A stretch of DNA of 64,000 nucleotides. It comes from Candidatus Micrarchaeia archaeon (GTDB lineage Archaea; Micrarchaeota; Micrarchaeia; Burarchaeales; JACRGF01). The stretch covers positions 575 through 64,574 of the forward strand of contig JAWAFC010000003.1 of assembly GCA_038890815.1 (NCBI GenBank), in the 5' to 3' direction. The notes beneath the pieces are model-generated. The model was given only the letters and a program-made list of their open reading frames with translations. It was not told where the DNA came from and made no database searches. This document shows positions 1-64,000 of the stretch, one piece after another; positions within the stretch are counted from its first letter, which is position 1, and every line of letters begins with the position of its first letter. A program made the translations under genes and the position numbers.

Positions 1-2345
1 ATTGGGCGCCCTTGTTTCCCTATCGAGGGCGTACCGCCCCAGCCAAACTATCCATCTGCTGCTGTCCTTGTGACAGTTAGACACAATGCAGCCTTTGAGT
101 GGTGTTACACTTTCGCCTATCCGCAACCCGAAAGCTGCGGCATCAACGGCTCCCACTTACGCTCCGCAAAGGCAACATTGCATCAACAGCAGACTATAGT
201 AAAGCTCCACGGGGTCTTCGTTTCCCCCTAGGAGTCCTCGGCATCTTCACCGAGCAGTAAGTTCACCAGGTCCCGGGTAGGGACAGTGGGACGCTCGTTA
301 CGCCCTTCATGCAAGTCACCAATTAAGCGACGAGGTATTACGCTACCTCAAGAGGGTCAGAGTTACCCCCGCTCTTTGCCGGCGCTTCGCTCCCTTGGAA
401 GGGAGTTTGACGTACCGGTAGTGAGCAGGCGTCGCCCCCCATACTAGGCCTTTCGACTTAGCGGGGAGCTGTGTTTTTGGTAAACAGTCGGCGTCCCCTT
501 GTCACTGCGACCTGCAGTTGCACCTTGCGGCACAACCGCAGGCAAGGCTTCTCCCGAAGTTACGCCTCCAACTTGCCGAATTCCCTTACCCGAGTTCCCC
601 TGCCACGCCTTGGCTTTTTCTGCCAGGGGCACCTGTACTGGTTCTAGGTACGGGCTCGCGGGATCGTTCCCGGCTCTCTTTTCACGGGCTCAGGGGATTG
701 ACGGAACCTCCTTTCGAAGGCCTTCCTGCAGTTGAACAGCTTCTCCTCATAACGAGCCTCCGCTGTGCTGCTGCAGTTAAATGGGCTCTCGCCCACTCCG
801 CCTACCCCCAAGCGTCAAGAGCCGGGCATGTGTTGCCACGCCTACCCGCGAGGCACAGGAATTTTAACCTGTTTCCCTTTCGTCTCCGAGTAATTGGCTG
901 GAGACTTAGGACCGGCTTACTCTTGGCTGACGAACGTTGCCAAGAAACCCGTGCCCTATCCGGCGTTCAGGATTCTCACCTGAATTCGCTGCTACTAATA
1001 CCAGGATATTCATTCCACGCCGCTCCACGGGACCTCACGGCCCCGCTTCTGCGCAGCGCGGACGCCCTCCTACCAGATGACGAGCACAGCTCGTCCTCCG
1101 GGGTCTCGGCGGCTGGCTTAGCCCCGTACATCTTCGGAGCGTGCGTTCTCGGCTGGTCCGCTATTACGCGTTGTTTAAAGGATGGCTGCTTCTAAGCCTA
1201 CCTCCCAGCTGTCTGGGAACGGGCGCTCCTTGTGGATTAGCACTTAGCCAGCTCTTAGGGGCCTTAACCTCGGTCTCGGTCGTTCCCGTCCCGGCCCGCT
1301 AGCTTACCCAGCGGAGCCCTACTCCTGCCTTCTACGGCGCGCACAGATTCGGAGTTTGAGAGGATGGCGGTCCCTTTCGGAACCATTCCACCCAATCAGT
1401 GCTCTACCCCGTGCGCTGCCTCTGGCAGAGCCATCCTGAGGGATGCTTCGGAGGGGACCCGCTATCGCCAAGTTCGATTGGACTTTCACCCCTAAACGTG
1501 GGTCACCCGAGCGGATATACCAGCACCGGTTGCGGGCCTCCACCATCCGGAAGGACGGCTTCGCCCTGCCCACGCTTAGATCACATTGGCTTCGGGTCTC
1601 CAGGAAGTGACTGGCCGCGCTTTCGCACGGCGCCCCTCGCGCTTGCGCGCTGCGGGCTATCGCTTTCGCTACGGCTTTCGCCTCGCCACTTCCAGGAACT
1701 CCCTGGCTCTTGCTTCAAGAAGAACGACGCAACACTGGTTGGTGCGCATCGCTCCCACGCTCTCGCGAGGTTGCTTTTGCGCACGGCATTCCTTTCGCGC
1801 TGCGTCGAACTGTCGCCATCCAGTTTCGGGCTCTTTTAACTCCCCTCCCGGGGTGCTTTTCAGCTTTCGCTCGCGCTACTTGTGCGCTATCGGTCTCGGG
1901 TTATATTTAGGGTTGGAGGTTGCTCCCCCCATTTTCGCGCCCAAAACTCGATGGACGCTACTCTGCGCGCGCCCTCTCCCCTCTCCCTGCCTACGAGGCT
2001 ATCACTCTGTATCGCGGGGCTTTCCAGCCCACTTCGACAGAGTTTGGGGAATGAGTTGGCGCGCACCACATCTTACCCCCGGTTGCCCGGAGGAATTCGG
2101 TTTGCCCTGTGCGGCTTTCAATCGCCTTTACTCACCGCATCCCAATTGGTTTCTTCTCCTGCGGGTACTAAGATGTTTCAATTCCCCGCGTAGCTGCGTG
2201 TTCCCACGCAATCGGCAATCCCGGGTTCAAAGGCTGCATGCGCCTACCCCGGGCTTATCGCAGCTTGCCACGGCCTTAGGCTACCCGAGCCAAGCCGTCC
2301 ACTGGATGGCTTAATCGCTCGTGTGTAGATGCCTTTGGTTGTCCC
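1..2345 (-). rRNA. 23S rRNA, partial (5' ~2.3 kb; 3' end lies beyond the window start)
   Basis: The reverse complement carries conserved 23S blocks. GGAAACGAAGACCCCGTGGAGCTTTACTATAG (E. coli ~2060-2090 region) lies at ~170-200. The 5'-domain block GCCGTGGCAAGCTGCGATAAGCC lies near 2290-2330. The six-frame ORFs inside this region are spurious. Confidence 0.88.
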
Positions 2346-2489
2346 TTCATCCACATGCGGGTTTCGTCATAGCCCCTAAGGGCTGGAAACGTCATCCCGT
2401 TCCCGGTTTCCCGGGACGCGGTCTTTCGCGAATTGTGCAGCATGAACTCCCGCGCCACAACCGGCGGGGAGGAATCCCTGATTCAGGAA

Positions 2490-2632
2490 TGGACCTGGCG
2501 AGAGTCTCGCGCCACGCGCCTGCAACCGGGCGCGCGGTTCGGTTCGAACTCGCGGCCTCCTCGTTGCAAACGAGGCGCTCTCTCATGGAAGCTTCCGCAT
2601 CGCGGAAAGCCCTACCATTGAGCTACAGGCCC
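2490..2632 (-). tRNA. tRNA-Ala(UGC) in the 16S-23S spacer, interrupted by two non-canonical introns (~31 nt in the D-loop; ~39 nt after the T-loop at ~59/60)
   Basis: Read on the minus strand and after removing two inserts, every stem pairs perfectly. The elements are acceptor GGGCCTG/CAGGTCC with G3-U70, D-stem GCTC/GAGC, anticodon stem CCTCG/CGAGG with loop TTTGCAA (anticodon TGC), T-stem GCGAG/CTCGC with T-loop TTCGAAC, and discriminator A. Confidence 0.7.
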
Positions 2633-3053
2633 ATGCTTCAAGGAACGAGAGACTTTTGCAGGAGCGTCCGCGAGCGCCTTGCACATCGTGACTCTTCCAA
2701 ATGGAAGAGTCAAAGGAGGTGATCTATCCGCAGGTTCCCCTACGGATACCTTGTTACGACTTAGCCCTCCTCACGAAACTCCGGCTCGACACTGGCAATA
2801 ACCAGCGCCTCATCGGAGCCTCGCTTGGATGACTTGACGGGCGGTGTGTGCAAGGAGCGGGGACGTATTCGCCGCTCGATGTTGACAAGCGACTACTAGG
2901 GATTCCAGCTTCATGAGGGCGGGTTTCAGCCCTCAATCCGAACTTAGGCCGAGTTTCCCCCCCATTTCCAGTTAGAAAATGGGTTTAGGGGATTAGCTTC
3001 GCCTCTCGGCGTCGCAACCCATTGTCTCGGCCATTGTATGCCACGTGTGGCCT

Positions 3054-3084
<31 letters not shown>

Positions 3085-3131
3085 CCCACTCCTTCCTCGG
3101 TTTTAACAACCGCGGTCCCCACAGAGTGCCC

Positions 3132-3671
3132 TCACCCCGGAGGATGAGGTAGCAACTGTGGGCGTGGGTCTCGCTCGTTTCCGGGCCACAGAGCCTTACA
3201 GACAGAATGTCTGCAAAAAGGAAGGATGAAAGATGCAAACGCGCGCGATGGCCAAACGAACAGTCTGCGCCTCACGCGCCGAGTTCTGAAACCGAGGCGA
3301 TTCAGCAGAAATTCATCCTCGCTGTCCGCGCGCGTCAGAAAGGGGAGGCCCTTCTCCGCGCCGCCACAGGCATCAAACCAGCCCGCGATGTATGCGGCAC
3401 TCTTGGCATTTTTCCTCGAAAATAGCCGCAGCCTCTCCCGCTCGCACTCCTGGAAGAATGCGCGTAGCCTGCTGTGATAGAAGAAAACCTTCTGCCCGCG
3501 GAGCTGTAGCCTGTCGGCAGTGGTGAGCTTCTGCGCGAGAACCTCGCGGATGAAGATCTCCGCTAGCTCGCCGCGTGCGGCAATGCCGACTCCCTCTGAA
3601 GTTGCTCTGGCCTTCCACATTCCAAGGATGTGGGCAAGAGCTGGGCTGAGCCTGAGCTTCATGCGCCTCAT
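3132..3671 (-). CDS. LAGLIDADG-family homing endonuclease (intron-encoded; the reading frame continues 16 codons into the downstream 16S exon)
   Basis: A 179-aa ORF with the motif AAYIAGWFDACGG near residue 92 and a degenerate first motif (HILGMWKARATSEGVG) near residue 15. The size and two-motif layout resemble I-DmoI and I-PorI type enzymes. Confidence 0.6.
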   Translation of the reverse strand: MRRMKLRLSPALAHILGMWKARATSEGVGIAARGELAEIFIREVLAQKLTTADRLQLRGQKVFFYHSRLRAFFQECERERLRLFSRKNAKSAAYIAGWFDACGGAEKGLPFLTRADSEDEFLLNRLGFRTRRVRRRLFVWPSRAFASFILPFCRHSVCKALWPGNERDPRPQLLPHPPG

Positions 3672-3704
3672 TCCTCATTTATTAATAATAGGGCTCTGCG
3701 GCTT
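3181..3704 (-). mobile_element. Archaeal rRNA intron inside 16S (between GTTAAGTCCGGT and AACGAGCGAGACCC, E. coli ~1090-1100), carrying a homing endonuclease ORF
   Basis: About 520 nt interrupt two conserved 16S blocks that are normally contiguous. The intron is AT-richer than the flanking rRNA and contains a LAGLIDADG ORF on the same strand. Confidence 0.75.
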
Positions 3705-3851
3705 ACCGGACTTAACCGGACAGTTCACACCACGAGCTGACGATGGCCATGCACCACCTCTCGGCTCGTCTGGCAAGGTCTTCAGCCTGGCCTTCATACT
3801 GCCGTCGCTCCCAGTAATGTTCCCGGCGTTGAATCCAATTGAACCGCAGCA

Positions 3852-3895
<44 letters not shown>

Positions 3896-4078
3896 CCTTG
3901 CGGCCGTACTCCCCAGGTGGCAGACTTAACACTTACGCTACGGCACTGCACCGGCTCTAAGCCGGTGCAACACCTCAGTCTGCATCATTTACTGCTAGGG
4001 CTACTCGGGTATCTAATCCGATTCGTTCTCCTAGCCTTCGTCCCTCACTGTCGGACGCGTTTTGGTCGAGCGCCTTTT

Positions 4079-4128
4079 GTGGAACCTTTTTTCGTCAACG
4101 TTTTTTCGTATCGACGAAAAAAGGTTGC
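4079..4128 (-). other. AT-rich ~50-nt palindromic hairpin insertion in 16S between CCAGTGGCG and AAGGCG (E. coli ~720; h22/h23 region); possible mini-intron or expansion segment
   Basis: The 16S-sense sequence CAACCTTTTTTCGTCGATACGAAAAAACGTTGACGAAAAAAGGTTCCACA has 14-bp inverted repeats (AACCTTTTTTCGTC / GACGAAAAAAGGTT). It also has a 3-nt bulge (CGC) four bp from the helix base. The equivalent archaeal 16S region normally has no insertion. Confidence 0.5.
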
Positions 4129-5107
4129 GCCACTGGTGGTCCTCACAGGATTAACGGATTTTACCCCTACCCCGTGAGTACCCTCGACCTCCCCCGCTCC
4201 CAAGCCTGCCAGTATTCCCTGCGCGCGCTGAGGTTAAGCCCCAGCATTTCACAGGGAACTTAACAGGCCAGCTACGGACTCTTTAAACCCAATATTCGTG
4301 GGCACCACTTGTGTTGCCGGTATTACCGCGGCGGCTGGCACCGGTCTTACCCAACACTTATTCAGCGAGTTGTTTGGACTCGCTAAAAGCCGAGCGCGTA
4401 GCCCGGCACTCCGAGTTCCCTCGTCACGCTTGCGCGCATTGCGAAGGTTTCGCGCCTGCTGCATCCCGTAGGACTAGGGCCCTTGGACCGGGCTGACCAC
4501 CTGCGAAGCTGGTCATCCCGTTTGTCTCAGTGCCCTTCTCGGGGCTCCAACTCCCATTGCCCCCACCGATTATCGGCTTGGTGAGCCGTTACCTCACCAA
4601 CAACCTAATCGGCCGCAGTCTCATCCTGGGGCGGACGCGCTCCAATTCGCGCGCCTTTTGAGTCGCGGGGGAGTTCCACCTCCCGCGGCCTGCCGGGGGT
4701 TAGCCACACTTTCGCGTGGTTATCCCCGTCCCCAGGGTAGATTGACTACGTGTTACTGAGCCGTACGCCGCCCGCCCAAGTGGGCGAGCAGACTTGCATG
4801 GCTTAGTCGAACTCGGATAGCAGTGCCCTCCAGCGGGATCAACTGGAGTTTGGACTGCCGTTCTGACAGTCCGCACACGCAGGAGTACCACCGCTTAGCG
4901 GTGGAAGCACTCACGATGCTCCTCTTGCCGTCTCTCGCCATTCCTTGAAGCCCAAGTCCAACCCGAATTACCTCGGGTTGCCATCGCGAAACCGAGCCGC
5001 TCGAAGGTGTACGCTGCAGTGGAAGGCAAACTTCATCGCCGCGAACTTAGAATTCGCGCTTCATCCAGCCGGGACTGCAGCCTCTCGGTAAGCTCGATTT
5101 TTGAGCA

Positions 5108-5124
5108 AACTTATTTAAATATGT
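5108..5124 (-). promoter_or_regulatory. Putative TATA box of the rRNA operon promoter (ATATTTAAATAA on the minus strand)
   Basis: An AT-rich TATA-like motif ~260 nt upstream of the 16S 5' end, in the only intergenic gap between ORF-A and the rRNA. Confidence 0.3.
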
Positions 5125-5153
5125 TTCGGCGGATGACGAATTGCCCCAGGCCT

Positions 5154-8100
5154 TCAACTCTGTGGAGAGGGGGAGCTACTCTCCTGCAGTTGTTTCATTC
5201 CCTCTATTATCTCATCAATATCATCTTTAATTACACCTATGCGTCTCAATGTTATTTCCTTGTCAGACCTCGAGCTGTCTGCAATATCATTTTTTATCAC
5301 ATCGGCTGTTGAGGAAAGCATTTCGAGAGCTTTAATATGTACTTTGATTTGCTCCTTGAGATCCCCTGGAAGCTGCACATGGGCGAAATAAGCATTCCTG
5401 TAGTTAGCCAGAAGTTTATCGAGCCCTTCCTCTTTTCCGCTGACTGTTTTCATTGCCTCTACTCCCGCATCGGCTGACCCGAAACCGGCCAGCACTTTTT
5501 CTTCCAGGCTCCGCAGCTCGCCCGTTATCCGCTCCTCTGATGCGCTGTCATGCGCTGCCTTAAACAGCGCTTCCCGCTGCTCCTCTGTGGACAGCACGCC
5601 GAGTGAGAAGAGCTTTCCGCCAAGCACATAGGCGCTCGCATCGTTACTATCCATGAAATCCCGCTGGTTGGCCTCCCAGCCTCCCAATGATGAGCGTGCC
5701 AGGTTTGCCTGGTTCTGAAGCAATGCAATCTTTCCCTCGAGTTCATTCAGCTCTTCCTTCACGGCATTCAGCCTTCTCACTTTTTCCTTGTACGCAAGAT
5801 AGTCCTCGGGCAGAGAAATCTCGTATTTAAATTTATCCTCGTATTTACCGCCGTATTTCTCGATGAGCTTTCTCTCGGCCTCCTCAATTTCATGCTCGTA
5901 TTTTTGTATGAGATCCTTCAACTTGTTTATCCGACCGCTTGTTTCATCAACTTTCTCGTCCAACTCCTTCCACTCCTTGTAACTCTTTTCTATGGCCGTG
6001 CCATTCTTTTTGAAGAGAAAGTCGCCTATCTCAATCGCGGCTTGGAGATACGGCATGCCTGAGATGGCTGATGGTAATGCGCTGGCGCGCTCAAATGCAT
6101 CTTTTTTGGCTTCGAGATTTTCTTGTGCATTGACTAACTCTAAATTGGCTTTTGCCGCGGCCTCCATAGATAAGGCGAGCTCATTGAATTTCTTTATTTC
6201 AGGAGGGGGCGACTCGCCCTCGAATATTATGGTGCCGTCGGCATTGTATTGAAGTTTTATGTTATTTTTTATAGCATAGTCGACAACGTCCGCGTACGCA
6301 TTCTCGAAGGCCTCGCGCTCTTTTTTTGAAAGTATTGCCAGCTGTTTTTCATAGTTTTTCTCTGCGGCATCCAGCCTGTCGCGCGCCAGCCTGTACTCCG
6401 CCTCTGCTTTCACAAGATCCAACGCCTCACCAATACCCTTAGCGGCATTCAGCTTCTCCAAGCCGCTTTTGACGGCTTCTTTGTTGTTATTATAGTCGGA
6501 GACGAGAGCGTTTGCCTTTTCTACAACATCTTTTGGCACTTCGGCGAGCTTTATGCTACCATCTTCGAAGCTCACCTGAAAGCCGTGCTTCGCCGCGAGC
6601 TCGAACAGCTGCTCTCGCGCGCTGGACATTTTTGAATAAGCATCCTTGATATCGGCCATGAGCCGGTTAGCATCTTCCTCGGCTTCACGCGTAAGTTTGG
6701 CGTTCCAGAAGTTGTCATTGAAAGTTTCGCACAACGCGAGGACTTCGTCCTGCTCGCGTTTCATCACATTTTTTTCTTTCATGTCCTTTTCCAAAGCCTC
6801 GCGATCAATATGGCCAGCAAGGGGACCCTCTGTGATGAATTTCAGCGAAATGCCGAGTTTTTTTGCAAGCTTTTCCAGCTTTTCTTTCGCTTCATCAGCC
6901 TTTTTCTGATACTCTTTGCTTCCCGGCTGTTCCTTTATTGTGCGCTCGAGCCGAGCAAATACAATGGCCTCTTCCAGCGCCGGAATGCGTGGGTCGTCTG
7001 GATTTTCCGCTCTGAGCCTGTTGAGCTCTGCTTCCATCTTATCCAATTTCGAGGTGATAGCATCGTTCAACCCTGCCATAAAGCTGCCCGTGGCAGGAGC
7101 AATCCCGCTGTCCCTCATACCCGTGTGCATGAGCAGCTGCGCCCTGCCGAGTTTGAGGAGTACTAACGATTGGTTTATCGCGCTCAATCCGTAGGCAAGA
7201 GCGTGAAGCCACAGCGGCCCGGCCGCTTTCTCCTTCGCAAACTCAGCATACTTGGCCTCCCACGTATCAAGTGTTTTAACTATCCAGCCTGCTGCCGGGC
7301 CTACTATCGGGATTTTCCTGGCAACCTCGGCACGTGTGAGCGGGCCACGGGCACCCCTTACGAGTCTCACCCTACCTGTGATAGCACCAGCAAGGTATGC
7401 AGGATTAGTATAAAGTGCGGCATAACGCACAGCCTTGCGCGAGTACTTCGCCGTCTGCTCAACTGCCACCATCCCCCATCCAAACGGGGTGTATTTGGCG
7501 AACCAGGTGTATTTGCCCTTTTCGTCGCGCAGCATTCTGGCAAACTGTCCACGGAGCTTCCCAAACGGTTTGCCTTGATACGAGGACCATCTGCCCGACA
7601 ACATCAGCATCAGCGGACTGAATTTTTTCCCTATGGCCTCTTGCTCTTGCTGGAAAAGTTGCTCCCTTTGCTTAATTGCTACATCAAGCTGCTTCTTGAG
7701 CGTAATGACTTCTTGTGTGTTCTTTGCATTCTTTATCTTAGTTTTCAGCTCTTTTATCGTGTTATTCAATTCCCTTCCTCTCTCGCTTCTGTTCACCCTT
7801 GCGGCCGCAGCCACCGCTATGCCGGATTGGATGAGTGCTGCGATGGAGGCGGTTGATATCATCATTGCTTGAGGCCCTCTCAGCCGCACCCTCGGGGGCG
7901 ACACGCGCGCGGTGAGGTCGAGCACGCCGAATGGATTGCGCCCGCTGGCGAACATCGCGGCGACCAAAAAGCTGACGATCAGGATGAGGGGGAAGCATTG
8001 GGTGAGGGTGAAGAGCGGCGGGATGCCGCCGGTGAGGCCCGAGGAGGAGTTGCTGGGCTGGAAGAGGTTATCGCCCTTGAAGAATGCGACCACCTCAAAG

Positions 8101-8810
8101 CTCTCGCCCTGCCCGGGCAGTGCGTACGAAACGAAGGCATATCCCTTCTCATCGGTGATCTGGCTTATGGGCGTTTCGCCGGGCAGGCAGCATCCCGTGC
8201 GGCAGCTCAGCTCATCAAGCCCGCACGCTCTCTGGCCCACAAAGCCGCAGTCCTCCACGGGCACATCGACCTCGATCTCGCGTGTCTGGCAGCAGAATGC
8301 GCAGTTTTCAAAGCTTGTGCCGGGCGGGCAGCCGTTTGGATAAGCGCCCTTGAAAGCGCCGCTGGCATTACAGCAGATGGCAGTGGATGGCGGGCAGGGC
8401 GCGCTGCCCGCAGGACATGCGCCGGCTATCTTTTTTATCCAAGGAGTGGCTGAATAGGCATCCTCGCAGCAGCCGACTCCCTTGCTGCACTTGTGCGTGC
8501 CGGCGGGGCATTGAGCCTCGTCTGGGTCGGCATAGCAGCAGCCCGTGAGGTTTGCGCAGAAGCGATAGAGCGTGGGGTCGCCGCACGAGCTCGCGCACCT
8601 CTGAAAATAGATTGTCCTCTGTGGAAGGGGGATGAGCATGCGGCGTACGGCATCGAGCGCGGCCAGGCGCGCCCTCGCCTCGAGCGTGCCCTGCTCCGGG
8701 TTTGTTTTTGTGGTGAGGGTGATGACTGTGGGTGATTTGGGGGCTGGGCAACCTTCCTCCTGCGCCCACGCCACAGAAGCCAACAGGAGGGCGAGCAAGA
8801 GCGCGCGCAT
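5154..8810 (-). CDS. Large membrane-anchored protein: signal peptide, ~270-aa cysteine-rich ectodomain, TM segment(s), and a ~900-aa K/E-rich coiled-coil region
   Basis: A 1218-aa ORF. The N-terminus MRALLLALLLASVAWAQEEG is followed by ~40 Cys in CC/CxC clusters (GCCYADPDEAQCPAGTHKC, AICCNASG, NCAFCCQ, CRTGCCLPGET). The hydrophobic stretches PLFTLTQCFPLILIVSFLVAAMFA and ISTASIAALIQSGIAVAAAA follow. The remainder is heptad-rich (EKLEKLAKKLG and similar). Confidence 0.75.
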   Translation of the reverse strand: MRALLLALLLASVAWAQEEGCPAPKSPTVITLTTKTNPEQGTLEARARLAALDAVRRMLIPLPQRTIYFQRCASSCGDPTLYRFCANLTGCCYADPDEAQCPAGTHKCSKGVGCCEDAYSATPWIKKIAGACPAGSAPCPPSTAICCNASGAFKGAYPNGCPPGTSFENCAFCCQTREIEVDVPVEDCGFVGQRACGLDELSCRTGCCLPGETPISQITDEKGYAFVSYALPGQGESFEVVAFFKGDNLFQPSNSSSGLTGGIPPLFTLTQCFPLILIVSFLVAAMFASGRNPFGVLDLTARVSPPRVRLRGPQAMMISTASIAALIQSGIAVAAAARVNRSERGRELNNTIKELKTKIKNAKNTQEVITLKKQLDVAIKQREQLFQQEQEAIGKKFSPLMLMLSGRWSSYQGKPFGKLRGQFARMLRDEKGKYTWFAKYTPFGWGMVAVEQTAKYSRKAVRYAALYTNPAYLAGAITGRVRLVRGARGPLTRAEVARKIPIVGPAAGWIVKTLDTWEAKYAEFAKEKAAGPLWLHALAYGLSAINQSLVLLKLGRAQLLMHTGMRDSGIAPATGSFMAGLNDAITSKLDKMEAELNRLRAENPDDPRIPALEEAIVFARLERTIKEQPGSKEYQKKADEAKEKLEKLAKKLGISLKFITEGPLAGHIDREALEKDMKEKNVMKREQDEVLALCETFNDNFWNAKLTREAEEDANRLMADIKDAYSKMSSAREQLFELAAKHGFQVSFEDGSIKLAEVPKDVVEKANALVSDYNNNKEAVKSGLEKLNAAKGIGEALDLVKAEAEYRLARDRLDAAEKNYEKQLAILSKKEREAFENAYADVVDYAIKNNIKLQYNADGTIIFEGESPPPEIKKFNELALSMEAAAKANLELVNAQENLEAKKDAFERASALPSAISGMPYLQAAIEIGDFLFKKNGTAIEKSYKEWKELDEKVDETSGRINKLKDLIQKYEHEIEEAERKLIEKYGGKYEDKFKYEISLPEDYLAYKEKVRRLNAVKEELNELEGKIALLQNQANLARSSLGGWEANQRDFMDSNDASAYVLGGKLFSLGVLSTEEQREALFKAAHDSASEERITGELRSLEEKVLAGFGSADAGVEAMKTVSGKEEGLDKLLANYRNAYFAHVQLPGDLKEQIKVHIKALEMLSSTADVIKNDIADSSRSDKEITLRRIGVIKDDIDEIIEGMKQLQESSSPSPQS

Positions 8811-8831
8811 GATGATGAAAAAACGTCCATG

Positions 8832-8841
8832 TTTATAAATA
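8832..8841. promoter_or_regulatory. Shared, near-palindromic TATA box (TTTATAAATA) for two divergent leaderless genes (ORF-A on minus, ORF-B on plus)
   Basis: It sits 22-31 nt upstream of the minus-strand ATG (8810) and 20-29 nt upstream of the plus-strand GTG (8861). The whole intergenic region is only 50 bp. Confidence 0.5.
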
Positions 8842-8860
8842 CCTTTGAAGATGGAATGGC

Positions 8861-10078
8861 GTGCGGCGTGTGGTCTTGTTGCTTCTGCTCGCAGGCTGTA
8901 TCTCCCAGCCTCCCGCCAACATCACGCTAGCCAACGTCACCCTGCCCGCCAACATCACACAGGCGAACATCACTCCCGTGAATCTCACGCAGCCAAGCGC
9001 GGAGAACATAACGCTCCCAATCGTAACCATCTCTCCATGCAACAGAATTTCCGCCCAGCCCGAGAGGGATGCCTGCGTGGCCGAGGTCGCGCTGAGGCTG
9101 AAAGAGGCGGGGCTGTGCGCGCAGGTGGCCGCGCGCGATAGAAGGTTTGCCTGCGCGCTGTCTGTGGCGAGCGCCACGCGGAATGCCAGCGCCTGCCTTC
9201 AGCTCGGTGAGGAGGCGGGCAGGTGTGTGCTGTTCTTGGTGCCGAACATCGGAGGTGAGGGCTGTGCGCTCATCAGCGGGCCTGAGCGGGAGATGTGCGA
9301 GGGCCTGGCGGCCTCCCTGAGAGGCGCTGAGGCGTGCGTTGCGCTTGCCGGCAGGGCGAGGGAGGTGTGCGCAAGGCAGGTGGCCCAGAATACGGGTAAT
9401 ACGAGCGTGTGCGAGCTGCTGGCTGGCGCGGCGAGGGAGGGGTGTAGTGCCGGCGCGCGGAGAGCAATTGGGATTAACATTAGCTGGAGCTCCTGCGCCG
9501 ATGCCCCGCAGGCAGCAAGGGATGGATGTTATTACCAGCAGGGAGTGGCGCGCGGCGATCCGGCCCTCTGCATGAGGATATCGAATGCAGATATGAGGGA
9601 GGGCTGCCTTGTGGTGCAGGACGATGGGGCGCTGAGCGCAGCCGCGCTCAATCAATCAAATCCATCGGCATTGTACTGCAAGTACATTCGAGCGCCAGAG
9701 ATGCGGGATGCCTGTTATGAGTGGGTGGCCATCTACCTGCTCGATCAGGGCCCGTGCGCTTTTGTCTCGCACAAGGACATCAAGGATGCCTGCTTTGCCT
9801 TCTCAAAGGCAAGCGATGCCCTTGAGCGAATTGTGGCCTTTGGCAATCCGGAAGGATGCGCGGTGCTGAATTTTCTCGGGGAGAAGGATGCCTGCTACGC
9901 CCGCATCGCTGCGGCCAAAGGAGACGCAACAATATGCGAAAAAATCACAAAAGAGCCCATGAGGGTGGAGTGCGCGCTGTCCCTGCTGTCGCAGCAGAAT
10001 GCCGCGACAGTGGCCGCGATATGCGAGGGGCTGACCAATGAGGAGGTGAAGGCGAATTGCACACACGCGCTTGGCTGA
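8861..10078 (+). CDS. Secreted/lipoprotein-like glycoprotein: N-terminal NxT sequon-rich stalk followed by ~12 Cys-pair repeats
   Basis: A 405-aa ORF starting MRRVVLLLLLAGC. It carries NITLANVTLPANITQANITPVNLTQPSAENITL and then repeats of (R/K)(D/E)xC-13..25-C, for example ERDACVAEVALRLKEAGLC, PEREMCEGLAASLRGAEAC and EMRDACYEWVAIYLLDQGPC. Confidence 0.7.
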   Translation: MRRVVLLLLLAGCISQPPANITLANVTLPANITQANITPVNLTQPSAENITLPIVTISPCNRISAQPERDACVAEVALRLKEAGLCAQVAARDRRFACALSVASATRNASACLQLGEEAGRCVLFLVPNIGGEGCALISGPEREMCEGLAASLRGAEACVALAGRAREVCARQVAQNTGNTSVCELLAGAAREGCSAGARRAIGINISWSSCADAPQAARDGCYYQQGVARGDPALCMRISNADMREGCLVVQDDGALSAAALNQSNPSALYCKYIRAPEMRDACYEWVAIYLLDQGPCAFVSHKDIKDACFAFSKASDALERIVAFGNPEGCAVLNFLGEKDACYARIAAAKGDATICEKITKEPMRVECALSLLSQQNAATVAAICEGLTNEEVKANCTHALG

Positions 10079-11829
10079 TTTTGCTTGCGGTGATGGGGCT
10101 GGCCATCGCCCAGCCGACATGCAGCGATCCGGCAACTGACACAAGGTATGGAGTGTGTTTCTCGCCTGGCTCGGGCACGGAGGAGCCATTTGAGTGCCCT
10201 AATGTCACGGATAAGTGGGGGAACAAACACAACAATTCGCAGTGGCTCAAGCAGACTCCCCTCGGGGATTTCGCCCTGTCGTGCGATGACCTCAATCCAT
10301 GCACTGAGGATTTTTTCGATGAGGACAAGGGGAAATGCATGTGCAGAGCAGTGCAGGATGGCTTCTATGGGGAGTGCGCGGGGCCGGATATGAGCGCGAG
10401 CAATGCGGCCTGCACCGAAAAGCGTTGCATTGGGGGAGTTTGCAAAACAATCACCGTTAAGGGAATAACCCCCATGTGCTCGGCAAGTGCTACCTACGAT
10501 TCACCTTGCAAGATAAATGTGTGCGAGAGCGGCGTCTGCACCGGGCCGAGGATTATTGGAGTGAATTTTGATTCGCAACGGGCGTGCTGCGGCAACGGCG
10601 AGCTGGAAGGCGATGAGAAGGATTGGTGCTGTGCAGACCTGCAGGCGACCGGCACGGGCCTGCCTGAGGGAAAGGAGTGCATCGGTGGCATAATGGTCAC
10701 AAAGAGCTATCTGGAGAGGGACCTTCAGCCCTTCATCAGGGCATTTCCATCGTGGGGGCCCGTCATCGTGCTCGCCCTTCTTATAGGCTATTTCCTCGCC
10801 GCGCTGGGCTACATGGCCGCGAGCTTTTTCAGGATGCCCGAGCTCGAGGCATGGGCAAAGAACGAGCTGGCTGAGGTGAGCGCAAGCGCGTTTTTTGCGG
10901 CCAATGCGATTTTTTTCATCGGGCTGATTGATGCGGCAGCTGTTGAGCTCATTGGGAAAGATTACTTCACCGTGGCGGCGAGCTTCCTCAACCTCCTGGC
11001 GGGCGAGACAGCGGCCATCATGGCCGAGCTGACGAGGGCGCAGTTCATTCTCGGATTCGGCTCAATGCTTGGAGTGCAGTTTGGTGTGCCTATATTTATT
11101 GTGATCGGATTCCTCGTGCCGGGCATGACGGCCTATCCTCTCGTGGGGGCTCGCATCATCACCACGGCGCTCGCCACCTATGGGAATGTCGCCACAATGA
11201 GCCTGATGAGCGCGCTCGGCATGGCCGTACTGCTGGAGTTCATAAACAGGTATGCGCTGACCGTCATACTGCCCGCTGGCATTGTGTTGAGGTGCTTCAC
11301 GCTGACGAGGCGGCTGGGGGCAACGCTCATGGCCATCGCAGTGGGCCTGTACGTGTTTTACCCACTGTCGCTGGCATGGAACGGCATGATATACGGCAAT
11401 GTGGAGAGGCCCAGCACGGGCGGCGTTTCGTTCATGAGCATCATAAACAACATCGTCGATCCCACGCCATTCCTTGAGATATTCGGCGGGCCCCCATTCA
11501 GGAGGTTCTGCGTGCACTGGTATGACTGGGTATGGTGCTGGTGGTATGCCATCATATGGTGGATCATCAACATGGTCATCGCATTCATCCAGCTTACCAT
11601 AGCGCTGGCCATGCTGTATTATGTTGGGCTTGCGACCACGCCCATAGGCGGCATCGGCGTGCTTGCATACGACTATTTTGTCGGTCTCATACCATCCATG
11701 ATTAGAACGATGGCGGGGGCATTCCTCTTCCCACTCATAGATCTAATTATAGTGGTTACGGCCATACGCTCGATATCGCCCGCCATTGGCGGGGAAACGA
11801 GGATAACGGGGCTGGTGGAGTTCATATGA
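10057..11829 (+). CDS. Membrane protein, paralog 1 of a six-member family, with an extra N-terminal ~200-aa cysteine-rich (EGF-like CxC) ectodomain
   Basis: A 590-aa ORF with a signal peptide and Cys-rich region. It then carries the family motifs GYMAASFFRMPELEAWAKNELAEV and LPAGIVLRCFTLTRRLGATLMAIAVGLYVFYP, plus the C-tail GETRITGLVEFI. Confidence 0.75.
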   Translation: MHTRAWLILLAVMGLAIAQPTCSDPATDTRYGVCFSPGSGTEEPFECPNVTDKWGNKHNNSQWLKQTPLGDFALSCDDLNPCTEDFFDEDKGKCMCRAVQDGFYGECAGPDMSASNAACTEKRCIGGVCKTITVKGITPMCSASATYDSPCKINVCESGVCTGPRIIGVNFDSQRACCGNGELEGDEKDWCCADLQATGTGLPEGKECIGGIMVTKSYLERDLQPFIRAFPSWGPVIVLALLIGYFLAALGYMAASFFRMPELEAWAKNELAEVSASAFFAANAIFFIGLIDAAAVELIGKDYFTVAASFLNLLAGETAAIMAELTRAQFILGFGSMLGVQFGVPIFIVIGFLVPGMTAYPLVGARIITTALATYGNVATMSLMSALGMAVLLEFINRYALTVILPAGIVLRCFTLTRRLGATLMAIAVGLYVFYPLSLAWNGMIYGNVERPSTGGVSFMSIINNIVDPTPFLEIFGGPPFRRFCVHWYDWVWCWWYAIIWWIINMVIAFIQLTIALAMLYYVGLATTPIGGIGVLAYDYFVGLIPSMIRTMAGAFLFPLIDLIIVVTAIRSISPAIGGETRITGLVEFI

Positions 11830-12803
11830 GGGCTTGGCTCATCGTGCTTGCACTCCTCCTTGCCGGCTGCACAGCCGAGCCACTCGCCGAGCTGCCTGGA
11901 TGCATCGCCCTGAGCGTGCGTGAGGAGCCGGAGCTGTATGGGTTGGTATTCGTGGCGCTGGTGGGCGTGCTGTTTGCCATCGCCATCGGCTACATGGCAG
12001 CCCAGCTTTTCAGGAGGCCTGACTGGGAAGCCATGGTGAGAGTGGAGCTCACCCAGACACTGCTGGGTGCGAGCATGATTTTCATCGCTGTGTGGCTGAG
12101 CGCATTCTCCTGCTCGATAAGCTATGAGCTTGCCGGGGGGGATACATTTGCCAAGGCAAACGCATACCTCGCAGGACTGACTTACGGGGAAATGATTCCG
12201 GCCATCATGAGGCTGTACGACAAGGCATGGCAGGCGGAGAAGCTGACGGCCTGGATCATTGGCATTTCCTCCTGCATGAGCGGCGTGTGTTTCCAGCCCT
12301 ATGCAGGCTACAGCATGGTTAGCTACAACCTCGGAACTGTGGCCGGCCTGCTCGCTCCCATCGTCACTTCGCTCATGGTGCAGATGCTCGCCCTCCAATT
12401 CATACAGCAGTTCGCATTTGTTTATCTGCTTCCGCTCGGCCTGCTGCTCAAGGCCGTGCCCTTCACAAGGGAAGCCGGCGCATTTCTCATCGCGCTCGCC
12501 ATCGGGCTGTATGTGGTCCTCCCGCTCACCTATATTTTCAATGCGAGAGTCATGGCGGACATCGGGCCGAGCATCACTGCGGGGAGCTACTGCGCGCTGA
12601 AGGCCGGGCCGGGTGACAAGCCAGGCGGGCAGGCGCTCGACAGCACGCTGGAGGGCGTTGGTGGGTTGTGCTCCACGGTCATTGCAGTTGTCGGGAAGAT
12701 TCTTCCGCAGGCAGTTTTCCTGCCCGCCCTCAACATAGTCATAACGCTCGCCTTTACAAGGACGATGGCGAGGATATTCACGCGGGATTACATGTTGGGG
12801 TAA
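11826..12803 (+). CDS. Membrane protein, paralog 2 (FtsX/MacB-like topology; novel family)
   Basis: A 325-aa ORF with an ATGA overlap to the upstream gene. Its motifs are IGYMAAQLFRRPDWEAMVRVELTQ and LPLGLLLKAVPFTREAGAFLIALAIGLYVVLP. Confidence 0.75.
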   Translation: MRAWLIVLALLLAGCTAEPLAELPGCIALSVREEPELYGLVFVALVGVLFAIAIGYMAAQLFRRPDWEAMVRVELTQTLLGASMIFIAVWLSAFSCSISYELAGGDTFAKANAYLAGLTYGEMIPAIMRLYDKAWQAEKLTAWIIGISSCMSGVCFQPYAGYSMVSYNLGTVAGLLAPIVTSLMVQMLALQFIQQFAFVYLLPLGLLLKAVPFTREAGAFLIALAIGLYVVLPLTYIFNARVMADIGPSITAGSYCALKAGPGDKPGGQALDSTLEGVGGLCSTVIAVVGKILPQAVFLPALNIVITLAFTRTMARIFTRDYMLG

Positions 12804-12807
12804 TGGC

Positions 12808-14025
12808 ATGCGGAAGATGATACACTTTGTGCTGCTTTGGCTTCTGCTTGCCAACAGCGTGGCTGCCGAACAGCAGTGTGAGGGCACGCGCATGTGCACG
12901 CTGTTCGCCAACTGGGCGCCCATCACTGCCATGGTCATACTCATCTCTCTCTTCGTTGTGTCGCTGGCCTTCATGGTGGGCAAGGGCCTCGGCATGCGGG
13001 ACATTGAGATGTTCGCCAAGGAGGAGCTGTACCAGTGCATTGCCAGCGCACTCATCCTCGGTGTGTTCATCAGTTTTGCGGCGCTCCTTGAGAGCACCTC
13101 GCAGCAGCTGGCCGGTGACATACTGACGGCCGGCACTCAGGGCACGACATTCGGCACACCAATCACAATGCGCTGGGAGTACACGGGCGACAGGAGCATG
13201 CGCTGGAGGACGACGGGCGCGCTCACCATAGAGAGATGCGGAGCTAACGACCCATTTCCCGATAAGAAATGCCACTTTTATTTGGCCAGGGCATTTTTGG
13301 GCAGCACGTTCGAAAAGCTGTCTGGGCAGGCGAGGGAGGTCGTAAAGCTGTATGGGCTCAGCATACTGTTTGACACCACATCCGTAAGCCTGGGGCTGCT
13401 TATCTTCGGACCCGTGTTTGGATTGGGGTTTGGCGTACCCCTTTTCGGTGGCAACAGCCTCCTGTACGAAACGCTCGAAACCATCTTCTCGGTCATGGCG
13501 AAGACGATGCTGCTGCTGAAATTCCAGGAGGTATCGCTCATGTACATCGAGAGGGGAATTTTCCCAGGCCTCATGATTGCCGGCCTCGTCTTCCGCTCCA
13601 TCTGGTTCATGCGGAAGCTCGGTGGGCTGCTGCTCGCGCTCGCCATCGGGCTATACACAATATTGCCGTTCATGTACATACTCAGCTGGTATACGATGGA
13701 TGCCGCACAGGCGAGGTATGATGTGAGCGCGCTGACCACCGCGCTTCAGAATAGGCAGAGCGCAGCGCAGGCCGTGATGGAGGAGCGGGGGCGTGATGTG
13801 GGGATAGGGCTATTTTTCCACCATGAGTACAGTGTGCTATTCACACACTACAGGTCTGATGGCAGCGTTGAGTACTATGGCATGCTCGATCTGGCCGGCA
13901 GGTATGCGCTCATAGCCATGGCAACGCCCACCATCGCGCTGTTCGTGCTGCTTGGTTTCGTGAGAGAACTGTCCGGCTTCCTGGGAGGGGACATTGAGAT
14001 CGCCGGACTGACGAGGATATTGTGA
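12808..14025 (+). CDS. Membrane protein, paralog 3
   Basis: A 405-aa ORF with the motifs LAFMVGKGLGMRDIEMFAKEELYQ and FPGLMIAGLVFRSIWFMRKLGGLLLALAIGLYTILP, and the C-tail GGDIEIAGLTRIL. Confidence 0.75.
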   Translation: MRKMIHFVLLWLLLANSVAAEQQCEGTRMCTLFANWAPITAMVILISLFVVSLAFMVGKGLGMRDIEMFAKEELYQCIASALILGVFISFAALLESTSQQLAGDILTAGTQGTTFGTPITMRWEYTGDRSMRWRTTGALTIERCGANDPFPDKKCHFYLARAFLGSTFEKLSGQAREVVKLYGLSILFDTTSVSLGLLIFGPVFGLGFGVPLFGGNSLLYETLETIFSVMAKTMLLLKFQEVSLMYIERGIFPGLMIAGLVFRSIWFMRKLGGLLLALAIGLYTILPFMYILSWYTMDAAQARYDVSALTTALQNRQSAAQAVMEERGRDVGIGLFFHHEYSVLFTHYRSDGSVEYYGMLDLAGRYALIAMATPTIALFVLLGFVRELSGFLGGDIEIAGLTRIL

Positions 14026-15212
14026 TGGCAACGAGAGCTGTGCTCAGCGTGCTGTTGCTTTTGGCTATGGGAGGGGCTGCCTGGGCGCAGGCAGCATGGG
14101 CTCCTGGCTGGATGAGCGTGGCTTTCCTGGCGCTGTTGGTTTCCTATTTCATGATAGGACTGGCCTTCATGTATGCCATAGGCTTCCAGGACGCCAGGAT
14201 GGAGGCCTGGTGCAGGCACGAGTTTTACCAGAACAGCGCCACGGCTGTTTTGCTGGGCATGCTCGTGGGGGTGAGCGCGCTGCTCGACAACACGCTGTAT
14301 CCGGCGTTCTGGAGCACGTCAATACTCAATCCTGAAAGCCAGAGGGCCAGCGCGAGCGTCTGCCCCAGCTCCACGCTGTCGGTGCCTGGGTTTGGGCTCT
14401 CGGTGACGCTCAACTCGCTGCGGTACAGCCCGCCAAGGGGAGGAAGGGGATTTGGAAACATACAAAATCATGTTGTGGGATATGTGGGGTGCCTTAGAAC
14501 GGCGGTCACAAAATACCTACTCGAGCTAAATCTCGGCGGTGTGTTCTTCGGCTTCATCTCCTCGCTGATGTTCAGTTTCGAGTTTGTGGAAATCAAGTTT
14601 GGCATGCTCAACATAATGCCGGGCGTTGTGATGAAGCCGGTGACGGACATGCTCGGCTACATAAACACGCTCGTGGCCATGCTCTTCCTGCAGCTCAGGG
14701 TGCAGGAGCTTGTGCTGACTTTCGCCCGCGATTATGCATTCTCTTTCCTGCTGCCTCTCGGCGTTGCCCTCAGGGCATTCACTTTCACGCGCGGGGCGGG
14801 TGGGGCGCTCATCGCCATCGCTGTCGGATTCTACATCGTGCTGCCCATCACCTATCTCTTCCAAGAGGAGATAACTGCTGATTACTGCGCGCGCCATGAC
14901 TGCCAGCGCTCGCTGCTCGCCAGATTTGGGTATGCGGGCAATCTGTATGACATCATTGTGGGGCTCATGGCAAGCGCACAAAGCGGCGGCATTGGCAGAG
15001 GGCTCACTGTGGCAGGCTCATTTGGGCAGGGCTACTCGCTGTCCGAGCTGATGTCGCTCAATGGACCTTTCGGGCCCGTGATATTCGTAGCCGGCATATC
15101 GGGGGCCGTGCTGCCCGCGCTCGGGCTCATCACGACATTCATATTTATGAAGTCCTTCGCGAACCTCATGGGAAGTGATGTGGACTTCAGCACGCTGATA
15201 AAAATTGTTTAG
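14022..15212 (+). CDS. Membrane protein, paralog 4
   Basis: A 396-aa ORF with an ATGA overlap. Its motifs are LAFMYAIGFQDARMEAWCRHEFYQ and LPLGVALRAFTFTRGAGGALIAIAVGFYIVLP, and the C-tail is GSDVDFSTLIKIV. Confidence 0.75.
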   Translation: MMATRAVLSVLLLLAMGGAAWAQAAWAPGWMSVAFLALLVSYFMIGLAFMYAIGFQDARMEAWCRHEFYQNSATAVLLGMLVGVSALLDNTLYPAFWSTSILNPESQRASASVCPSSTLSVPGFGLSVTLNSLRYSPPRGGRGFGNIQNHVVGYVGCLRTAVTKYLLELNLGGVFFGFISSLMFSFEFVEIKFGMLNIMPGVVMKPVTDMLGYINTLVAMLFLQLRVQELVLTFARDYAFSFLLPLGVALRAFTFTRGAGGALIAIAVGFYIVLPITYLFQEEITADYCARHDCQRSLLARFGYAGNLYDIIVGLMASAQSGGIGRGLTVAGSFGQGYSLSELMSLNGPFGPVIFVAGISGAVLPALGLITTFIFMKSFANLMGSDVDFSTLIKIV

Positions 15213-15220
15213 GTGGAAAC

Positions 15221-16258
15221 GTGAGCGTGTGTGCTGACCTGGCGAACTGGCCATCCGCCTGGTACACGGTTGCGGCCATCGGCATCGTGGCATCGGGCGC
15301 CGTCATTGGGTTGGTCTACATGATTGGGGTGACGCTCGGCAATCCCGGGCTCACCGCGCGCGCAAAGAACGAGATCTACCAAGTGGTGGCAACGCTGTGC
15401 ATGCTTGCCCTTGCCGTTGGGTTTGTGGGATTCGCCTGCACGGCCGATCTCAGCGGTTTCGGAGTGAGCGGAACGATCTATTCCGCCGCCGAGGCCTACC
15501 TCTCGTGGCTCGCCAGCCGCTCCATGTACGTGCTGGAGAGAATGATGCACCTGGCAGGGACGTGGGGATTTCTGGGCAGCATCGGCATGGGGATCACGAT
15601 AAGCGGCATAGGCTTCTCTTTCAACCCTTTCTCGGGCCTTTTTGGGCTTGTCAACATACTCAACATATTCATGTCGACAGCGCTCATCCTGTCGCTCACA
15701 ACGGCCGCGCAGTATGTGGTGTTCAAGTTCGCGCTTGAGGGCTTTCTGGGCTACCTCCTGCCTGTTGGTCTGGTGTGCAGGTGCTTCCCATTCACCCGCG
15801 ACTTCGGGGGCGCGCTGATTGCGCTCAGCGTAGGCTTCTCGCTGTTCTATCCATTCCTGTTCGCAGTGGACTGGGCGCTGGTGGGGCAGCCAACCAAGAG
15901 TACAATTGGAGGAGGGGGAGGAGATTTTGACAGGTGGGCGGTGGTGGATACGCTTGTGGGGTGGTATGTCTCCTTTGTAGTCGAGACTGTTGGTATCGTT
16001 ACCTTCTTTGCCGTCGTTGGAGTTCCGCTCATAATCCCGCCCATCCCGATTGTGAGCATACTGAAAATGCTCATGGAAATCTCCATCATGTTCCTTGATT
16101 CGATGATGCAGAGCGCGCTTATGCCGATAGGCGAAATACTTGTGGGCGGGCTTTTCCTGCCCGCGCTGAACGGCATCATACTTGTGGCTGTGGTGAGAGA
16201 TCTGTCGCGCGTGCTCGGCGAGGAGGTTGACATAACGACGCTGACGAGGATGGTTTGA
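15221..16258 (+). CDS. Membrane protein, paralog 5
   Basis: A 345-aa ORF with the motifs LVYMIGVTLGNPGLTARAKNEIYQ and LPVGLVCRCFPFTRDFGGALIALSVGFSLFYP, and the C-tail GEEVDITTLTRMV. Confidence 0.75.
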   Translation: MSVCADLANWPSAWYTVAAIGIVASGAVIGLVYMIGVTLGNPGLTARAKNEIYQVVATLCMLALAVGFVGFACTADLSGFGVSGTIYSAAEAYLSWLASRSMYVLERMMHLAGTWGFLGSIGMGITISGIGFSFNPFSGLFGLVNILNIFMSTALILSLTTAAQYVVFKFALEGFLGYLLPVGLVCRCFPFTRDFGGALIALSVGFSLFYPFLFAVDWALVGQPTKSTIGGGGGDFDRWAVVDTLVGWYVSFVVETVGIVTFFAVVGVPLIIPPIPIVSILKMLMEISIMFLDSMMQSALMPIGEILVGGLFLPALNGIILVAVVRDLSRVLGEEVDITTLTRMV

Positions 16259-17304
16259 TGACGTGGGAGACGAGCGCTGCTGATGTATACAAGACTTTCG
16301 GGGGCTATGGCTGGCTGGAAGTGGCCATGCTCGCCCTGCTCACCGCATTCCTGTCTGTCGCGCTCGCCTACATGCTCGCCATAGGGTTCAACCTGCCGAA
16401 CCTGAGGAGGTGGGCGAAAGCGGAATTTTATCAGGCTGCCGCGAGCGCCATGCTGGTGGCCCTCGTGTTCACGTTTGTTGAGGGAACAGATCTCCTGACT
16501 GGGGAAAGCCTGAAGTACTCGGCCGGCATCCAGCTGCTCCAGAAAAACACCGAGCTGTTTGCTGGCGACATCGTGGCGCCCGGCCAGAGGGGAAGGGTGA
16601 GGCCATTCAATGTTGTTTATGCACACGTGACCAACATGATAAACTGCGCCAGAGAAAAATACCTCAATGCCCTTGGCGAAACACAATGGCGGGAGTGGCT
16701 GACGCAGATTGTGATCACCCTGTCGATATATAAGATCGATTTGGTGATTCCGTTCCAGCTTCTCCTCTGGCCCCTCTACACGAACATCGTTGAGAACCAT
16801 GTCCTCGCCAACAGCCTTGTGTGGACGCTCATGGCCCTCTACTTCCAGCAGTCCTTCCTGCAGTGGGTTGAGACCTCGATGCTGACTGTGTTCTTCCCGC
16901 TCGGCATCATTTTGAGAATACTGCCCATCACGAGGGGAGCCGGAGCCGTGCTCATCGCCATCTCGCTGGGGCTCTACATCGTCTACCCGCTGCTGTTCAT
17001 ACTCATCGCCACAGCAGTGACTCCACCGAGCGGCTGCGCAAGGACCGAGATAACTCTCGAGCAGCCGCCCGAGATATGCGTCAGCGACCCATCGTCTTTC
17101 GTGCAGTTCCTAAAGGCAGCCGCACAGAGCAGAGGCACGCTCTACAGCGGGCAGGAGGCAAGCATGATGGCCCAGCTCACCATGTACGCCTTTTTCTATC
17201 CCCTCGTGATGATACTCATTGTGGTCATCTTTGTCAGGACGGCCTCCTCATTCCTCGGCGCAGAGATCACTGAGGTCGGGAGGGGGCTCTTCAGGCTGAT
17301 TTGA
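16255..17304 (+). CDS. Membrane protein, paralog 6
   Basis: A 349-aa ORF with an ATGA overlap. Its motifs are LAYMLAIGFNLPNLRRWAKAEFYQ and FPLGIILRILPITRGAGAVLIAISLGLYIVYP, and the C-tail is GAEITEVGRGLFRLI. Confidence 0.75.
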   Translation: MMTWETSAADVYKTFGGYGWLEVAMLALLTAFLSVALAYMLAIGFNLPNLRRWAKAEFYQAAASAMLVALVFTFVEGTDLLTGESLKYSAGIQLLQKNTELFAGDIVAPGQRGRVRPFNVVYAHVTNMINCAREKYLNALGETQWREWLTQIVITLSIYKIDLVIPFQLLLWPLYTNIVENHVLANSLVWTLMALYFQQSFLQWVETSMLTVFFPLGIILRILPITRGAGAVLIAISLGLYIVYPLLFILIATAVTPPSGCARTEITLEQPPEICVSDPSSFVQFLKAAAQSRGTLYSGQEASMMAQLTMYAFFYPLVMILIVVIFVRTASSFLGAEITEVGRGLFRLI

Positions 17305-17951
17305 TGCGCGCGTTCATCAAAAGAAACTTTCGGGCAGCGCTGGCGGCTGCGGCGTTCACTCTCGCCATACTGCTGGCCGCGCTTGCCTTTGTTGCCACAC
17401 CTCCACCATCCCAGCCTCCCCTCCCAGCGCAGGCTGAAGAAGTCCAGCCATCGGTGTGGGAGCCATTCCTGCCGCAGAACTGTAGCCCTTTCTTTGCCCC
17501 GACGACTGCCTCGTATGTCTATGCGGTGCGGTTCTCTGCTGGGGGCACTGACATAACAGGGCAGGTAAGCCATGAGCTCATATCGAGCAATGACTCATAC
17601 ACCATGAGGGATGTGCTGACAACGCCATTCGGAAAGTCTGCAATAGTTTGGGAGCTTGCGCCTGACCTGAGCTGCCGCCGGGTGCGCGCGAGCGCGGAGA
17701 TGAGCGGCATGCAGAGGGTGGACCGAGAGCTTCCGTGCGTGCCGCCCATTCCGTTTTTTGGGGCACCCTGCAGGGAGGAGATGGTGCTGAAGGGACTTAC
17801 AAACGCCAGCACGCCTTTCGGCACGATACCGGCAAAGGTTTATCATGCTACATCATCCAATGCTACATACATTGTGGCGAACAACATCGATGTGCCTCTC
17901 AAATTCGCCATTGGCAACATGCAGGGGGAGCTGATAAGATATGAAGAGTAG
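17301..17951 (+). CDS. Small N-terminally anchored or secreted protein of the same operon
   Basis: A 216-aa ORF with an ATGA overlap upstream and an 11-nt overlap with the downstream giant gene. It has a hydrophobic N-terminus followed by a Pro-rich linker. Confidence 0.55.
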   Translation: MMRAFIKRNFRAALAAAAFTLAILLAALAFVATPPPSQPPLPAQAEEVQPSVWEPFLPQNCSPFFAPTTASYVYAVRFSAGGTDITGQVSHELISSNDSYTMRDVLTTPFGKSAIVWELAPDLSCRRVRASAEMSGMQRVDRELPCVPPIPFFGAPCREEMVLKGLTNASTPFGTIPAKVYHATSSNATYIVANNIDVPLKFAIGNMQGELIRYEE

Positions 17952-20900
17952 AGTGCTCCTGCCGCTGCTTTTGGCGGCTGTGGTGCTGTCGAGCTGCGTG
18001 CTCAAGATAACCCCCAGGGTATCGCTGCCGACCTTCTCGCCCTCGCTAGGAGTGGCCGAGGCGCCATCAACCTGCAAAGAGCCGCCTTGCTACTGCATGG
18101 TGGAGGAGCAGCGCTATCGCTACAAGACATGGAGCTGCACGGGCAGTGCGGCCTCTGTGTGCGGCGAATTTGCCGGCGCAGCGGCCTGTTTCTTCAACTC
18201 AAGCGAGGGGGACTGGTGTGAGTATGTCGGAGGGGGAAGCGGCGGGCAGGGTAATTATCTGTGCTTTCAGTGGAATGGCTGCTATGACCCGGGAGGCTAC
18301 TATGTGCATGTCAAATGCAACTGCTGGTTCCAGGATGACATCGAGGTAGATTTCCTAGGTACAAAGAAGCCGGAGGATTTCAAATGCGGCTGCTTCATCT
18401 GTCCGGGCTGCCCGAGCACAAAGCTGAAATGCTGCGATCCGGAGTGCGCCACGCTCAACCTCACCTATGCCAAGCTTGCTGACGGCAGCGATGACACGGC
18501 CAGGCCGACCGGCATACAGAGGGATGCCGCAACAAACGCCCCACTGATAACGCGCAGGAAATGTGGGGAGGTGAGGCCGAGCATTCCTGGGCTGGGGAGC
18601 GGGCCTGCCATGGAAACGGCCTTTGCGCCCGGGCCGGCTGGATGTAGGGTGAACTGCACTTACGGCGACACAGCAAACTACTATTGCTATAAGAAAACGG
18701 CCAACGAGTTCAGCATCCACAGGAACTGCAAGACAGCATGGCTCTCCACGCTGCAGGGCGGAAGGCTGCTCACTGTCATTCCGTGCGATGCGCAGGAGAT
18801 GGCGCGCATCGTGAATTCGCCAACAAAAAAGCTCGTGCTTTTCAAAATAGGGCAGGGCCAGAGCCTCCAGGACTTCGAGTTTGCTAAGCAGCAGTGCCGG
18901 CTCGTCCCGCCCGATGTGCACAGGGTCACCATGGGCAAGCTCACTTTTGAGCCGACAGAGGCGAGCGTGCCGAGCTATGTGCGCTTCTGTTTCGAGAACA
19001 AAGACATCAAGCCACACAGCGTTTGCCAGAGCCAGGCAGGAGCGTGCATGCCCAATGGCCTCGCCTTTGACATCAAGCCCGAGGCCAGCGCCTGCATTGA
19101 GAGCGATGGCCTGGAGAGGCTTGGGGAGGGCAGCCACACCTTCATGGATGGCTTTTCAAAAGAGGAGTTCGTGCTCACGATAAAAAAGGCCGAGGCAGTC
19201 TTCGCCCTGCGCGATGCCATAAGCCCGCCCTATCTCGTGGGCTTTGAGAATGTTGGCGTGCGCTTTGAAAGCTATGCTGACATCGATAGGGAGATTCGGC
19301 CCATCGGCTTCTTTGACAGCATGCCGCCATTCAGTGTGCCGGCTAGGGGCCAGACAACCATGCAATTCAGGCCAGGGGTGTGGATGCTGAACGATACGGC
19401 GACCGGCACGCTCGCCACGCTGTTCGTGCTGAGCGAGACAAGAGATGTGAGGATTGGCGATGACATGGGGCCGGAGCGCATCGCCATACTCAGCGGCAGT
19501 GAGGTTTGCTTCAACAACACGCGCGGGGAACCCGTAGAGCTCGAAATATACGAGCGCTATGTGGGCGGCTTTTCGTACATCATGAACAAGAGCGTCGTGC
19601 CCGGAGGAAAGTGCTGTTGGACTCCGGAGCCTGGCAAGTATTTCGTCAATGCCAGCGGGGTTGGGGGAAACACGACGATATTTGTGGGAGAGGAGGCAGG
19701 GGCTGTGTTTGTCAGGATAAACAATCCAGAGTACTCGCCGCCTGAGCTGCTAACAAAGGTCGGCATGCGGGTGTGCTTTGTCAATCCATCAACAAAGGAA
19801 AGGACTGTGAGCGGTGGCGGCGCGTCGCTGGCCATACCGGCAAAATCGTTTGATTGCTCGTGCGTGCGCGTGCCGTGCCTCGTTGTTGAATCTGAAGGCA
19901 CGAACACATACGAGGACAGCGTCACCAAGGCCGTGTTCAAGGTCAGCGCGACGAGGAAGGAGAACAAGTTCATGAACATCACCGCTTACGGCATTTTCCC
20001 GCAGGGCGTGCTGTTCGATGGGCCCGGCAGCGTCTGCTTTGCCAACAAGGACAATGTCGAGCATGAGGTGAAGCTTGCCGAGAAATATCTCCATGTCGGT
20101 GGTGCTGTCAGACGATTGGCGGGCACGGAGAGCGTTAGGGTGGCAGCAGGCGACATCGGCTGCATCGAGCTGCCCGATGCCAATGGCTCTTTTGTGTTCA
20201 CCACATCCGGCAGGGCCGGCGAGCTAGTTGGGGTTGCTGTGAGAAACGATGCCCCGCCGAAAGCCGATCTGGCCGATCCAGTGGCGCGCAAGGCGGCTGA
20301 GGGCGTGGCGCGCATATACTTCACGCGGGCTGGGCCATTCCCGCGCGTACAGAGGGTGGGGAGCTTTGGCGACATCGAGCTGTGGAACGCCGACAACAAG
20401 CCGCACACTGTGACTGTGAACACTCAGACGCCATGCGACCAGCCTGATGCCTCGGGGGTAACGCACAGGCTGTGCCCCACCGTGAGCCTGAAAACATGCG
20501 ATGGGGGCGGGTGTGGGGGAGTCATCTGGCAGAGCAGGATGAAGTTCAAGCCCACAGACCCTCCGGCCATCGAGATACCCCCAAAGACCTACACATTCAC
20601 GGACGCTGGGAATAAGGCGAGCGTTGAGGTCATCAGCAAGGGCTTTGAGGTCGAGCTGGAGGCCATGGGCATTCCCACGCCATCCATTGCATCGCCACAG
20701 ACGATGGGCGGGAACCTGAACCTCATAAACCTGTTCAGGAGCGGGCCCATGCCTAAGACAACGCTGATGGCGCTCAGGGGATACATCCACCAGAACATCA
20801 TACCGGTCATCACGACATCGTTCGGCGGGCCGGGGCAGAGGGTTGTTGAGGAGATAGTCAAAACAGAGAGCGTGGAGACTTTGGAGTCTACGGCCGGCAG

Positions 20901-23900
20901 CAATCTCATCATCTACAACGGCGACAGGGTGGCGCACAAGGTCGCATTCGGTGCGCTGTTATATGATTATCCGGCATTGCTGGATTGGTTTGGGGACAAG
21001 GAGCTGCCGCCATGCGGCAACTGCGATGTTACAGACCCGACCAGCGATTGTGCAAAGAGATGCGCCATTTATTTCAATGAGAGCGGCACTTGGTGGGCGA
21101 GCGATGATGAAACAGCAGGGAAGGTGGAAAACGATCCTCCTGCAGTGCGCCCAATGCCGGCTGGCATATTTGTCGTGATCGACATCGGGTATGGCCAGAA
21201 CATTGAGGAATACAATGAATATGTGGCTTGCGGCGAGGATGCGGGCTGCAGAGTCAGCAAAGGGATTGCGCTATTCTGGAGAGTGCTTTATGGAGAGCCG
21301 ATTCCAGCAAAAGTTTACGGGATTTTTGTTGCGAGCGGGGAGAAAGAGCTTGAGGTTTCGCTGGACAGAACAAAAGAAACTGGATGGGGATGTGCTGGCT
21401 ATTGCCAGTTTGATGAGAGATGCCTCGACACAAACTCGGAGTATTACAAGCTCTTCAAGGATTTCTGCGATGCTCCGGCCGAGATAAAGGATCAGGGCGG
21501 AAACATAATATGGAGTGGCAGCAAAAGAGATTGTTATAATCGGTGCAAAAACAGCATCAGCAGCAGTGCCGTTGATCTGAGACTCAAAAACAGCGAGTCC
21601 GACAACTCGGCCCGCGTCTGCTTCAGGAATGATGGCTGGAAGACGAGGCACCTGCGCGTGCTCGACTGGCTTGTTGCAAAAGATGATGGAGGCTCCGTGA
21701 GCCTGCCTTATCATGGAACTAACCAGCATCCGATAAACGAGAGCTACACTGTGTTTAAGGAAAGTGGCGGCACATATTCAAAGGCATTTGATATAATTCT
21801 CGCAACGGACATCCCCGAGCCTGAGGTGATCATCGGCGATGAGAGGGAGTTCGCCACGCGCAATTACGCCGATTCGCTACGCTTTGTTTCGCCGACACAG
21901 ATAAAATTCAGCATCAAGACGAGCGACAAGAGGGAGCTGTTCTACAGGGAAAAGGCTGACGGGGAGTGGAAGCCCTTCCTGCTTGTGAACGGCGTGGATG
22001 ATGGCAGGGGATGGAAGGCGATTGCAAGCAATGGCCAGACGCTCTATTTCCCAACAGATTTCAGCGGCTTTGGCCAGGATTGGCATGGCCAGATAGACAT
22101 TCTGGACAACGGCACAATTCTCCCTGGATGCACTTTGATACCGATGCCATTTGGTTGTGCCGGCCCCGGTATTGTTGTGGATGCCTCCTATGATGCGAGC
22201 GACGATTCCTTCTCTGGTTTCTCGGGTTGTGATGTGAGCCGGTATGAAAAAACCGTGAAGGGGGATGTCGTCTATGACTCTACCAACATGTACCAGAAGT
22301 GCCTTTCTGACGCTCGCGCGGAATGCGATGCGCAGGCTAAGAAATACGCTGATGAGATGTGCAGGCAGGACCCGGCTACCACGCCGTGCAAAAACAATGG
22401 ACCATGCCAGGCCAACCCAGACCCAAATGTGGGTGGAGACTGCTGCGCTGACTCCGACTGCTCCTGCCCGAGAAGCTGTGAACAGGGAGCTGGTTGCGAG
22501 CCTGACTATAGCTGCATCGACGAATGCAATGTCAAGTGGCAGAACTACATTGCCTGCATCTCGCCTTCTGGCGACTACTACAGCTCAAACTACGGTGCAT
22601 GCTATGCTGAGAAAAGCGCCGAGTGCGAGGCCAATTGGAGGAAGGACGTGACGCTCACCTATAAGAACGTCACCTGCAGCGGCCTGGCGACTACGGACGT
22701 GCCCTATGAGCACATCATCTACACGCCGCCAAACAGAGTGGTGTGGTGGTACAAGTTGGAAAATGGCCGGCTCGAAGAGCTGTTTAACTTCGGCTTGTCG
22801 GACAGCTTTGTTAATGGAGTCAACTCCTACTTTTATGTAGTCAGCAACGATAGCATGCTCGTTGGCTCGAGCGATGAGAGCATCATCCCAGTGCCAAAAA
22901 ACAACAAAATCACCTTCCAGTACGTTTTCACTTACAGATATCAGCTCACAAAGGGCAGCAACAAAATCATCAGGCTTGAATATGGCCTGCCTGTCGATGT
23001 CAAAAATGCCAGGCTGAACGTTATGCTTCCTGTCGACTCGCCCGTGTTCAGCTGGAAAGGGGATGCTATGATAAACCAGACCTATGATGATGATAAGATC
23101 AGGAACATCCCGCCGGGCGAGATGGGGTGCTTTGAGGCGCCTTTCCCAAGCTGGCCAACAAACAAGGGCTATGATCAGCTCGATGGCTATGTGATTTATG
23201 ATGCTGACGAGCTGGAGGACTACACGCGGTTGAAAAATAAGAATTTCTATAAAGAAGTCGGCCAGAGCTGGAGCAATGATAATGATAGGCTGTTCAACCA
23301 CGTGTGGGCTTACCAGTTCTTCGGAAGCAGTGCAGTGCCAAACAACCTCTATCCAGAGGCAACGAGGTTTGTCGAGCTTGCCGACTTTGACTGGGGGACA
23401 AGGCTGGGTGCTGTGGCGACATCGCCCGGAGGCTCGGTGACGCTCAAGAACAAAGCCGAAAGCGATGCGGTTGGCATAACGAACCACATAACCTATGAGG
23501 TGAGCAACGGCCTGTACCAGCATGTGTGTCCGGGTTATAAATGCCCTGATGGAGTTGATGGCAAGATCGTCCCGCCCATAAAACCGGATAAACCGAGCGA
23601 GAGGTATTCAGAAGATGATTGCAAGGGCGAAAACCCGCGTGCAGGGTGCCGGTACTTCTTCAGGGTTGATGGAGGTGGTGCCCTCACGCTTGCCGGGCTG
23701 GAGCCGGGCAGCTACAAAATAACTGAGAGCGTCAGCGACAAATCCATAGTCATAAACTCAAAGAGGACAGACATCGTGCTGCCGCTTATCTATGAAAGCT
23801 GGGACCCGACATTCTCCACCGTGATGAGCGGCAGTGAGATTTGCGTGAGGAACACCGATGAAAAGCCCAGGACTGTGACGCTGAAGGGTGGGTGTGGATG

Positions 23901-24978
23901 GGTTGAGAAGTGCATAATATGCATTGGACAGATGTGTTTTGGCTGTTATAACAGTTGGGAATGTAGCAGCAATATGGGAAGCAAAGAGATGCGGAATGGT
24001 GAGCTGTGGTGTCCTGTGGCGAGCGCAAACCAGAACTATGCATTTGTCGATGAGCTGACAGGCGCCATACTGCCCGTTGAGGTCAAGAGCGCATGCGATG
24101 GCAGTGAGCTGGAGCCGATTGCCAAGAGGCTTGTCAGCTACGATCCGCCGGAGAGCGTTTGGAGGCTGCCCGAGTTTGACAGGTACAGCGACTACAACCC
24201 GCACGGGCCTGCCGTGCCATCGATCGTCACCGCGCCTGTCGGGCTGCCAAACGAGGGGTGGGCAAAGGACTGCATAGCCAACGCGCTCAGGAATATCAAA
24301 GAGAAATGCCCCAACTGTACGAGCGTGTTGCCCGTGCCAAACGACATCCCGCTCGATGAGCAGAAGGCATTCATCAACTTCTACAGGAACGATGCGGACA
24401 GGTGGAAGTACGTTGATCTCGTGGGGCAGTTCGCCTTCCTCGGCGAGAGAGGGGTGTGCAACGCCACCCAGCTGATGCGGGACAAAATCAACATCTCGCA
24501 GTATGCTGTGTGGTCGCCCCCGGGCACGCAGGGCGCTCGGTCGAGGCTCAGCATACTGCTCGGCTATGGCATTCCGGATGCGTCCGTGAGCGCGTGGGGG
24601 GGCAGCGGGTGCTTTAGCGGCATGGGGCAGAGCGAGGCGAGGAAGGAGGCAGCGCTCGCCTTCAAAGAGGTGTTTGAGGTGCTGCTGCCCGAGATGATTG
24701 GCAGTGGGATGGTGGGCATGTCGATGCACTGCCTGACCGATGGCAGCTGCCTGCCATGGGCGCAGAGCGGGGGCAAGGCGCTCCCGCTTGGGCTCTATGA
24801 TTCCAGTGGGGAGAAGGACCCGGCGGCCCAGATGTGGTGGAAGAAATGCGGTAGCTACTTCTATGCTGGCGAGGGCCTACTGCCAGTGCTGGGAGCAGCT
24901 GAGGAAACAAACGCGAGCACATGCGACCCCTCGAGGCTGTGGGCAGCTTATCAGCAATATAAATGTGGCGTTGTATAA
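17941..24978 (+). CDS. Giant secreted cysteine-rich protein (2345 aa), probably a multi-domain beta-rich surface or adhesin-like protein
   Basis: A single uninterrupted 7-kb ORF with signal peptide MKSRVLLPLLLAAVVLSSC. Cys clusters run throughout (CYCMVEE, CNCWF, CGCFICPGCPSTKLKCCDPEC, CCADSDCSCPRSCEQGAGCEPDYSCIDEC) and there are many NxS/T sequons. There is no C-terminal TM segment. Confidence 0.8.
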   Translation: MKSRVLLPLLLAAVVLSSCVLKITPRVSLPTFSPSLGVAEAPSTCKEPPCYCMVEEQRYRYKTWSCTGSAASVCGEFAGAAACFFNSSEGDWCEYVGGGSGGQGNYLCFQWNGCYDPGGYYVHVKCNCWFQDDIEVDFLGTKKPEDFKCGCFICPGCPSTKLKCCDPECATLNLTYAKLADGSDDTARPTGIQRDAATNAPLITRRKCGEVRPSIPGLGSGPAMETAFAPGPAGCRVNCTYGDTANYYCYKKTANEFSIHRNCKTAWLSTLQGGRLLTVIPCDAQEMARIVNSPTKKLVLFKIGQGQSLQDFEFAKQQCRLVPPDVHRVTMGKLTFEPTEASVPSYVRFCFENKDIKPHSVCQSQAGACMPNGLAFDIKPEASACIESDGLERLGEGSHTFMDGFSKEEFVLTIKKAEAVFALRDAISPPYLVGFENVGVRFESYADIDREIRPIGFFDSMPPFSVPARGQTTMQFRPGVWMLNDTATGTLATLFVLSETRDVRIGDDMGPERIAILSGSEVCFNNTRGEPVELEIYERYVGGFSYIMNKSVVPGGKCCWTPEPGKYFVNASGVGGNTTIFVGEEAGAVFVRINNPEYSPPELLTKVGMRVCFVNPSTKERTVSGGGASLAIPAKSFDCSCVRVPCLVVESEGTNTYEDSVTKAVFKVSATRKENKFMNITAYGIFPQGVLFDGPGSVCFANKDNVEHEVKLAEKYLHVGGAVRRLAGTESVRVAAGDIGCIELPDANGSFVFTTSGRAGELVGVAVRNDAPPKADLADPVARKAAEGVARIYFTRAGPFPRVQRVGSFGDIELWNADNKPHTVTVNTQTPCDQPDASGVTHRLCPTVSLKTCDGGGCGGVIWQSRMKFKPTDPPAIEIPPKTYTFTDAGNKASVEVISKGFEVELEAMGIPTPSIASPQTMGGNLNLINLFRSGPMPKTTLMALRGYIHQNIIPVITTSFGGPGQRVVEEIVKTESVETLESTAGSNLIIYNGDRVAHKVAFGALLYDYPALLDWFGDKELPPCGNCDVTDPTSDCAKRCAIYFNESGTWWASDDETAGKVENDPPAVRPMPAGIFVVIDIGYGQNIEEYNEYVACGEDAGCRVSKGIALFWRVLYGEPIPAKVYGIFVASGEKELEVSLDRTKETGWGCAGYCQFDERCLDTNSEYYKLFKDFCDAPAEIKDQGGNIIWSGSKRDCYNRCKNSISSSAVDLRLKNSESDNSARVCFRNDGWKTRHLRVLDWLVAKDDGGSVSLPYHGTNQHPINESYTVFKESGGTYSKAFDIILATDIPEPEVIIGDEREFATRNYADSLRFVSPTQIKFSIKTSDKRELFYREKADGEWKPFLLVNGVDDGRGWKAIASNGQTLYFPTDFSGFGQDWHGQIDILDNGTILPGCTLIPMPFGCAGPGIVVDASYDASDDSFSGFSGCDVSRYEKTVKGDVVYDSTNMYQKCLSDARAECDAQAKKYADEMCRQDPATTPCKNNGPCQANPDPNVGGDCCADSDCSCPRSCEQGAGCEPDYSCIDECNVKWQNYIACISPSGDYYSSNYGACYAEKSAECEANWRKDVTLTYKNVTCSGLATTDVPYEHIIYTPPNRVVWWYKLENGRLEELFNFGLSDSFVNGVNSYFYVVSNDSMLVGSSDESIIPVPKNNKITFQYVFTYRYQLTKGSNKIIRLEYGLPVDVKNARLNVMLPVDSPVFSWKGDAMINQTYDDDKIRNIPPGEMGCFEAPFPSWPTNKGYDQLDGYVIYDADELEDYTRLKNKNFYKEVGQSWSNDNDRLFNHVWAYQFFGSSAVPNNLYPEATRFVELADFDWGTRLGAVATSPGGSVTLKNKAESDAVGITNHITYEVSNGLYQHVCPGYKCPDGVDGKIVPPIKPDKPSERYSEDDCKGENPRAGCRYFFRVDGGGALTLAGLEPGSYKITESVSDKSIVINSKRTDIVLPLIYESWDPTFSTVMSGSEICVRNTDEKPRTVTLKGGCGWVEKCIICIGQMCFGCYNSWECSSNMGSKEMRNGELWCPVASANQNYAFVDELTGAILPVEVKSACDGSELEPIAKRLVSYDPPESVWRLPEFDRYSDYNPHGPAVPSIVTAPVGLPNEGWAKDCIANALRNIKEKCPNCTSVLPVPNDIPLDEQKAFINFYRNDADRWKYVDLVGQFAFLGERGVCNATQLMRDKINISQYAVWSPPGTQGARSRLSILLGYGIPDASVSAWGGSGCFSGMGQSEARKEAALAFKEVFEVLLPEMIGSGMVGMSMHCLTDGSCLPWAQSGGKALPLGLYDSSGEKDPAAQMWWKKCGSYFYAGEGLLPVLGAAEETNASTCDPSRLWAAYQQYKCGVV

Positions 24979-24985
24979 TGACGAC

Positions 24986-25231
24986 ATGGCTCAGGTCGCT
25001 GCGGTCGTGAGGATTTTCCCGCAGGATGCGGAGAGGGTCGAGGAGCTGAGGCAGAGAGTGGAGAGCGAGCTGCGCCCGAGCAGGATCGAGATCGAAGACA
25101 TAGGCTTTGGCGTGAAGGCGCTGCGGATCACGCTCATCCTCAGCGATGAGACGGGCGGCGATGTAGAGGAAAGGGTGAGGAGGATACCTGGCGTCAGCGA
25201 GGTGAGTGTGGAGAGCGTGGGGAGGCTTTAG
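24986..25231 (+). CDS. Translation elongation factor aEF-1 beta
   Basis: The sequence MAQVAAVVRIFPQDAERVEEL...IGFGVKALRITLILSDETGG...IPGVSEVSVESVGRL matches the conserved aEF1B layout. The longer track ORF starting at 24740 is an upstream extension that overlaps ORF-J. Confidence 0.75.
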   Translation: MAQVAAVVRIFPQDAERVEELRQRVESELRPSRIEIEDIGFGVKALRITLILSDETGGDVEERVRRIPGVSEVSVESVGRL

Positions 25232-25709
25232 TCATCTCCCTGAGCATCGCCATTATCCTCTCAACCCCGCGCGTGATTTTTTTCCAATGGCTTCCCTCCC
25301 AGTAGATCTGGCCACATCCATCGCAAAGCCAGAAGGTGGCATGCCGGGCTGTGAGGTCAGCGTGCACCCTCCCCTGCACTGCCTCGCGCCCCACGGTGCG
25401 CAGCCTGCCATTGCACTTTGGGCACAGCGTGCGCGAGGGAAAGTCCTCAATCGGTATTTCAAAATCGTGCGCGAGCTTGGCGAGCGCCTGCTCTGTGCTC
25501 AGCCCGCGCGGCACGAGGTAGGCGCGCACGCGATGCCGTCTCGCCCTGGCGGCGAGCTCAACATCCTGGGTGAGCAGCACTGCCCCCTTTTCCTTCGCCA
25601 GCGCCAGCAGGGCGTCGTCGCTGGCATCGGTGGGGTACAGCGTCTCGATGCCGAGGATGCGCAGCCAGCGGGCGAGCTTTTTCAGCATGACATCGGCGAC
25701 AAATATCAT
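25194..25709 (-). CDS. Mut7-C / DUF82 PIN-like RNase domain protein with a C-terminal zinc ribbon
   Basis: The N-terminus MIFVADVMLKKLARWLRILG is the canonical Mut7-C opening. The C-terminus carries CPKCNG...CDGCGQIYWEGSHW. Confidence 0.6.
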   Translation of the reverse strand: MIFVADVMLKKLARWLRILGIETLYPTDASDDALLALAKEKGAVLLTQDVELAARARRHRVRAYLVPRGLSTEQALAKLAHDFEIPIEDFPSRTLCPKCNGRLRTVGREAVQGRVHADLTARHATFWLCDGCGQIYWEGSHWKKITRGVERIMAMLREMTKASPRSPHSPR

Positions 25710-25745
25710 GAGATTAAAATGTTATCTGCTATTTTAAAGCACGGG

Positions 25746-28046
25746 GTCGCATTGATTCGTCGCATTCGGTTGGAAAATTGGAGAAGCCATCGCGCCACTG
25801 AGCTCACCTTCTCGAAAGGCACCAACCTGCTCGTTGGGCCCATGGGCGCGGGCAAGACGAGCGTTGTGGAGGCGGTGTGCTTCGCGCTGTATGGAACTTT
25901 TCCGGCGCTGCGGAGAAAGGAGGTTGAGCTGGATGCCGTGATAACGAGGGGGGAGAAAAGCGCGGCCGTTGAGCTCGAGTTCGAGCTGGATGGCCGGAGC
26001 TATAGCGTGCGGCGGGAGTTCGGGCGGGAGAGCAAAGCCAGGCTGGAGATCGATGGCAGGCTCGTGATCGAACAGCCGAAAAGGGTCACGGAGGAGCTGG
26101 AGAGGGCGCTCAGAGCTGACTACGAGGTTTTCGCGCGCGCCATATATGCCGAGCAGAACGGCATTGACGAGCTGCTGAGGCTCAGCCCAAAGGAAAGGAA
26201 AAAGAGGGTGGATGAGATACTGGGCATTCTGTTTTTTGAAAGGGCTGGTGATGGGGCAGGCCAGGTGGCTCGCAAAATCAAAGAGAGAAGCGAGGAGCTC
26301 GCAGCGCGGCTGGCCGAGTTGAAAGCCGAGGAGCTCGAGGTTGAGGTGGACGCGCTCAAGCGCGAGCTGGCCGAGGCAAAGGAGGAGGAAAAAAGGCTCG
26401 ACGAAGAGCTGCGCAGGCTTGGGGATGTCGCCGAAGCCAAGCAAGCGAGGGTGCGCGAGCTGGAGAGGAAGGAGAAGGAAGTGCGCGAGCTGCGCGAGGA
26501 GCTCGAAAGAAAGCGTGGCGAGCTGCTGGGCATGAAAGTGGAAAGGCCGGTGAGCGAGGACGAGCTCGCGCGCCTGGAGAGGGAGCTCAAAGAGGTCACC
26601 GCAAAGCTGAGGAATGCCGCAGAGCGGAGGAGGAGGGCTGAGGCCGACAAGAACGCAGCATCGCGCGCGCTCTGGGAAGTTGAGCGGCGGTACGAGGAGC
26701 TGACCGCACAGCTGAACAGGAAAAGGGAGCTGGAGAAGAAAAAGGGCGCGCTGGGCGTGACATATGCTGTGGCGCTCTCGGAGATTAAGGGTGCGCGGGA
26801 CAGGATAGAAAAGAGCCGCGCATGGCTTGCCATGCAGAGCAGTGTGCTGTCAGACCTGCGAGGCATCATGGCCGAGCTGGCCAGGCAGGGCACGACGTGC
26901 CCGGTGTGTGGCGGCCCGCTCACTGAGGAGAAGAGGCAGCACCTGCTCGAGGAGAAGAAAAAGCTGAAAGAGCATATCGAGGAGACGGTGGCGCAGAAGG
27001 AGGAGGAAATTAAGTTGCAGGAGAGAGAATTGGAAAACCTCGAGAAAAACGCGCGCATCCTTCAAGAGATTGAGGCTGAACTCTCACGTCTTGCCGTGAC
27101 ACAGGAGGAAGTTGAGAAAGTTGAGAAGGCGAAAGATGAGGCCCAAAGGGCGGAGCGCGAGGCTGCCGCGATGGCCGAGCAGGCTGAGGCGGAGGAAAAC
27201 GAGCTGCGGCATAGCCAGATACGGCTCAGCCAGGCAGTGATGGAGGCCAAGAAGGCGCTGAATGAGAGGGCGCGCGCCGAGAGGCTGAGGAAAGAAGTGA
27301 GCGAGCTTGAGGCGGAACTGGCTGAGAAGGCGTTCGATGAGAGGGAGCTCAAAGAGGCGAGGGAAGATGCCCAGCGGGTAATGCTTGCGATGGTAGAGTT
27401 AAAAGAGAAGATTTCCGGCAAGAGGAGCGTTGAGGAGGAGAAAGAGAAAAGGCTTGAGCTACTCCAGGGGAGGATCGCCGAGGCGCAAGAGCTCAGGAGG
27501 GAGGCCGAAATGGCTGCGAGAGCCGCAGAGCGAGTGGCCGCATGGGAGAATGCGCTGCGCGCAACACAGGCAGCACTGAGGGAGGTCTACATCGCAGAGA
27601 TAAATGGCGCGCTGGGGCTCATATGGCGCCAAATCTATCCCCATGCTGACTTCACTGAGGCGAGGATGAGAGTGGGTGAGGAGGACTACTCGCTCGAGTT
27701 AAAAGCTGGCAGCGAGTGGATTCCCGTGGAGGGGAGGGTGAGCGGAGGGGAGAGGGCCTGCGCCGCGCTCGCGCTGCGCATAGCGTTCGCCACCGTGCTC
27801 GTGCCCAATCTGTCCTGGCTTTTCCTTGATGAGCCCACGCACAACTTGGACGCTGAGGGTGTGGCCGCGCTGGCAAGGGCACTGCGTGAGGAGATACCGA
27901 AAGCGAAGGTGGAGCAGATCATCGTCATCACACACGATGAGAGACTGAGGGCGGCTGCCAGCGGGCAACTTTATGTGCTGTCGCGCGATAAGGCCACGGG
28001 GGGTGCGAGTGTGGCGGAGGCCGCGCGCGAGCTCGCGCTCATCTAG
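25746..28046 (+). CDS. rad50: Rad50/SbcC-family DNA repair ATPase (probable GTG or TTG start; the track ORF from 25206 is an artefactual N-terminal extension)
   Basis: It opens IRRIRLENWRSH with Walker A GPMGAGKTS. It has long coiled coils, a central zinc hook CPVCGGPL, the signature SGGERACAALALRIAF, Walker B LFLDEPTHNLD and an H-loop ITHDE. Confidence 0.8.
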   Translation, partial: VALIRRIRLENWRSHRATELTFSKGTNLLVGPMGAGKTSVVEAVCFALYGTFPALRRKEVELDAVITRGEKSAAVELEFELDGRSYSVRREFGRESKARLEIDGRLVIEQPKRVTEELERALRADYEVFARAIYAEQNGIDELLRLSPKERKKRVDEILGILFFERAGDGAGQVARKIKERSEELAARLAELKAEELEVEVDALKRELAEAKEEEKRLDEELRRLGDVAEAKQARVRELERKEKEVRELREELERKRGELLGMKVERPVSEDELARLERELKEVTAKLRNAAERRRRAEADKNAASRALWEVERRYEELTAQLNRKRELEKKKGALGVTYAVALSEIKGARDRIEKSRAWLAMQSSVLSDLRGIMAELARQGTTCPVCGGPLTEEKRQHLLEEKKKLKEHIEETVAQKEEEIKLQERELENLEKNARILQEIEAELSRLAVTQEEVEKVEKAKDEAQRAEREAAAMAEQAEAEENELRHSQIRLSQAVMEAKKALNERARAERLRKEVSELEAELAEKAFDERELKEAREDAQRVMLAMVELKEKISGKRSVEEEKEKRLELLQGRIAEAQELRREAEMAARAAERVAAWENALRATQAALREVYIAEINGALGLIWRQIYPHADFTEARMRVGEEDYSLELKAGSEWIPVEGRVSGGERACAALALRIAFATVLVPNLSWLFLDEPTHNLDAEGVAALARALREEIPKAKVEQIIVITHDERLRAAASGQLYVLSRDKATGGASVAEAARELALI

Positions 28047-28083
28047 GGGAAATAATAAATAGCAAACATAACAAAAGGATTGT

Positions 28084-28623
28084 ATGGTCGGAGAGGCCGT
28101 TGAGGGCGAGATAGGCAAGTGTTCTGAGCTTTATGATTCGGGGCTCAATGAGGAGGCGCTGCGGTGTTATGATGAGATAGTGCGTTTCATGCCCGAGCTG
28201 GGCATAGGGTGGTATCTCAAGGGGATGTGCCTGTACAAGCTGAACAGGTTCGATGAGGCCATCGCCTGCTTTGAGAAGGCCGGAAGCCTTGATAAGGACC
28301 AGTACCTGCCCTGGCAGGCCAAAGGCATGGCGCTCGTGAGGCTGTTCAAGTTTGAGGAGGCCATCGTCAGCTTCAAGGAGGCGCTTGAGAGAAATCCGCG
28401 CGATGTCGAGACGATGTTCCTTGTCGCGGCATGCTTCATTTTCATGGGGGATGATGAGAGGGCGCGCGAATGGGTGCGCACGGCCATGCGCTTCGATCCG
28501 CTCAAAACGAAGTCCTTGCTACAGACATTTTTTGAGACATTCGTGTTGCGCGATGAGAACATCACTGTGGATGAGAAGCTCAATATCCAGCACATGATAG
28601 ATGAGCTGGGGAAGGAGGAGTGA
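28084..28623 (+). CDS. TPR-repeat protein
   Basis: It has several 34-aa repeats with the W/LG/Y/A/F/A/P pattern (YLKGMCLYKLNRFDEAIACFEKA and similar). Confidence 0.6.
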   Translation: MVGEAVEGEIGKCSELYDSGLNEEALRCYDEIVRFMPELGIGWYLKGMCLYKLNRFDEAIACFEKAGSLDKDQYLPWQAKGMALVRLFKFEEAIVSFKEALERNPRDVETMFLVAACFIFMGDDERAREWVRTAMRFDPLKTKSLLQTFFETFVLRDENITVDEKLNIQHMIDELGKEE

Positions 28624-28814
28624 GCTACAGGATCTGAGGGAATATCCTTCTCACGTTGTCGAGATTTTCTTTCGGCAGGGAGGCGCGCACGCTGCTCAGG
28701 AAATCCTTGGGGCTCGGCCTCGGTGCAAACCAGGCGTATTGACCGGGCTTCACAACAGGGCTCGTGGTTTTTTTGGGCATACAGCCCTTTTGACCGGCCG
28801 CCTATTTAAATCCA

Positions 28815-29009
28815 TCAGGTGGCGGTGAACGCCATTTTCCTGCCACAGCATAGCGGAATATCGCGCGCCTTCCCGCAGTACTCGCACGCCAGCATGCCCT
28901 TCTCGAGCACCATCTCCTCGCCGCAGCACAGCGGGATGTCGATGGTACGGCCGCAGGCCGAGCACTTGAGCTTGTCAGGCGTGGTCGTGACTTTTTGTTT
29001 TCTGGCCAT
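28815..29009 (-). CDS. Small duplicated zinc-ribbon protein
   Basis: A 64-aa ORF in which CSACGRTIDIPLCCGEEM and CEYCGKARDIPLCCGRKM form a tandem Cys4-like duplication. Confidence 0.4.
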   Translation of the reverse strand: MARKQKVTTTPDKLKCSACGRTIDIPLCCGEEMVLEKGMLACEYCGKARDIPLCCGRKMAFTAT

Positions 29010-29609
29010 AAAACCACTTTAGAGGAGCAAGGGATAAAACTTCTTTCGGAAGGTTTTAAAAAGTGGAAAATTCAAAAAGGAAACATGCCCGTAGCGATGA
29101 AAGGACCTGAAACGGAACAGATTTATGAAAAGTGGAAACGATTAACCATAGAAGAGAAAATCAACGTGATAGGAAAGGTCAACCTTCCGGATGAAAAGAT
29201 GTACGAACTGTGGCAACTGCTTACCCCAGAAGAGAAAAAGCGCTTACGAGAATGGGCCAACAACCTATTTACCCATGAGGGGCTTGTAGCTTACAAATTT
29301 ATCCAAAGAGTAGAGAGGGCTATGGTGAGTAGAATAGAGGCATTGAGAGAGGCAGGGCCGCAGGAGAAAGAACAGATTTATGGAATGTGGAAACGATTAA
29401 CCATAGAAGAGAAAATCAACGTGATAGGAAAGGTCAACCTTCCGGATGAAAAGATGTACGAACTGTGGCAACTGCTTACCCCAGAAGAGAAACAGTATGT
29501 CCAAACTAACGTCGACCCATTCACCCCAGAGGGGCTCATACTCTTCAAATTTATGGAGATAGTAAAAAACGTTGAAAAGCAAAAGATGGAAAAGCAAAAG
29601 ATGGAATAG
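28995..29609 (+). CDS. Hypothetical K/E-rich protein with an internal 35-aa duplication; it lies in an AT-rich island and the true start may be ~29085
   Basis: A 204-aa ORF. EQIYxxWKRLTIEEKINVIGKVNLPDEKMYELWQLLTPEEK occurs twice, encoded by a 106-nt perfect DNA repeat. Confidence 0.45.
   Translation: MFSGHKTTLEEQGIKLLSEGFKKWKIQKGNMPVAMKGPETEQIYEKWKRLTIEEKINVIGKVNLPDEKMYELWQLLTPEEKKRLREWANNLFTHEGLVAYKFIQRVERAMVSRIEALREAGPQEKEQIYGMWKRLTIEEKINVIGKVNLPDEKMYELWQLLTPEEKQYVQTNVDPFTPEGLILFKFMEIVKNVEKQKMEKQKME
29133..29238 (+). repeat. Copy 1 of a 106-nt perfect direct repeat (copy 2 at 29388-29493)
   Basis: The sequence is identical from tggaaacgattaaccatagaag to ccagaagagaaa, and the two copies are 255 nt apart. 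Confidence 0.85.
29388..29493 (+). repeat. Copy 2 of the 106-nt perfect direct repeat
   Basis: Identical to 29133-29238. Confidence 0.85.
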
Positions 29610-29641
29610 AAAAGAAAAATCTCTATAACACACCGACCTTA

Positions 29642-30385
29642 ATGATATGCCAGATCGGGTGCTTAGGATCGACGGAAGAATTTATTTTCTCATTAAAACA
29701 GGCGAGACGCGAGAGGTGTGAGGAAACGCAAAAATTCCTCGAGCCGATAGCACACATTAAGCCGAAGAAAGAACTGCCCACAGTAAGGGAAGGTGTGATT
29801 TCTAAAAAAGAGCTTGAGGCGCTAAGGAAAAATAGCTTGGAGGTGGCGTTGCCCGATGGCAGAAAGGTTATGCTCGATCCTGAAAAGGCTGAGGTGAGGG
29901 TAAGGGATGGCGTACAGAGGTTTGATGTGAGGGCTGTGGGTAGTGCTGAGGCGCTGAGAAATGCCGACTTCGCCGCGAACAGTTATGGTGCCTATATCGC
30001 GGTGGGCGGGAAGCTCTACACAATAGATTTCAAAAGAGGAAAGGTGGAGGGGGAGATTCTGGAGGATGTTGAGAGAAAGGAGGGGAGACTTGGGCGCATG
30101 GCGCTGAGTGCTGGCGAGGAAAGCTTTTTCGTTGTCCCTGATGGGGGTGGAGGCTTGTATGCCTTCTCGTCAGTAAAACGGAGGATAGATTATGTTCCTC
30201 TCAAAACCATCCGGTCGCAGGAGGGAAGCATAGAGAACCCAAGCATCGCCTATCTCAATGGTTTTGTGTTCATCACGGGAAACGGCAAGCATGGCGTTTT
30301 CAAAAACCTTTATGCCGTAGATGTCTCGGCGCTCGGCTCGGGCAAGGGCGTTCCTGTGATAATCCGCAGCATCCCTTTTTTTTGA
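29642..30385 (+). CDS. Hypothetical protein (AT-rich island)
   Basis: A 247-aa ORF with no recognisable motif. Its lower GC contrasts with the flanking genes. Confidence 0.4.
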   Translation: MICQIGCLGSTEEFIFSLKQARRERCEETQKFLEPIAHIKPKKELPTVREGVISKKELEALRKNSLEVALPDGRKVMLDPEKAEVRVRDGVQRFDVRAVGSAEALRNADFAANSYGAYIAVGGKLYTIDFKRGKVEGEILEDVERKEGRLGRMALSAGEESFFVVPDGGGGLYAFSSVKRRIDYVPLKTIRSQEGSIENPSIAYLNGFVFITGNGKHGVFKNLYAVDVSALGSGKGVPVIIRSIPFF

Positions 30386-30516
30386 CGAGAAGAAAGGGAA
30401 AAATCCCATGATGAAGGTAGTAAGAGGTAAGCTTTACCTGAGCGCAGAAGGCTGGAAACACGTGTACGTGTTCGATCCTACGACGAACTTTGTTGAAAAA
30501 TTGAGGATTGAGTGAA

Positions 30517-31521
30517 TCATTCTCTCAGCGCCCGTGCGGCCTCTTCCGGCGGCAGGGAATTGATGTAGAGGCCGGTGCAGAACTCGTAGCCCGCCCACAG
30601 CGACAGGCGAGGGGTGAGCTCGAGGTGGCAGTGGTAGGATGGCTCGCCCGCCAGCGGACCAGTGTGCAGGTGGAAGTTGTATGGTGGGTGGTTGAGCATG
30701 GCATCGAGGCGGGCAAGCACGGCCTTGAGCGCGCGGGCCAGCGAGAGGCGCTCTTCTTCGGTCAGCTCTGTGAGCTGGTCGGTGTGCCTCTTTGGCACAA
30801 ACCATGTCTCAAAGTGAAAGCGCGAGGCGAAGGGACAGAAGGCGAAGGTGTGCTCATCCTCGAACACAAGGCGGTCGGCCTCGAGCCGCCGCGCCGCGCA
30901 GAAGTAGCAGGCTCCCTGCCTGGCCGCAAAGGCCCGGTTGCCGGCGATCTCATCCTCAATGAGCGGAGGTACGATGTCCTGCGAGATGAGCTGGGTGTGG
31001 GTGTGGCGCAGTGAAGCGCCCGCCTCGCGCCCCTCGTTCTTGAATATGGCGACATAGCGAAGCCTTCGGTTGTCGCGCAGGGCATTCGTGCGCTCGCAGT
31101 AAACATCGATGATGCGGGCGATGTGCTCGGCGGGCAGCTCGCTGAGCGTGCGTTCATGCTCTGGTGTCTCAACGATGACTTCGTGCGTGCCATAGGCGGC
31201 CGGAAAGTCGGGCGAGGTGGCATTGAATTTGTTCGGGAAAACGCGGATGAGCCAGCCACCCTGCTGGGTGGGCACGCTGCCGGCCGCCACATCGGCCGGG
31301 GCAGGGAGAAATCGGTAGGGGGGGTTTGCCTCCACGCGTGCGATCTCGGGCGGGGTGAGATGCTCATTGCCGGGGCAGAAGAAGCATGTGCCCTCCTCAG
31401 CGACAGCCCTCTGCTGGATGAAGTCGGTTGGCCTCTTGGCTCTGTTCTTGGCGATGATGACGCCACGCCTGAGGATTGGGTCCCAGCGCAGCTCGTTCTT
31501 CTCCATGCTGAGCGCATGCAT
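30517..31521 (-). CDS. galT: Galactose-1-phosphate uridylyltransferase (HIT family)
   Basis: It has the Zn site CFFCPGNEH, the active-site HxHxQ (RHTHTQLI) and a second half-domain HCHLELTP. Confidence 0.75.
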   Translation of the reverse strand: MHALSMEKNELRWDPILRRGVIIAKNRAKRPTDFIQQRAVAEEGTCFFCPGNEHLTPPEIARVEANPPYRFLPAPADVAAGSVPTQQGGWLIRVFPNKFNATSPDFPAAYGTHEVIVETPEHERTLSELPAEHIARIIDVYCERTNALRDNRRLRYVAIFKNEGREAGASLRHTHTQLISQDIVPPLIEDEIAGNRAFAARQGACYFCAARRLEADRLVFEDEHTFAFCPFASRFHFETWFVPKRHTDQLTELTEEERLSLARALKAVLARLDAMLNHPPYNFHLHTGPLAGEPSYHCHLELTPRLSLWAGYEFCTGLYINSLPPEEAARALRE

Positions 31522-31526
31522 TCCGT

Positions 31527-33029
31527 TTATAAAAAGGCTTCTACATCCTGCTTTCGCTTTGCCTGCGCGGCCTCAAAGTTTTTGGCGAGCAATGAGAAGC
31601 TTTCCCCCCGGCTGCTGGCCTTGCTCCTGCGCTGGCGGATGCGAATGAACACTGGCTGGCTCACGGCCTCGCCCACCAGCAGGGCCTCGCCCGTGCGCAG
31701 CGTGGTGATGGCATCCAGCATGGCCTTGTCGATGCCTTCACAGGACTCGCCGATGTGCTGGATGTCATAGGGATTGGTGACTCTGAGGATGAGGTGGGAA
31801 TTGCACTGCGACAGGGCTGTTGTGGAGAGGTGTTTTGGCCTCTGCGAGATGAGCACCAGCGAGGCGCCGAACTTGCGCCCCTCTCGCGCAATTGTTATGA
31901 TGGGCCCTCTCGAGAGGGCCTCGCTCTGAGCGGTCTTCTCGGGCGCGAAGTTGTGCGCCTCCTCGATGAACAGCACGAATGGAGGGATTTTCTCCTTCTT
32001 CCTGGCCTTGAAAAGGCGGCGGGCGAAGTGCGCCACGATGAGCTGCTTCTTCTTCTGGTTGTCGATTGGCGAGAGATCGAGCACGCATAGCCGGCCCGGC
32101 TGAGCGAGCTCATCGAGCGAGGGCTTGTCGGCCTTACCGAAAAGTTTGAGGCTCTGCAGCTCGGCCAGCCAGGCAATGAGCGAGGCCTTCGTCTTCCTGT
32201 CCTCATCGCTGGCCGATATGGCGGCCATGACATCATCAAGCCCGTATGCCTCGCCGTTGGCTTTCTTTCGCCTCTTCAGCTCGCTCACAATGGCGATGAG
32301 CGAGCGCCGCTGTGAGCGCGAGAGCTCGGGCAGGAATTCGGCGAGCGAGGCGGGCGCCAGGCGGTGCAGCGCGATGCGAATGTCCTTGCCATCGATGACT
32401 GTGGTGCGGGCGGCATAGTCGCCCGACTTGAAGCCTGTGTACTCGCCGTGCACATCGACAACGATCACTGCGGGGCGGCCTGCCTCCGGCTTGCGCTCGA
32501 GCAGCTCCTCGATGACAACGGATGTGGCGTAGGATTTCCCAGAGCCCGAGATCCCGAGGATGGCGAGATGTTTTTGGAGGAAGGCATCGAGGCGCAGGCA
32601 GGCGCTGATCGTGTGGTGCTCGAGCTGTCCGATGTTGAGCCCGCCCTCCTCGAAACCCAGGAAATCCCTGAGCAGGCCCTCATCGGCAGACAGCACTTTA
32701 GCCCCGGGTGCTGCCGGAAAGAGCGGCCTGCCGATCGTGCTGCCATTCACAACGCCCAGCGCGCGCGCATTTGCCACGGCATACTCCCACTCAGTGACAG
32801 GGAAGTTGAGGCGCAGGGGCGCGCCCCTCTCATACTCGGCCACCGACTCGGCCCTCTCGAAGTAGCGGTTGGCGCGCGTGATGTCGGTCACGCACGCCAG
32901 CAGAAGGCCATCCTCGGTCTGGGTCTGAACAAACTGGCCCTTGCGCACGCCCTTACTCGTGATGACGAAGGAGAAGCTGGCTGTTGAGGGACCATCAAAT
33001 GTGGATATGACCGTGCCGAGCTCGTGCAT
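31527..33029 (-). CDS. herA: HerA-like (DUF87) hexameric ATPase
   Basis: The 500-aa size and Walker A ILGISGSGKSYATSVVIEELL fit. Walker B is VIVVDVHGEY and CVLDLS...FIEEAHNF is HerA-like. Confidence 0.55.
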   Translation of the reverse strand: MHELGTVISTFDGPSTASFSFVITSKGVRKGQFVQTQTEDGLLLACVTDITRANRYFERAESVAEYERGAPLRLNFPVTEWEYAVANARALGVVNGSTIGRPLFPAAPGAKVLSADEGLLRDFLGFEEGGLNIGQLEHHTISACLRLDAFLQKHLAILGISGSGKSYATSVVIEELLERKPEAGRPAVIVVDVHGEYTGFKSGDYAARTTVIDGKDIRIALHRLAPASLAEFLPELSRSQRRSLIAIVSELKRRKKANGEAYGLDDVMAAISASDEDRKTKASLIAWLAELQSLKLFGKADKPSLDELAQPGRLCVLDLSPIDNQKKKQLIVAHFARRLFKARKKEKIPPFVLFIEEAHNFAPEKTAQSEALSRGPIITIAREGRKFGASLVLISQRPKHLSTTALSQCNSHLILRVTNPYDIQHIGESCEGIDKAMLDAITTLRTGEALLVGEAVSQPVFIRIRQRRSKASSRGESFSLLAKNFEAAQAKRKQDVEAFL

Positions 33030-33043
33030 TCTGGCAAATTGGG

Positions 33044-33090
33044 CTTTCTGTTTTTAAATAAGCTTTGGTGGGGGAGTTCCGGTGAAGGCC
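33044..33090 (-). promoter_or_regulatory. herA promoter: TATA (TTATTTAAAAAC on minus) plus an upstream conserved element GCCTTCACCGGAACTCCCCCACCAAAGC. The element recurs at 47655-47705 and partly at 54815-54850
   Basis: The nearly identical 25-35 nt block GG(T)GGGGG.GGAGTTCCGGTGAA(G/A)GC lies next to a TTTAAA box. Both copies sit ~25-35 nt upstream of minus-strand starts. Confidence 0.4.
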
Positions 33091-33722
33091 TATGAGGGAA
33101 CCTGCTGGCGGTATTCCTTAGCCTGCTCTTCAGTGAGATGCTGGTAAACTACAACTTCACCATACTTATTGCGCGGGACTTCAAGTCCGTACTCTCCTTT
33201 TTCGGCGAGTTTTTCTATCTCTCCTAGACCCTTCACCTTAATATTGCGTGTCTCGGGGTTATAAACATAATATTTTCCGCCTAAGTATCCAGTTCTCTGC
33301 ATCGCGAGCTCGATTTTTTTCGTGCCCGTTCTCGTCAACGGCGCTGCGATGTTGTCCGCCTTTTTCTCAATGTCTTGGGCGATATCGTTTTTTCCTTCGC
33401 TGTAATTACTGGCTGCGAGCACATAATAGCTGAGCACTCGGCCAATCTGGGAGTCCGCGGTTATTTTGATGCCGTTGTTCTTTGCCCAATTAATCAGATC
33501 CTCAACTTTTTTAGCCAGCCGTTCAAATGTTTGGTGAAGATCAATATTTTGGAGATTTTGGGGAAAATATCCTCGTATTTTGCGGTATAGTTCTGAACTA
33601 AACATATCATAATAAAGTTTTTTGAAAAACAAAAACCCAAAAGTGCACTCTTCAATTAACTTTTTAATTTCCTCCCTTGACTTTTTAATTTCCTCCTGGC
33701 TTACAGACTGCTCTATGGGCAT
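33090..33722 (-). CDS. Hypothetical K/E-rich protein (AT-rich island)
   Basis: A 210-aa ORF of low GC with no recognisable motif. Confidence 0.4.
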   Translation of the reverse strand: MPIEQSVSQEEIKKSREEIKKLIEECTFGFLFFKKLYYDMFSSELYRKIRGYFPQNLQNIDLHQTFERLAKKVEDLINWAKNNGIKITADSQIGRVLSYYVLAASNYSEGKNDIAQDIEKKADNIAAPLTRTGTKKIELAMQRTGYLGGKYYVYNPETRNIKVKGLGEIEKLAEKGEYGLEVPRNKYGEVVVYQHLTEEQAKEYRQQVPS

Positions 33723-34046
33723 TTACGACACCCCCTCCTCCAGAACGGTGAATTCGCTTTTGGATATTTTATTCTCAAATTCCTTCATTTTGGAGTAATC
33801 GCCTGTGGCATAAGCGCCTGCGGCAATGCTCACGAGCTCGCTGTAAAGCTCAAAATAATCCCTTTCCTCGATTTTGCCGCTTTTTCTCAGGCTTTCCAGG
33901 AGCTTTTTCAGAGCCTCGTAGGAGTTTTCTATTTTCCTCCGAGCCTCTCTGAATTTTCTGAGCGGCTCGGGGCTGTTTTCCCGAAGCGCTTTGGCATATG
34001 CCTTCAGCAGGTTTTCGAAAAACTCTTCCTCCTCATCGCTCATCAT
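33723..34046 (-). CDS. Hypothetical acidic helical protein (AT-rich island), adjacent to or coupled with the downstream 210-aa ORF
   Basis: A 107-aa ORF whose stop abuts the start of the next ORF. Confidence 0.4.
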   Translation of the reverse strand: MMSDEEEEFFENLLKAYAKALRENSPEPLRKFREARRKIENSYEALKKLLESLRKSGKIEERDYFELYSELVSIAAGAYATGDYSKMKEFENKISKSEFTVLEEGVS

Positions 34047-34731
34047 GCTTTTCGACCTCTTTGTATGAAATCTCCGGAGCTCTTTTTTTGTATAGGTAGC
34101 TCTTCTTTAGATTGCTTCCAGTAAGCGAAAAATCTTCTCCCAAATCCTTCACAGCCGGCTCCAGTATTTCGGGCACTCCCTCCTCAGCGAGTATCCCGCT
34201 GATGCCTATCTCCCGCAGGCCGTATTCCTCGGTGAAGAGGAAGGCTGCTTTGCCGCCAATTATGAAGAGTGCCTTCTCTGAGGCCAACAGCGTGGCCTGC
34301 GCTATCCCAAGTTGGTATAGCCCGATGTCTTCACCTCTCCAGGCTATCAGCCTTCCGCTGTCATAAACCACGAGCGTTTTGCCCACAGCGAATGGTTGTG
34401 GGTGTGCCAGCGGGCTCCCGAGAGAGACATAGCTCAGCTGGTTATTTTCGATGCGATACAGGTGGCTGAATCCCCTGCCGAGGATGAATGTGCCTGCCCT
34501 TGTTCTGATGACATCGAACTGCCTGTCCCCCTCCATCCTCCTCACGGCACTGACGTCCAGCGCTTTTCCGAGCTCCTCAACGTAGATCACGTCCCCGAAG
34601 TTCCTGTAGCTGAGCCTGCTCAGCCCGGGCGCGCACGCGAGCGGCGAAAGCGCGAGCTCGGCGGCCAACACCGCTGCCGCGGCTCTTCTTGCCATTCTTG
34701 AGAAGGTGCGGGCGTGCTGCGTTTTGTGCAT
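34033..34731 (-). CDS. Hypothetical secreted protein
   Basis: A 232-aa ORF with a signal-peptide-like AAAAVLAAELALSPLACAPG. Confidence 0.4.
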   Translation of the reverse strand: MHKTQHARTFSRMARRAAAAVLAAELALSPLACAPGLSRLSYRNFGDVIYVEELGKALDVSAVRRMEGDRQFDVIRTRAGTFILGRGFSHLYRIENNQLSYVSLGSPLAHPQPFAVGKTLVVYDSGRLIAWRGEDIGLYQLGIAQATLLASEKALFIIGGKAAFLFTEEYGLREIGISGILAEEGVPEILEPAVKDLGEDFSLTGSNLKKSYLYKKRAPEISYKEVEKHDER

Positions 34732-34768
34732 GCGAAGATTATGCCTTTTTGTTTATAAAGAGCTTTGC

Positions 34769-35257
34769 CTAGCGTGCTGTCACGAGCAGGAGCAGTGTGT
34801 AGAGCAGGCGCAGCGTCCACTCGAGCGCGATGAGGAAGGCCGCGCTGGCGAGCAATGGGGGAAGGGGAATGGCGGCGGGCGAAAGCGAAAAGGTCAGTAT
34901 GGTGTGGGGGGAGAGCAGGATGGCGGCAAGCAGGGTGAGCGGGATGAGTTTGATGACCTCGTGCGCGATGCGCTCATCGTAATAGGCGAGCAGGCGCGTG
35001 GCTGCGATGACTGACGAGGACAGCGCGATGACCAGCTCGTAGTTCTGGCTCGGGGAGATGAGCAGCAGCGTCAGCGCGAGGATGATGAATGCCACGGCTG
35101 CATACAGGGGAAACAGGATGAGATACTTGAGGAAGAATACTGCGGCGCGGAGGAAGATGCGCACGCGCCTGAATGGCGCGCCTGGCTGCACGCGCGTGTC
35201 GACGCGCACGATGTCACGGTTCTGGAGCAGCAGTATGATCCGCCAGACGATGAGCAT
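34769..35257 (-). CDS. Hypothetical polytopic membrane protein
   Basis: A 162-aa ORF with four hydrophobic segments. Confidence 0.4.
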   Translation of the reverse strand: MLIVWRIILLLQNRDIVRVDTRVQPGAPFRRVRIFLRAAVFFLKYLILFPLYAAVAFIILALTLLLISPSQNYELVIALSSSVIAATRLLAYYDERIAHEVIKLIPLTLLAAILLSPHTILTFSLSPAAIPLPPLLASAAFLIALEWTLRLLYTLLLLVTAR

Positions 35258-35375
35258 GTATGCGGCGATGAAGAGGGTGAGGGTGGATAGGCTCAGGGCA
35301 TAGGCGGCCTCGAGGGGTATGCCAAGCCCCTGCGCGCTCTGTTGAACTGCAGCAGTATAGTTGAATGCGATGTGC

Positions 35376-36413
35376 TCACCTGAAAGGCCTGCTGTCCCTG
35401 CGCAGGCGCAGCGCGCTCGCCGACAGGCCTGCCGTGAGGACGAGCTCGCGATAGATGCGCTCGAGCTCGTCGCGCTCCAGCGCGGCGCGCAGATCGGCCT
35501 CTATGAGCACGGCTGGATAGGCATACTTCTCGTTGATGCAGGCGAGAGCGTAGGTGAGCGATGCCACGGCATCGGGTTGGACAGCGCCCCAGATGAACTC
35601 CGCCCGCAGAGGCCGGTCCTGCGCTCCGGGCTTTACATACAGCACTGCGATACGGCCACCCCAGACGCCAAAATCCTTAAGTATGCTGTGCTGGGCTGTG
35701 GGGGAGGAGAGCGGCAGGGCTGACGTGCGTTCGCCCTTGGCGAGCAGGAAGTGCAGGAAGGAGGTGTCGTTTGCATCGATTGGCTCGCCGAGCGCTCTTG
35801 CGAGCAGCTCGACGAACCTTTTCCCCCGGCTGTCCTTGACTATGCCGATGAGCATGCAGCCGGCTGAGATGGAGAGGTTGTAGAGGGAGATGAAGGCTTC
35901 AACCACCTCTCTGTAGAGCTGCTTGAGCTCGCTCTCCTCCCCGGGCCTGTCTGCGAGCTGAGGCACGAGCGAGCCATCGAGCAGCAGGGCGTGGGGGGAC
36001 CATTTGTTCAGGGCCTCGCTGGCGCAGGCCAGCTCTTTTTTTAGCCTGAAGAGCGACTTGTGCAGGTTGAAATCGTGCGTATCGAGCGCGCTCAGCGAGT
36101 CGGCATCGGGCTCTGGGAAGGCGCCTGGGTGATAGGCATAGTTTACCAGCGCGCCATTGTCATATTCAAACAGCACAGCGACGGCGCGGGACAGCACGAG
36201 GTCAACGCCATGGAACTCCTGGGCCACGAGGCCGCCATCGACGGCAACGATGCGGCCGTTGGGAGGGTTGTACTCCACTTTTCGGATGAGCTCGCGCTCG
36301 AGAGCTTCGGGCAGCAGGAGGTCGGGCTTTTGCCTGAGCGAGGCTGCCAGCTCCTTCCTCCGTCTCTCTCTTTCTGCCGCCTCCTTGAGAATGCGGGCGA
36401 GCTTCTCGCGCAC
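35376..36413 (-). CDS. nurA: NurA-like 5'-3' nuclease (tentative)
   Basis: A 345-aa ORF. The N-terminal IVAVDGGL and later LLLDGSLVP resemble the NurA catalytic Asp motifs. A herA gene lies nearby. Confidence 0.45.
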   Translation of the reverse strand: MREKLARILKEAAERERRRKELAASLRQKPDLLLPEALERELIRKVEYNPPNGRIVAVDGGLVAQEFHGVDLVLSRAVAVLFEYDNGALVNYAYHPGAFPEPDADSLSALDTHDFNLHKSLFRLKKELACASEALNKWSPHALLLDGSLVPQLADRPGEESELKQLYREVVEAFISLYNLSISAGCMLIGIVKDSRGKRFVELLARALGEPIDANDTSFLHFLLAKGERTSALPLSSPTAQHSILKDFGVWGGRIAVLYVKPGAQDRPLRAEFIWGAVQPDAVASLTYALACINEKYAYPAVLIEADLRAALERDELERIYRELVLTAGLSASALRLRRDSRPFR

Positions 36414-36463
36414 GCATTTAAATTGCGCGGTGGTTATTAAAAGCCTGCCAGGGCGGTGTTCCG

Positions 36464-36811
36464 ATGATGAAACAGGTCATCGTGGTGAGGAGCGACCTCA
36501 AGCTCGGTGTGGGGAAGATCGCCGCGCAGGTGGCGCATGCCTCGCTCGAGGCGCTCAGGGCAGCAAAGGCAAAAACGCCAGAAGTGGTTATGGAGTGGGA
36601 GAGGGAAGGGCAGAGGAAGGTTGTGGTGAAGATTGGAGGGGAGAGGGAGTTGCTGGAGCTGTATGAAATGGTGAGGAAGGAGTTGCCATGCGCGCTCATA
36701 CGCGATGCAGGCCTGACGCAGATCCCGCCCGGCACGCCCACTGCGATAGGCATTGGGCCTGGGGAGGAAAAAGTAATAGATAAATATACTGGCAAGCTAA
36801 AACTGCTGTGA
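36464..36811 (+). CDS. pth2: Peptidyl-tRNA hydrolase, archaeal type (Pth2)
   Basis: The sequence KQVIVVRSDLKLGVGKIAAQVAHASL...IRDAGLTQIPPGTPTAIGIGP matches Pth2. Confidence 0.8.
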   Translation: MMKQVIVVRSDLKLGVGKIAAQVAHASLEALRAAKAKTPEVVMEWEREGQRKVVVKIGGERELLELYEMVRKELPCALIRDAGLTQIPPGTPTAIGIGPGEEKVIDKYTGKLKLL

Positions 36812-36820
36812 GGTGGTGCC

Positions 36821-37777
36821 GTGAGAAGGATTGCCACCACAGGCCTCACTCTGAGAGTGCTGCTCACCAGCGCGCTCGTGTTCGGCGTGGTTGCTGGCGT
36901 GCTGGGAGTGCTGCTGTGGAGCAGTGGGGTAAAGGGGGCGGCCGGCATCGGGGCATGGCTGGGCATCTCGCTCATCTTCCTGTTCATTCAGTGGTGGTTC
37001 GGGCCCACGCTCATCCGCTGGAGCACGGGCGCGAGAGAGGTGAGCGAGCGCGAGGCTCCACAGCTCCATGCGCTCGTGAGCAGACTTGCCAAGCTGGCTG
37101 GTGTGCCGAAGCCAAAGCTCCTCATTGTCAACAGCCCAACACCAAATGCCTTTGCCTTTGGCAGAACGCAGGCCTCGAGTTATGTTGCCGTGCACACGGG
37201 CCTGCTTGAGAGGCTGAATAAGGAGGAGGTTGAAGCTGTGCTGGCGCATGAGATAGCACACATCCGGCACAGGGATGTGGCTGTCATGACGGTCGCCAGC
37301 ACCCTGCCGGTCATGCTTTACTATGCCTTCATATTGTTTGGGGGCTCCCTGCTCGGGGGGAGGGATAGGGAGGATAGGATGGGTTACATCACGGTATGGC
37401 TTGGGGCCATGCTCGCCCAGTTTCTCGGCACGCTGCTCGTGATGTTCCTTTCGAGAATGCGCGAATACTATGCCGATGCTTTCTCGGCGTATGCCACGGG
37501 CAAACCGCTTGCGCTTGCCAGCGCGCTGGTAAAAATAACATATTTCCCGGCGAGGGAGGCGCGCAGTCCTGTCATGGCGCTTTATGTTGCCGAGCCGGGC
37601 GCGCGCGGCCTCTCGCACGAGTTGGCCACTGCCATCGCGCACGGGGATGAGCGTGCATTGCACGAGGCCATTGAAAGAGAGAAGGAGCGTGGAGCACTTG
37701 AGCTTTTCATGACGCATCCGTTAACCTGGAAAAGGCTCAGCGCGCTGATGAGGATATACAGGGAGATGGCCGCCTAG
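36821..37777 (+). CDS. htpX: M48-family zinc metalloprotease HtpX homolog
   Basis: It has N-terminal TM segments, a HEIAHIRHRD (HExxH) motif and further C-terminal TM helices. Confidence 0.75.
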   Translation: MRRIATTGLTLRVLLTSALVFGVVAGVLGVLLWSSGVKGAAGIGAWLGISLIFLFIQWWFGPTLIRWSTGAREVSEREAPQLHALVSRLAKLAGVPKPKLLIVNSPTPNAFAFGRTQASSYVAVHTGLLERLNKEEVEAVLAHEIAHIRHRDVAVMTVASTLPVMLYYAFILFGGSLLGGRDREDRMGYITVWLGAMLAQFLGTLLVMFLSRMREYYADAFSAYATGKPLALASALVKITYFPAREARSPVMALYVAEPGARGLSHELATAIAHGDERALHEAIEREKERGALELFMTHPLTWKRLSALMRIYREMAA

Positions 37778-39678
37778 ATGCCGAGCTCTACTTTTGCCCT
37801 GAGTATTTCGGCGACGCTCCAGGCCTGCGAGAAGCAGCCATCGGGCCTCAGCGAGTCGGCCTCAAAAAGCTCGCTGACAGTGCCAAGGCCGTGCACGCGC
37901 AGGTGGTCTTCAAAGGGCTGCAGAAAAGGTGCCAGCTCGATGTGCGGCATGAGACGACGCATGGCGAGCAGGAATGCTCCCAGCAGCCAGGGCCACACTG
38001 CCCCTTGATGATAGGCGGCATCGCGCTCTCTCAGCGTGCCCCTATAAAATGGCCGGTAGTTTGGGTCTTTCGGGGAGAGCGTGCGCAGGCCGAGGGGAGT
38101 GTAGAGCTCCTGCCAGACTTTTCTGAGAACGAGGAGCTCCTTTTCCTCCTCAAGCGGCCTGAATGGCAGCGATAGCGCGATGAGCTGGTTTGGCCTGACA
38201 GAGGCATCGTTCGGCTCGATGACATCGTAAAGGCAGAGCTCGGCCTCATTCCAGAACTTCTGAAATGAGGCCTTTGCCATGCGCGCTGCTCGGGTGCATT
38301 CGCTGGCAAAGGCCGCATCGCCAAAGGCGTTGGCAAAATGTTCGCCAATGCGCAGAGCGTTGTACCACAGCGCGTTCACCTCCACGGGCTTGCCGGCCCT
38401 CGGGGTAACGGGCTGGCCGTCGATGCGGGCGTCCATCCAGGTGAGGCCTGCCGCCAGCGATAGCAGGCCATCCTTATCGAGCGTGATGCCGGGAAGGCCG
38501 TGCGCATAGGAGCGGATGATTTCTTTTATTTTGGGATAGAGCTCCTTCTCGATGAAGGAAAGGTCGCCCGAGGCGCTGGCGTATGCATAGGCGGCATTGA
38601 TGAACCACAGCGAGGCATCGGCCGAATTCACGGCCACCCCTTCTGGGGTTATCAGATTGGGCACGAGCGGGTTGGCGAGCAGCGCGAAGTGTCGCAACAC
38701 AGCGCGCGCCTCCTCAAACCGCTTGCTTGTAAGCAGGAGGCCGGGCAGAGCGATCATGGCATCGCGGCCCCATTCGCCGAACCAGGGATAGCCAGCCAGT
38801 ATGGTTGCTCCATGCTTTGTTCTGGCAAGGAAGGAATCGGCCGCCAGCGCGAGGGCGGTGGCGAGCTCGCTCTGCCGAATTCCAGTGTTGGCATAAAACG
38901 TGACTGCCGTGCGCTGGAGCCTTGCGCGCTCAAGCTCGATCAGCTCAGCAGGCCTGGGATGGGAGGTGGGCTCTGTGGTGCACACGATGTGGAAGCTCGT
39001 CTCGCCCCTGGGCAGTGCCAGCTCGAAGCTTCCCGGAGCAAACAGGTCCTCCTCAAACGCCTCCCCTCTCTCTTCATCGAGAGGATAGCGGATGTTGTAA
39101 AAGATGGTTGGGCTTGGCCTGAATTCGGCCAGGTCGCTCGAGATGCGGAGTGAGAGGGTGGGGAAGGAGAGCGTGAGCTCCCTCCATGCCTGCCTGGCCT
39201 CGTGCTGTGGCATCCCTCTCTTCAGCTCATGCGGCCTTCGATTGGTTATGAGTGGCGTTACCGAAAACTTCGCCGGGCGCTGGAGGGAGAAGGCATAGCA
39301 GAGCACGACAGTGTTCTCGCCGTGCACGAGCGCAATCGTTTTCTCAATGCGCGCATCGCCGAAGTCAAAGCGCGCGCGCGGAAGGGGGTCGAGCACAAAG
39401 CGCGTGATGCCGCCGAAGCCCTGGGGATGCACGGCGCCGGGATAGATGTTCGTAGATAGGGAAAAGCGCTCGCCATCCAGCTCGAGCCAATCCTCTGTGT
39501 TGGCCAGCAGCAGTGTGCGCCTGAGCGAGGGCTCGCTGGCCACCAGCAGGCCGTGCCATTTGCGCGCATTGCACAGAATGGCCGTTGAGGAGGCCCACCC
39601 TCCCAGGCCGTTTGACAGAAGCCACTCCCTCCTCAGTCCGGCCTCAAGGGAGAGCTCGGCTTTCCCCAGCGCGAGCAT
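37774..39678 (-). CDS. Glycogen debranching enzyme, archaeal type (amylo-alpha-1,6-glucosidase, GDE_C family)
   Basis: A 634-aa ORF in which ILAGYPWFGEWGRDAMIALPGLLL is characteristic of the GDE_C family. Confidence 0.7.
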   Translation of the reverse strand: MLALGKAELSLEAGLRREWLLSNGLGGWASSTAILCNARKWHGLLVASEPSLRRTLLLANTEDWLELDGERFSLSTNIYPGAVHPQGFGGITRFVLDPLPRARFDFGDARIEKTIALVHGENTVVLCYAFSLQRPAKFSVTPLITNRRPHELKRGMPQHEARQAWRELTLSFPTLSLRISSDLAEFRPSPTIFYNIRYPLDEERGEAFEEDLFAPGSFELALPRGETSFHIVCTTEPTSHPRPAELIELERARLQRTAVTFYANTGIRQSELATALALAADSFLARTKHGATILAGYPWFGEWGRDAMIALPGLLLTSKRFEEARAVLRHFALLANPLVPNLITPEGVAVNSADASLWFINAAYAYASASGDLSFIEKELYPKIKEIIRSYAHGLPGITLDKDGLLSLAAGLTWMDARIDGQPVTPRAGKPVEVNALWYNALRIGEHFANAFGDAAFASECTRAARMAKASFQKFWNEAELCLYDVIEPNDASVRPNQLIALSLPFRPLEEEKELLVLRKVWQELYTPLGLRTLSPKDPNYRPFYRGTLRERDAAYHQGAVWPWLLGAFLLAMRRLMPHIELAPFLQPFEDHLRVHGLGTVSELFEADSLRPDGCFSQAWSVAEILRAKVELGI

Positions 39679-39715
39679 GAAACAGGGTGGTGGTACTATT
39701 TATTAAAGCAGCTGC

Positions 39716-40408
39716 TCAGGTGGCAAGCTGCTCTTCTATAATGCGCTTGAAGGTGGCATAGGGCTGCGCGCCCACGACAACACGGCCGTTGATGAAAAAA
39801 GTTGGCGTGCCGCGCACGCCGTTGGCGAGCCCCTCGCTCTGGTGGGCTGCCACAATGCTCGCCTTCTGCCTGCTCTCAAGGCAGGCGGTGAAGCGCGGCA
39901 TATCGAGCGAGAGGTTTGCGGCGAGGGCGATGAATGAGCCCTCGCTGAGTGAGGCCTGATTGGCGAACAGGAGGTCGTGGTATTCCCAGAAATGCCCCTG
40001 CTCGCCGGCACACTCGGCGGCCTCGGCGGCCATCACGGCCAGCGGGTGTATGTTTTCGAGTGGAAAGTGCTTGTAGACGAAGCGCGCTTTTCCCGTTGAG
40101 AGGAAATCGCGCTGTATGGCCGGCAGGACTGCCCGCCAGAACTCGGCGCAGAATGGACACTGAAAGTCGCTGTACTCGACGATGACGACAGGCGCTGAGG
40201 GCTCGCCCATCGCCCAGGCATTGGAAAAATTGATTCTCGGCTGCGCGGAGGGTTTGGAAGGCGCTGTCTGATTTTGCTGGCAAGGCGTTTGCCACGCGCT
40301 CGCATAGATGGATGCCGCTATGAGGATGCCTGCGATCACTATGGCGAGCGCGATGAGCTTGGCATCGTCGGATATCTTCATTGTGCTCCCCCGAGCAGCG
40401 CCTCCCAC
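39716..40408 (-). CDS. DsbA-like thiol:disulfide oxidoreductase (thioredoxin fold), membrane-anchored or secreted
   Basis: It has an N-terminal hydrophobic segment, CPFC in EYSDFQCPFCAEF, and a C-terminal cis-Pro region GTPTFFINGR. Confidence 0.6.
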   Translation of the reverse strand: MGGAARGSTMKISDDAKLIALAIVIAGILIAASIYASAWQTPCQQNQTAPSKPSAQPRINFSNAWAMGEPSAPVVIVEYSDFQCPFCAEFWRAVLPAIQRDFLSTGKARFVYKHFPLENIHPLAVMAAEAAECAGEQGHFWEYHDLLFANQASLSEGSFIALAANLSLDMPRFTACLESRQKASIVAAHQSEGLANGVRGTPTFFINGRVVVGAQPYATFKRIIEEQLAT

Positions 40409-41016
40409 TCGCTCTGCGACAGCGCGCCGACAGCGCGCTTTCCATTAACAAAAAATGTCGGGGTGGCGCTCACTTTAAAGCGCGAGCCCTCGGCGGCATC
40501 CGACAGCACCTTTGGCAGCGCTGTGTGATTTGCCATGCAGGCATCAAAGCGCGACAGGTCAAGATTCAGCGAGGCGGCCAGAGCGCGCAGCCTGGCGTCG
40601 GAAAAGTCTGGCGCGCGGAATGCCCGCTGCGCGGCGATGTTTTCGGCGAACAGGAGGTCGTGGTATTCCCAGAAATGCCCCTGCTCGCCGGCACACTCGG
40701 CGGCCTCGGCGGCCGCACAGGCACGCGCATGGCCAGTGCCATGCAGGGCTGGATTGCAGGCGCTGTTGAGCGGGAAGTGCTTGTAGATGAACCGCACGCG
40801 CTGGCCATGGACGGCGAGCATGCGCGCGGCGCTGTCAGCGGCGAGGCCGCAGAATGGGCATTCGAAGTCACTGTATTCCACAACGGTGATGGGAGCATTG
40901 GGGTTTCCTCTGACGTGTGCGCCTGTCAGGTTGAAGGCATCGGCGGGCACATCGGGCCCTCCGCCCGCACAGCCGAGCAGGAAAATTGCGCACAGCAGCA
41001 CGGCCCGCATGCCCAT
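40378..41016 (-). CDS. Second DsbA-like thiol:disulfide oxidoreductase
   Basis: It has the lipobox-like LLGCAGG, then EYSDFECPFCGLA and ATPTFFVNGK. It overlaps the downstream paralog by 31 nt. Confidence 0.6.
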   Translation of the reverse strand: MGMRAVLLCAIFLLGCAGGGPDVPADAFNLTGAHVRGNPNAPITVVEYSDFECPFCGLAADSAARMLAVHGQRVRFIYKHFPLNSACNPALHGTGHARACAAAEAAECAGEQGHFWEYHDLLFAENIAAQRAFRAPDFSDARLRALAASLNLDLSRFDACMANHTALPKVLSDAAEGSRFKVSATPTFFVNGKRAVGALSQSEWEALLGGAQ

Positions 41017-41035
41017 ACATTGGCAACCTTTTTTT

Positions 41036-41329
41036 TTATTTTGTCATCGCACGCACGCGCTCGGTAGCGCGCGCCAGCAACGAGCTGACATCGATCTGCC
41101 ACACGAAATACAGGAGGGCAAAGAACAGCAGCACGAGCGCGAGAAGGAAGAGCTTTCTGTTAATCAGATAGAGAAAGGCCAGAGCGGAGAGTGTCAGTAT
41201 GGCCACAGCGATGTAGATGACGAGCTGCAATGGAAACAGAAAGAGCAACCCGGCGTCTATGAGCAGCGTGGCCACGATGACTTTGAGAAAAAATGCGAGG
41301 GTTTTTTTATCCACCATCGCTGGCCTCAT
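41036..41329 (-). CDS. Small membrane protein
   Basis: A 97-aa ORF with three hydrophobic helices. Its stop/start is coupled with ilvE. Confidence 0.35.
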
Positions 41330-42240
41330 ACGAAGTCAAGCCAGGCAAGATATTTCTTATCTTTGCCCTTGACTATGTCGAAGAACTTGCTCTGAATTTT
41401 CTCTGTTATCGGCCCGCGGCCGCCATTGCCTATCACGCGGCCATCCACCTCACGGATGGGTGTGACCTCGGCGGCAGTGCCGGTGAAGAAGGCCTCATCG
41501 GCCGTGAATATCTCCTCGCGCGGTAGCTCGCGCTCAACGACAGGGATGCCCATGTCGCGCGCTATGCGTATCACGCTGTCGCGCGTTATGCCGTACAGGA
41601 TGCCGGAGGAGGGTGGGGGTGTGATGAGCGTGCCGCGGCTGACGATGAAAATGTTCTCGCCGGGCCCCTCGCTGATGAGGCCGTTGATGTTTGGCACAAG
41701 GGCCTCATCATAGCCGCACTGCAGCGCCTCGAGTTTGGCCAGCACTGAGTTGAAGTAGTTGGCTGTGGCTTTGGCCTGTGGGGGCAGGATGCGCGTATCG
41801 ATGCGGCACCATGATGAGATCTTGCAGCGCACGCCGCGTCGCAGCCCTTCCTCGCCGAGATAGGTGCCCCATGGCCACACCGCGATGGCCACATCAACGG
41901 GGTTCTTGAGTGGATTCAGGCCCATCTCGCCATAGCCATAGAAGGCGATGGGGCGGATGTAGCAGGACTTGAGCTTGTTGGCGCGGATGAGCCGAAGCGT
42001 GGCCTCGTACAGCTCCCTCTCGGAATACGGGATTTTCATGAGGTAGATTTTTGCGGAGTTGAAAAGCCTGCGCAGATGGTCCTTGAGGCGGAAGACTGCC
42101 GGGCCCTTTTGAGTCTCATAGCAGCGTATGCCCTCAAAAACGCCCGTGCCGTAGTGCAGGGCATGCGTAAGCACGTGCACCTTTGCCTCCTTCCATGGTA
42201 CGAGCTTTCCGTTGAACCAGATGAACTCGGTCTCGATCAT
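41326..42240 (-). CDS. ilvE: Branched-chain amino acid aminotransferase (fold type IV)
   Basis: The sequence [13 protein letters not shown]...[17 protein letters not shown]...[10 protein letters not shown] matches class IV aminotransferases. Confidence 0.8.
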
Positions 42241-42296
42241 GCGCGCACCTCCACAAACGTTTAAGAATATGAGATTAAAACTTTTTTCGGGGGAGC

Positions 42297-43337
42297 ATGG
42301 CTATCGTCGAGGCCATAGCCAAACTCGTGGAGAGGCGCGACCTGACGCCCGCAGAGGCAGAGGCTGCCATGGCCGAGATAATGCGGGGGGAGGCCAGCGA
42401 GGCGCAGATAGCGGCCTTCCTGACCGCGCTGAGGATGAAGGGGGAGACGGTTGGTGAGATTGCGGCTTTCGCGCGCGTGATGAGGGCGAACTGCGTCAAG
42501 GTGGCCACGAGCGTGCCCACCATCGATACGTGTGGCACGGGGGGCGATGCCATAAAGACATTCAATGTCAGCACGTGCGCGGCCTTTGTGCTGGCAGGCG
42601 CAGGCCTGTATGTGGCAAAGCACGGCAATAGGGCTGTGACCAGCAGGGCGGGCAGTGCCGATGTGCTCGAGGAGCTGGGGGTCAATCTGAACCTGCCAGC
42701 CGCAGCCTGGGCTGGGGTGCTTGAGAAGGTGGGCATCGCATTCCTGTTCGCGCCCGTCTTCCACCCAGCCATGCGCCATGCGGTCAAGCCGCGCCGTGAC
42801 ATCCGCATCAGAACGGTGTTCAATGTGCTGGGGCCCATCACCAATCCCTTTGGGGCCAAGAGGCAGATCATGGGTGTGTATGCGCCAGAGCTGGTGGAGA
42901 AGATGGCTCATGTGCTCAAGGAGCTCGGCTGTGAGAGGGGATTTGTGGTGCACGGCATGGATGGCATCGATGAGGTATCGATCGTAGGCCGTACGCTGGT
43001 CGCCGAGATAGGCGCCGGCGAGGTGAGAAAGAGGGAGGTTGTGCCCGAGGATTTTGGCCTGCGCAGGGCGAGCGTTGAGGATATCTTGGGCGGCGATGCG
43101 GCCACCAACGCGCGCATCATAATCAGCATACTCAAAGGGGAAAAGGGCCCGCGCAGGGATGTTGTGGTGGCAAATGCCGCGCTTGGACTGATTGCCGGCG
43201 GCAAGGCCTTCGAGCTCCGTGAAGCAGTGGCAAAGGCGGAGAGGGCAATTGACTCGGGCAGGGCGCTCGCCAAACTCAGGGCACTCGTGACCGAGAGCGG
43301 AGGAAGCGAGGAGAAGCTGCGGGCGGCAGGAGCCTGA
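42297..43337 (+). CDS. trpD: Anthranilate phosphoribosyltransferase
   Basis: It has the motifs [27 protein letters not shown] and [18 protein letters not shown]. Confidence 0.85.
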
Positions 43338-43341
43338 GCGC

Positions 43342-44136
43342 ATGAGCTCCTTTCTGAAAAGAGTCATCCCGGGGATAGGAAGGCTGATCGACAGCGGCTA
43401 TTATGATGTGAGGTTCCCGCGCAAGGCAAGGCGCTCGCTGTTGGGCGCGGTGAGGGGAGCGGTGCGGGGCTCGGTGCCGCTCATCGCGGAGATAAAACCA
43501 GCCTCGCCGAGCGCCGGAAAGCTGTTCCAAGGGGATGTGCGCGAGGCCGCCCGTGCCATGGTCGCGGGCGGGGCGATCGCGCTGTCCGTGCTCACAGAGC
43601 CGAGATTTTTTGGTGGCAGCACATGGCTGCTGGCCGAGGACCTTGGCGTGCCGCTGCTACAGAAAGATTTCATAATCAGCGAGCGGCAGTTCCTCGGCGG
43701 GGCCGATGCCATCCTGCTCATTCAGTCGCTGCTCGATGCAGTTGGGGTCGATGCCGACGGGCTCATCGAGAAGGCGCATGCCAGGGGGCTCGAGGTGCTG
43801 CTCGAGGTCCATACGCTGGAGGAGTTCAGAAAGGCAAAAAACACGGATGCCGACCTCATCGGAATAAATAACAGGAGCCTGGCGAGCCTGAGGGTTGATC
43901 TTGGTGTGACGGAAAGGATACTGCGTGCCGAGGCGAAGGATAGACCGGTTGTCAGCGAGAGCGGCGTGCGGAGCAGGGCCGATGCGCTGAGGATGCTCAG
44001 GGCCGGTGCCGATGCCGTGCTGGTGGGCACGAGCCTGCTACGGGCTCGTGATGTTGAGAGGAAAGTAAGGGAAATCGTGTGGGGTATGGGCCCGAGGAGA
44101 TTTCCGCCAAAGGGAGAGAAATCCCCCCTGTTTTGA
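43342..44136 (+). CDS. trpC: Indole-3-glycerol phosphate synthase
   Basis: It carries LIAEIKPASPSAG, GINNRSLASLRVDL and ESGV. The last ~14 codons overlap a minus-strand tRNA gene. Confidence 0.8.
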   Translation: MSSFLKRVIPGIGRLIDSGYYDVRFPRKARRSLLGAVRGAVRGSVPLIAEIKPASPSAGKLFQGDVREAARAMVAGGAIALSVLTEPRFFGGSTWLLAEDLGVPLLQKDFIISERQFLGGADAILLIQSLLDAVGVDADGLIEKAHARGLEVLLEVHTLEEFRKAKNTDADLIGINNRSLASLRVDLGVTERILRAEAKDRPVVSESGVRSRADALRMLRAGADAVLVGTSLLRARDVERKVREIVWGMGPRRFPPKGEKSPLF

Positions 44137-44234
44137 ACTCCTGACCCGCGGCTGTCGCAGGCGCTCTCGCCAGATTTGTGTGCAAGAGAGCGTCGTATAA
44201 GACCGCTGCTCTGACCTGGCTGAGCTACGGGCCC
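44087..44234 (-). tRNA. Intron-containing tRNA: a ~42-nt insert in the anticodon loop and a ~31-nt insert after the T-loop (~59/60). The anticodon is unresolved (UAU if the intron is at 37/38; GCG if early in the loop)
   Basis: Read on the minus strand it gives acceptor GGGCCCG/CGGGCCC, D-stem GCTC/GAGC with loop AGCCAGGTCA, and anticodon stem GCGGT/GCCGC. The variable loop is GGGTC, the T-stem AGGAG/CTCCT with loop TTCAAAA, and the discriminator A. All stems complement perfectly once the two inserts are removed. Confidence 0.6.
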
Positions 44235-44270
44235 GCAAGATGTATATTATTACCATATTAAAATTATTTC

Positions 44271-45602
44271 ATGGATTTGGGGGCAGGGCTCAGGAAAGCG
44301 CTGGCAAAGCTGACAGGCGCGGCCATCGTGGATGAGAAGGCGATCAGAGAACTCGTCAGGGAAATGCAGAGGGTGTTGATAACGGCGGATGTCAATGTCA
44401 AGCTTGTTTTTGAGCTCACAAAGAGGATTGAGGAGAGAGCGCTCAAAGAAAAGCCGCCTGCCGGAATGAGCACGAAGGAATGGGTAGTGAAGGTGGTGTA
44501 TGATGAGCTGGTTAAGCTTGTTGGCGAAAAGCATGAGCCAAAACTCAGAAAACAGAAAATCCTGCTGCTTGGCCTGTTTGGCAGCGGGAAAACCACGACT
44601 GCAGCCAAAATAGCGCACTTTTTCAAAACGCGCGGACTCAGCGTTGGGGTCATTTGCGCGGATGTGGCGCGGCCGGCCGCATTTGAGCAACTGCAGCAGC
44701 TGGCGCAAAAGATAAAGGTTGATTTCTATGGCGAGAAGGGGGCTGGGGATGCTGCTGGGGTTGTCAGGCGCGGGCTGGAGAGAATGCGAGAGAGGGATGT
44801 CATACTCATTGACTCATCGGGGAGAAGCGCCTTCGATGCCGAGCTGGCAAGGGAGTTGAAGGAGATAAACGCCGTGGCCGCTCCCGAGGAGCGCATCCTC
44901 GTGGTGAGCGCCGATGTGGGCCAGGTCGCTGGCAGGCAGGCGGCCGAGTTCAACAAGGCGGTTGGTGTGACGGGCGTCGTCATCACGAAGATGGATGGGA
45001 GTGGGAAGGGGGGTGGGGCCATCAGCGCGGTGGCGGCCAGTGGAGCGCCGATAACCTTTCTGGGCATAGGCGAGAAGATAGAGGACCTTGAGGTGTTCGA
45101 TGCAAAAAAATTCGTTGGACGTCTGCTCGGCTTTCCAGACCTGGAAGGCTTGCTGGAGCGTGTGAGGAAGGTTGCTGAGGAGGAGGGGCTGCGGGAGGAG
45201 GCATTTGAGGAAAAGCTTACCATAAAAACTTTCTATGAGCAGCTGAAGGCTGCGAGGAAGCTGGGCCCGCTGCAGAGCGTGTTCAGCATGCTGGGCGCGC
45301 CAGATGTGCCGAAGGAGATGTTGCATCAGAGCGAGGCTAAGCTCAAGCGATACGAGGTCATCATCAATTCGATGACGCCTGCTGAGAGAGAGGATGCCAG
45401 CCTGCTGAGGCGTGAGAGAGGCAGGATAGAGAGGGTGGCGAGGGGGGCGGGCGTGAGCGTCGAGGAGGTCAAGGAGCTGCTGAGCCAGTTTGAGCGAGTG
45501 CAGAAGATGATGGATGCCGTGAGGCGGAACAGAGGGCTGCGCAGGAGAATTGAGGGGCTGCTGAAGGGAGGGAAGCTGCCCGGCCTCGGTTTTGGGATTT
45601 AA
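44271..45602 (+). CDS. srp54: Signal recognition particle protein SRP54 (archaeal type)
   Basis: The N-domain opens MDLGAGLRKALAKLTGAAIVDEK...ADVNVKLV and the G-domain carries LLGLFGSGKTTTAAK. The C-terminal M-domain follows. TATATTATT lies ~24 nt upstream of the ATG. Confidence 0.9.
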   Translation: MDLGAGLRKALAKLTGAAIVDEKAIRELVREMQRVLITADVNVKLVFELTKRIEERALKEKPPAGMSTKEWVVKVVYDELVKLVGEKHEPKLRKQKILLLGLFGSGKTTTAAKIAHFFKTRGLSVGVICADVARPAAFEQLQQLAQKIKVDFYGEKGAGDAAGVVRRGLERMRERDVILIDSSGRSAFDAELARELKEINAVAAPEERILVVSADVGQVAGRQAAEFNKAVGVTGVVITKMDGSGKGGGAISAVAASGAPITFLGIGEKIEDLEVFDAKKFVGRLLGFPDLEGLLERVRKVAEEEGLREEAFEEKLTIKTFYEQLKAARKLGPLQSVFSMLGAPDVPKEMLHQSEAKLKRYEVIINSMTPAEREDASLLRRERGRIERVARGAGVSVEEVKELLSQFERVQKMMDAVRRNRGLRRRIEGLLKGGKLPGLGFGI

Positions 45603-47333
45603 CTATTTCCTGTGCACATTGTTGCCGATGAGCGCTTTGGCCTTGAGGCTTGCGCTCCAGATGTAGAGCAGCGCGACGAGAAGGAGCAGGACGGCCAGGC
45701 CTGTGACAAGAAGTGGGGGAATCAGGGAGGTGGCGAGTGGCGACAGGAAGGCGATGGCTATGAGTGTGAAGGCGACGGCGAGATCGCGCATGAAAAGTGC
45801 GCCAGCCCGTCCCTCCTCCCTGAGCACTGTGGCCAGCGCCAGATCGATGACCCTCTTTATGCGCAGCGCGGCGAGGATGACTGATAGGAAGGCTGCCAGC
45901 ATGAGCACAGATATGGCCGCCAGCGCGAGCGTGCTGGCATCGGGCGCGAGCAACACCGCAAGCACGAGCGATGTCATGGCTGCGAAAAGGAAACCGACTG
46001 CCTGCAACGAGACTGGTAGGAGCTCGTCATAAACGCGCAATGGCGCCATGCCGGGAAGGCGGCGGGGTGCGAGCAGGGCCCCCCTCACCTCTCGCAGCCC
46101 TGCTGCCGTACGCCTCCCCATCCATAGGAGCTCGCCCGGCAACAACCGCACGGCCAAGGCATAAATCTCGTTCTCCCTGGTTATGAGCAGCGAGGTGGCC
46201 AGCATGCTGATGAATATCACCACGCTGGCTATGCTGAGCACATCGATGTCGATTATGGCCAGCGCCGCGCCCTCCCTCGCCACGAGCAGCGACACCTCGC
46301 TGAGCGTGAGCATGGCCACGCCGATAAAAGAGGCCGAGCGCCCGCGGAAGCCCGTGAAGTAGGCGCTGATGCTGGCGCCCGTGAATTTGCCAAAGATGGC
46401 TATGGCCGTGAAGGCGAGCGCGAGCGGCAGGTTTTGGATGAGCGCGCTGAGATCGACCAGCATGCCTATGGAGAAGAAAAACAGGGCTGAGAATAGCACA
46501 GCGAAGTGGCGTAGGCCCTCCCATATCTGCTTTGCCTCGGGAAGGCCGGCGAGCACGCTTCCGGCGAGAAAGGCACCTATGCTGGGCGATAGGCCAAGTG
46601 CCTCGCTGGCCCAAGCCATGCCGAGCGTTACTGCCAGTGCGGTGAGCAGCAGAGCCTCCTCGCTGTAGGCGACCGCGCGCACAAAGCGCTTGAGAAAGCC
46701 CGCGAGGATCACATAGGTAAAGGCGAATGCTGCGACAGTTTTTGCCAACGCGAGCGGCAGTGCCAGCGCTGCCGAGGGCTCGCGCGCCAGGCCGGTGAGG
46801 AAGGCGAGGCTGAAAACGGCAAAGACATCCTCGAGGATGAGCATGGCAACTATGAGTGGCACTTCGGCGCGCTCGATGAGGGCTCTCTCGCGCAGTATCC
46901 TGACAACGAGTGGGGTGGAGGACATGCTGAGTATGACGCCGATGAAAAGGCTGGCATGAACGCCGAAGCCAAAGGCGGCCGAGGCCGTGTAGCCAAGCAG
47001 GAAGACGAAGCCAAGTTTTATGAATGCGGCCAGCATTGCGCCCCAGCCAAGACGCTGAAGCCTGCCAAGGCTGAATTCCAAGCCTATCTCAAACAGCACA
47101 AGGATGGCCCCGATGGAGGCGAGGAAGTCGACAGTGCTCGTCTCGCTGAGGGTCAGCTGGCGGAGGTCGAAGGCATCGATGCGAATGCCCGCGAGCGGGG
47201 AGTGCGGGCCTAGCAGCATGCCGGCAAGAAGCACGCCGAGCACGAATGGAAGACGCAAACGGTTGAAAAGGAGCGTGATGGCTATGATGGCGAGCAGCAC
47301 TGTGCTCAGCGACAGAACGGAGAAGGACGCCAC
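45603..47333 (-). CDS. Monovalent cation:proton antiporter (CPA superfamily, Kef/NhaP-like)
   Basis: A 576-aa ORF with 12-13 TM helices and sodium/hydrogen exchanger-like N-terminal helices. Confidence 0.6.
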   Translation of the reverse strand: MASFSVLSLSTVLLAIIAITLLFNRLRLPFVLGVLLAGMLLGPHSPLAGIRIDAFDLRQLTLSETSTVDFLASIGAILVLFEIGLEFSLGRLQRLGWGAMLAAFIKLGFVFLLGYTASAAFGFGVHASLFIGVILSMSSTPLVVRILRERALIERAEVPLIVAMLILEDVFAVFSLAFLTGLAREPSAALALPLALAKTVAAFAFTYVILAGFLKRFVRAVAYSEEALLLTALAVTLGMAWASEALGLSPSIGAFLAGSVLAGLPEAKQIWEGLRHFAVLFSALFFFSIGMLVDLSALIQNLPLALAFTAIAIFGKFTGASISAYFTGFRGRSASFIGVAMLTLSEVSLLVAREGAALAIIDIDVLSIASVVIFISMLATSLLITRENEIYALAVRLLPGELLWMGRRTAAGLREVRGALLAPRRLPGMAPLRVYDELLPVSLQAVGFLFAAMTSLVLAVLLAPDASTLALAAISVLMLAAFLSVILAALRIKRVIDLALATVLREEGRAGALFMRDLAVAFTLIAIAFLSPLATSLIPPLLVTGLAVLLLLVALLYIWSASLKAKALIGNNVHRK

Positions 47334-47360
47334 ATTTAGATGATGACCTTAATAATTAAA

Positions 47361-47630
47361 TTAGTCGCCGTGGTTATTCCACAGCGCGCGCTTCTGCTGC
47401 AACAGCTCCTTGGCCACAGCGAGCAGCTGGGTCGAAAGGCGCAGCGCCTCGTCCGGCGAGAGCTTTATGGCCTGCGAGGCCGTGCTGTTCTGAAGGCGAA
47501 GTGTGATGGTGCCATCGCGGGGGAAGCCATTGCTCAGTTGTGGCGGCTCGCTCTCTATGCGCAGCACATTGCGGTGAGGCTCGCCCTTCTCGTCCCTCCA
47601 CCAGTGGATGAGCTCGTCCTCGACAACCAT
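47361..47630 (-). CDS. Small hypothetical protein upstream of the antiporter
   Basis: An 89-aa ORF. A TATA plus the conserved GGAGTTCCGGTGAA element lie ~30-70 nt upstream on the same strand. Confidence 0.3.
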   Translation of the reverse strand: MVVEDELIHWWRDEKGEPHRNVLRIESEPPQLSNGFPRDGTITLRLQNSTASQAIKLSPDEALRLSTQLLAVAKELLQQKRALWNNHGD

Positions 47631-47738
47631 ACTGTCGCCTCGCTGAGATTTCTGAGAGGGGATTTAAAAATGGTCTGGGGGTGGAGTTCCGGTGAAAGCG
47701 AGTCGTTTGTTTTTAAAGTTGAGCAGCAAATTCCCTTC

Positions 47739-48683
47739 ATGGTGCTGGTCGATGTGCTCGTGTTGCTCGTGGCGCTCGCCGTGCTGGAAAGAGCGAGCTC
47801 GAAAGTGATTGACAGCGCTGTGAAGCTGGCGCAGTTTTTCGGGGTGGCGGAGGCTGCGATAGGGTTTGTGCTCGTGTCGGTCTCGACGAGCCTGCCCGAG
47901 CTGGCCGTGTCGGTCATCGCCTCGAGCGCAAGGGAAGGCTCGATTGTTGCCGGAAACGTTTTCGGAAGCAACATCGCGGACTCCATGCTCATACTCGGCA
48001 TAATCGCGAGCTTCTATGTCATCCGCGTGGCGAGGCCGGATGTGAAAGAAATAGCGCTCGTGCTGCTCGCCACCTCGCTCATCACGAGCGGAATGATATA
48101 CACGACCGGGCTGGGAAGGCTCGAGGGCGCGCTGCTCATCCTGGCGTTCGTGGTGTACGTGTTTTACCTCACGCGCAAGCGCGTTTCGGTCTCCGGGCCG
48201 GACACGATAACAAAGGAGGTCGCGCTGAGAGCCTTCGCCTGGTTCTGCGCGGGCATCGTGCTGGTGCTGGTGAGCGCGCACTTTGTCGTTGAGAGCGCAG
48301 TGGCCATCGCCAACAAGCTGGAGCTCGCCAAGAGCTTTGTGGGCGCGACCATCGTGGCGGTGGGCACGAGCCTGCCCGAGCTGGCCATTGACATACAGGC
48401 GGTGAGAAAGAAGAGGTACGGGCTGGCGCTCGGCGATGCGATTGGCAGCATGATGGCTAACCTGACGCTCGTGTTGGGCCTCGCAGCCTTCATGAACCCC
48501 ATCATGCTTAACATGGTAGTGTTCCTGCCCATCATGCTGTTCGCAGTGGCAGCCAACACCATCCTGTTTTATTTCATGAGCACACAGAACAGGCTTGCAC
48601 GCAGGGAAGGTCTTGTCATGCTCGCCTTCTATGCACTCTACCTGTTCGTGATATTCAACGTTCAGATGATGGCCAGGGCATAG
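47739..48683 (+). CDS. Ca2+/Na+ antiporter (CaCA / YrbG family)
   Basis: Two alpha-repeat motifs, GTSLPELAVSVIA and GTSLPELAIDIQA, with GNVFGSNIAD. TTTTTAAAG lies ~22 nt upstream of the ATG at 47739. The track ORF from 47340 is an N-terminal over-extension. Confidence 0.7.
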   Translation: MVLVDVLVLLVALAVLERASSKVIDSAVKLAQFFGVAEAAIGFVLVSVSTSLPELAVSVIASSAREGSIVAGNVFGSNIADSMLILGIIASFYVIRVARPDVKEIALVLLATSLITSGMIYTTGLGRLEGALLILAFVVYVFYLTRKRVSVSGPDTITKEVALRAFAWFCAGIVLVLVSAHFVVESAVAIANKLELAKSFVGATIVAVGTSLPELAIDIQAVRKKRYGLALGDAIGSMMANLTLVLGLAAFMNPIMLNMVVFLPIMLFAVAANTILFYFMSTQNRLARREGLVMLAFYALYLFVIFNVQMMARA

Positions 48684-49502
48684 CTATGCCACTATCTCCC
48701 CCGGGCCGGGCCACCGCGAGACGACACGGCGGGCTGGGTTGAGCGGGCCATGGTAAAGGCGCTGGCCGAAGGGGCAAAGGCGGTAGAGCGGGCAACGGCC
48801 GCAGTTCGGCTTTCTGGCAGTGCACAGCGTGCGACCATGCTCGATCAGGTTTATGTGAAAAGAGAATTTCTTTGAGTCGGGCACAGCGCGCTCAAGCTGC
48901 TCTTGCACCCTGATGCGGTCGAAATGTTGAGGCACGAGCGCGAGCCTCTTGGCAACTCTGAAGATGTGGGTGTCGACGGGGAAAGCTGGCTTGCCGAATG
49001 CGAAGTTGAGCACGACAGCCGCGCTCTTCGGGCCAACGCCCTTTATGGAGGTGAGGAAAGCGCGCGCGCTGGCAAGAGGCCATCTGGCGAGGAAGGCGAG
49101 CGAGAGCCTTCCCCTCCTCCGCATTATCTCGGCCAGCGCGCCCTTGATGCGCGCTGCCTTGATGCGGGCCAGACCACTCGGCCTGATGGCCGCTGCGATG
49201 GATTGGGTGGGCGCGCTGGCAAGCGCGCGCCAGGTGGGAAAGCGCTGCCTCAGAGCCGCAAAGGCGCGCTCGGCATTGGCATCAGAGGTGTTCTGGCTCA
49301 GGATGGCGCGCACGAGGGAGGACAGGGGTTCGGCACGCGGGCGGCGCCGAACGCCATAAACGCGCTCGAGCGTCGAGATGATGCGGAGGAGTCTGCCTGC
49401 GGCCACAAGGCTTTCGGCGCAGGCTATTTTAAAAAGGTGCGCAAATACTGTGTGGTGATGGCGTGCCAGTCGTGAAGATCTATTCCACCCCAACCTGCCC
49501 AT
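48684..49502 (-). CDS. nth: Endonuclease III / HhH-GPD DNA glycosylase with a 4Fe-4S cluster loop
   Basis: It has HhH GVGPKSAAVVL, the catalytic-region VDTHIFRV and the cluster CTARKPNCGRCPLYRLC. Confidence 0.75.
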   Translation of the reverse strand: MGRLGWNRSSRLARHHHTVFAHLFKIACAESLVAAGRLLRIISTLERVYGVRRRPRAEPLSSLVRAILSQNTSDANAERAFAALRQRFPTWRALASAPTQSIAAAIRPSGLARIKAARIKGALAEIMRRRGRLSLAFLARWPLASARAFLTSIKGVGPKSAAVVLNFAFGKPAFPVDTHIFRVAKRLALVPQHFDRIRVQEQLERAVPDSKKFSFHINLIEHGRTLCTARKPNCGRCPLYRLCPFGQRLYHGPLNPARRVVSRWPGPGEIVA

Positions 49503-49699
49503 ACTGCGCCATGGCGAAGAGGTTTTTCGAGGAGAACGGGGTGAGATACATCGATGTGGATGTATCGCGCGACGAGGCTGCAGCGCGCGAGATGATAGCC
49601 AAGAGCGGGCAGATGGGCGTGCCGGTCATTGAGATAGATGGCCAGATAATCATCGGATTTGATGTGCCGGCCATACGCAGGGCGCTCGGGCTCGGATGA
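49463..49699 (+). CDS. Glutaredoxin-like protein
   Basis: A 78-aa ORF with YSTPTCPYCAMAKRFF (CPYC) and GVPVIEIDGQ. Confidence 0.75.
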   Translation: MPVVKIYSTPTCPYCAMAKRFFEENGVRYIDVDVSRDEAAAREMIAKSGQMGVPVIEIDGQIIIGFDVPAIRRALGLG

Positions 49700-49732
49700 G
49701 CGGCCAAGCTAAGTGCTTTGTGCAGCGACAAG

Positions 49733-52090
49733 TTACAGCTTTATCTGAGAAGGGGGAGGGGTCTGCACGGGCGTGGGTGGCGCAGGCGGAGCCGCGAAGC
49801 CGGCCTCGGCGCGCAGCGCGGCCTGCTCTCTCAAAAACTCCTCTATGAGCTGTTTGTACATTTTGTCCCACACGGGCTCGAGCTCGGCATAGTCGATCTC
49901 GCCGTTGGCCTTCTCCATGTCCTTGAGCAGTTTGTTGGCATGGGAGGAGCACTTCAGCACAAAATCCATCTCCATGAATGCCTTGTTGCCGGTCTCGCGC
50001 GCCGTGGCCACAATCTGTGAGTACATCTTGCCCTTAAAGAAGGCCTGTAGTATGAACTGGCGTGGATCGATGCCAACCTCAGCAGCACGGCGCTCGAGCG
50101 CCGGAGGAATGAAGACCAGCTCAAGCCTTTTGGCCAGGTCGGCCACGCTCACGCCGCTGAGGTCCCAGGCGTGCGCTTCTGGGTTTCTGAGGAAAAGACA
50201 GGCCACGCGCGAGCTCTTGATGTCCTGGCCTCTTTCAAAACGAAATACCTCGGTAAATTCCTTGTGCTGGGGATCCGACTCGAAAGATGCCCCGAGCACG
50301 CGGAAGATGCGGCCCTTTCTGCCGAAACGAATTTTCTTGAGGAAGGAATAACGGTCGGTCGCGAACATGGCCGCACCGGGCACGCCGAAAACGAGCTCAA
50401 GGCGCGAGCGGATGTCCTCGAGTGACTGGGCATGGAGGTTGTATAGGCAGAAAACACCGGGTTGGGTGTTCAACAGGTTGATGATGCCCTGTATGGCAAG
50501 GCGGGAGCGCACCTCATTGATGATGAGCGCGGCATCACCCATGCGCAGACTCGCGCCAGCCATGGTGACGAGGGATAGCTCGCTGCCGCGCTCCTCCTCC
50601 TCTTTCTCGCTGGCCATCACCCTCATTGTGCCGATGTGGAAACCGCGCTTGCGGTAGGCGATGGTGGGAATCTCCTCTATGTCCTGGATGGGCAGGATGC
50701 GGCGGCGCGTGCCGATGGCTAACATCTTGGCGGCCGTGAAGGCCGTCTTGCCCACTCCCTTGAGGCCCAGCACGGCCTCGCTGCAGCCCAGCGATACCAT
50801 GACATCGTCATAGCCTGCCGCAAAAGCGGACATGCTGTAGTTGGCCAGGTATTGGGCATAGGTGAATGGCGTTTCCTTTGTCATGCGCAGTGCGGCCTGC
50901 CTTTCGCCAAACGTGGCTGGCGGGCCCTGCAGGTGCACGCGCATATTCAGACGGGGCAGGAAGACATCGACGATGGGGTTATTGCGGTCAAACTTGCGGC
51001 CTTTGGCCTGAGCCATGATGTTGCGTATCATGTAGTCCATGAGATCGCGGGAATACCGCCACAGCGTATGGCACAGCCCGAACTTGGCATGCTCTATGTA
51101 CATCGGTGTGTTCTCGCTGTCTATGTAGATGTCGGTGATGTTGGCGCGGTCGAGCGCCATGTTCTCGATGGGCGCGCCCAGCCCAACGACCCATGCGACC
51201 GCCTCGCGCGCCATGGCGAGCGATTGCTCTGGTGTGATGGGAATTTTCTTCAGCGCGCACTGATTGAGGAAATACTGGCGAAACTCGTGCAGTTTTGTAT
51301 CGTACATGGCTGTGTAATCAACGGCCTCCTCGATGGTCTTTGTGCCCAGATTTGCCGCGATGGTGTCGCGTAGCATCTTTTTGAGCTCCTCTGGCAGATT
51401 TTCAAGTATGGGGTTCTCCTGGACATACAGGTTGGCCTCGCTCTTCTCCAACTCGTATATCCTGACTTTGATGCCATAGTCCAGCTCGTAGCTTGCCTCT
51501 GGATCGGCGATTGGTTTGGCATCGGGAGGGATTTCGAGTGCCAGCATGTTCACGAAAGCTGCCTTCTTGAGCCCTATGAGCGAGACAAAAGCCTCGCGCA
51601 TGTCGCCCTTCTCCTTGACCAGCGCATACATGCGCGTGCGCTGCAGCCTCTGCAGAATGCCGGCGAGCGTGTTCTTGAATCGCTTGTAGCCATCCATGAA
51701 AACCGCGCGTGTGGGCAGTGGCTCTGACCACTCCTGTATGGCCTGCGCGGCGAGCAGTGGGTTCTGGAACAGTGCCTCGTAAATCTTCTGCAAGGCCTTC
51801 TTCCTCAGCGGGTAGGCATCGTCCTGCGGATGGCCGAAGGTTTCGGGATTTACCATGAGCGATTCCACATCGCGCGCCAAATCGATGTACTCCAGGATGA
51901 GCGCGGTCTTTTCCTCGTCCAGCCTGAAGACCAACTCCTCCTCGTACCGCGCGGTTTTGATGTTTTTTGTCTCGGCACGGATTGAAAGCTCCTTAAAGTG
52001 TGAGTTCACGCACTCGGGCGAGCAGAATTCGATGTAATCGGCCGCGCAGTCCATGACCGCCACGCGCCCCTCAATGCGCATGAGGCACAT
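49733..52090 (-). CDS. T2SSE / VirB11 / FlaI-family secretion ATPase, atypically long (785 aa) with a ~250-aa C-terminal extension
   Basis: An N-domain TDIYIDSENTPMYIEHAKFG...RLNMRVHLQGPPATFG, Walker A GLKGVGKT and Walker B / Asp-box region AALIINEVRS. This gene is not adjacent to any pilin- or archaellin-like gene. Confidence 0.5.
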   Translation of the reverse strand: MCLMRIEGRVAVMDCAADYIEFCSPECVNSHFKELSIRAETKNIKTARYEEELVFRLDEEKTALILEYIDLARDVESLMVNPETFGHPQDDAYPLRKKALQKIYEALFQNPLLAAQAIQEWSEPLPTRAVFMDGYKRFKNTLAGILQRLQRTRMYALVKEKGDMREAFVSLIGLKKAAFVNMLALEIPPDAKPIADPEASYELDYGIKVRIYELEKSEANLYVQENPILENLPEELKKMLRDTIAANLGTKTIEEAVDYTAMYDTKLHEFRQYFLNQCALKKIPITPEQSLAMAREAVAWVVGLGAPIENMALDRANITDIYIDSENTPMYIEHAKFGLCHTLWRYSRDLMDYMIRNIMAQAKGRKFDRNNPIVDVFLPRLNMRVHLQGPPATFGERQAALRMTKETPFTYAQYLANYSMSAFAAGYDDVMVSLGCSEAVLGLKGVGKTAFTAAKMLAIGTRRRILPIQDIEEIPTIAYRKRGFHIGTMRVMASEKEEEERGSELSLVTMAGASLRMGDAALIINEVRSRLAIQGIINLLNTQPGVFCLYNLHAQSLEDIRSRLELVFGVPGAAMFATDRYSFLKKIRFGRKGRIFRVLGASFESDPQHKEFTEVFRFERGQDIKSSRVACLFLRNPEAHAWDLSGVSVADLAKRLELVFIPPALERRAAEVGIDPRQFILQAFFKGKMYSQIVATARETGNKAFMEMDFVLKCSSHANKLLKDMEKANGEIDYAELEPVWDKMYKQLIEEFLREQAALRAEAGFAAPPAPPTPVQTPPPSQIKL

Positions 52091-52186
52091 GGTAGCTTAG
52101 TCGCTCACGGGATTTTTATAGGTTTAGGGGGTGTGAAAGTTATTTTAAGTTAAGGCACCCAAGCCTTACCACACTGTGGTGAGAGA

Positions 52187-53320
52187 ATGGCCGAGACGAA
52201 AGAGGGGTTTAAGGTAACACTTTCTGCCATAAAGGCTGATGTGGGTGGCTTCACCGGGCATTCGAGCGTGCACCCGGCGCTTATCGAGGAGGCGACCAGG
52301 CACCTTGAGAAAGCGAAGAAGGCAAAGCTACTCATAGACTACCATGTGACCCGCTGTGGTGATGATCTAGAGCTCATCATGACGCACACTAAAGGGGTGG
52401 ATGCAGCACCCGTGCACGAGCTGGCCTGGAACACATTCAAAGCGTGTACTGAAGTTGCCAAGCAGCTAAAGCTTTATGGCGCTGGCCAGGACCTGCTTGT
52501 CGATGCTTTCACAGGCACGGTGAGGGGCATAGGGCCGGGCATAGCAGAGATGGAGTTCACCGAGCGAAAGAGCGAGCCGGTCATCGTGTTCATGATGGAC
52601 AAGACCGAGCCGGGCGCGTTCAACTTGCCCATCTACAGGACTTTTGCCGATCCCTTCAACACCATCGGACTTGTCATCGATCCGGCCATGCAGAGGGGCT
52701 TCAGGTTTGAGGTGTGGGACATCAAAGAGCATAAGAGAATATTTCTGAATATGCCTGACGAGATGTATGATGCGCTTACTTTAGTGGGCGCGCAGTCGAG
52801 ATATGTCATCAAGAGGGTTTATCCGAGGGAAGGGGGGAAGCTTCCGCCAGATGAGCCGGTTGCTGTGGTGAGCACCGAAAAACTCAGTGAGATAGCCGGC
52901 GGGTATGTGGGCAAGGACGATCCGGTGGCGGTGGTGAGGTGCCAGGCCGGCCTGCCAGCCCAGGGGGAAGTGCTCGAGCCCTACGCCTTTCCACACATCG
53001 TGGCGGGCTGGATGAGAGGGAGCCATAATGGTCCGCTGTTGCCGTGCTCAATTGAGAACGCCACGCCCACACGATTCGATGGCCCACCAAGGGTGGTGGC
53101 TCTTGGCTTCCAGCTCAACCACGGCCAGCTTGTGGGGCCATTCGATCTGTTTAAGGATGTCGCATTTGACCTGGCCAGACACCGCGCGCTTGAGATGGCC
53201 GACTATTTGAGGGCGCATGGGCCTTTTGAGCCCCATCGTCTTCCGCTGCCGGAGATGGAGTATACCACACTGCCAAAAGTCATCGCAAAACTCAAAGATA
53301 GGTGGCAGGCGCTGGGCTAG
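52187..53320 (+). CDS. fbp: Bifunctional fructose-1,6-bisphosphate aldolase/phosphatase (archaeal class V FBPase)
   Basis: The sequence FKVTLSAIKADVGGFTGHSSVHPALIEEA matches the hallmark N-terminus of this family. Confidence 0.85.
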   Translation: MAETKEGFKVTLSAIKADVGGFTGHSSVHPALIEEATRHLEKAKKAKLLIDYHVTRCGDDLELIMTHTKGVDAAPVHELAWNTFKACTEVAKQLKLYGAGQDLLVDAFTGTVRGIGPGIAEMEFTERKSEPVIVFMMDKTEPGAFNLPIYRTFADPFNTIGLVIDPAMQRGFRFEVWDIKEHKRIFLNMPDEMYDALTLVGAQSRYVIKRVYPREGGKLPPDEPVAVVSTEKLSEIAGGYVGKDDPVAVVRCQAGLPAQGEVLEPYAFPHIVAGWMRGSHNGPLLPCSIENATPTRFDGPPRVVALGFQLNHGQLVGPFDLFKDVAFDLARHRALEMADYLRAHGPFEPHRLPLPEMEYTTLPKVIAKLKDRWQALG

Positions 53321-54171
53321 TGGCGTAGCCTCTTGAAAACGCTGGGCAAATAATCGAGCAGATCGCTTGCCAAAATAGAGTATCCGAGCTCTGCAAAAGC
53401 AAGATCGCCAGCCGAACCATTGATAAAGGCTGCCAGACAGGCCGCCTCAAAGGGATCGTGGCCCTGGGCCAACAGGGCGCCCAGAACGCCAGCGAGAATG
53501 TCGCCGGTGCCGCCGACAGTCATGGCAGCATTGCCCGTCTTGTTGAATGCGATGCGCTCGCCATCACTCACAACGTCAACGACTCCCTTAAGTAAAATAA
53601 CCATGCCCAGCTCACGCGCGGCCTGGCGGACCTGCCTCGCGCGAGCCTCGAGCCCCCCTTCCGGTGCGCCAAAGCCAAGACGTTTGAACTCGCCCGCATG
53701 GGGTGTCAGCACGCCATTCTCATGCGCGGCAAAGCCGATGACATCGCCATCGATAACACACGGCCCATGCCAGTTGGATAGGATGGCTTTTGCTGTGCTG
53801 AGAGCGCTTTCCTGCTTTGTCAAGCCGTTCCCAATGACAAGGGCATCACATTTATCAGATATCTCCCTGAAAGCTGGGATGCTGCTATCATTGAGCACCT
53901 CGCCCTCAAAATCCCAAATTATCAGGTCGGGTGATAGCGCGGCGAGCGCTCTGGAGATGTAATCCGGCACAAGAAGGTATGCAAGATCGGCACCAGAGCG
54001 CAGCGCGGCCAGACCAACAAGTGCTGGCGCACCAAAATAACGTCTGGCCCCACCAACAACCAAAACTCGTCCGTTTTCGCCTTTATGTGAGTTTTGTTTT
54101 CTTGTTTTCAGAACCTTTCTCGCCCAACTTATAGTGATGGAATTGACCACCAACGCACCCCATACTTCCAA
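53317..54171 (-). CDS. nnrD: ADP-dependent (S)-NAD(P)H-hydrate dehydratase (YjeF C-terminal / Nnr family)
   Basis: It has LVVGGARRYFGAPALVG and the C-terminal GGTGDILAGVLGALLAQG. Confidence 0.75.
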   Translation of the reverse strand: MEVWGALVVNSITISWARKVLKTRKQNSHKGENGRVLVVGGARRYFGAPALVGLAALRSGADLAYLLVPDYISRALAALSPDLIIWDFEGEVLNDSSIPAFREISDKCDALVIGNGLTKQESALSTAKAILSNWHGPCVIDGDVIGFAAHENGVLTPHAGEFKRLGFGAPEGGLEARARQVRQAARELGMVILLKGVVDVVSDGERIAFNKTGNAAMTVGGTGDILAGVLGALLAQGHDPFEAACLAAFINGSAGDLAFAELGYSILASDLLDYLPSVFKRLRH

Positions 54172-54484
54172 TATTTGGCAAACAATATGTTTAAGAATTC
54201 AATGTAACTATAGTTACAATATGTTGCTATATTGTTTTGATTTAAAAATTAAAGGGGTTAAAGCCTACAATACTCTAAAAAGACGTTTCTACTATGCGCT
54301 ATCAAAACAAAAATTCAAAATACTCTCCAGAACAACAAAATCAGTCTTAATAACTCCAGATTCTTCGGAAAAAGATGTAGATGAATTTTTTTCTCAATTT
54401 GAAGGTTTTATAGAAGTATACAAAGCAAAGATTTCCAACATTGAGCGAATACTCTAAAAATAGTGGAAGTGTGGGGGGTGTCGC

Positions 54485-54802
54485 TTATTTAGAAAAACGG
54501 AAGCCCCCCCTCCCTTCCTCCAACTCACTTTCACTGAGCGGTTGTGTAGTCCCCTTTGTCACGATAACAACATCTTCAACAGACTTCACATTTTTATAAA
54601 GCACACTTTTTTCTCTTAAAATTTGCCTTGCCTCCTCTTTTGATACCGCATTCAACGGCTCCATCGTGATTCGGACAATCTCCCCCTTCTCAAAATCAAG
54701 CACCAAATCCTGCACTCTCCCAAGAAACTTCCCCGTGTCAGTAAAGATATCCATATTATACAGCTTCGATATCCTCATGCTCACAACATCACCTACAGCC
54801 AA
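54485..54802 (-). CDS. PRC-barrel domain protein
   Basis: A 105-aa ORF. The pattern GKFLGRVQDLVLDFEKGEIVRITMEP is typical of PRC-barrel proteins. Confidence 0.55.
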   Translation of the reverse strand: MAVGDVVSMRISKLYNMDIFTDTGKFLGRVQDLVLDFEKGEIVRITMEPLNAVSKEEARQILREKSVLYKNVKSVEDVVIVTKGTTQPLSESELEEGRGGFRFSK

Positions 54803-55197
54803 ACCGGCGCTGTGCTTTCTCTAACCTTATTTAAATAAGTTTTGGTGGTCAGCGCCCTATCTGCTCGCACCTGAGCTCGGTTTTCGTCTCCTCTCGGCCC
54901 ACTATGGCGCCATCCCTGCCATAACCAAAAACAATGAGTTGAATAGGATAAAGATCAGGGTAACTCCTGGGGCTTGCATATATTTTACACCTCCCACTCC
55001 CCCTCCCTCCTGGCTCGATTATGCCTATCCTCAGACGGCCTCTTGTGAGCGGCCTGTCGGGCGCCAGCGACACAGCGTCGGGCACGATCACATCACACTC
55101 AAACCAACACAACACACCTGAATTGTTCTCCACATCAATTGTCAGCTCAACCTCACTTCTCATAAACGCCACGAGGCGTAGGGGGTAAAAGCGTGGG

Positions 55198-55740
55198 ATG
55201 AGTCTGAAAAGAGGCATGAAGGAAAAAAGGTGCTCGTATTTAAAAAACTCTCTCCAAAAGTTTTTTGGCATGGCACTCTCAATCCCCGAAGCACAGCTCA
55301 TCCAAGGTGAGGTTATCCTGCGCGACCTTTCGCTGACGCAGGATGTGAAAATGACAAGGAAGAGCCTCGTGCGCTGGATCGCGCTGGCAGCCGGCCTCAT
55401 ATCACCAAACGAGTCAAGGAAAACACTTCTCGATTTGCTCGAGGTGCTGTTTGCCTTCCAGCTTGGTGAGGGCAAAGACCCCGATATCCATGACATCATG
55501 CAGGGTATGTGGAGGTTGAACCAAAAGCACCGGGAAAAAACTGTGCGCTACCATCTTTTCCAGCTTAAGAGAAAGGGATTTATTTCACGTGTGAGGGGGA
55601 AGTATTTCTTCACCATCCCACCTTTCTCGGAGAAGGGTGATGTGGCAGCTTCATTCGAGTATGTCCTGAAGAGCAGGAGTGAGGTCGCGCTGGCCAAGCT
55701 CAGAGAGGCTCTGCGCGCGCTCAAGAGTCTATACAGCTAG
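55198..55740 (+). CDS. Putative winged-helix transcription regulator
   Basis: A 180-aa ORF in which RYHLFQLKRKGFISRVRGKYFFT is a wHTH-like recognition helix plus wing. Confidence 0.4.
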   Translation: MSLKRGMKEKRCSYLKNSLQKFFGMALSIPEAQLIQGEVILRDLSLTQDVKMTRKSLVRWIALAAGLISPNESRKTLLDLLEVLFAFQLGEGKDPDIHDIMQGMWRLNQKHREKTVRYHLFQLKRKGFISRVRGKYFFTIPPFSEKGDVAASFEYVLKSRSEVALAKLREALRALKSLYS

Positions 55741-56499
55741 CTGTTTGACGCAGAACTCACACTCCACATCGCCCGTTCCCCAGCACCGCGTCTCAGCAAC
55801 GTTCACCGATTCGCTGTGGAAGAATGCCGCATAAGCCCCCCTTATCAGTCCTCTTATGAAGCCGCACAACGGCTTTCCCACTGGTGGCAGGCCATAGGCG
55901 AAGGCACTCTCGCGCACTATGAAGACGACATCCCCACCACCACCCACCTCAGCGATGCCGATGCCCTCATTTTTCAAGAAATCAACGATCGCCTTGGCGA
56001 GCGCATCTTTGTTCTTGGCGTCGCGGGCCAGCGTCCTGCCGATGGTGTCGCCAGCCTGTACGGCCACCCTTTCCCTCTGGTATTCCCCGAGCACTTTGTC
56101 GGGCGCGTGTATGGCTATTGCCTGGAGTGCGAGCAGGCCGGCGCGGCCCCCCAAATTTGTCCTTTCAGGCACTGCAAATCCTTCCTCCTCAGCCTTTCCG
56201 TTGGCTATTACCTCGCTTGCATCGACTTTGATGCCGGCAGCCTTTGCGATGTCCTCCACGAGCTTCTGTATCTTCGGCACAGCTGCTGGTAGCGCCTTTT
56301 CGAGCGATTCCCGCGTGCCACTTAAATGCGTCACACGCAGCTTTCCATTGCTGAACAGGATGACGTTCAGGCCGTCGAGTCTGGCATACAAAAAATTTCT
56401 CTCTCCGGGCGGCGATTTCAGCACGGCGTTGCCCTTCTTCACCCTCTCGATGTCAATCTTTCTACCCAAATCATATATGAACGAGGTCGGCTCGGCCAT
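55729..56499 (-). CDS. V4R-domain-like protein (tentative)
   Basis: A 256-aa ORF whose C-terminal half (GKPLCGFIRGLIRGAYAAFFHSESVNVAETRCWGTGDVECEFCV) resembles V4R small-molecule-binding domains. It is operonic with the KaiC-like gene. Confidence 0.35.
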   Translation of the reverse strand: MAEPTSFIYDLGRKIDIERVKKGNAVLKSPPGERNFLYARLDGLNVILFSNGKLRVTHLSGTRESLEKALPAAVPKIQKLVEDIAKAAGIKVDASEVIANGKAEEEGFAVPERTNLGGRAGLLALQAIAIHAPDKVLGEYQRERVAVQAGDTIGRTLARDAKNKDALAKAIVDFLKNEGIGIAEVGGGGDVVFIVRESAFAYGLPPVGKPLCGFIRGLIRGAYAAFFHSESVNVAETRCWGTGDVECEFCVKQLAV

Positions 56500-57191
56500 C
56501 AGTACACCTTCTCGCCCACATACACCTCAATGCCGTTTGGCGTGAACTTCATCGGCACGAGGTCGCGCACGTGATCTGTGCCCCGCATTTTCAACACCTC
56601 AAGCGCGCGCAGCCTCTTCTCGCCCCTCTCGAGGTTATACATGATGATGACGCCATCGGCCACGAACTGCTCGAGCCCGAAACGCATCCTCTCGCGGCTC
56701 GCATTGGACAGCTCGGCGGTCAGCACGACGGTACAGTCGAGATTTCTGAGGAAAGACAGGAAGTCAAACAACCTGCGCCTGAACTCAACCGGGTCATCGA
56801 ATGACATCTTGAGTATGGTCGCGCTGTCCACCACCGCGCGCTTCACACCGTGCTGGGTGATGAACGATTGCAGCATGTCACTGAAGTTGACGAAATTGTG
56901 GCGGTCTGGCTTTATCACAAACATCTTCTCCTCCTCGATGAGCTTATCGAGCTCAGTCCAGCCTGGGAAGGCGGCCTTGGCGTTCTCGATTATCTCTCGA
57001 GGTTCCTCTTCGAGTGTGATGTAAACGCCCTTCTCGCCCTCTTTTGCACCGCTGTAGATGTATTGCACAGCGAAGAGCGTCTTTCCCGTACCGGGCCCGC
57101 CGCATACGAGCACATGGCGCCGCGCGGGGATTCCACCCCTGAGCATCTCATCGAGCCCACGTATGCCAGTCCTCACCCTCTGCTCCGCCAT
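56499..57191 (-). CDS. KaiC-like / RecA-superfamily ATPase (single domain)
   Basis: It has GIRGLDEMLRGGIPARRHVLVCGGPGTGKTLFAVQYIY and GEKGVYITLEE. Confidence 0.75.
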   Translation of the reverse strand: MAEQRVRTGIRGLDEMLRGGIPARRHVLVCGGPGTGKTLFAVQYIYSGAKEGEKGVYITLEEEPREIIENAKAAFPGWTELDKLIEEEKMFVIKPDRHNFVNFSDMLQSFITQHGVKRAVVDSATILKMSFDDPVEFRRRLFDFLSFLRNLDCTVVLTAELSNASRERMRFGLEQFVADGVIIMYNLERGEKRLRALEVLKMRGTDHVRDLVPMKFTPNGIEVYVGEKVY

Positions 57192-57590
57192 AAAATCACT
57201 TCAACGATTGCGCTGCGCTGTTTAAATATGTTTTTATAGCTGGGAGGACATAATGAATGCATGCTCGCCCAGCCAGGGCTGAAGAAGAAAGCCGAAGGCT
57301 CCATCGAGCTAGAGGTGCAAAGACAGACTGCAGATGTTTTTGCAGACAAATTGATCATCGAAGAGATAGGCATACTGCGCAGAGCGCTACAGGCCGATGA
57401 GAAGAGATTTGAGCGCGTTGGCAGGGAGAGCATGAGGCTTGAGAAGAGCGCGCGCGCTGACATGGAGCAGAGCGTTGCCCGCGAGAAAATGAGACTTGTC
57501 ATGGCAGCTGGGCCGAAGAGGAAGCTCAAGCCAGGCAAGCACCGCAAAGCTGCCGATGAGCCTGGGAAGCACGGCTGAGTTTCTGTTTCT

Positions 57591-60332
57591 ATGCTGTCCG
57601 AGAAGATGAGGAGGCTGCTGGCCAAGCGTGGCTTTGCCTCCCTCACAAAAATACAGGAGCTCGCCATTCCGGTCGTAGCCAGCGGCAAGCATACGCTCAT
57701 CATCGCTCCGACGGGTTTTGGCAAAACGGAGGCCGCCCTTCTCCCTCTTCTGGAGAGGATTGGTGCTGAGCGCGGTGTGGGCATCCTGTACATCACCCCC
57801 CTGCGCGCGCTAAATCGAGACCTGTTGGAAAGGATAAGTTGGTGGGCGAGGGAGCTGGGCATAACGCTCGGCGTGCGGCATGGCGACACGAGCGCCAAGG
57901 AGCGCGCGGCGCAGGCAAAGCTCCCCCCTCAGCTGCTCATCACAACACCCGAGTCGCTGCAGGCCATGCTGTGCGCGCCTAAGATGTGCGCCCACCTCCT
58001 GCGCGTCAGCGCAGTCATTGTGGATGAGGTGCACGAGCTTTTCTGTGACAAGAGGGGGGCACAGCTTGCGCTTGGCCTTGAGCGCCTTGAAGCAAAGAAG
58101 ATGGCGGCGGGCCTGCCAGCTTTCCAGCGCGTTGGGCTCAGCGCCACCGTGGGCGATGCCGCTGAGGTCAGCCGCTTCCTGTGTGGGGCAAGGGAATGCC
58201 AGATCGCCGCCCTTCCGGCCAGCAGGGCGCTTGTCCTGCGCGTGATATCACCAGAACCGACAGCCGAAGACCTAGAGCTGGCCGAACGTCTATTCCTCGA
58301 GCCCGGCGCGGTGGCGCGCCTACGCCTGCTTGATGCGCTCGTGCGCGCCCGCAAGACGCTCATTTTTGTAAATACCCGCAGCATTGCCGAAACGCTTGCC
58401 TCGCGGCTGCTGCGCCTTGCTGCCAGCATAGGCATCCATCACGGCTCGCTGGCGCGCGAGGTTCGCGTTGCGACAGAGCAGAAGTTCAAACACAGCGAGC
58501 TGAGAGGGCTCGTGGCCACCTCATCGCTCGAGCTGGGCATAGACATCGGAGATGTCGAGGGTGTGGTGCAGTACATGTCACCAAGACAGGCCGTGCGGCT
58601 CGTTCAGCGCGTTGGCCGCAGCGGCCATGCCGTCACCAAAACGCCAAGGGGAGAGATCATAGCCAGCGATGCCGATGACATCCTTGAGGCGGCCGCCATT
58701 GCCAAGTTCGCCTCCGTTGGCCATCTCGAAAAGGCGCGCATGGCATCGGGCGCGCTCGATGTGTTGGCCCATCAGCTTGCTGGCCTGGCGCTTGACTATG
58801 GGAGCATTGGCATCGATGCCGTCATGGCCATTGTCAGCAGGGCCGGCCCATATGCCACGATTGGGAGGGATGTGGTCGAGGAGGTCGCGCGCCAGCTCGC
58901 CAGCGAGAGATTGATCCGCTTTGATGGCGGGATGATTGAGAAAAACGCCAGCACGCGCGCCTACTATTACCTGAATTTGTCCACAATTCCGAGCGAGAGA
59001 AAATTCCGCGTGAGGAATGCCGCAACCAACGGCGTTGTGGGCTCGTTGGACGAGGGCTTTGTGGCGAGCCTTGAGGCCGGCTCGTTGTTCATCACAAAGG
59101 GCGTGCCGTGGAGGGTTCTGGATATCGCTGAGGAGGAGATCGTCGTTGAGCCCGCCGAGACATTCGAGGCTGCCATCCCTGACTGGGAGGGCGAGGACAT
59201 ACCAGTGTCGCGAGAGGTCGCGGCCGAGGCCAGTCGGCTGAGAAGGCGGCTGGTTGAGGAGGATATCGGCGCCCTTGCCAGGGAATACTCAACCGAGCCG
59301 GCCGCGCTCGAGCGCGTGCGTGGCATGCTGCTCGGCCAGCATCCCCTGCCGGATGACAAAACCATCCTCATCGAATGTGTCGAAAACATCTGCGTCATCC
59401 ACATTGCGATGGGCTCGCTCGCCAATGCCGCGCTCGCCAAGGCGCTGGCCGCCCGCCTCACCGCCTGGTTTGGGAGCAGTGTGAGGTGCGACAGCGATGC
59501 CTATCGCATACTGTTGCAGCTTCCCAAGCCCACAAAGAGCTCGCGCATCAGGGAAGTGTTGCTCGGCCTCGGTGAGCTGCGGGCCATACTGGATGCACAC
59601 CTGCCAAAAACGACTCTATTCAGATACAAGCTGACCCACGTGGCCAGAGCTTTTGGCCTCATCGCCGAGAACGCGCGTATCGGAGCACGTTTTGTCGACA
59701 AGCTCTCGGGCACGCCGGTGTTCAAGGAGGCGCTCAGGGAAATGTACACAAACTACTTGGATGTGGAAACGGCGCAACAGTTCCTCAGGCAGGCAAGGGA
59801 GGGCAACATCCGCATACTCGCGCTCGATGCCAGCGAGCTCAGCCCGCTCGGCAGGCTCGCGCTCGATAGGGTGCGCGGTGGCGAGCTGGTGGCGCCCATC
59901 GAGCCGAGCAGCGAGATTTTGCGCGCCTTCAAGGCCGGCCTGCTCGCCCAGAACCAGAGGTTTCTGTGCACATACTGCGGCAGAATCACTTGGTGGAAGC
60001 TGGCCGATCTCCCCCCTCAGCCAACCTGCCCGCACTGCTGGAGCCCGCTGCTCGCGCCCATTGAGCGTGGTGACGAGAAAATATGGGGGAAGGAACGATG
60101 GAAAAGAGAAAAGGAGGAGGAGAAGCGCGCGGGCGAGATAGCGCGCATGGCCTCACTCATCTCTGCCTATGGCAGGAGAGCTGCCTGGGCGCTGGCCACG
60201 TACGGCGTGGGGCCAGAGACGGCCGCGCGCGCTCTTGCAAAGCTGATACGCGATGACGATGTGTTCTTTGCCGAGCTGCTCGAGGCGCAGAAAAGGTTTA
60301 TCAGGACAAAGAGGTACTGGAAAGCTGGTTGA
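57591..60332 (+). CDS. lhr: Lhr-type large ATP-dependent helicase (superfamily 2)
   Basis: A 913-aa ORF with motif I IAPTGFGKTEAALLP, DEVH (VIVDEVHEL), motif VI QRVGRSGH, an Lhr-like C-terminal domain and a terminal zinc-finger CTYCG...CPHC. Confidence 0.8.
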   Translation: MLSEKMRRLLAKRGFASLTKIQELAIPVVASGKHTLIIAPTGFGKTEAALLPLLERIGAERGVGILYITPLRALNRDLLERISWWARELGITLGVRHGDTSAKERAAQAKLPPQLLITTPESLQAMLCAPKMCAHLLRVSAVIVDEVHELFCDKRGAQLALGLERLEAKKMAAGLPAFQRVGLSATVGDAAEVSRFLCGARECQIAALPASRALVLRVISPEPTAEDLELAERLFLEPGAVARLRLLDALVRARKTLIFVNTRSIAETLASRLLRLAASIGIHHGSLAREVRVATEQKFKHSELRGLVATSSLELGIDIGDVEGVVQYMSPRQAVRLVQRVGRSGHAVTKTPRGEIIASDADDILEAAAIAKFASVGHLEKARMASGALDVLAHQLAGLALDYGSIGIDAVMAIVSRAGPYATIGRDVVEEVARQLASERLIRFDGGMIEKNASTRAYYYLNLSTIPSERKFRVRNAATNGVVGSLDEGFVASLEAGSLFITKGVPWRVLDIAEEEIVVEPAETFEAAIPDWEGEDIPVSREVAAEASRLRRRLVEEDIGALAREYSTEPAALERVRGMLLGQHPLPDDKTILIECVENICVIHIAMGSLANAALAKALAARLTAWFGSSVRCDSDAYRILLQLPKPTKSSRIREVLLGLGELRAILDAHLPKTTLFRYKLTHVARAFGLIAENARIGARFVDKLSGTPVFKEALREMYTNYLDVETAQQFLRQAREGNIRILALDASELSPLGRLALDRVRGGELVAPIEPSSEILRAFKAGLLAQNQRFLCTYCGRITWWKLADLPPQPTCPHCWSPLLAPIERGDEKIWGKERWKREKEEEKRAGEIARMASLISAYGRRAAWALATYGVGPETAARALAKLIRDDDVFFAELLEAQKRFIRTKRYWKAG

Positions 60333-61062
60333 GGACGTGGAAGCGAAGATAGGATGCTGTGGATGGGGCTTTTTCAGGCCAGCGGACCATTTCGGAAAGG
60401 ACTGGAAGAAAAAGTTCCCCTCCACGCTCGCTGCCTATGCCAGCCTTTTCTCTCTCGTCGAAGTCAACTCAACTTTCTACAGGATCCCAAAAGTCCAAAC
60501 CGCCGCGCGATGGCTGGAACAGGCCAGAAAAGCCAACCCAACATTCGAATTCACCATAAAGGCCTTTCAGGGCATAACGCACGAGGACGGCGGGTTTGGG
60601 CCTGCCTCGCTGTCACACTGGCAGAGAATGCGCGCGGTTGCCGAAGCGCTGAGGGTGAAAGTCGTGCTGTTTCAGTCCCCTGCCTCTTTCAGGCCAACCG
60701 CGGCAAACGAGCGGAGGATGGAAAAATTTTTCGGGCAGGCGGAGAGGGGGGAGCTCCTGTTTGCGTGGGAGCCGAGGGGAGCGTGGTGGGAGGAGGGCGC
60801 GGTGAGGAAAATCTGCGCCGAGCTCGGCCTCATCGCCTGCGTCGATCCCCTGCGCAATCTTCCTGATTGGCTGGCCGAGCAGTCGCTCCTTTACTTCCGC
60901 CTGCACGGATTCGGCAAGCCGAGCATGTACAACTATCGCTTTTCGGATGCAGAGCTGGCCAAGGTCAAGCAAGCAGCCACTTCGCTCAGCCGCCCTGCGT
61001 ACATCCTGTTCAACAACTTTGCCATGTACGAGGATGCACTCCGTTTTCAAAAAATGTTTTAA
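60253..61062 (+). CDS. DUF72-family protein (the true start is probably ~60330, downstream of the helicase stop)
   Basis: It has KIGCCGWGFF and YRIPKVQTAARWLEQA, and its length suits DUF72. Confidence 0.5.
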   Translation: MTMCSLPSCSRRRKGLSGQRGTGKLVEDVEAKIGCCGWGFFRPADHFGKDWKKKFPSTLAAYASLFSLVEVNSTFYRIPKVQTAARWLEQARKANPTFEFTIKAFQGITHEDGGFGPASLSHWQRMRAVAEALRVKVVLFQSPASFRPTAANERRMEKFFGQAERGELLFAWEPRGAWWEEGAVRKICAELGLIACVDPLRNLPDWLAEQSLLYFRLHGFGKPSMYNYRFSDAELAKVKQAATSLSRPAYILFNNFAMYEDALRFQKMF

Positions 61063-61082
61063 ACCCGTATTCTCAAACTCTC

Positions 61083-61489
61083 CCGTGCACGCGAAGGCTC
61101 TTCCCGCCATCATTCTGCTCGCGTTTCTGGCATCTGCGGCGTACCACGAGCCGACGCAGCCAGCGCCACAGGAGGAGTGGTTGCCGCTGCGGCTTCTCGT
61201 CGAGACCGGCGCGGTCCATGCGCTGGCCATCATCGTCTCGCTCGCCGGATTCTTTCTCGCGCTTTTGATGCGCAACGCGGTCGGCAAGATGATTAGGCCC
61301 ACTTACACCTGGACCGCGGTCGGGCTCTTCTTCCTCATGCTGACGCACTTCTTCCACTACCTCCTGCTGTTCGGCCTTCAGGAAAATCCCGACACAATTG
61401 TTTTAGTAGAGCACTTTTTCCACATCGCGGGCGTCTCGAGCATCCTCTACGGGCTTTGGAGGACTTATGAGTGCTGCAGGGTGGGTTAG
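61083..61489 (+). CDS. Small polytopic membrane protein (start uncertain)
   Basis: It has four hydrophobic helices, following the DUF72 stop. Confidence 0.3.
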
Positions 61490-61980
61490 TGGCGTCGGTT
61501 TCCGAAGAGCTCAGGGAAAACGACGTCCTGCTCGTCAAGGTCGCGCCCGAGAACTACGCCGCCTCGCTGGTCAGCGTGCTTGGCCAGCTCGGCAGGGGCG
61601 GCAGGACGTGCATTCTCCTTCTCTCCCGTCCCTACTCTGCCATAGCGAAGAAGCTGGGGCGCGGGGGCGACTACTTCTTCATAGCGATAGGGGAAGTTCC
61701 GAATGGGCTCGGTGTGGGGGTCGATTCGCCGGGCAACCTGTCCGATCTCGGCATCGCCTTCTCGACCGCGCTCAGGCAGAAGTGCAGCGCAGCGCTGCTC
61801 GAGTCGGTCTCGCTGCTGTTCATCCACGCCGAATACAATTCGGTGATGCGCTTTCTCTTCGACCTGGTGGCGAAGGCGAGGGGAGCCGGCTCGAAAATGG
61901 TTTTCCTGCTCAGCCGTGAGGACGAGCACGCAAAGGAGCTGTATCCATTCGTCGACAAGATCATCGCACTGAACGGCTGA
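61471..61980 (+). CDS. Hypothetical protein
   Basis: A 169-aa ORF with no confident motif. Confidence 0.35.
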   Translation: MLQGGLVASVSEELRENDVLLVKVAPENYAASLVSVLGQLGRGGRTCILLLSRPYSAIAKKLGRGGDYFFIAIGEVPNGLGVGVDSPGNLSDLGIAFSTALRQKCSAALLESVSLLFIHAEYNSVMRFLFDLVAKARGAGSKMVFLLSREDEHAKELYPFVDKIIALNG

Positions 61981-61981
61981 A

Positions 61982-62419
61982 TCAAGGATACTGCGTGGCG
62001 GACCGGTTCGTGGCATTGCGCATTGCCTCAAGGATGGCCTGCATCATCTCTGGCGTGAGCCCGGAAAGCCCTGTCAGGTTTCCGAGCGGAAGCCTGGCGA
62101 TTCCCGGCAACGGCAGGCCTGGCACCCCCGTCATGTTTCCCAGCACGCCGCTCTGCATGAGCAGCGGTAGGAGGGAGGAAAGCCGCGAGGCGTTCGCGCA
62201 GGCGTCCGCCGCAGCCTTGGCCTCACTGAGCTGCGCCTGCAGTGCTGCGTTTTGGCCTGCCAGCGCGGCCTTCTCGCTCTCAAGTTGCGCCACGCGCGCT
62301 GACAGCGAGGAGTTCTGCATCTGCAGCCACAGCGCGGCGATGAGCGCGAGGATCGCGACCAGCGCGCTCGCCGTTCCCAGCAGTTTGAACTTTCTTATCT
62401 CCTCTTCCGCAGCCGCCAC
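61982..62419 (-). CDS. Hypothetical N-terminally anchored coiled-coil protein
   Basis: A 145-aa ORF with a TM segment ASALVAILALIAALWL followed by a heptad region. Confidence 0.35.
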   Translation of the reverse strand: MAAAEEEIRKFKLLGTASALVAILALIAALWLQMQNSSLSARVAQLESEKAALAGQNAALQAQLSEAKAAADACANASRLSSLLPLLMQSGVLGNMTGVPGLPLPGIARLPLGNLTGLSGLTPEMMQAILEAMRNATNRSATQYP

Positions 62420-62443
62420 GCCCCCCTCTCTTCCTCCCCATTT

Positions 62444-63043
62444 TTATTTCTTTGTGTGAAGGAGCGCGAGGGCCGGCCGTTTTGCTTCCTTCGCAATGGC
62501 GTGCGCCGCGAGGGCAAATGCGATGCTCATCCCGACCGTCACGGGCAGCACGAAGCCTAGCGCCTCGTGCGGAAGAGGGGGGTGCGTGCCCAGGAAGTAG
62601 TCGCTGTAATCATGCAACAGGAACCAGCCTAGCACGGCGGGCAGGAACCAGGGCCTCACGCGGAATAGCCCAGGCAGGAGCAGCAGCGCCTCACCGAAAA
62701 GGCCGATGTGCGACACGAACAGCACCGCATACATCACTGCAGTCTGGGGGGTGAAGTACCACGCCGCGAAAGTGGTGAGGACGAAAACGGTCCAGAAGCC
62801 ATACTTGAGCGAGCCGGCTAAGGTGAAAAAAAGCAAAAAGTCTGCAAGCACCCCCCTCATGGTCCTTGCCACTATCATCACGATGGCAAAAAGCAGCGCG
62901 TAAAGCGGGCAGTCTGGCACGAAGGGCCAGAGCCAGAGCGGCGTGGTGGCCAGCTGGTCACCATAGAAATAGACAAAGCCCCAGCCCGCGCCAGCTAGGT
63001 TGGCCGCGAACACGAGCCAGAAGAGGATTTCACGCCCATTCAC
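62444..63043 (-). CDS. Polytopic membrane protein (DUF1405-like, tentative)
   Basis: A 199-aa ORF with six hydrophobic helices. Confidence 0.35.
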   Translation of the reverse strand: MNGREILFWLVFAANLAGAGWGFVYFYGDQLATTPLWLWPFVPDCPLYALLFAIVMIVARTMRGVLADFLLFFTLAGSLKYGFWTVFVLTTFAAWYFTPQTAVMYAVLFVSHIGLFGEALLLLPGLFRVRPWFLPAVLGWFLLHDYSDYFLGTHPPLPHEALGFVLPVTVGMSIAFALAAHAIAKEAKRPALALLHTKK

Positions 63044-63047
63044 TTTA

Positions 63048-64000
63048 TCACTTTCTCTTCTTGAATTTCTCGAAGCACTCGCGCGAGCAGAAGTAGTATG
63101 TCGTTCCGCCTCGCTCGAGCTTGAACTTCGCCGTAGTCTGGCTCACTTCCATTCCGCACACAGGGTCCTTCGCCATGCCGACACCTCCCTTCTTTTTCTC
63201 CTCAAGCACCCGCTCCGCCCTCATGAGGCTCTTGAGCGGGGGCTTGTAGAACTTCATGAGGTTGGCATTCGCGGCCACGGACACAGAGCTGAGCGCCATG
63301 GCCGCGCCCGCAATGACCGGATTGACAAGTATCCCAAATGATGGATATAATACCCCCGCCGCGAGCGGCACGCCGACCGCATTGTAGATGAAAGCCCAGA
63401 AGAGGTTTTCCTTTATCTTGCGCATGGCGTACCTGCTGAGGTGGATGGCCGTCACGACATCGCGCAGGTCGTCCTTGATCAGCACGACATCGCCCGTCTC
63501 TATGGCCACGTCAGTGCCGCTTCCTATGGCTATGCCGACGTCGCTCTGGGCCAGCGCGGGCGCATCGTTTATTCCATCGCCAACCATCGCCACGACTTTT
63601 CCCTCAGCTTGCAGCTTCCTGATTTCCTTCGCCTTTTCCTCCGGCAACACCTCAGCGAGCACCCTATCAATGCCAACGAGCCTGCCTATGGCATTCGCCG
63701 TGCGCGCGTTGTCGCCCGTTATCATGGCCACCCCAAGGCCCATGCGATGCAGCTCCGCCACTGCCTCGTGGCTGAATTCCTTGAGCGTGTCAGCCACCGC
63801 AATCACACCTGCAACCCGCCTCCCAACCGCGACAACCACAGCAGTCTTTCCCTCGCTCTCAAGCGCCCGCAGCGTCATCTCGATTTCTTCGGTGCGTATC
63901 CCGCCTTTCTCCATTAGCCTCCTGTTTCCAACCAGAATCGTTTTGCCCCCAACGCTGGCCATCACGCCATGTCCCGGCATTGCCTTGAACCCACTGGCCC
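63048..64000 (-). CDS. copA: Heavy-metal (Cu) P-type ATPase, C-terminal part (the N-terminus lies beyond the window end), with a C-terminal YHS/TRASH metal-binding domain
   Basis: It has the hinge motif VAMVGDGINDAPALA, ITGDN and C-terminal TM helices. The sequence then ends KDPVCGMEVSQTTAKFKLERGGTTYYFCSRECFEKFKKRK. Confidence 0.8.
   Translation of the reverse strand, partial: ASGFKAMPGHGVMASVGGKTILVGNRRLMEKGGIRTEEIEMTLRALESEGKTAVVVAVGRRVAGVIAVADTLKEFSHEAVAELHRMGLGVAMITGDNARTANAIGRLVGIDRVLAEVLPEEKAKEIRKLQAEGKVVAMVGDGINDAPALAQSDVGIAIGSGTDVAIETGDVVLIKDDLRDVVTAIHLSRYAMRKIKENLFWAFIYNAVGVPLAAGVLYPSFGILVNPVIAGAAMALSSVSVAANANLMKFYKPPLKSLMRAERVLEEKKKGGVGMAKDPVCGMEVSQTTAKFKLERGGTTYYFCSRECFEKFKKRK

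Follow-up and report, generated by a model that had tools for sequence, protein, structure and literature searches.

ORF-A, a gene in the 64,000-nt stretch of DNA analysed here (the window), which comes from a very small symbiotic archaeon of the Micrarchaeota, is proposed with moderate confidence to encode a membrane-docked cytoplasmic scaffold subunit, type I and single-pass, of an undescribed Micrarchaeota envelope complex. As predicted from the sequence, a Sec signal peptide would export an ectodomain of ~245 aa, a single TM helix would then stop transfer and leave the protein N-out and C-in, and an Arg-rich juxtamembrane segment would keep the rest of the protein (~900 aa) cytoplasmic. 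The TM helix and the G[RK]NPFG motif that follows it are among the best-conserved parts of the protein, and they therefore appear to be more than an anchor. Judging from synteny and conservation, these parts most likely dock ORF-A into a complex of six anciently diverged 5-TM paralogs, so that ORF-A and the paralogs are most likely in physical association, and a giant Cys-rich extracellular protein is probably part of the same module. The tail would most likely serve as a long scaffold or tether on the cytoplasmic side, either forming oligomers or connecting the complex with partners there, a role resembling, in principle, that of EzrA, nesprins, or Mycoplasma HMW2.

The ORF-A family and its genomic neighborhood

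ORF-A is identical to the NCBI MAG protein QXG98_01795 of 'Candidatus Micrarchaeia archaeon'. It is a real gene under selection, because a full-length homologue of 1271 aa (P0002) is 36% identical to it with 100% of the query aligned. ORF-A has no match in Pfam, NCBIfam, PHROGs, PADLOC, PDB sequences, or PDB folds. Pfam and NCBIfam returned only sub-threshold coiled-coil noise (KIF9 at 15.8 bits and FliH at 20.5 bits against a cut-off of 148.9) and no enzymatic domain, in line with an earlier note on this DNA, which had seen no enzymatic motifs.

An exhaustive HMMER search recovered 159 representatives at E <= 1e-3 and 25 at E <= 1e-10. About 100 relatives share a signal peptide, a short ectodomain, one TM helix, and a tail whose length spans a six-fold range (347-2066 aa). 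Conservation across the family is limited to the Ig-like core, the TM helix, and the G[RK]NPFG motif. ORF-A displays all of the family features: a signal peptide, an ectodomain ending in [FY]xPSxS, a TM helix with C-x-P, the motif G[RK][NS]PFGxxDF[ST], and a charged helical tail of >350 aa. The earlier label of ORF-A as a chimera is misleading because this architecture is the norm across the whole family. All named members and all 16 GTDB genome matches belong to Micrarchaeota/Micrarchaeia or 'Ca. (I)ainarchaeum'. The family is an uncharacterised and undescribed one, so far found only in Micrarchaeota (DPANN archaea).

ORF-A and the paralog operon diverge from a short spacer whose palindromic TATA box lies midway, 26.5 nt from the ATG of ORF-A and 24.5 nt from the GTG of the operon. 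Spacers of 43-53 bp with a central TATA-like element were also present at six other loci (L001, L010, L011, L013, L016, and L024). This recurring geometry supports the earlier proposal of divergent co-regulation from one TATA box, and the shared bidirectional promoter is probably leaderless. The 405-aa lipobox-like protein encoded first in the operon has no Pfam match. The six paralogs that follow have about 5 TM helices each and the motif LPxGxxLRxFPFTRxxG, and their position-specific orthology is kept across distant genomes. A search with an AF2 model of a paralog (pLDDT 71) found no PDB fold match. A second copy of the gene for the 216-aa protein occurs downstream of the ORF-A homologue in L001. 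Homologues of the giant protein follow the six paralogs in L001, L007, L011, and L013-L015, and in collinear loci a Cys-rich secreted protein of ~1400 aa occupies the analogous place. A gene for a large Cys-rich secreted protein is thereby found in at least 12 loci, counted as seven of the giant type (window included) and six collinear.

How constant is the association of ORF-A with the paralogs? In an HMM map, the paralog operon had an ORF-A-family gene next to it in the window and at all of the other loci with enough flanking sequence (19 of 19), in either a divergent or a collinear layout. An exception is a genome (L005/L006) that carries the six paralogs with no ORF-A-family gene within 10 kb. 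The constant adjacency of the family to the six paralog genes points to an undescribed envelope machine. The cluster itself sits among housekeeping genes (rRNA, Rad50, PCNA, SecDF, and RNase P). Among its genes there is none for an ATPase or another energising component, and active transport therefore has no support.

Predicted anatomy of ORF-A

The coordinates of ORF-A, its parts, and the adjoining operon are given in Table 1.

Table 1. Positions of ORF-A, its predicted parts, and the divergent operon in the window.
Feature	Position (nt)	Strand	Remarks
ORF-A CDS	5154..8810	minus	1218 aa + stop
Sec signal peptide, aa 1-16	8763..8810	minus	MRALLLALLLASVAWA, cleavage after AWA; read from sequence
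Ectodomain, aa 17-262 (246 aa)	8025..8762	minus	predicted Big_3_5-like Ig fold split by Cys-rich insertion
Five tandem 4-Cys modules, C-x6-8-C-x2-6-CC	8187..8585	minus	regular-expression scan
TM helix, aa 266-289	7944..8015	minus	LFTLTQCFPLILIVSFLVAAMFAS; KD 2.28
Juxtamembrane motif G-R-N-P-F-G-x-L-D-L-T, then Arg-rich stretch, aa 290-313	7872..7943	minus	predicted cytoplasmic
Weakly hydrophobic Ala/Gly/Ser-rich segment, aa 314-339	7794..7871	minus	KD 1.67
Tail, aa 340-1218 (~880 aa)	5157..7793	minus	K/E-rich, mostly alpha-helical, fast-evolving; predicted cytoplasmic
Central non-coiled region, aa 395-600 (206 aa)	7011..7628	minus	W/G/P/aromatic-rich; moderately conserved
First beta-hairpin motif, K-x-G-[IF]-x-h-x-F ... 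G-x-I, aa 651-670	6801..6860	minus	short AF2 strand residues; kept in P0002
Second beta-hairpin motif, aa 740-757	6540..6593	minus	AF2 strands aa 745-756 (model residues 416-427); kept in P0002
Third beta-hairpin motif, aa 845-864	6219..6278	minus	AF2 strands aa 853-863 (model residues 524-534); kept in P0002
Divergent intergenic region, 50 bp, one palindromic TATA box	8811..8860	.	TTTATAAATA at 8832-8841
First operon gene, 405 aa, Cys-rich, lipobox-like signal (LLAGC)	8861..10078	+	orthologue at same position in L001
Six tandem paralogous polytopic membrane-protein genes	10057..17304	+	590, 325, 405, 396, 345, and 349 aa; stop/start codons overlap
216-aa protein, N-terminal anchor + extracellular body	17301..17951	+	orthologue in L001
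2345-aa secreted giant protein, Cys 4.3%	17941..24978	+	homologues after six paralogs elsewhere

The signal peptide claimed in the earlier note is present; it is of the Sec type and is followed by QEE, and most relatives of ORF-A carry an N-terminal hydrophobic segment. The ectodomain is predicted to be a single Big-like Ig fold with a 140-aa insertion of five disulfide modules. Positions 214-265 of the family profile match tandem Big_3_5/Big_1 repeats of unrelated surface proteins, and Big_3_5 matched 3 of 18 family cores weakly (best E = 9.7e-4); ORF-A itself has no Pfam match for Big_3_5/Big_1, its scores being below the Pfam thresholds. An invariant P-S-N-S sequon (aa 252-255) closes the ectodomain, which contains 9.3% Cys and 1.2 sequons per 100 aa. 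The 4-Cys modules are located at aa 76-92, 101-115, 132-147, 161-174, and 196-208. The first 270 residues of P0002 contain the same number of Cys as those of ORF-A, with five CC pairs at the same or adjacent positions, and more distant relatives have only a shorter version of the insertion. The five CC pairs of the ORF-A ectodomain agree with the earlier description of a Cys-rich, disulfide-bonded extracellular N-terminus, but the figure of ~40 Cys given with it was too high, as there are 23 in aa 1-270 and 25 overall.

The protein is membrane-tethered, as had been claimed, by one strong hydrophobic helix (aa 266-289) in its best-conserved region. C272 and P274 in the helix are invariant columns of the family core alignment, and so are G290 and P293 just after it. 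The juxtamembrane motif is kept family-wide as G[RK][NS]P[FIL]GxxDF[ST], and five Arg occur within 21 residues after the helix. Identity between ORF-A and P0002 is 62-71% in the N-terminal part (aa 17-313) and drops to 24-26% in the tail. A jackhmmer search within the family with the ORF-A tail matched P0002 only; the tail was undetectable in other members.

K and E make up 21.5% of the remainder beyond the hydrophobic segments, and an AF2 model assigns ~79% of the tail to helix. Both values fit the earlier account of a lysine/glutamate-rich, scaffold-like helical remainder. However, the tail is not the ~900-aa heptad coiled coil that had been envisaged. The AF2 model contains 28 helices, the longest of which are 68, 68, and 59 aa, together with three small beta hairpins, and heptad-like segments of 30-65 aa in a home-made scan covered only ~38% of aa 340-1218, a region with 24 Pro residues. 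The helix segmentation is uncertain because the confidence of the model is low (mean pLDDT only 51). The central region (aa 395-600) is not coiled coil; it is 39% identical to P0002, aligns also with P0003 and a few other relatives, has an AF2 pLDDT of about 30, and has no Pfam match. No significant internal repeat was found by self-BLAST. A PDB sequence search with ORF-A gave nothing significant, and no PDB fold matched the tail (Foldseek best E = 0.29, a weak test given the low-confidence model). The suggestion that ORF-A is tape-measure-like did not hold up, as no tape-measure PHROG was matched and tail length varies widely in the family.

Topology of the tail and alternative roles

On which side of the membrane does the tail lie? 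By simple rules that take in the charge bias, Cys, and sequons of 100-105 relatives, its most likely location is the cytoplasm rather than the cell exterior, where a stalk would be. In 105 relatives, mean K+R was 4.3 after the TM helix vs 1.3 before it, and the bias was present in 91% of them. For the family as a whole, Cys content is 2.9% in the ectodomain vs 0.14% in the tail, and sequons number 1.6 vs 0.48 per 100 aa. In the tail of ORF-A, Cys makes up 0.1% and sequons occur at 0.46 per 100 aa, compared with 2-10% and 0.9-2.6 per 100 aa in all parts of the cluster that are predicted to be extracellular. The composition of the tail is close to that of Rad50, a cytoplasmic protein encoded in the window. 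The earlier note read ORF-A as a membrane-tethered stalk, which requires the helical part to be outside the cell. In such a model, a TM hairpin (N-out, loop-in, C-out) would let the ~880-aa helical region project from the surface as in SlaB or tetrabrachion and hold, for instance, the S-layer or the giant Cys-rich protein in place. The other cluster proteins are largely extracellular, and the paper on the Micrarchaeum S-layer protein raises the possibility that this protein requires a separate TM stalk protein. The hairpin depends on the second segment (aa 314-339), which is borderline in ORF-A and reaches KD 1.76-1.83 in a few relatives, so ORF-A itself could conceivably form a hairpin. However, the family median is KD 0.84, only 7% of relatives reach 1.6 or more, and basic residues flank the segment on both sides. 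Of the one or two hydrophobic segments noted earlier, the first thus stands, but the second lacks hydrophobicity in 93% of relatives, which casts doubt on the hairpin; the second segment is probably a membrane-peripheral helix rather than another TM helix. Moreover, the TM helix of ORF-A precedes the helical region, an order opposite to that of SlaB, and the interrupted helices offer no continuous rod. These results make an extracellular stalk or fibre quite improbable. Of the two findings that the earlier note had named as telling jointly against its reading, a cytoplasmic helical part is the one predicted here; a match to a cytoskeletal or ESCRT-like family was not found.

With the tail placed in the cytoplasm, ORF-A could also be an autonomous membrane-anchored scaffold of the cytoskeleton or of division (EzrA-like) that shares its expression with the paralog operon without physically belonging to the operon's product; adjacency would then reflect shared regulation during envelope growth or division. 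Such a role would suit a cytoplasmic helical tail with coiled-coil segments, the housekeeping surroundings of the cluster, and the one genome whose paralogs lack an adjacent ORF-A-family gene. It is nevertheless unlikely. The TM helix and juxtamembrane motif rank with the most conserved parts and contain invariant Cys, Pro, and Gly, which argues for specific intramembrane partners and not a simple anchor; the linkage holds at all 19 loci in two gene orders, and no known division scaffold (EzrA, SepF, CdvA, ESCRT-III, or others) was found to be similar to ORF-A. A different use of the same topology is that of a transmembrane receptor whose Ig-like Cys-rich ectodomain senses a ligand or host surface and whose helical tail passes the signal on, as in chemoreceptors or adhesion receptors. 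The layout of an extracellular Ig-like domain, one TM helix, and long cytoplasmic helices is of that kind, and the lineage-specific ectodomain expansion could reflect ligand or host specificity. However, neither HAMP, MCP-signal, kinase, nor any other output domain was found in Pfam or NCBIfam, no che or two-component genes were found in the neighborhood, and the tail, unlike signalling modules, shows the lowest conservation in the protein and a six-fold range of lengths. A receptor role is therefore very improbable.

If ORF-A is instead the membrane-docked scaffold subunit proposed here, what would the module as a whole do? One speculative answer is that it is a cell-envelope apparatus for host-cell contact or exchange, an idea that comes from the lineage restriction and the extracellular Cys-rich partners. 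A fuller version, in which ORF-A, the six paralogs, and the 216-aa, giant, and 405-aa proteins form a Micrarchaeota-specific envelope-spanning machine for host contact or exchange with the ORF-A tail as its scaffold, is tentative and would more probably be wrong than right. If true, the machine could be a symbiont-encoded 'docking platform' under the S-layer of Micrarchaeon ARM-1, as seen by cryo-ET.

Comparison with known systems

Several known families were considered for ORF-A. It has no SMC_N or AAA match of the SMC/Rad50 type, a search in which the Rad50 of the window served as a positive control (3.4e-20). Comparison with ESCRT-III, CdvA, and archaeal cytoskeletal families gave only sub-threshold noise in Pfam and NCBIfam and the weak Foldseek result described above. 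The only PHROG match, at E = 0.003, is of unknown function, and the neighbors are chromosomal (rRNA genes, Rad50) rather than those of a phage tape-measure gene. HAMP and MCP-signal domains, as in methyl-accepting chemoreceptors, had no Pfam match in ORF-A.

Like ORF-A, the S-layer stalk protein SlaB (Sulfolobales) and tetrabrachion (Staphylothermus) are archaeal envelope proteins in which beta-rich domains outside the cell are combined with a Sec signal, a long helical or coiled-coil part, and a single TM helix. In both, the coiled coil lies outside the cell and the C-terminus carries the anchor, the TM helix of SlaB following the coiled coil. ORF-A resembles SlaB in having a Sec signal (aa 1-16) followed by a predicted Big-like Ig core, but its TM helix precedes the helices and a C-terminal hydrophobic segment is absent. 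The long uninterrupted coiled coil of a tetrabrachion-like stalk is likewise absent, given the short helices and Pro residues of the tail, and PDB searches gave no significant match. Big_3_5/Big_1 domains of invasin/intimin-type adhesins are matched transitively by aa ~214-262; the N-terminal half of the fold is probably formed by aa 21-71. Unlike Big-type adhesins, ORF-A has a single copy interrupted by the 4-Cys-module insertion, and the rest of the protein has no adhesin features.

EzrA (Firmicutes), nesprins/KASH, and Mycoplasma HMW2 are membrane-tethered cytoplasmic helical scaffolds that organise membrane-associated machines. Like them, ORF-A combines one membrane anchor with a long repetitive helical cytoplasmic region of variable length, and by analogy it most likely works as a scaffold of this type. 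Homology to them was undetectable in Pfam, NCBIfam, PDB sequence, and fold searches. Unlike them, ORF-A also carries a signal peptide and, outside the cell, a Cys-rich Ig-like domain; its TM region is highly conserved, and the six 5-TM paralogs of its cluster have no counterpart in these systems.

For the paralogs, mycobacterial Mce heterohexamers offer an analogy only. Mce operons encode six paralogous single-pass proteins with an MCE domain, and the ORF-A cluster likewise has an operon of six anciently duplicated paralogs whose order does not change, a pattern suggestive of a hetero-hexameric assembly in the envelope together with accessory proteins. Unlike Mce proteins, the archaeal paralogs are polytopic (about 5 TM helices) and ABC ATPase or permease genes are absent from the cluster; no sequence or fold similarity to Mce was found. 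Within the same phylum, Microcaldus variisymbioticus ARM-1 has a 21-nm barrel-shaped, envelope-spanning 'docking platform' at the host contact site, whose protein composition was not identified and for which an origin from host proteins was also considered (Johnson et al. 2024, PMC11329633). The ORF-A cluster is an envelope module confined to this phylum, has large extracellular proteins among its products, and may be a candidate for a relation to the ARM-1 platform.

Gene identity and family of ORF-A

ORF-A is a real gene under selection, because a homologue of 1271 aa (P0002) is 36% identical to it over the full length. The NCBI MAG protein QXG98_01795 ('Candidatus Micrarchaeia archaeon') is identical to ORF-A. 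ORF-A begins with a classical Sec signal peptide (MRALLLALLLASVAWA followed by QEE), as previously recognized, which leads into a Cys-rich ectodomain of ~245 aa. The clustering of Cys residues with CC pairs noted before was confirmed, but their number is 23 and not ~40. These Cys are arranged as five tandem modules, C-x6-8-C-x2-6-CC, at aa 76-208. P0002 likewise carries 23 Cys within aa 1-270, and its five CC pairs occupy the same or adjacent positions.

How widespread is this protein? An exhaustive HMMER search of 1.84 billion representative proteins with a profile of ORF-A aa 1-605 returned 159 matches at E <= 1e-3, of which 25 reach E <= 1e-10 and 12 reach E <= 1e-30. About 100 relatives have one architecture in common. 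After the signal peptide comes an ectodomain (93-406 aa), then a single TM helix, and last a charged tail, whose length ranges from 347 to 2066 aa. Since so many relatives are built alike, ORF-A is not a one-off chimera. The core of the family is short. It comprises the last ectodomain beta strands up to [FY]xPSxS, the TM helix, in which a Cys and a Pro are invariant, and, on the inner side of the membrane, G[RK][NS]PFGxxDF[ST]. ORF-A and P0002 share 62-71% identity across aa 17-313 and 24-26% across the tail (aa 340-1218), and a jackhmmer search with the tail within the family matched P0002 only. Many-stretch matches of the ORF-A profile include unrelated surface proteins built of tandem Big_3_5/Big_1 Ig-like repeats, and 3 of 18 family cores match Big_3_5 weakly. 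These matches suggest that the ectodomain core is probably a Big-like Ig domain. The Cys modules of ORF-A and P0002 are probably an expanded insertion inside it.

All named relatives are Micrarchaeota. The matches in GTDB representative genomes (16 of 16) belong to Micrarchaeota/Micrarchaeia or to one 'Ca. (I)ainarchaeum', and two further family loci come from Anstonellaceae (Micrarchaeia, phylum Microcaldota). Searches of Pfam, NCBIfam, PHROGs, and PADLOC with ORF-A and its neighbours, and of PDB sequences with ORF-A, found nothing significant. The literature searched held no description of the family or its gene cluster.

Membrane topology and the predicted cytoplasmic tail

The earlier note had described one or two hydrophobic segments. 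The strong helix at aa 266-289 (hydrophobicity score, KD, 2.28) stands. The second segment (aa 314-339) is weak, Ala/Gly/Ser-rich (KD 1.67), and flanked by basic residues on either side, and it is not hydrophobic in most relatives, in which the median best 19-residue KD is 0.84 and a value of at least 1.6 is reached in only 7%.

On which side of the membrane does the tail lie? It had been proposed to form a membrane-tethered stalk, which would place it outside the cell. Evidence against a stalk comes from the distribution of charge. Five Arg occur within 21 residues after the strong TM helix, and the mean K+R count of 105 relatives rises from 1.3 in the 20 aa that precede the TM to 4.3 in the 25 aa that follow it, with a bias toward the post-TM side in 91% of them. 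Further evidence comes from composition. In each predicted extracellular part of the gene cluster in the window, Cys makes up 2.3-9.7% of residues and N-x-S/T sequons number 0.9-2.6 per 100 aa, whereas the figures for the ORF-A tail are 0.1% and 0.46. In 100 relatives the picture is the same: Cys makes up 2.9% of the ectodomain versus 0.14% of the tail, and sequons number 1.6 versus 0.48 per 100 aa. In K+E content, the ORF-A tail matches the cytoplasmic Rad50 that the window also encodes. Given the charge bias, the non-conserved second segment, and the Cys and sequon contrast, the best reading of the sequence is an N-out, C-in protein with a helical tail predicted to reside in the cytoplasm, and an extracellular stalk appears unlikely.

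The last 879 aa are K/E-rich (21.5% K+E) and mostly helical, as was claimed, but they do not form the single coiled coil of ~900 aa that was envisaged. Heptad-like stretches of 30-65 aa cover ~38% of the tail in a simple heptad scan, and aa 340-1218 include 24 Pro and 54 Gly. A low-confidence AF2 model of aa 330-1218 (mean pLDDT 51) is 79% helical, with 28 helices of which the longest span 68, 68, and 59 aa, and also contains three small beta hairpins. The positions of these hairpins match those of a motif, K-x-G-[IF]-x-h-x-F...G-x-I, which occurs three times in ORF-A (aa ~651, 740, and 845) and is also kept in P0002. Since self-BLAST detected no significant internal repeat in ORF-A, the three motifs are a by-eye observation with AF2 support. 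The region of aa 395-600 (206 aa) is W/G/P-rich, is not a coiled coil, and shows moderate conservation (39% identity to P0002). A Foldseek comparison of the tail model with the PDB gave nothing significant (best E = 0.29, generic long-helix proteins).

The divergent operon, its promoter, and its linkage to ORF-A

An operon of nine genes, whose stop and start codons overlap, begins 50 bp upstream of ORF-A in the divergent orientation. On the other side, directly downstream of ORF-A, lies an rRNA operon. None of the nine operon proteins has a match in Pfam or NCBIfam.

Features of the window around ORF-A
Feature	Position	Strand	Description
LSU rRNA	1-2326	-	cut by window edge
SSU rRNA	2714-4849	-	matches full archaeal model
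ORF inside SSU rRNA insertion	3132-3671	-	179 aa; no Pfam match
ORF-A	5154-8810	-	1218 aa
TATA box	8832-8841		palindromic
Operon gene 1	8861-10078	+	405-aa Cys-rich protein, lipobox-like signal
Six paralogs	10057-17304	+	polytopic membrane proteins of 590, 325, 405, 396, 345, and 349 aa
Anchored protein			216 aa; operon
Giant protein	17941-24978	+	2345 aa, Cys-rich, secreted; operon
aEF-1beta-like gene and Rad50 ORF	24740-28046	+	EF1_GNE domain (E = 2.5e-10); slight overlap with Rad50 ORF

The six paralogs have in common the motif LPxGxxLRxFPFTRxxGxxLIAxAxGxY and, at the extreme C-terminus, G-x-[DE]-h-x-h-x-x-L-x-+-h-h. Their position-specific orthology holds in distant genomes, which argues that they are an ancient set of fixed order. 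When the last paralog was modelled with AF2 (pLDDT 71, pTM 0.65), Foldseek found no PDB fold match (best E = 0.35), and a search of PDB sequences with the paralog profile found nothing. The giant contains 4.3% Cys. In the 405-aa protein, which is also secreted, Cys makes up 6.8% of residues and sequons number 2.6 per 100 aa, and helical-looking '...RD.C...' units are repeated. Neither has a family match.

The 50-bp region between ORF-A and the operon contains one palindromic TATA box (TTTATAAATA), the centre of which is 26.5 nt from the ATG of ORF-A and 24.5 nt from the GTG that opens the operon's first gene. Archaeal TATA boxes are located ~26 nt upstream of the transcription start. The arrangement therefore fits bidirectional, leaderless transcription from one TBP site. 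A central TATA-like element is also present in the 43-53-bp spacers of six other loci (L001, L010, L011, L013, L016, and L024). The single box midway and its counterparts support, at the level of sequence, the earlier proposal that ORF-A and the operon are co-regulated from one TATA box.

Linkage was mapped in 25 fetched loci using HMMs for the paralogs and the ORF-A core. An ORF-A-family gene adjoins the paralog operon in 19 of the 19 loci with enough flank. The layout is either divergent, as in the window, with a spacer of 43-125 bp in ten cleanly readable loci, or collinear, with a ~1400-aa signal-peptide protein (3.7-3.9% Cys) between the ORF-A-family gene and the paralogs. Homologues of the giant are found 3' of the six paralogs in L001, L007, L011, and L013-L015. 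From the paralog side there is an exception, L005/L006 (2941-13855; from a 1.37-Mb contig), where no relative of ORF-A occurs within 10 kb of the six paralogs. An IS605 OrfB/TnpB (Cas12f1-like_TNB) gene is present there directly upstream of the paralogs, and a 901-aa cytoplasmic protein of ~90-aa tandem repeats is encoded downstream in convergent orientation; the latter is not a relative of ORF-A. In L001, the locus most closely related to the window, a second copy of the 216-aa family (13824-14510, minus strand) lies directly downstream of the ORF-A homologue and convergent with it, where the window has the rRNA operon. In the Anstonellaceae loci L003 (1-1882) and L008 (1-2613), SecD/SecF genes immediately follow the six-paralog operon, which may be a coincidence or a functional hint at export.

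Other features of the window were also observed. The SSU rRNA gene spans 2136 nt versus the 1478 positions of the model it matches in full, and it thus carries an insertion of ~650 nt. A protein-coding insertion has been reported in the 16S genes of the Micrarchaeota ARM-1 and ARMAN-2 (PMC8784108). The ORFs listed at 518-4177 all lie within rRNA and are spurious. No tRNA gene was found in the 64-kb window. In the Rad50 ORF, the SMC_N match does not begin before residue 184, which implies either an N-terminal extension or an annotated start placed too far upstream.

A putative envelope module and known systems

How might these proteins work together? As predicted from sequence, Sec would export the disulfide-stabilised Ig-like ectodomain of ORF-A, the TM helix would act as a stop-transfer segment, and the tail would stay in the cytoplasm. 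The TM helix and the juxtamembrane motif would most likely pack against partner TM helices because they are among the best-conserved parts, with invariant Cys, Pro, and Gly. The obvious partners would be the six co-transcribed paralogs, whose conserved C-terminal motif is likewise predicted to face the cytoplasm. The tail, which is helical, variable in length, and fast-evolving, would be an elongated scaffold or tether and not an enzyme or a precise ruler. The function we infer for ORF-A is that of a subunit. It is best seen as a conserved bitopic component, its tail serving as a scaffold in the cytoplasm, of a multi-gene envelope module that is hitherto undescribed and so far known only from Micrarchaeota.

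Members of the DPANN archaea, Micrarchaeota among them, live attached to archaeal hosts and are without most biosynthetic pathways. Speculatively, the module, which has large and Cys-rich extracellular parts, is so far known only from obligate symbionts of a single phylum, and encodes no ATPase, could be a structural apparatus for host contact or exchange. Cryo-ET has shown contact and exchange structures of DPANN archaea and, in the envelope of the symbiont Micrarchaeon ARM-1, a docking platform that is 21 nm in size and shaped like a barrel (PMC11329633). The ORF-A gene cluster may, as a speculation, be a candidate for the ARM-1 platform. This chromosomal module, so far phylum-restricted, combines six paralogous membrane proteins in fixed order, surface proteins that are very large and disulfide-rich, and a bitopic protein whose TM is conserved and whose long tail is predicted to be cytoplasmic. 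It offers a concrete and testable candidate set for a contact or exchange machine. The analysis also defines two protein families to which Pfam, NCBIfam, and the PDB have no match. Should the host-contact idea prove wrong, a membrane complex of six paralogs that has a cytoplasmic scaffold of its own would still be a novel kind of archaeal envelope system.

Several known systems were considered for ORF-A. The tape-measure-like scaffold suggested previously, and the tetrabrachion, SlaB, and SMC-like families proposed for comparison, were rejected together with Rad50, ESCRT/Cdv, and MCP, as ORF-A lacks defining features of each. An S-layer protein was rejected by comparison with the known Micrarchaeum S-layer protein, which has S-layer domains and nearly no sulfur-containing residues. 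A mobile element or virus was rejected on the chromosomal context and the lack of a significant PHROG match, and a defence system on zero PADLOC matches. By analogy only, the nearest functional counterparts of ORF-A are EzrA, nesprins, and Mycoplasma HMW2, which are membrane-tethered cytoplasmic helical scaffolds, and those of its neighbours are the Mce hexamers, which are paralog assemblies of fixed order.

Follow-up and report, generated by a model that had tools for sequence, protein, structure and literature searches.

A cysteine-pair repeat protein with a predicted helical fold and lipid anchor in a candidate envelope operon of a Micrarchaeia archaeon

The ORF-B locus and its operon

The window, that is, the whole stretch of 64,000 nucleotides analyzed here, contains a 10-gene operon at 8861-24978 that opens with the gene studied in this work, ORF-B, and that is preceded by a divergently oriented gene for a 1218-aa protein (Table 1). 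ORF-B had been singled out from the raw sequence in an earlier note, and the ORF call shows that it is a real plus-strand gene with a GTG start and a product of 405 aa. A public assembly contains an identical protein (P0001) with the start called three codons later, and an orthologue (P0002) shares 41% identity with ORF-B over 98% of the length. The protein is rich in Ala (17.8%), Arg (6.7%), Glu (6.4%), and Cys (6.7%). Many long spurious ORFs in other frames overlap the ORF-B region.

With respect to its origin, the window encodes Rad50, HerA, NurA, an archaeal-type fructose-1,6-bisphosphatase, and SRP54, the last of which shows 87% identity to its counterpart in a genome named "Candidatus Micrarchaeia archaeon" (JZ-2), with other Micrarchaeota as the next best matches (53-68%). 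Judged by these sequence comparisons, the window comes from a tiny symbiotic archaeon, a member of the Micrarchaeia (DPANN). DPANN archaea rely on contact with host cells, and their surface proteins mostly lack annotation. The isolate name of the closest genome, JZ-2, presumably hints at a hot spring.

Table 1. Positions of ORF-B, its parts, and other features of the window
Feature	Position	Strand	Basis or remark
Divergent 1218-aa protein	5154..8810	-	Signal peptide, Cys-rich ectodomain, transmembrane segment, ~900 aa Cys-poor
TATA-box-like element TTTATAAATA	8832..8841	.	Read from sequence
ORF-B coding sequence	8861..10078	+	GTG start, 405 aa + stop
Signal peptide with lipobox (MRRVVLLLLLAG followed by C)	8861..8899	+	Cys13 is the predicted lipid-attachment residue
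Pro/Asn/Thr-rich stalk, residues 14-59	8900..9037	+	Six NxT in a loose 5-residue (x-A-N-I-T) repeat
13 Cys-pair helical repeat units	9038..10075	+	Cys spacing, AlphaFold2, unit HMM
Six tandem paralogous polytopic membrane proteins	10057..17304	+	First with Cys-rich ectodomain; paralogy by alignment
216-aa membrane-anchored protein and 2345-aa secreted protein (100 Cys), operon end	17301..24978	+
Two DsbA-like thiol-disulfide oxidoreductases, CPFC site in each	39716..41016	-	Pfam Thioredoxin_4/DSBA

With the TTG start that gives it a signal peptide, the next gene overlaps ORF-B by 22 nt, and the eight junctions after it range from -11 to +8 nt. The membrane paralogues have no match in Pfam and no sequence match in the PDB, and a Foldseek search with an AlphaFold2 model of a membrane paralogue (pLDDT 70) gave no fold match (best E, 0.24). 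The Cys-rich ectodomains encoded in the cluster show no mutual similarity by BLAST. The divergent 1218-aa protein carries 23 Cys in the 254 aa of its ectodomain and 1 Cys in the 884 aa of its predicted cytoplasmic part, whose charged and heptad-like sequence resembles that of a coiled coil.

A TATA-box-like element, TTTATAAATA, sits in the 50 bp that separate ORF-B from the divergent gene; measured from its center, the GTG of ORF-B (8861) is ~25 nt away and the ATG of the minus-strand gene (8810) ~27 nt away. In the orthologous locus, the equivalent relative position is taken by TTTTAAAT. The spacing of TTTATAAATA to both starts suggests that the divergent transcripts of ORF-B and the 1218-aa gene are leaderless or near-leaderless.

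A contig from a JGI metagenome (L001) shows the entire arrangement in synteny, the divergent 1218-aa gene included. Identities to the orthologues on this contig amount to 62-70% for the membrane proteins, 41% for ORF-B, and 36% for the 1218-aa protein, indicating that the exposed components evolve fastest. Three operons of the same kind but more distantly related (L032, L034, and L036), two of which end in a DUF87/TraG-like ATPase, do not contain the repeat protein, and the other family members that we sampled have unrelated neighborhoods. This pattern points to ORF-B as an accessory, lineage-specific addition and leaves an operon-specific role for it tentative. The same pattern, together with family members that stand alone and have almost no fused domains, would also fit a protein that is independent of the operon, namely a generic coat or shield (S-layer-associated or part of a glycocalyx) that came to lie at this locus by chance insertion. 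We consider such independence unlikely, since ORF-B overlaps the next gene, has a promoter region in common with a divergent envelope gene, and keeps its position in the syntenic metagenome contig.

The cysteine-pair repeat and its family

ORF-B contains 27 Cys, of which one is the lipobox residue Cys13 and 26 belong to the repeat region, where they form 13 pairs. The first Cys of the units are found at residues 60, 86, 112, 135, 159, 184, 212, 237, 273, 299, 333, 359, and 388, and the second Cys follows 10-12 residues after the first in each unit. The successive gaps between repeat Cys are 12, 14, 12, 14, 10, 13, 11, 13, 11, 14, 11, 17, 11, 14, 12, and 24, and continue with 12, 14, 12, 22, 12, 14, 12, 17, and 12. 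We observe that 21 of the 25 gaps lie within 10-14 and that there are 16 short/long alternations, compared to maxima of 13 and 5 in 100,000 shuffles.

The earlier note had read this region as ~12 Cys pairs in periodic units of 18-30 aa. The pairing is borne out, as is the periodicity, with a 12/14 alternation beyond that of all 100,000 shuffles; the number of pairs has to be corrected to 13, and the units measure 23-36 aa from first Cys to first Cys, with a mode of 26. The (R/K)(D/E)xC motif described there is real and stands ahead of the second Cys in ~10 of the 13 units. The other consensus positions, such as I at +3, Y after the second Cys, A at +17, and D/N at +22, are degenerate and Ala/Arg/Gly-rich in ORF-B, with single-unit scores of 2-17 bits. 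Furthermore, tandem repetition is absent from the body of ORF-B at the DNA level, indicating that the repeat units are old and diverged.

The fold was predicted with AlphaFold2 from a 40-sequence MAFFT alignment of relatives of the repeat protein, in which the register is ambiguous. The model has a mean pLDDT of 84.5, with values of >90 in the majority of the 10-residue blocks that make up the repeat region, and DSSP assigns 28 helices to it in all, short and long ones alternating across the repeat region. Each unit of the model consists of a short helix (4-6 residues) that carries the first Cys and a long helix (~15 residues) that carries the second. This confident all-alpha array supports the alpha-hairpin solenoid that had been proposed from the sequence, with the overall shape and curvature of the superhelix uncertain at a pTM of only 0.49. 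Foldseek searches with the model gave weak matches to generic TPR, Sel1, ARM, or designed solenoids in the PDB (best E, 0.018; TM ≤0.24) and to weak generic solenoids in BFVD (best E, 0.028; TM ≤0.26).

An exhaustive HMMER search, run over 1.84 billion cluster representatives with a family profile made from ORF-B and its orthologue as the query, recovered 1,868 clusters at E ≤1e-3, of which 270 reach E ≤1e-10. Across the top 150 relatives, gaps of 12 (n = 1,475) and 14 (n = 1,738) between Cys are dominant, and the consensus of 1,033 exact C-x11-C-x13-C units reads C-[ED]-K-I-x-D-x3-[RK]-D-x-C-Y-x2-[VI]-A-x4-[DN]-x-S-[LI]. A unit HMM built from the relatives, which recovers only units with both Cys, matches 10 segments of ORF-B with a total of 78 bits, each score being modest. 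ORF-B has in common with the family the alternating ~12/~14 Cys gaps, the profile similarity, and the lipobox with a linker. ORF-B thus belongs to a large archaeal repeat family, in which it is a GC-rich and rather degenerate member. Four relatives are named by organism, and these come from Altiarchaeota (twice), Diapherotrites, and Micrarchaeota. Where the relatives have a protein name, it is "hypothetical protein," with the single exception of a "zinc ribbon domain-containing protein." At one of the family loci that we sampled, archaeal ribosomal and transcription genes adjoin the family member.

The searches of curated libraries were negative throughout. No Pfam or NCBIfam model matches ORF-B or ten canonical relatives even at E ≤1, and in 94 further relatives searched against Pfam at E ≤1e-3 we observe no repeat model and only sporadic accessory domains (a zinc ribbon in two of them). 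Likewise, no Pfam or NCBIfam model covers the repeat when ORF-B's neighbors are searched, and profiles of 2 and 40 sequences found zero matches among PDB chains at E ≤10. The inability of the earlier note to place the repeat in a known family is therefore upheld with respect to Pfam, NCBIfam, PDB sequences, and PDB and BFVD folds. A word-indexed homologue search returned ORF-B itself and one orthologue only, to which the 40-sequence profile added one more, and pattern scans of genomes and metagenomes recovered no orthologue of ORF-B or of the neighboring membrane protein. A description of the repeat was not found in the literature searched, and CysRRep (2026 preprint), which we considered as a candidate, was rejected, since it concerns a different repeat. 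By its sequence matches, the ORF-B repeat family is large, lies outside the curated libraries searched, and is widespread rather than an orphan.

Cysteine pairing, stalk, and lipid anchor

All 26 repeat Cys are kept in the 41%-identical orthologue, and in 68 of the 80 relatives that carry a lipobox, the Cys downstream of the anchor Cys are even in number (~6 standard deviations from 50:50). The ORF-B array opens on a first Cys and closes on a second Cys, so that pairing of Cys(i) with Cys(i+12) leaves zero Cys unpaired, while the alternative strands both terminal Cys. In the arrays of the top 150 relatives, the last gap is of the 12 type in 130 and the first gap in 96. Long gaps, which are ambiguous with regard to connectivity, are flanked 167 times by 14-type gaps and 90 times by 12-type gaps across the family; insertions are thus tolerated on either side of a pair, and spacing alone cannot fix the connectivity. 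Each unit probably has one structural disulfide, most likely between the two Cys that are 12 apart.

The genome also has candidate catalysts for such disulfides in two exported DsbA-like oxidoreductases, one of which is transmembrane-anchored and the other of which has a lipobox of its own (FLLGC). Furthermore, the Cys content is 4.3-9.7% in those domains of the cluster that are predicted to be extracytoplasmic versus 1.16% in 15 cytoplasmic proteins, and the 1218-aa protein shows the same partition within a single chain (9.1% in the part predicted to lie outside versus 0.11% in the part predicted to lie inside).

Cys this abundant and this regularly spaced could instead act as functional thiols or metal ligands, serving in metal sequestration, in Fe-S binding, or in redox buffering. 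We regard this as quite improbable, because CxxC or CxxH knuckles are absent from ORF-B, and its Cys are strictly paired and sit in flanks of the hydrophobic core type (consensus L/I-C and C-Y). The even counts among the relatives, the export signal of ORF-B with exported DsbA-like enzymes encoded nearby, and the restriction of the Cys enrichment to predicted extracytoplasmic domains also argue for structural disulfides.

Between the signal peptide and the repeat lies a stalk in which the earlier note had counted eight NxT sequons. The sequence quoted there is present, at residues 20-52, and holds six of them, at N20, N25, N31, N36, N41, and N49, encoded by DNA with a degenerate 15-nt repeat. 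ORF-B has 11 N-x-S/T sequons in total, including five in the repeat region, and none of 20,000 shuffles reaches 11 sequons, or 7 within 35 aa. The AlphaFold2 model predicts the stalk to be disordered (pLDDT <50 at residues 18-55), so that its six sequons lie in a segment predicted to be exported and accessible, as expected of an N-glycoprotein. The linker of the orthologue is also sequon-rich; with 5 sequons, it ranks second to ORF-B (6) among the lipobox-bearing relatives. The suggestion of an archaeal surface protein with a sequon stalk is thus consistent with the Micrarchaeia source, the disordered stalk, and the stalk of the orthologue, and the sequons suggest that the ORF-B stalk may be glycosylated. 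A search with Pfam found no oligosaccharyltransferase (AglB/STT3) among the window ORFs scanned.

Sequons are also enriched family-wide (846 observed versus 555 ± 21 in shuffles), with a hot spot within the repeat at N22-x-S/T24, just ahead of the first Cys of each unit. N22 and S/T24 co-occur 120 times versus 111 expected from independent D/N and S/T preferences. As this is no more than independence predicts, the hot spot may reflect helix capping and not selection for a glycosite.

The N terminus of ORF-B, MRRVVLLLLLAGC, reads as a signal peptide that ends in the lipobox LLAGC, with the layout MRR-VVLLLLL-AG-C, i.e., a charged n-region, a hydrophobic h-region, and the lipobox. Its L-A-G-C fits the archaeal lipobox definition [L/V/I][A/S/T/V/I][G/A/S]C (PMC12462473). 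LLAGC is kept in the orthologue, and 80 of the top 150 relatives have a lipobox-like N terminus, followed by a linker with a median of 32 aa versus 46 aa in ORF-B. The archaeal lipoprotein pathway protein AliA has been reported from Euryarchaeota and DPANN, and the anchor in Haloferax is a thioether-linked archaeol (PMC12462473). Cys13 of ORF-B is probably joined by a thioether link to a membrane lipid. The lipobox, the wide spread of the repeat, and the operon context are additions to what had been noticed in the sequence at the outset.

A model for ORF-B and its relation to known systems

ORF-B could belong to a family that is already known, as a divergent TPR/Sel1-like repeat protein resembling the disulfide-bridged Helicobacter cysteine-rich proteins (Hcp). 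The best fold matches, weak as they are, are TPR, Sel1, and ARM solenoids. The textbook TPR unit has 34 aa and the Sel1-like repeat has 36-44 aa, both longer than the 26-aa unit of ORF-B. Hcp are secreted proteins with Sel1-like repeats, in which disulfides tether the repeats (PMC3851747). Despite this resemblance, we assign the idea a low probability. No TPR or Sel1 model of Pfam matches ORF-B or 10 relatives (E ≤1) or 94 more (E ≤1e-3), at E ≤10 the family profiles match nothing in the PDB, not even HcpB or HcpC, and the Foldseek TM values reach 0.26 at most. Against the bona fide TPR protein of the window (28084-28623), hhalign returns a probability of 0.1%. The missing Pfam match, the hhalign result, and the 26-aa unit speak against membership of the TPR clan (Pfam CL0020), and the missing matches to Pfam models and to the HcpB/HcpC sequences speak against membership of the Sel1/Hcp group. 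That ORF-B and its periodicity arose by chance in GC-rich DNA, in a region overlapped by many long spurious ORFs in other frames and with no real gene present, is refuted by an orthologue that keeps all Cys, 1,868 related clusters, a periodicity unapproached in 100,000 shuffles, a confident fold prediction, and conserved synteny, and has a negligible probability.

The explanation that, with moderate confidence, we favor for the locus as a whole is that ORF-B is an exported, lipid-anchored, stalked, and disulfide-stapled solenoid encoded in an envelope operon. The signal peptide with its lipobox would export the protein, and the lipid link at Cys13 would tether it to the membrane, with the disordered stalk of ~45 residues and six sequons keeping the body off the membrane surface. 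The body would consist of 13 units of C-x(9-11)-C-x(12-23), a 26-residue repeat, stacked into an alpha-solenoid, in which one disulfide per unit would be introduced by the exported DsbA-like enzymes that this genome encodes. These disulfides would stabilize a scaffold of short repeats in the extracellular environment, which, if the name of the closest genome is a guide, is probably a hot spring. TPR-type folds usually serve as protein-binding scaffolds. ORF-B, as a fast-evolving and exposed member of the operon, would probably provide a scaffold or a surface by which a complex binds its ligands or partners.

A bolder reading, which we put forward as doubtful, is that C-x11-C-x13 represents a new helical repeat with one of the shortest alpha/alpha solenoid units, disulfide-stapled and largely confined to DPANN and Altiarchaeota, that these ultra-small archaea would use in lipid-anchored, glycan-shielded, and rapidly diversifying receptors for host or partner recognition, one copy of which would have been recruited here as the exposed adaptor of a multi-paralogue membrane machine.

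The ~1,900 clusters without a curated Pfam or NCBIfam model (in the copies searched) or a PDB relative represent an annotation gap, and a profile of the repeat would label many "hypothetical" envelope proteins at once. A 26-residue unit with one disulfide would carry the disulfide-stabilized solenoid, known to date from the Helicobacter Hcp, to the archaea and to a shorter unit, and such a unit could attract designers of heat-stable extracellular scaffolds. The operon itself, with six paralogues, a giant protein of 100 Cys, and a transmembrane protein with a putative coiled coil, none with a database match, is a candidate envelope machine of the Micrarchaeia.

With respect to known systems, the archaeal lipobox lipoproteins (AliA/AliB, Haloferax volcanii) have, like ORF-B, a signal peptide that ends in a lipobox, whereas the repeat body of ORF-B has no counterpart among those characterized. 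At the level of the locus, giant membrane-anchored surface proteins of nanohaloarchaea, which occur with VirB4/TraG-like ATPases, have a proposed role in host interaction (PMC10266531). What those loci share with the ORF-B operon is that both are DPANN envelope loci in which membrane components occur together with very large extracellular proteins. The nanohaloarchaeal giants have Ig-like domains in place of the Cys-pair helical repeats of ORF-B, and the ORF-B operon has no ATPase of its own, the HerA-like gene lying 6.5 kb past the operon end on the other strand, with the NurA region. We therefore draw this link as an analogy.

At the level of the fold, TPR proteins, the top weak Foldseek match, resemble ORF-B in being stacked helix-turn-helix solenoids and differ from it in their 34-aa unit without conserved Cys. 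HcpB and HcpC (PDB 1KLX and 1OUV) come closer, since they too are exported, form solenoids of alpha/alpha repeats, and have a Cys pair in every repeat. Their disulfides link each repeat, at its end, to the beginning of the one that follows, which stabilizes the superhelix (PMC3851747), and the same stabilizing principle would apply to the putative disulfides of ORF-B. The Hcp unit has two similar helices, whereas that of ORF-B pairs a short helix with a long one in 26 aa; in addition, ORF-B comes from an archaeon, carries a lipobox anchor and a sequon-rich stalk, and shows no sequence or profile similarity to HcpB/HcpC. Since ORF-B falls outside the TPR and Sel1 groups and Hcp are nearest to it in principle, we class it as a variant of the disulfide-stabilized alpha-solenoids, with predicted disulfides and with the Sel1-like repeats of the Helicobacter Hcp as the nearest known principle.

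Six tandem membrane paralogues

Downstream of the gene for the Cys-pair helical repeat protein (ORF-B), we observe an array of six paralogous polytopic membrane proteins that share the conserved motif LP.G..LR..PFTR.AG..LIA.A.G.Y, with no match for any of the six in Pfam, PDB sequence or Foldseek searches. Their counterparts in L001, the syntenic metagenome contig, show 62-70% identity, and relatives are also carried by other Micrarchaeota contigs. In the second paralogue, an N-terminal lipobox-like signal (LLLAGC) leads directly into transmembrane segments; lipobox-type signals are common in the 64-kb window.

Features of the window and of two distant arrays
Feature	Source	Coordinates	Strand	Remark
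1218-aa protein	window	5154-8810	-	divergent from ORF-B
TATA-like element	window	8832-8841		TTTATAAATA; single, near-palindromic
Six membrane paralogues	window	10057-17304	+	tandem
Second paralogue	window	11826-12803	+	
2345-aa secreted protein	window	17941-24978	+	
Rad50, HerA, NurA homologues	window	25206-28046, 31527-33029, 35376-36413	+, -, -	
DsbA-like pair	window	39716-41016	-	adjacent, overlapping
785-aa protein	window	49733-52090	-	
DUF87/TraG-like (HerA/VirB4-type) ATPase	L034	20954-21527		final gene of array
DUF87/TraG-like (HerA/VirB4-type) ATPase	L036	18374-19888		final gene of array

Possible shared promoter region and large Cys-rich proteins

The TATA-like element lies about 25 nt from each of two divergent start codons (8810 and 8861), an arrangement that suggests one bidirectional promoter region giving rise to leaderless mRNAs. 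In the leftward 1218-aa product, which has a syntenic counterpart in L001 (36% identity), a signal peptide precedes an ectodomain rich in Cys (23 in 254 aa). A transmembrane segment then leads to a predicted cytoplasmic part of about 900 aa, which holds a single Cys and, judged from its sequence, looks like a coiled coil. The 2345-aa secreted protein, without a Pfam match, has a lipobox-like N-terminus (VLSSC), 100 Cys and 20 sequons, with an irregular Cys spacing that differs from that of ORF-B.

Further window genes and ATPases of distant arrays

Both DsbA-like proteins carry a CPFC active site, one being transmembrane-anchored and the other a predicted lipoprotein (FLLGC). The Rad50, HerA and NurA homologues are scattered across 11 kb on both strands rather than forming one operon, and Mre11 was not found among the window ORFs scanned. 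The 785-aa protein finds its sole match, a weak one (E=0.001), in T2SSE, the family of type II/IV secretion ATPases, for which its length is unusual, exceeding the family norm. A DUF87/TraG-like ATPase gene is absent from the window's own operon; since such a gene closes the more distant arrays of L034 and L036, there is a hint that the membrane-paralogue array could belong to a translocation machine.

Follow-up and report, generated by a model that had tools for sequence, protein, structure and literature searches.

The question raised by this locus is what kind of protein is encoded by a single gene of 7 kb, here termed J, and how its product is held at the surface of the cell. The window analyzed is a 64-kb stretch of JAWAFC010000003.1 (GCA_038890815.1), a MAG of Candidatus Micrarchaeia (DPANN archaea). 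According to the ORF list and the translation, J (17941..24978, + strand) is one ORF without interruption, as the earlier note had described. The precursor comprises 2345 aa, and the mature protein has about 255 kDa and a pI of 5.0. The translation and the database entry MEM4389380.1 (Candidatus Micrarchaeia archaeon) are identical. J is a real, conserved gene of this genome.

The N-terminus MKSRVLLPLLLAAVVLSSC is the sole hydrophobic segment found in a KD scan of the whole protein, in agreement with the signal peptide claimed by the earlier note. This signal peptide (aa 1–19, 17941..17997, +) ends in a lipobox-like VLSS-C19 (VVLSS-C19), in which L-S-S-C19 fits the pattern [LVI][ASTVI][GAS]-C. 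The counterparts in the only two relatives are L-A-G-C in the protein P0002 and L-S-N-C, a non-canonical near match, in the ortholog from L007. The Cys is invariant and is directly followed in all three proteins by a conserved x-x-[KQ]-[IV]-TPR. Lipobox-type N-termini occur only three times in the window, all inside the gene cluster of J. Since the lipobox Cys is conserved, an N-terminal lipid anchor on J is likely. This element was overlooked when the earlier note stated that J has no membrane anchor. The C-terminus (...AAYQQYKCGVV) is indeed bare as noted: it contains neither a TM segment nor a PGF or PEF motif, and nothing hydrophobic was found past residue 27. J was rejected as an archaeosortase substrate (PGF-CTERM or PEF-CTERM) because the combination of C-terminal motif, TM helix and basic tail is missing. 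Retention via co-encoded membrane proteins had also been presumed. Gene packing and synteny do link J to such proteins, but with a likely lipid anchor retention need not rest solely on them.

Searches with whole-length J gave no match in Pfam, NCBIfam, PHROGs or the PDB; no family was found at E ≤ 1 in Pfam or at E ≤ 0.1 in NCBIfam. Two AlphaFold2 models had mean pLDDT values of 29.1 and 25.9 and were unusable, and a fold search with them gave TM ≤ 0.1. Since both models failed, the fold and function of J are inferred. Taken together, the data support an exported, cysteine-rich protein that is non-enzymatic in appearance. J contains 100 Cys (4.26%), 38 Met and 21 His. Cys is its best-conserved residue, with 60 of the 100 positions conserved compared with 29% for other residues (p = 1.6e-10). 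The claim that Cys pairs recur along the whole length does not hold, as the cysteines are clustered and blocks 401–500, 901–1000 and 1601–1700 contain none. The many N-glycosylation sequons claimed earlier correspond to 20 observed sites versus 13.1 ± 3.3 expected from shuffles, which is an excess, but a weak one (p about 0.03).

Several regions can be delimited in J. The N-terminal Cys-rich region (aa 20–324, 17998..18912, +) has about 25 Cys and the conserved motifs CxCMVEExRYRYxxWxC and TLQGGRxxxVxPCDAQxM...FKIGQG; PDB profile searches with it were empty. The Cys strings quoted by the earlier note are present here, namely CYCMVEE at C50–C52, CNCWF at C126–C128 and CGCFICPGCPSTKLKCCDPEC at C149–C169. 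Alignment and a PDB profile then point to five tandem cupredoxin-like beta-sandwich modules of about 85–95 aa (aa 325–766, 18913..20238, +) with the consensus V....fxPxxl......VCFxNxDxxxHxV....C.....G.Y.F.D.....V.V. A probable sixth, degenerate module (GDIELWNADNKPHTVTV; aa 787–900, 20299..20640, +) is tentatively assigned from a motif scan and a weak match of the module HMM. A Cys-dense hub with 24 Cys (aa 1397–1579, 22129..22677, +) is partly conserved in P0002 and contains the compact 'knot' CCADSDCSCPRSCEQGAGCEPDYSCIDEC that had been pointed out before (aa 1501–1529, nt 22441–22527). A C-proximal module, likewise of the cupredoxin-like type (aa 1940–2050, 23758..24090, +), is interrupted by a hydrophobic insertion of 24 aa with seven Cys (CGWVEKCIICIGQMCFGCYNSWEC, aa 1985–2008), which is missing from P0002. 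The C-terminal domain (aa 2051–2345, 24091..24975, +) has no TM segment and is the best conserved one, with the motifs YNxHGPAxPxIxT, IKExCxNCT, SMHCxxDGxCxP and ASTCDPxRxxAxYxQYKC. Its PDB profile search was also empty.

Cupredoxins made up 24 of the 25 matches that the module profile obtained in the PDB. The best one was plastocyanin (E 0.0058), and a copper nitrite reductase was also matched. With hhalign, the probability for plastocyanin was 65% over 37 columns. The alignment runs from the first strand to the 'G-x-Y-x-F' strand and takes in 'F-x-P-x-x-l-x-v-x-x-G-x-x-V-x-F-x-N-x-x-x-x-P-H-N-V' including the first ligand His. Single modules matched Pfam Cupredoxin_1 and SoxE (sulfocyanin) weakly and below threshold. 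In contrast to cupredoxins, the J modules are tandem structural units, and most of the five carry a conserved Cys pair, placed within the domain, that is foreign to cupredoxins. With these marginal scores, aa 325–766 show a cupredoxin-like sequence profile in which the Cys-His-Met copper ligands are lost and a conserved Cys pair is present instead.

J is the last specific gene of a tightly packed cluster, A–J, that matches no described system. The divergent gene A (5154..8810, − strand) encodes 1218 aa without a Pfam match. In its product, a signal peptide and an ectodomain rich in Cys (25 Cys; CPxG...C...CC is repeated) precede a TM segment near aa 263–291, behind which a coiled-coil-like cytoplasmic tail of about 880 aa follows. 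A 36% identical ortholog lies at the same position in L007, weaker matches were found in L006, L004 and L005, and L001 has a 973-aa minus-strand gene in this place. The box TTTATAAATA at 8832..8841, about 25–27 nt from the starts of A (8810) and B (8861), probably serves both genes as a bidirectional archaeal TATA element. Gene B (8861..10078, +) encodes 405 aa with a lipobox (LLLAG-C), 27 Cys, 11 sequons and about seven repeats of about 35 aa, each with a Cys pair; its ortholog in L007 is 41% identical, and L001 has no separate B gene. Six polytopic membrane paralogs follow on the + strand: C (10057..11829), in which about 220 N-terminal aa form an ectodomain rich in Cys, D (11826..12803), with a lipobox N-terminus (LLLAG-C), E (12808..14025), F (14022..15212), G (15221..16258) and H (16255..17304), all six being assigned by paralog alignment and orthology. 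The orthologs of C are l779 in L001 (36%) and a gene in L007 (64–70% identity). Gene I (17301..17951, +) shares its last 11 nt with the beginning of J and encodes a 216-aa single-pass protein (TM aa 9–37) with a small ectodomain; its counterparts are a 39% identical ortholog in L007 and a 225-aa gene at the same position in L001.

From B to J, genes overlap or are separated by no more than 8 nt. The statement that J ends the operon is correct insofar as J is the last cluster-specific gene, but aEF-1beta (24986..25231, +; Pfam EF1_GNE) starts with an ATG only 7 nt past the J stop codon on the same strand. A TATAAA of its own lies about 28 nt ahead of this ATG, at 24958–24963, so that aEF-1beta is probably a separate leaderless transcript outside the system. 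Beyond it lies a convergent Mut7-C gene (25194–25709, −; Pfam Mut7-C), and L001 keeps both downstream neighbors. The neighborhood is conserved and of housekeeping type, with an rRNA operon, aEF-1beta and Rad50 nearby, and is not an island. A nearby HerA was assigned to the Rad50/NurA repair genes and not to the cluster. For the 'hot' setting suggested earlier, 11 housekeeping proteins of the window gave an IVYWREL fraction of 0.454 and an (E+K)/(Q+H) of 3.65. Published rules of thumb place both values among those of thermophiles, which lends weak support, but the G+C content of the 16S rRNA is just 0.58.

The six 7-TM paralogs C–H belong to an unannotated family of 3003 cluster representatives at E ≤ 1e-3, and all ten of its organism-named members are from Micrarchaeota. 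Some members bear Big_13 or Big_7 Ig-like ectodomains, which fit a surface-display platform. The topology is presumably N-out/C-in, because signal peptides or ectodomains precede TM1 and Cys pairs are located in variable loops. The C-terminal tails, which would then be cytoplasmic, conserve LGG-D/E-x-D/E-I-x-x-L-x-R-I. No match was found in Pfam, TrbL/VirB6 included, or in the PDB with profiles of 6 and 73 sequences. An assignment as VirB6/TrbL was rejected, as there is neither a profile match nor a VirB4- or VirD4-type ATPase in the cluster. In the type IV secretion system of Rickettsiales, tandem VirB6 paralogs have giant extensions. The A–J cluster resembles this array by analogy only, in that a reduced, host-dependent organism combines tandem polytopic paralogs with very large hydrophilic polypeptides.

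Compared with the membrane array, J is much rarer. Searches including a set of 5.8 billion proteins yielded only the two relatives, so that the family has three members. P0002 (3195 aa) is collinear with J from the N- to the C-terminus, and the L007 ortholog is 57–62% identical across aa 17–1184. In both cases six membrane paralogs and a single-pass protein precede the giant gene in the same order and with 1:1 orthology. This order is kept between genomes at just 28–43% protein identity. The distant L004 lineage keeps the paralog order partly; the position of J is occupied there by a different Cys-rich protein (1272 aa, 45 Cys), whose N-terminus, A-F-G-C, is less canonical. L002 has the membrane array without a J-like gene within 3.3 kb downstream. 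With no J-like gene in this stretch of L002 and an unrelated-looking protein in L004, J may be an accessory that can be exchanged, and not a core subunit.

SPEAREs combine, as the name indicates, serine protease, adhesion and restriction-endonuclease domains. J was rejected as a SPEARE, because none of these domains was detected in Pfam and the search of 5.8 billion proteins revealed no sequence relationship. SPEAREs of Nanohaloarchaeota share with J that they are giant surface proteins of DPANN ectosymbionts with a putative role in host interaction, and they exceed 5000 aa (bioRxiv 10.1101/2025.05.02.651781). Large strain-specific surface proteins of Micrarchaeota offer a further comparison, e.g. 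MIA14_0152, MIA14_0331, MIA14_0793 and MIA14_0946 of Mia14 (Ca. Mancarchaeum acidiphilum). Like J, these are very large secreted Micrarchaeon proteins with beta-sandwich-type modules, which fill a disproportionately large part of a small genome and presumably act in cell-cell interaction (PMC5498576). However, they contain domains of the PKD, beta-propeller (Kelch/YVTN) and CARDB types and, according to their description, lie in islands and were acquired laterally (PMC5498576). J is Cys-rich and cupredoxin-like without any Pfam domain and lies in a conserved core neighborhood behind a dedicated membrane-protein array. The S-layer protein SLP_Mh (Micr_00292) is, like J, an exported Micrarchaeota envelope protein with N-glycosylation sequons, and HHpred suggested a copper-binding-protein-like domain in it, according to a figure legend (bioRxiv 10.1101/2021.04.28.441871). 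In contrast to J (255 kDa, 4.3% Cys, no PF05123, three known family members), SLP_Mh has 101 kDa, PF05123 and almost no sulfur amino acids, and is highly abundant and present in essentially all Micrarchaeota genomes (bioRxiv 10.1101/2021.04.28.441871). With 100 Cys and 38 Met versus almost none, and without a PF05123 or TIGR01567-type domain, J was rejected as an S-layer protein of this type. Homology to a known S-layer protein, which would have spoken against the earlier note, was not seen for this Micrarchaeota type, and Pfam gave no match at E ≤ 1.

A structural role in the wall or pseudoperiplasm, e.g. as S-layer stalk, spacer or anchoring scaffold with a SlaB-like (Sulfolobales) function and no part in host contact, is unlikely. 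J is large, beta-rich, acidic, Cys-stabilized and membrane-proximal, its row of modules is comparable in length to the pseudoperiplasm, and the cluster resides in a housekeeping neighborhood rather than an island. However, S-layers are reported to be general in Micrarchaeota and known S-layer proteins are nearly Cys-free (bioRxiv 10.1101/2021.04.28.441871), whereas the J family is limited to three members and lacks S_layer_N (PF05123) or any other S-layer domain. Moreover, the replacement of J by a different protein in distant Micrarchaeota is easier to reconcile with an interface protein that evolves fast than with a scaffold. A surface-tethered enzyme, e.g. a glycan or polymer hydrolase with a core formed by aa 262–325, 915–965 and 2050–2345 and with modules that bind or space, is very unlikely. 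The best-conserved stretches do resemble strand-helix-strand units (LLTVIPCDAQEMARIV...LVLFKIGQG, LRGYIHQNIIPVITTSFGG and LSILLGYG...GMVGMSMHC), the positional analog in L004 has similar short stretches in collinear order, and DPANN archaea must scavenge from hosts. Yet the L004 similarities are not significant (z 2.0 and 3.6, reached by 8 and 2 of 200 shuffles, respectively), Pfam, NCBIfam and the PDB gave no hydrolase match even at E ≤ 1–10, and no recognizable catalytic motif was found.

It is highly improbable that J, as a series of cupredoxin domains, binds several coppers or transfers electrons outside the cell. The matches to plastocyanins, copper nitrite reductase, Cupredoxin_1 and sulfocyanin would speak for it, as would the position of the first (N-terminal) copper-ligand His, which is kept in most modules. 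However, the modules have N, A or S in place of the ligand Cys, their conserved Cys are arranged as a pair within the domain, and all of J contains only 21 His. A Cys-His-Met site is present in none of the five modules, and the pattern C-x(1-4)-H-x(1-8)-M occurs nowhere in J. Since the ligand loop is missing, the modules are not expected to form a type-1 copper site. In a MAG, one might suspect that the ORF is an assembly chimera, a fusion or a product of chance, particularly as long spurious antisense ORFs are numerous in the window with its 58% G+C. However, chance cannot account for an ORF of 7 kb, and the end-to-end collinear relative, the ortholog in L007 and the Cys-specific conservation make such an artefact practically negligible. 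No frameshift or stop was seen in J, and the only seeming frameshift among the relatives, in the L007 ortholog, is a scaffold gap of 10 N.

We prefer a lipid-anchored, disulfide-stabilized ectodomain that serves as the large extracellular subunit of a Micrarchaeota-specific envelope complex, probably for host contact, and we give this reading about an even chance. J would be exported by Sec, and a lipid at Cys19 would tether it to the membrane on the outside. Its cysteines would form disulfides, one per module and dense clusters at the N-terminus and in aa 1397–1579, which may rigidify a stalk of beta-sandwich modules. Judged from gene order, the N- and C-terminal domains may dock on the Cys-rich ectodomains and loops of the six paralogs, whose C-terminal tails, together with protein A, could connect the membrane assembly to a cytoplasmic coiled coil. 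The pseudoperiplasm measures 20–25 nm in cultured Ca. Micrarchaeum harzensis (bioRxiv 10.1101/2021.04.28.441871). At about 4 nm per module, five or six in a row would bridge this distance, and the rest of J could therefore reach the S-layer or beyond.

In a broader version, which we regard as quite unlikely, A–J would be an undescribed trans-envelope machine restricted to Micrarchaeota, with a hetero-oligomer of the six paralogs (possibly a ring), an inner coiled coil and J outside, acting as a host docking or uptake port or as a receptor. The hydrophobic 7-Cys loop of aa 1985–2008 could then interact with a membrane. In the only Micrarchaeon-host pair that cryo-ET has imaged, intercellular nanotubes originate from the host, and since the molecular partners have not been identified on either side, there is a slot for such a port (PMC11329633). 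For the preferred lipid-anchored ectodomain, the most likely role would be to let this obligate episymbiont touch or recognize the surface of its host cell. Large surface proteins with a presumed function in host interaction recur in DPANN archaea and other reduced symbionts (PMC5498576; bioRxiv 10.1101/2025.05.02.651781), which fits this role.

Gene J (17941–24978, plus strand) is a single uninterrupted reading frame of 2345 codons, as the earlier note had read it, and its product is identical to MEM4389380.1 ("hypothetical protein QXG98_01840") from a Candidatus Micrarchaeia archaeon MAG, where it lies on a contig of 128.6 kb. The mature protein has a predicted mass of ~255 kDa and a pI of 5.0. 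All Cys-containing strings reported for it were found again, namely CYCMVEE (C50–C52), CNCWF (C126–C128), CGCFICPGCPSTKLKCCDPEC (C149–C169) and the supposed knot at residues 1501–1529. With 100 Cys (4.26%) J is indeed Cys-rich, but the pairs are not spread evenly along its length, since residues 401–500, 901–1000 and 1601–1700 contain no Cys at all. The 20 N-x-S/T sequons, described before as many, represent a mild excess over the 13.1 ± 3.3 found in shuffled sequences (p ~0.03).

From 5.8 billion protein clusters one relative of J was returned, P0002, a 3195-aa protein from locus L001. The two proteins are collinear throughout, and identity reaches 26–28% in two stretches, ~550 residues at the N-terminus and ~420 at the C-terminus. 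This protein search was word-indexed; its repeat with an alignment of J and P0002 retrieved nothing further, two scans of public genome contigs and two of metagenome contigs revealed no additional relative, and tblastn against phages gave no match. A second relative was reached only via the contigs of membrane-protein matches (L007, JGI 3300010938); it is 57–62% identical to J over residues 17–1184, up to the contig end. Gene calls on this contig cut the ortholog into pieces of 575 and 645 aa at a run of 10 N. A frameshift at this position was rejected, the break being a scaffold gap (17669–17678) with gggaag duplicated on both flanks. Cys is the most conserved residue in the J/P0002 alignment (60 of 100, versus 29% of other residues; binomial p = 1.6e-10), and 32 of the 53 Cys within residues 1–1184 are common to J, P0002 and the L007 ortholog. 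The existence of relatives and the conservation of Cys show that J is a genuine gene under selection and that its Cys residues matter.

The C-terminus of J (...YQQYKCGVV) contains nothing TM-like and no PGF-CTERM, in agreement with the earlier note, and the sole hydrophobic segment is the N-terminal MKSRVLLPLLLAAVVLSSC. The statement that J has no membrane anchor is probably wrong, since the last residues of the signal peptide, L-S-S-C19, agree with the lipobox pattern [LVI][ASTVI][GAS]C. The corresponding residues are L-A-G-C in P0002 and L-S-N-C in the L007 ortholog, and all three proteins continue after the Cys with x-x-K/Q-I/V-T-P-R. When all ORFs of the 64-kb window with 80 aa or more were scanned, lipobox-type N-termini occurred in three, which are genes B, D and J of the cluster. 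Because the lipobox Cys is kept in 3/3 proteins and such N-termini are, within the window, confined to the cluster, a predicted N-terminal lipid anchor is the most economical reading for J. The 1272-aa protein that occupies the position of J at locus L004 starts with a less canonical A-F-G-C.

Whole J had no match in Pfam (E ≤ 1), NCBIfam (E ≤ 0.1), PHROGs or PDB chains, and scans of all genes A–J against Pfam, NCBIfam and PHROGs gave nothing meaningful. PDB sequence and profile searches were empty for the C-terminal domain and for residues 20–260, 253–325, 900–1205 and 1580–1940. AlphaFold2 models of residues 1–1200 and 1146–2345, for which P0002 was the sole extra sequence, were discarded (mean pLDDT 29.1 and 25.9, respectively); a Foldseek comparison of the former with the PDB gave TM ≤ 0.1 at an rmsd of ~20 Å, and its top match, a laccase (probability 0.18), was not regarded as evidence. 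Inspection by eye revealed a recurring motif, G-x-x-V-C-F-x-N-x-D-x-x-x-H-x-V, followed ~35–45 residues later by C-x...P-G-x-Y-x-F. A profile was built from 14 units of ~85–95 aa from J, P0002 and the L007 ortholog. Against all PDB sequences it gave 25 matches at E ≤ 10, comprising 23 plastocyanins, one copper nitrite reductase and one other protein; the best was a plastocyanin (E = 0.0058, positions 11–79 of 91). With hhalign the modules matched poplar plastocyanin at a probability of 65% over the first 37 columns. Single modules compared with Pfam gave a match to Cupredoxin_1 in two cases (best E 0.0081) and to sulfocyanin SoxE in one; no further family came up repeatedly, and the L007 ortholog shows the same weak Cupredoxin_1 match.

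With moderate confidence we therefore read residues 325–766 of J as five tandem cupredoxin-like beta-sandwich modules, with a probable degenerate sixth at 787–900. A further module of the same type is assigned to residues 1940–2050, and candidates with the motif only lie around residues 985, 1222 and 1825. The remainder of J comprises an N-terminal Cys-rich region with strictly conserved motifs (20–324), a mixed region (900–1200), a hub with 24 Cys (1397–1579), a Cys-poor, beta-looking region (1580–1940) and a well conserved C-terminal domain (2051–2345). One beta-sandwich module of J is interrupted at residues 1985–2008 (window 23893–23964) by a hydrophobic stretch of 24 residues that includes 7 Cys, CGWVEKCIICIGQMCFGCYNSWEC. 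P0002 lacks this insertion, which could bind a metal cluster, fold into a disulfide knot or act as a loop that interacts with the membrane. P0002 (L001 10001–19588) in turn has several C-x-D-G-x-D-D-D-G-D-G-x-x-D-C-x-D-x-x-C motifs, rich in Asp and Cys, between its modules at residues ~680–950; these are absent from J and gave no Pfam match at E ≤ 1.

The cluster around J is compact. All junctions from gene B (8861) to J overlap or have gaps of at most 8 nt, gene I overlapping the start of J by 11 nt, and for this reason we take B to J to be one operon. Gene B (8861–10078) encodes 405 aa with a lipobox and 27 Cys in repeats, for which database searches gave no match. Its N-terminus shows a run of N-I-T, N-V-T and N-L-T sequons, and about seven repeats of ~35 aa each contain a Cys pair (R-[DE]-x-C ... 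C). Genes C–H (10057–17304) encode six paralogs with ~7 TM segments each, and gene I a single-pass protein. In the 1218-aa product of the divergent gene A (5154–8810, minus strand), a TM segment separates a Cys-rich ectodomain from a coiled-coil-like tail of ~880 aa. The 50-bp spacer between A and B (8811–8860) contains a single near-palindromic TTTATAAATA box (8832–8841), ~25–27 nt from both start codons. This points to a single TATA element that serves both genes, whose transcripts would be leaderless.

The claim that J ends the operon holds in the sense that J is the last cluster-specific gene, but the gene for aEF-1beta starts only 7 nt past the J stop codon (ATG 24986). Within the 3' end of J, 28 nt upstream of this start codon, lies a TATAAA (from 24958), a likely internal promoter from which aEF-1beta would be transcribed without a leader. 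Its own TATAAA and the convergent Mut7-C gene that follows (25194–25709, minus strand) set aEF-1beta apart from the cluster. A T8 run was noted at 25279–25286, after the aEF-1beta stop codon.

The earlier note had proposed that J is retained through co-encoded membrane proteins, and the link between them is well supported by synteny. The architecture is repeated around both relatives of J, and for each of C–H a separate best ortholog is found there, in unchanged order, with 33–43% identity in L001 and 63–70% in L007. The order of paralogs is partly kept at L004, on a contig of a more distant member of the Micrarchaeota (40% G+C), where a divergent 1262-aa gene is followed by six paralogs and, at the end, by a protein of 1272 aa that contains 45 Cys; paralogs 2, 4, 5 and 6 have their best matches in D, F, G and H. 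This terminal protein was considered as a J homolog and rejected, since HMM searches found no homology and short collinear similarities were not significant. It is thus a positional analog only. At another locus with the array, L002, no J-like gene was found in the 3.3 kb downstream. Since L004 has a non-homologous terminal protein and L002 no J-like gene within this distance, the conserved core is the membrane array, to which a large Cys-rich putative lipoprotein adds a variable terminal component.

Within the array, D–H are 23–27% identical to C, the first paralog. An exhaustive HMM search with the six paralogs among 1.84 billion cluster representatives gave 3003 members at E ≤ 1e-3, of which 2291 also pass E ≤ 1e-10. 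All 10 organism-named members are from Candidatus Micrarchaeota. No Pfam domain was found on the membrane part, and Pfam and NCBIfam contain no relative; in some members the N-terminus is an Ig-like ectodomain of the Big_13 or Big_7 type. PDB profile searches were empty with a 6-sequence profile and, even at E ≤ 10, with a 73-sequence profile. The family is characterized by the signature LPxG(I/V)xLRxFxxTRxxGGxLIAxAIGLYxVYPL, including two near-invariant Arg, and by a C-terminal tail LGG-(D/E)-x-(D/E)-I-x-x-L-x-R-I. No invariant Cys, His, Ser or Asp hinting at catalysis was found. Signal peptides or ectodomains precede TM1 and Cys pairs occur in variable loops, from which we infer a 7-TM topology with N-out/C-in orientation.

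The window also contains housekeeping genes for aEF-1beta, Mut7-C, Rad50, HerA, NurA, SRP54 and class V FBPase. Rough proxies are in line with the "hot" habitat suggested earlier: 11 housekeeping proteins have an IVYWREL fraction of 0.454 and an (E+K)/(Q+H) ratio of 3.65, which fit a thermophile by rules of thumb reported by Zeldovich et al. in 2007 and Farias and Bonato in 2003. The 16S rRNA has a G+C of only 0.58. An archaeal rRNA operon lies at 1–4849 on the minus strand (LSU 1–2326, cut by the window edge; SSU 2714–4849). The SSU gene of 2136 nt exceeds the 1478-nt model by ~650 nt of insertions, seen as one of 40 nt, one of 53 nt and at least one larger further 3'. ORFs inside the rRNA genes (518–1195, 1586–2314 and 3132–3671) have no Pfam match and are either spurious or intron-encoded. 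The Rad50 ORF (25206–28046) is too long at its 5' end, where it overlaps the convergent Mut7-C gene; since the Pfam match and the alignment with the L001 ortholog both begin near residue 184, we place the true start near 25752. Two minus-strand ORFs, 49733–52090 (785 aa) and 42261–43367 (368 aa), gave no Pfam match at E ≤ 1e-4.

Regarding its nature, J was considered as a copper protein; its modules resemble cupredoxins and keep the first copper-ligand His. The C-x-H-x-M ligand loop, however, is present in no module and nowhere else in J. Consequently, type-1 copper binding is not expected, J is not a functional cupredoxin and a copper protein was rejected. Instead, most modules have one Cys in the "VCF" strand and another in the strand preceding "PGxY", which suggests an intradomain disulfide. 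Identity as a Micrarchaeota S-layer protein was rejected as well. The known protein has 101 kDa, contains PF05123 and is Cys-poor (bioRxiv 10.1101/2021.04.28.441871), whereas J lacks PF05123 and is Cys-rich. Frameshifts or stops, or homology to a known S-layer protein, had been named as evidence against the earlier reading; no frameshift or stop was seen in J, nor homology to the known Micrarchaeota S-layer protein, and the observation was largely right. J is neither a SPEARE protein nor a PGF-CTERM substrate. Loosely, J can be grouped with the giant surface proteins of archaea that depend on a host and have reduced genomes. Within this kind it represents a new family, whose module type is also new and which comes with a membrane partner set of its own. 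No description of the A–J cluster or the membrane family was found in the searchable literature.

DPANN archaea such as Micrarchaeota live on host cells, Micrarchaeota being obligate episymbionts. Few of the molecules that make or use this contact have been described. A role in host interaction has repeatedly been proposed for large surface proteins of DPANN and other reduced symbionts (PMC5498576; bioRxiv 10.1101/2025.05.02.651781). Because of this precedent, the episymbiotic lifestyle and the position of the terminal protein as the fast-changing part of the cluster, we favour a role of J in host contact or recognition over a purely structural one; its function is inferred. J would be exported and lipid-tethered at Cys19, stiffened by many disulfides, and would display beta-sandwich modules in a row. 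At ~4 nm per module, five or six of them would be comparable in length with the pseudoperiplasm of Ca. Micrarchaeum harzensis, measured at 20–25 nm (bioRxiv 10.1101/2021.04.28.441871). The conserved termini of J may dock on the Cys-rich ectodomains of a six-paralog assembly of fixed stoichiometry, which the cytoplasmic tails of the paralogs and protein A could join to an intracellular coiled-coil structure.

If the modules hold, a tandem row of copper-free, Cys-pinned cupredoxin-like units would be a new structural use of this fold in an archaeal surface protein, whatever the function of J. The main interest of the locus is the undescribed six-paralog array that J completes, and this membrane family may be more important than J itself. 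With a giant surface protein of no recognisable family and a large, unannotated membrane family that always comes as six ordered paralogs, the locus is a testable candidate for DPANN contact. If it does encode a contact or uptake apparatus, the cultured Micrarchaeota would offer a way to study the mechanism of DPANN–host exchange by proteomics, cryo-ET and structure prediction.
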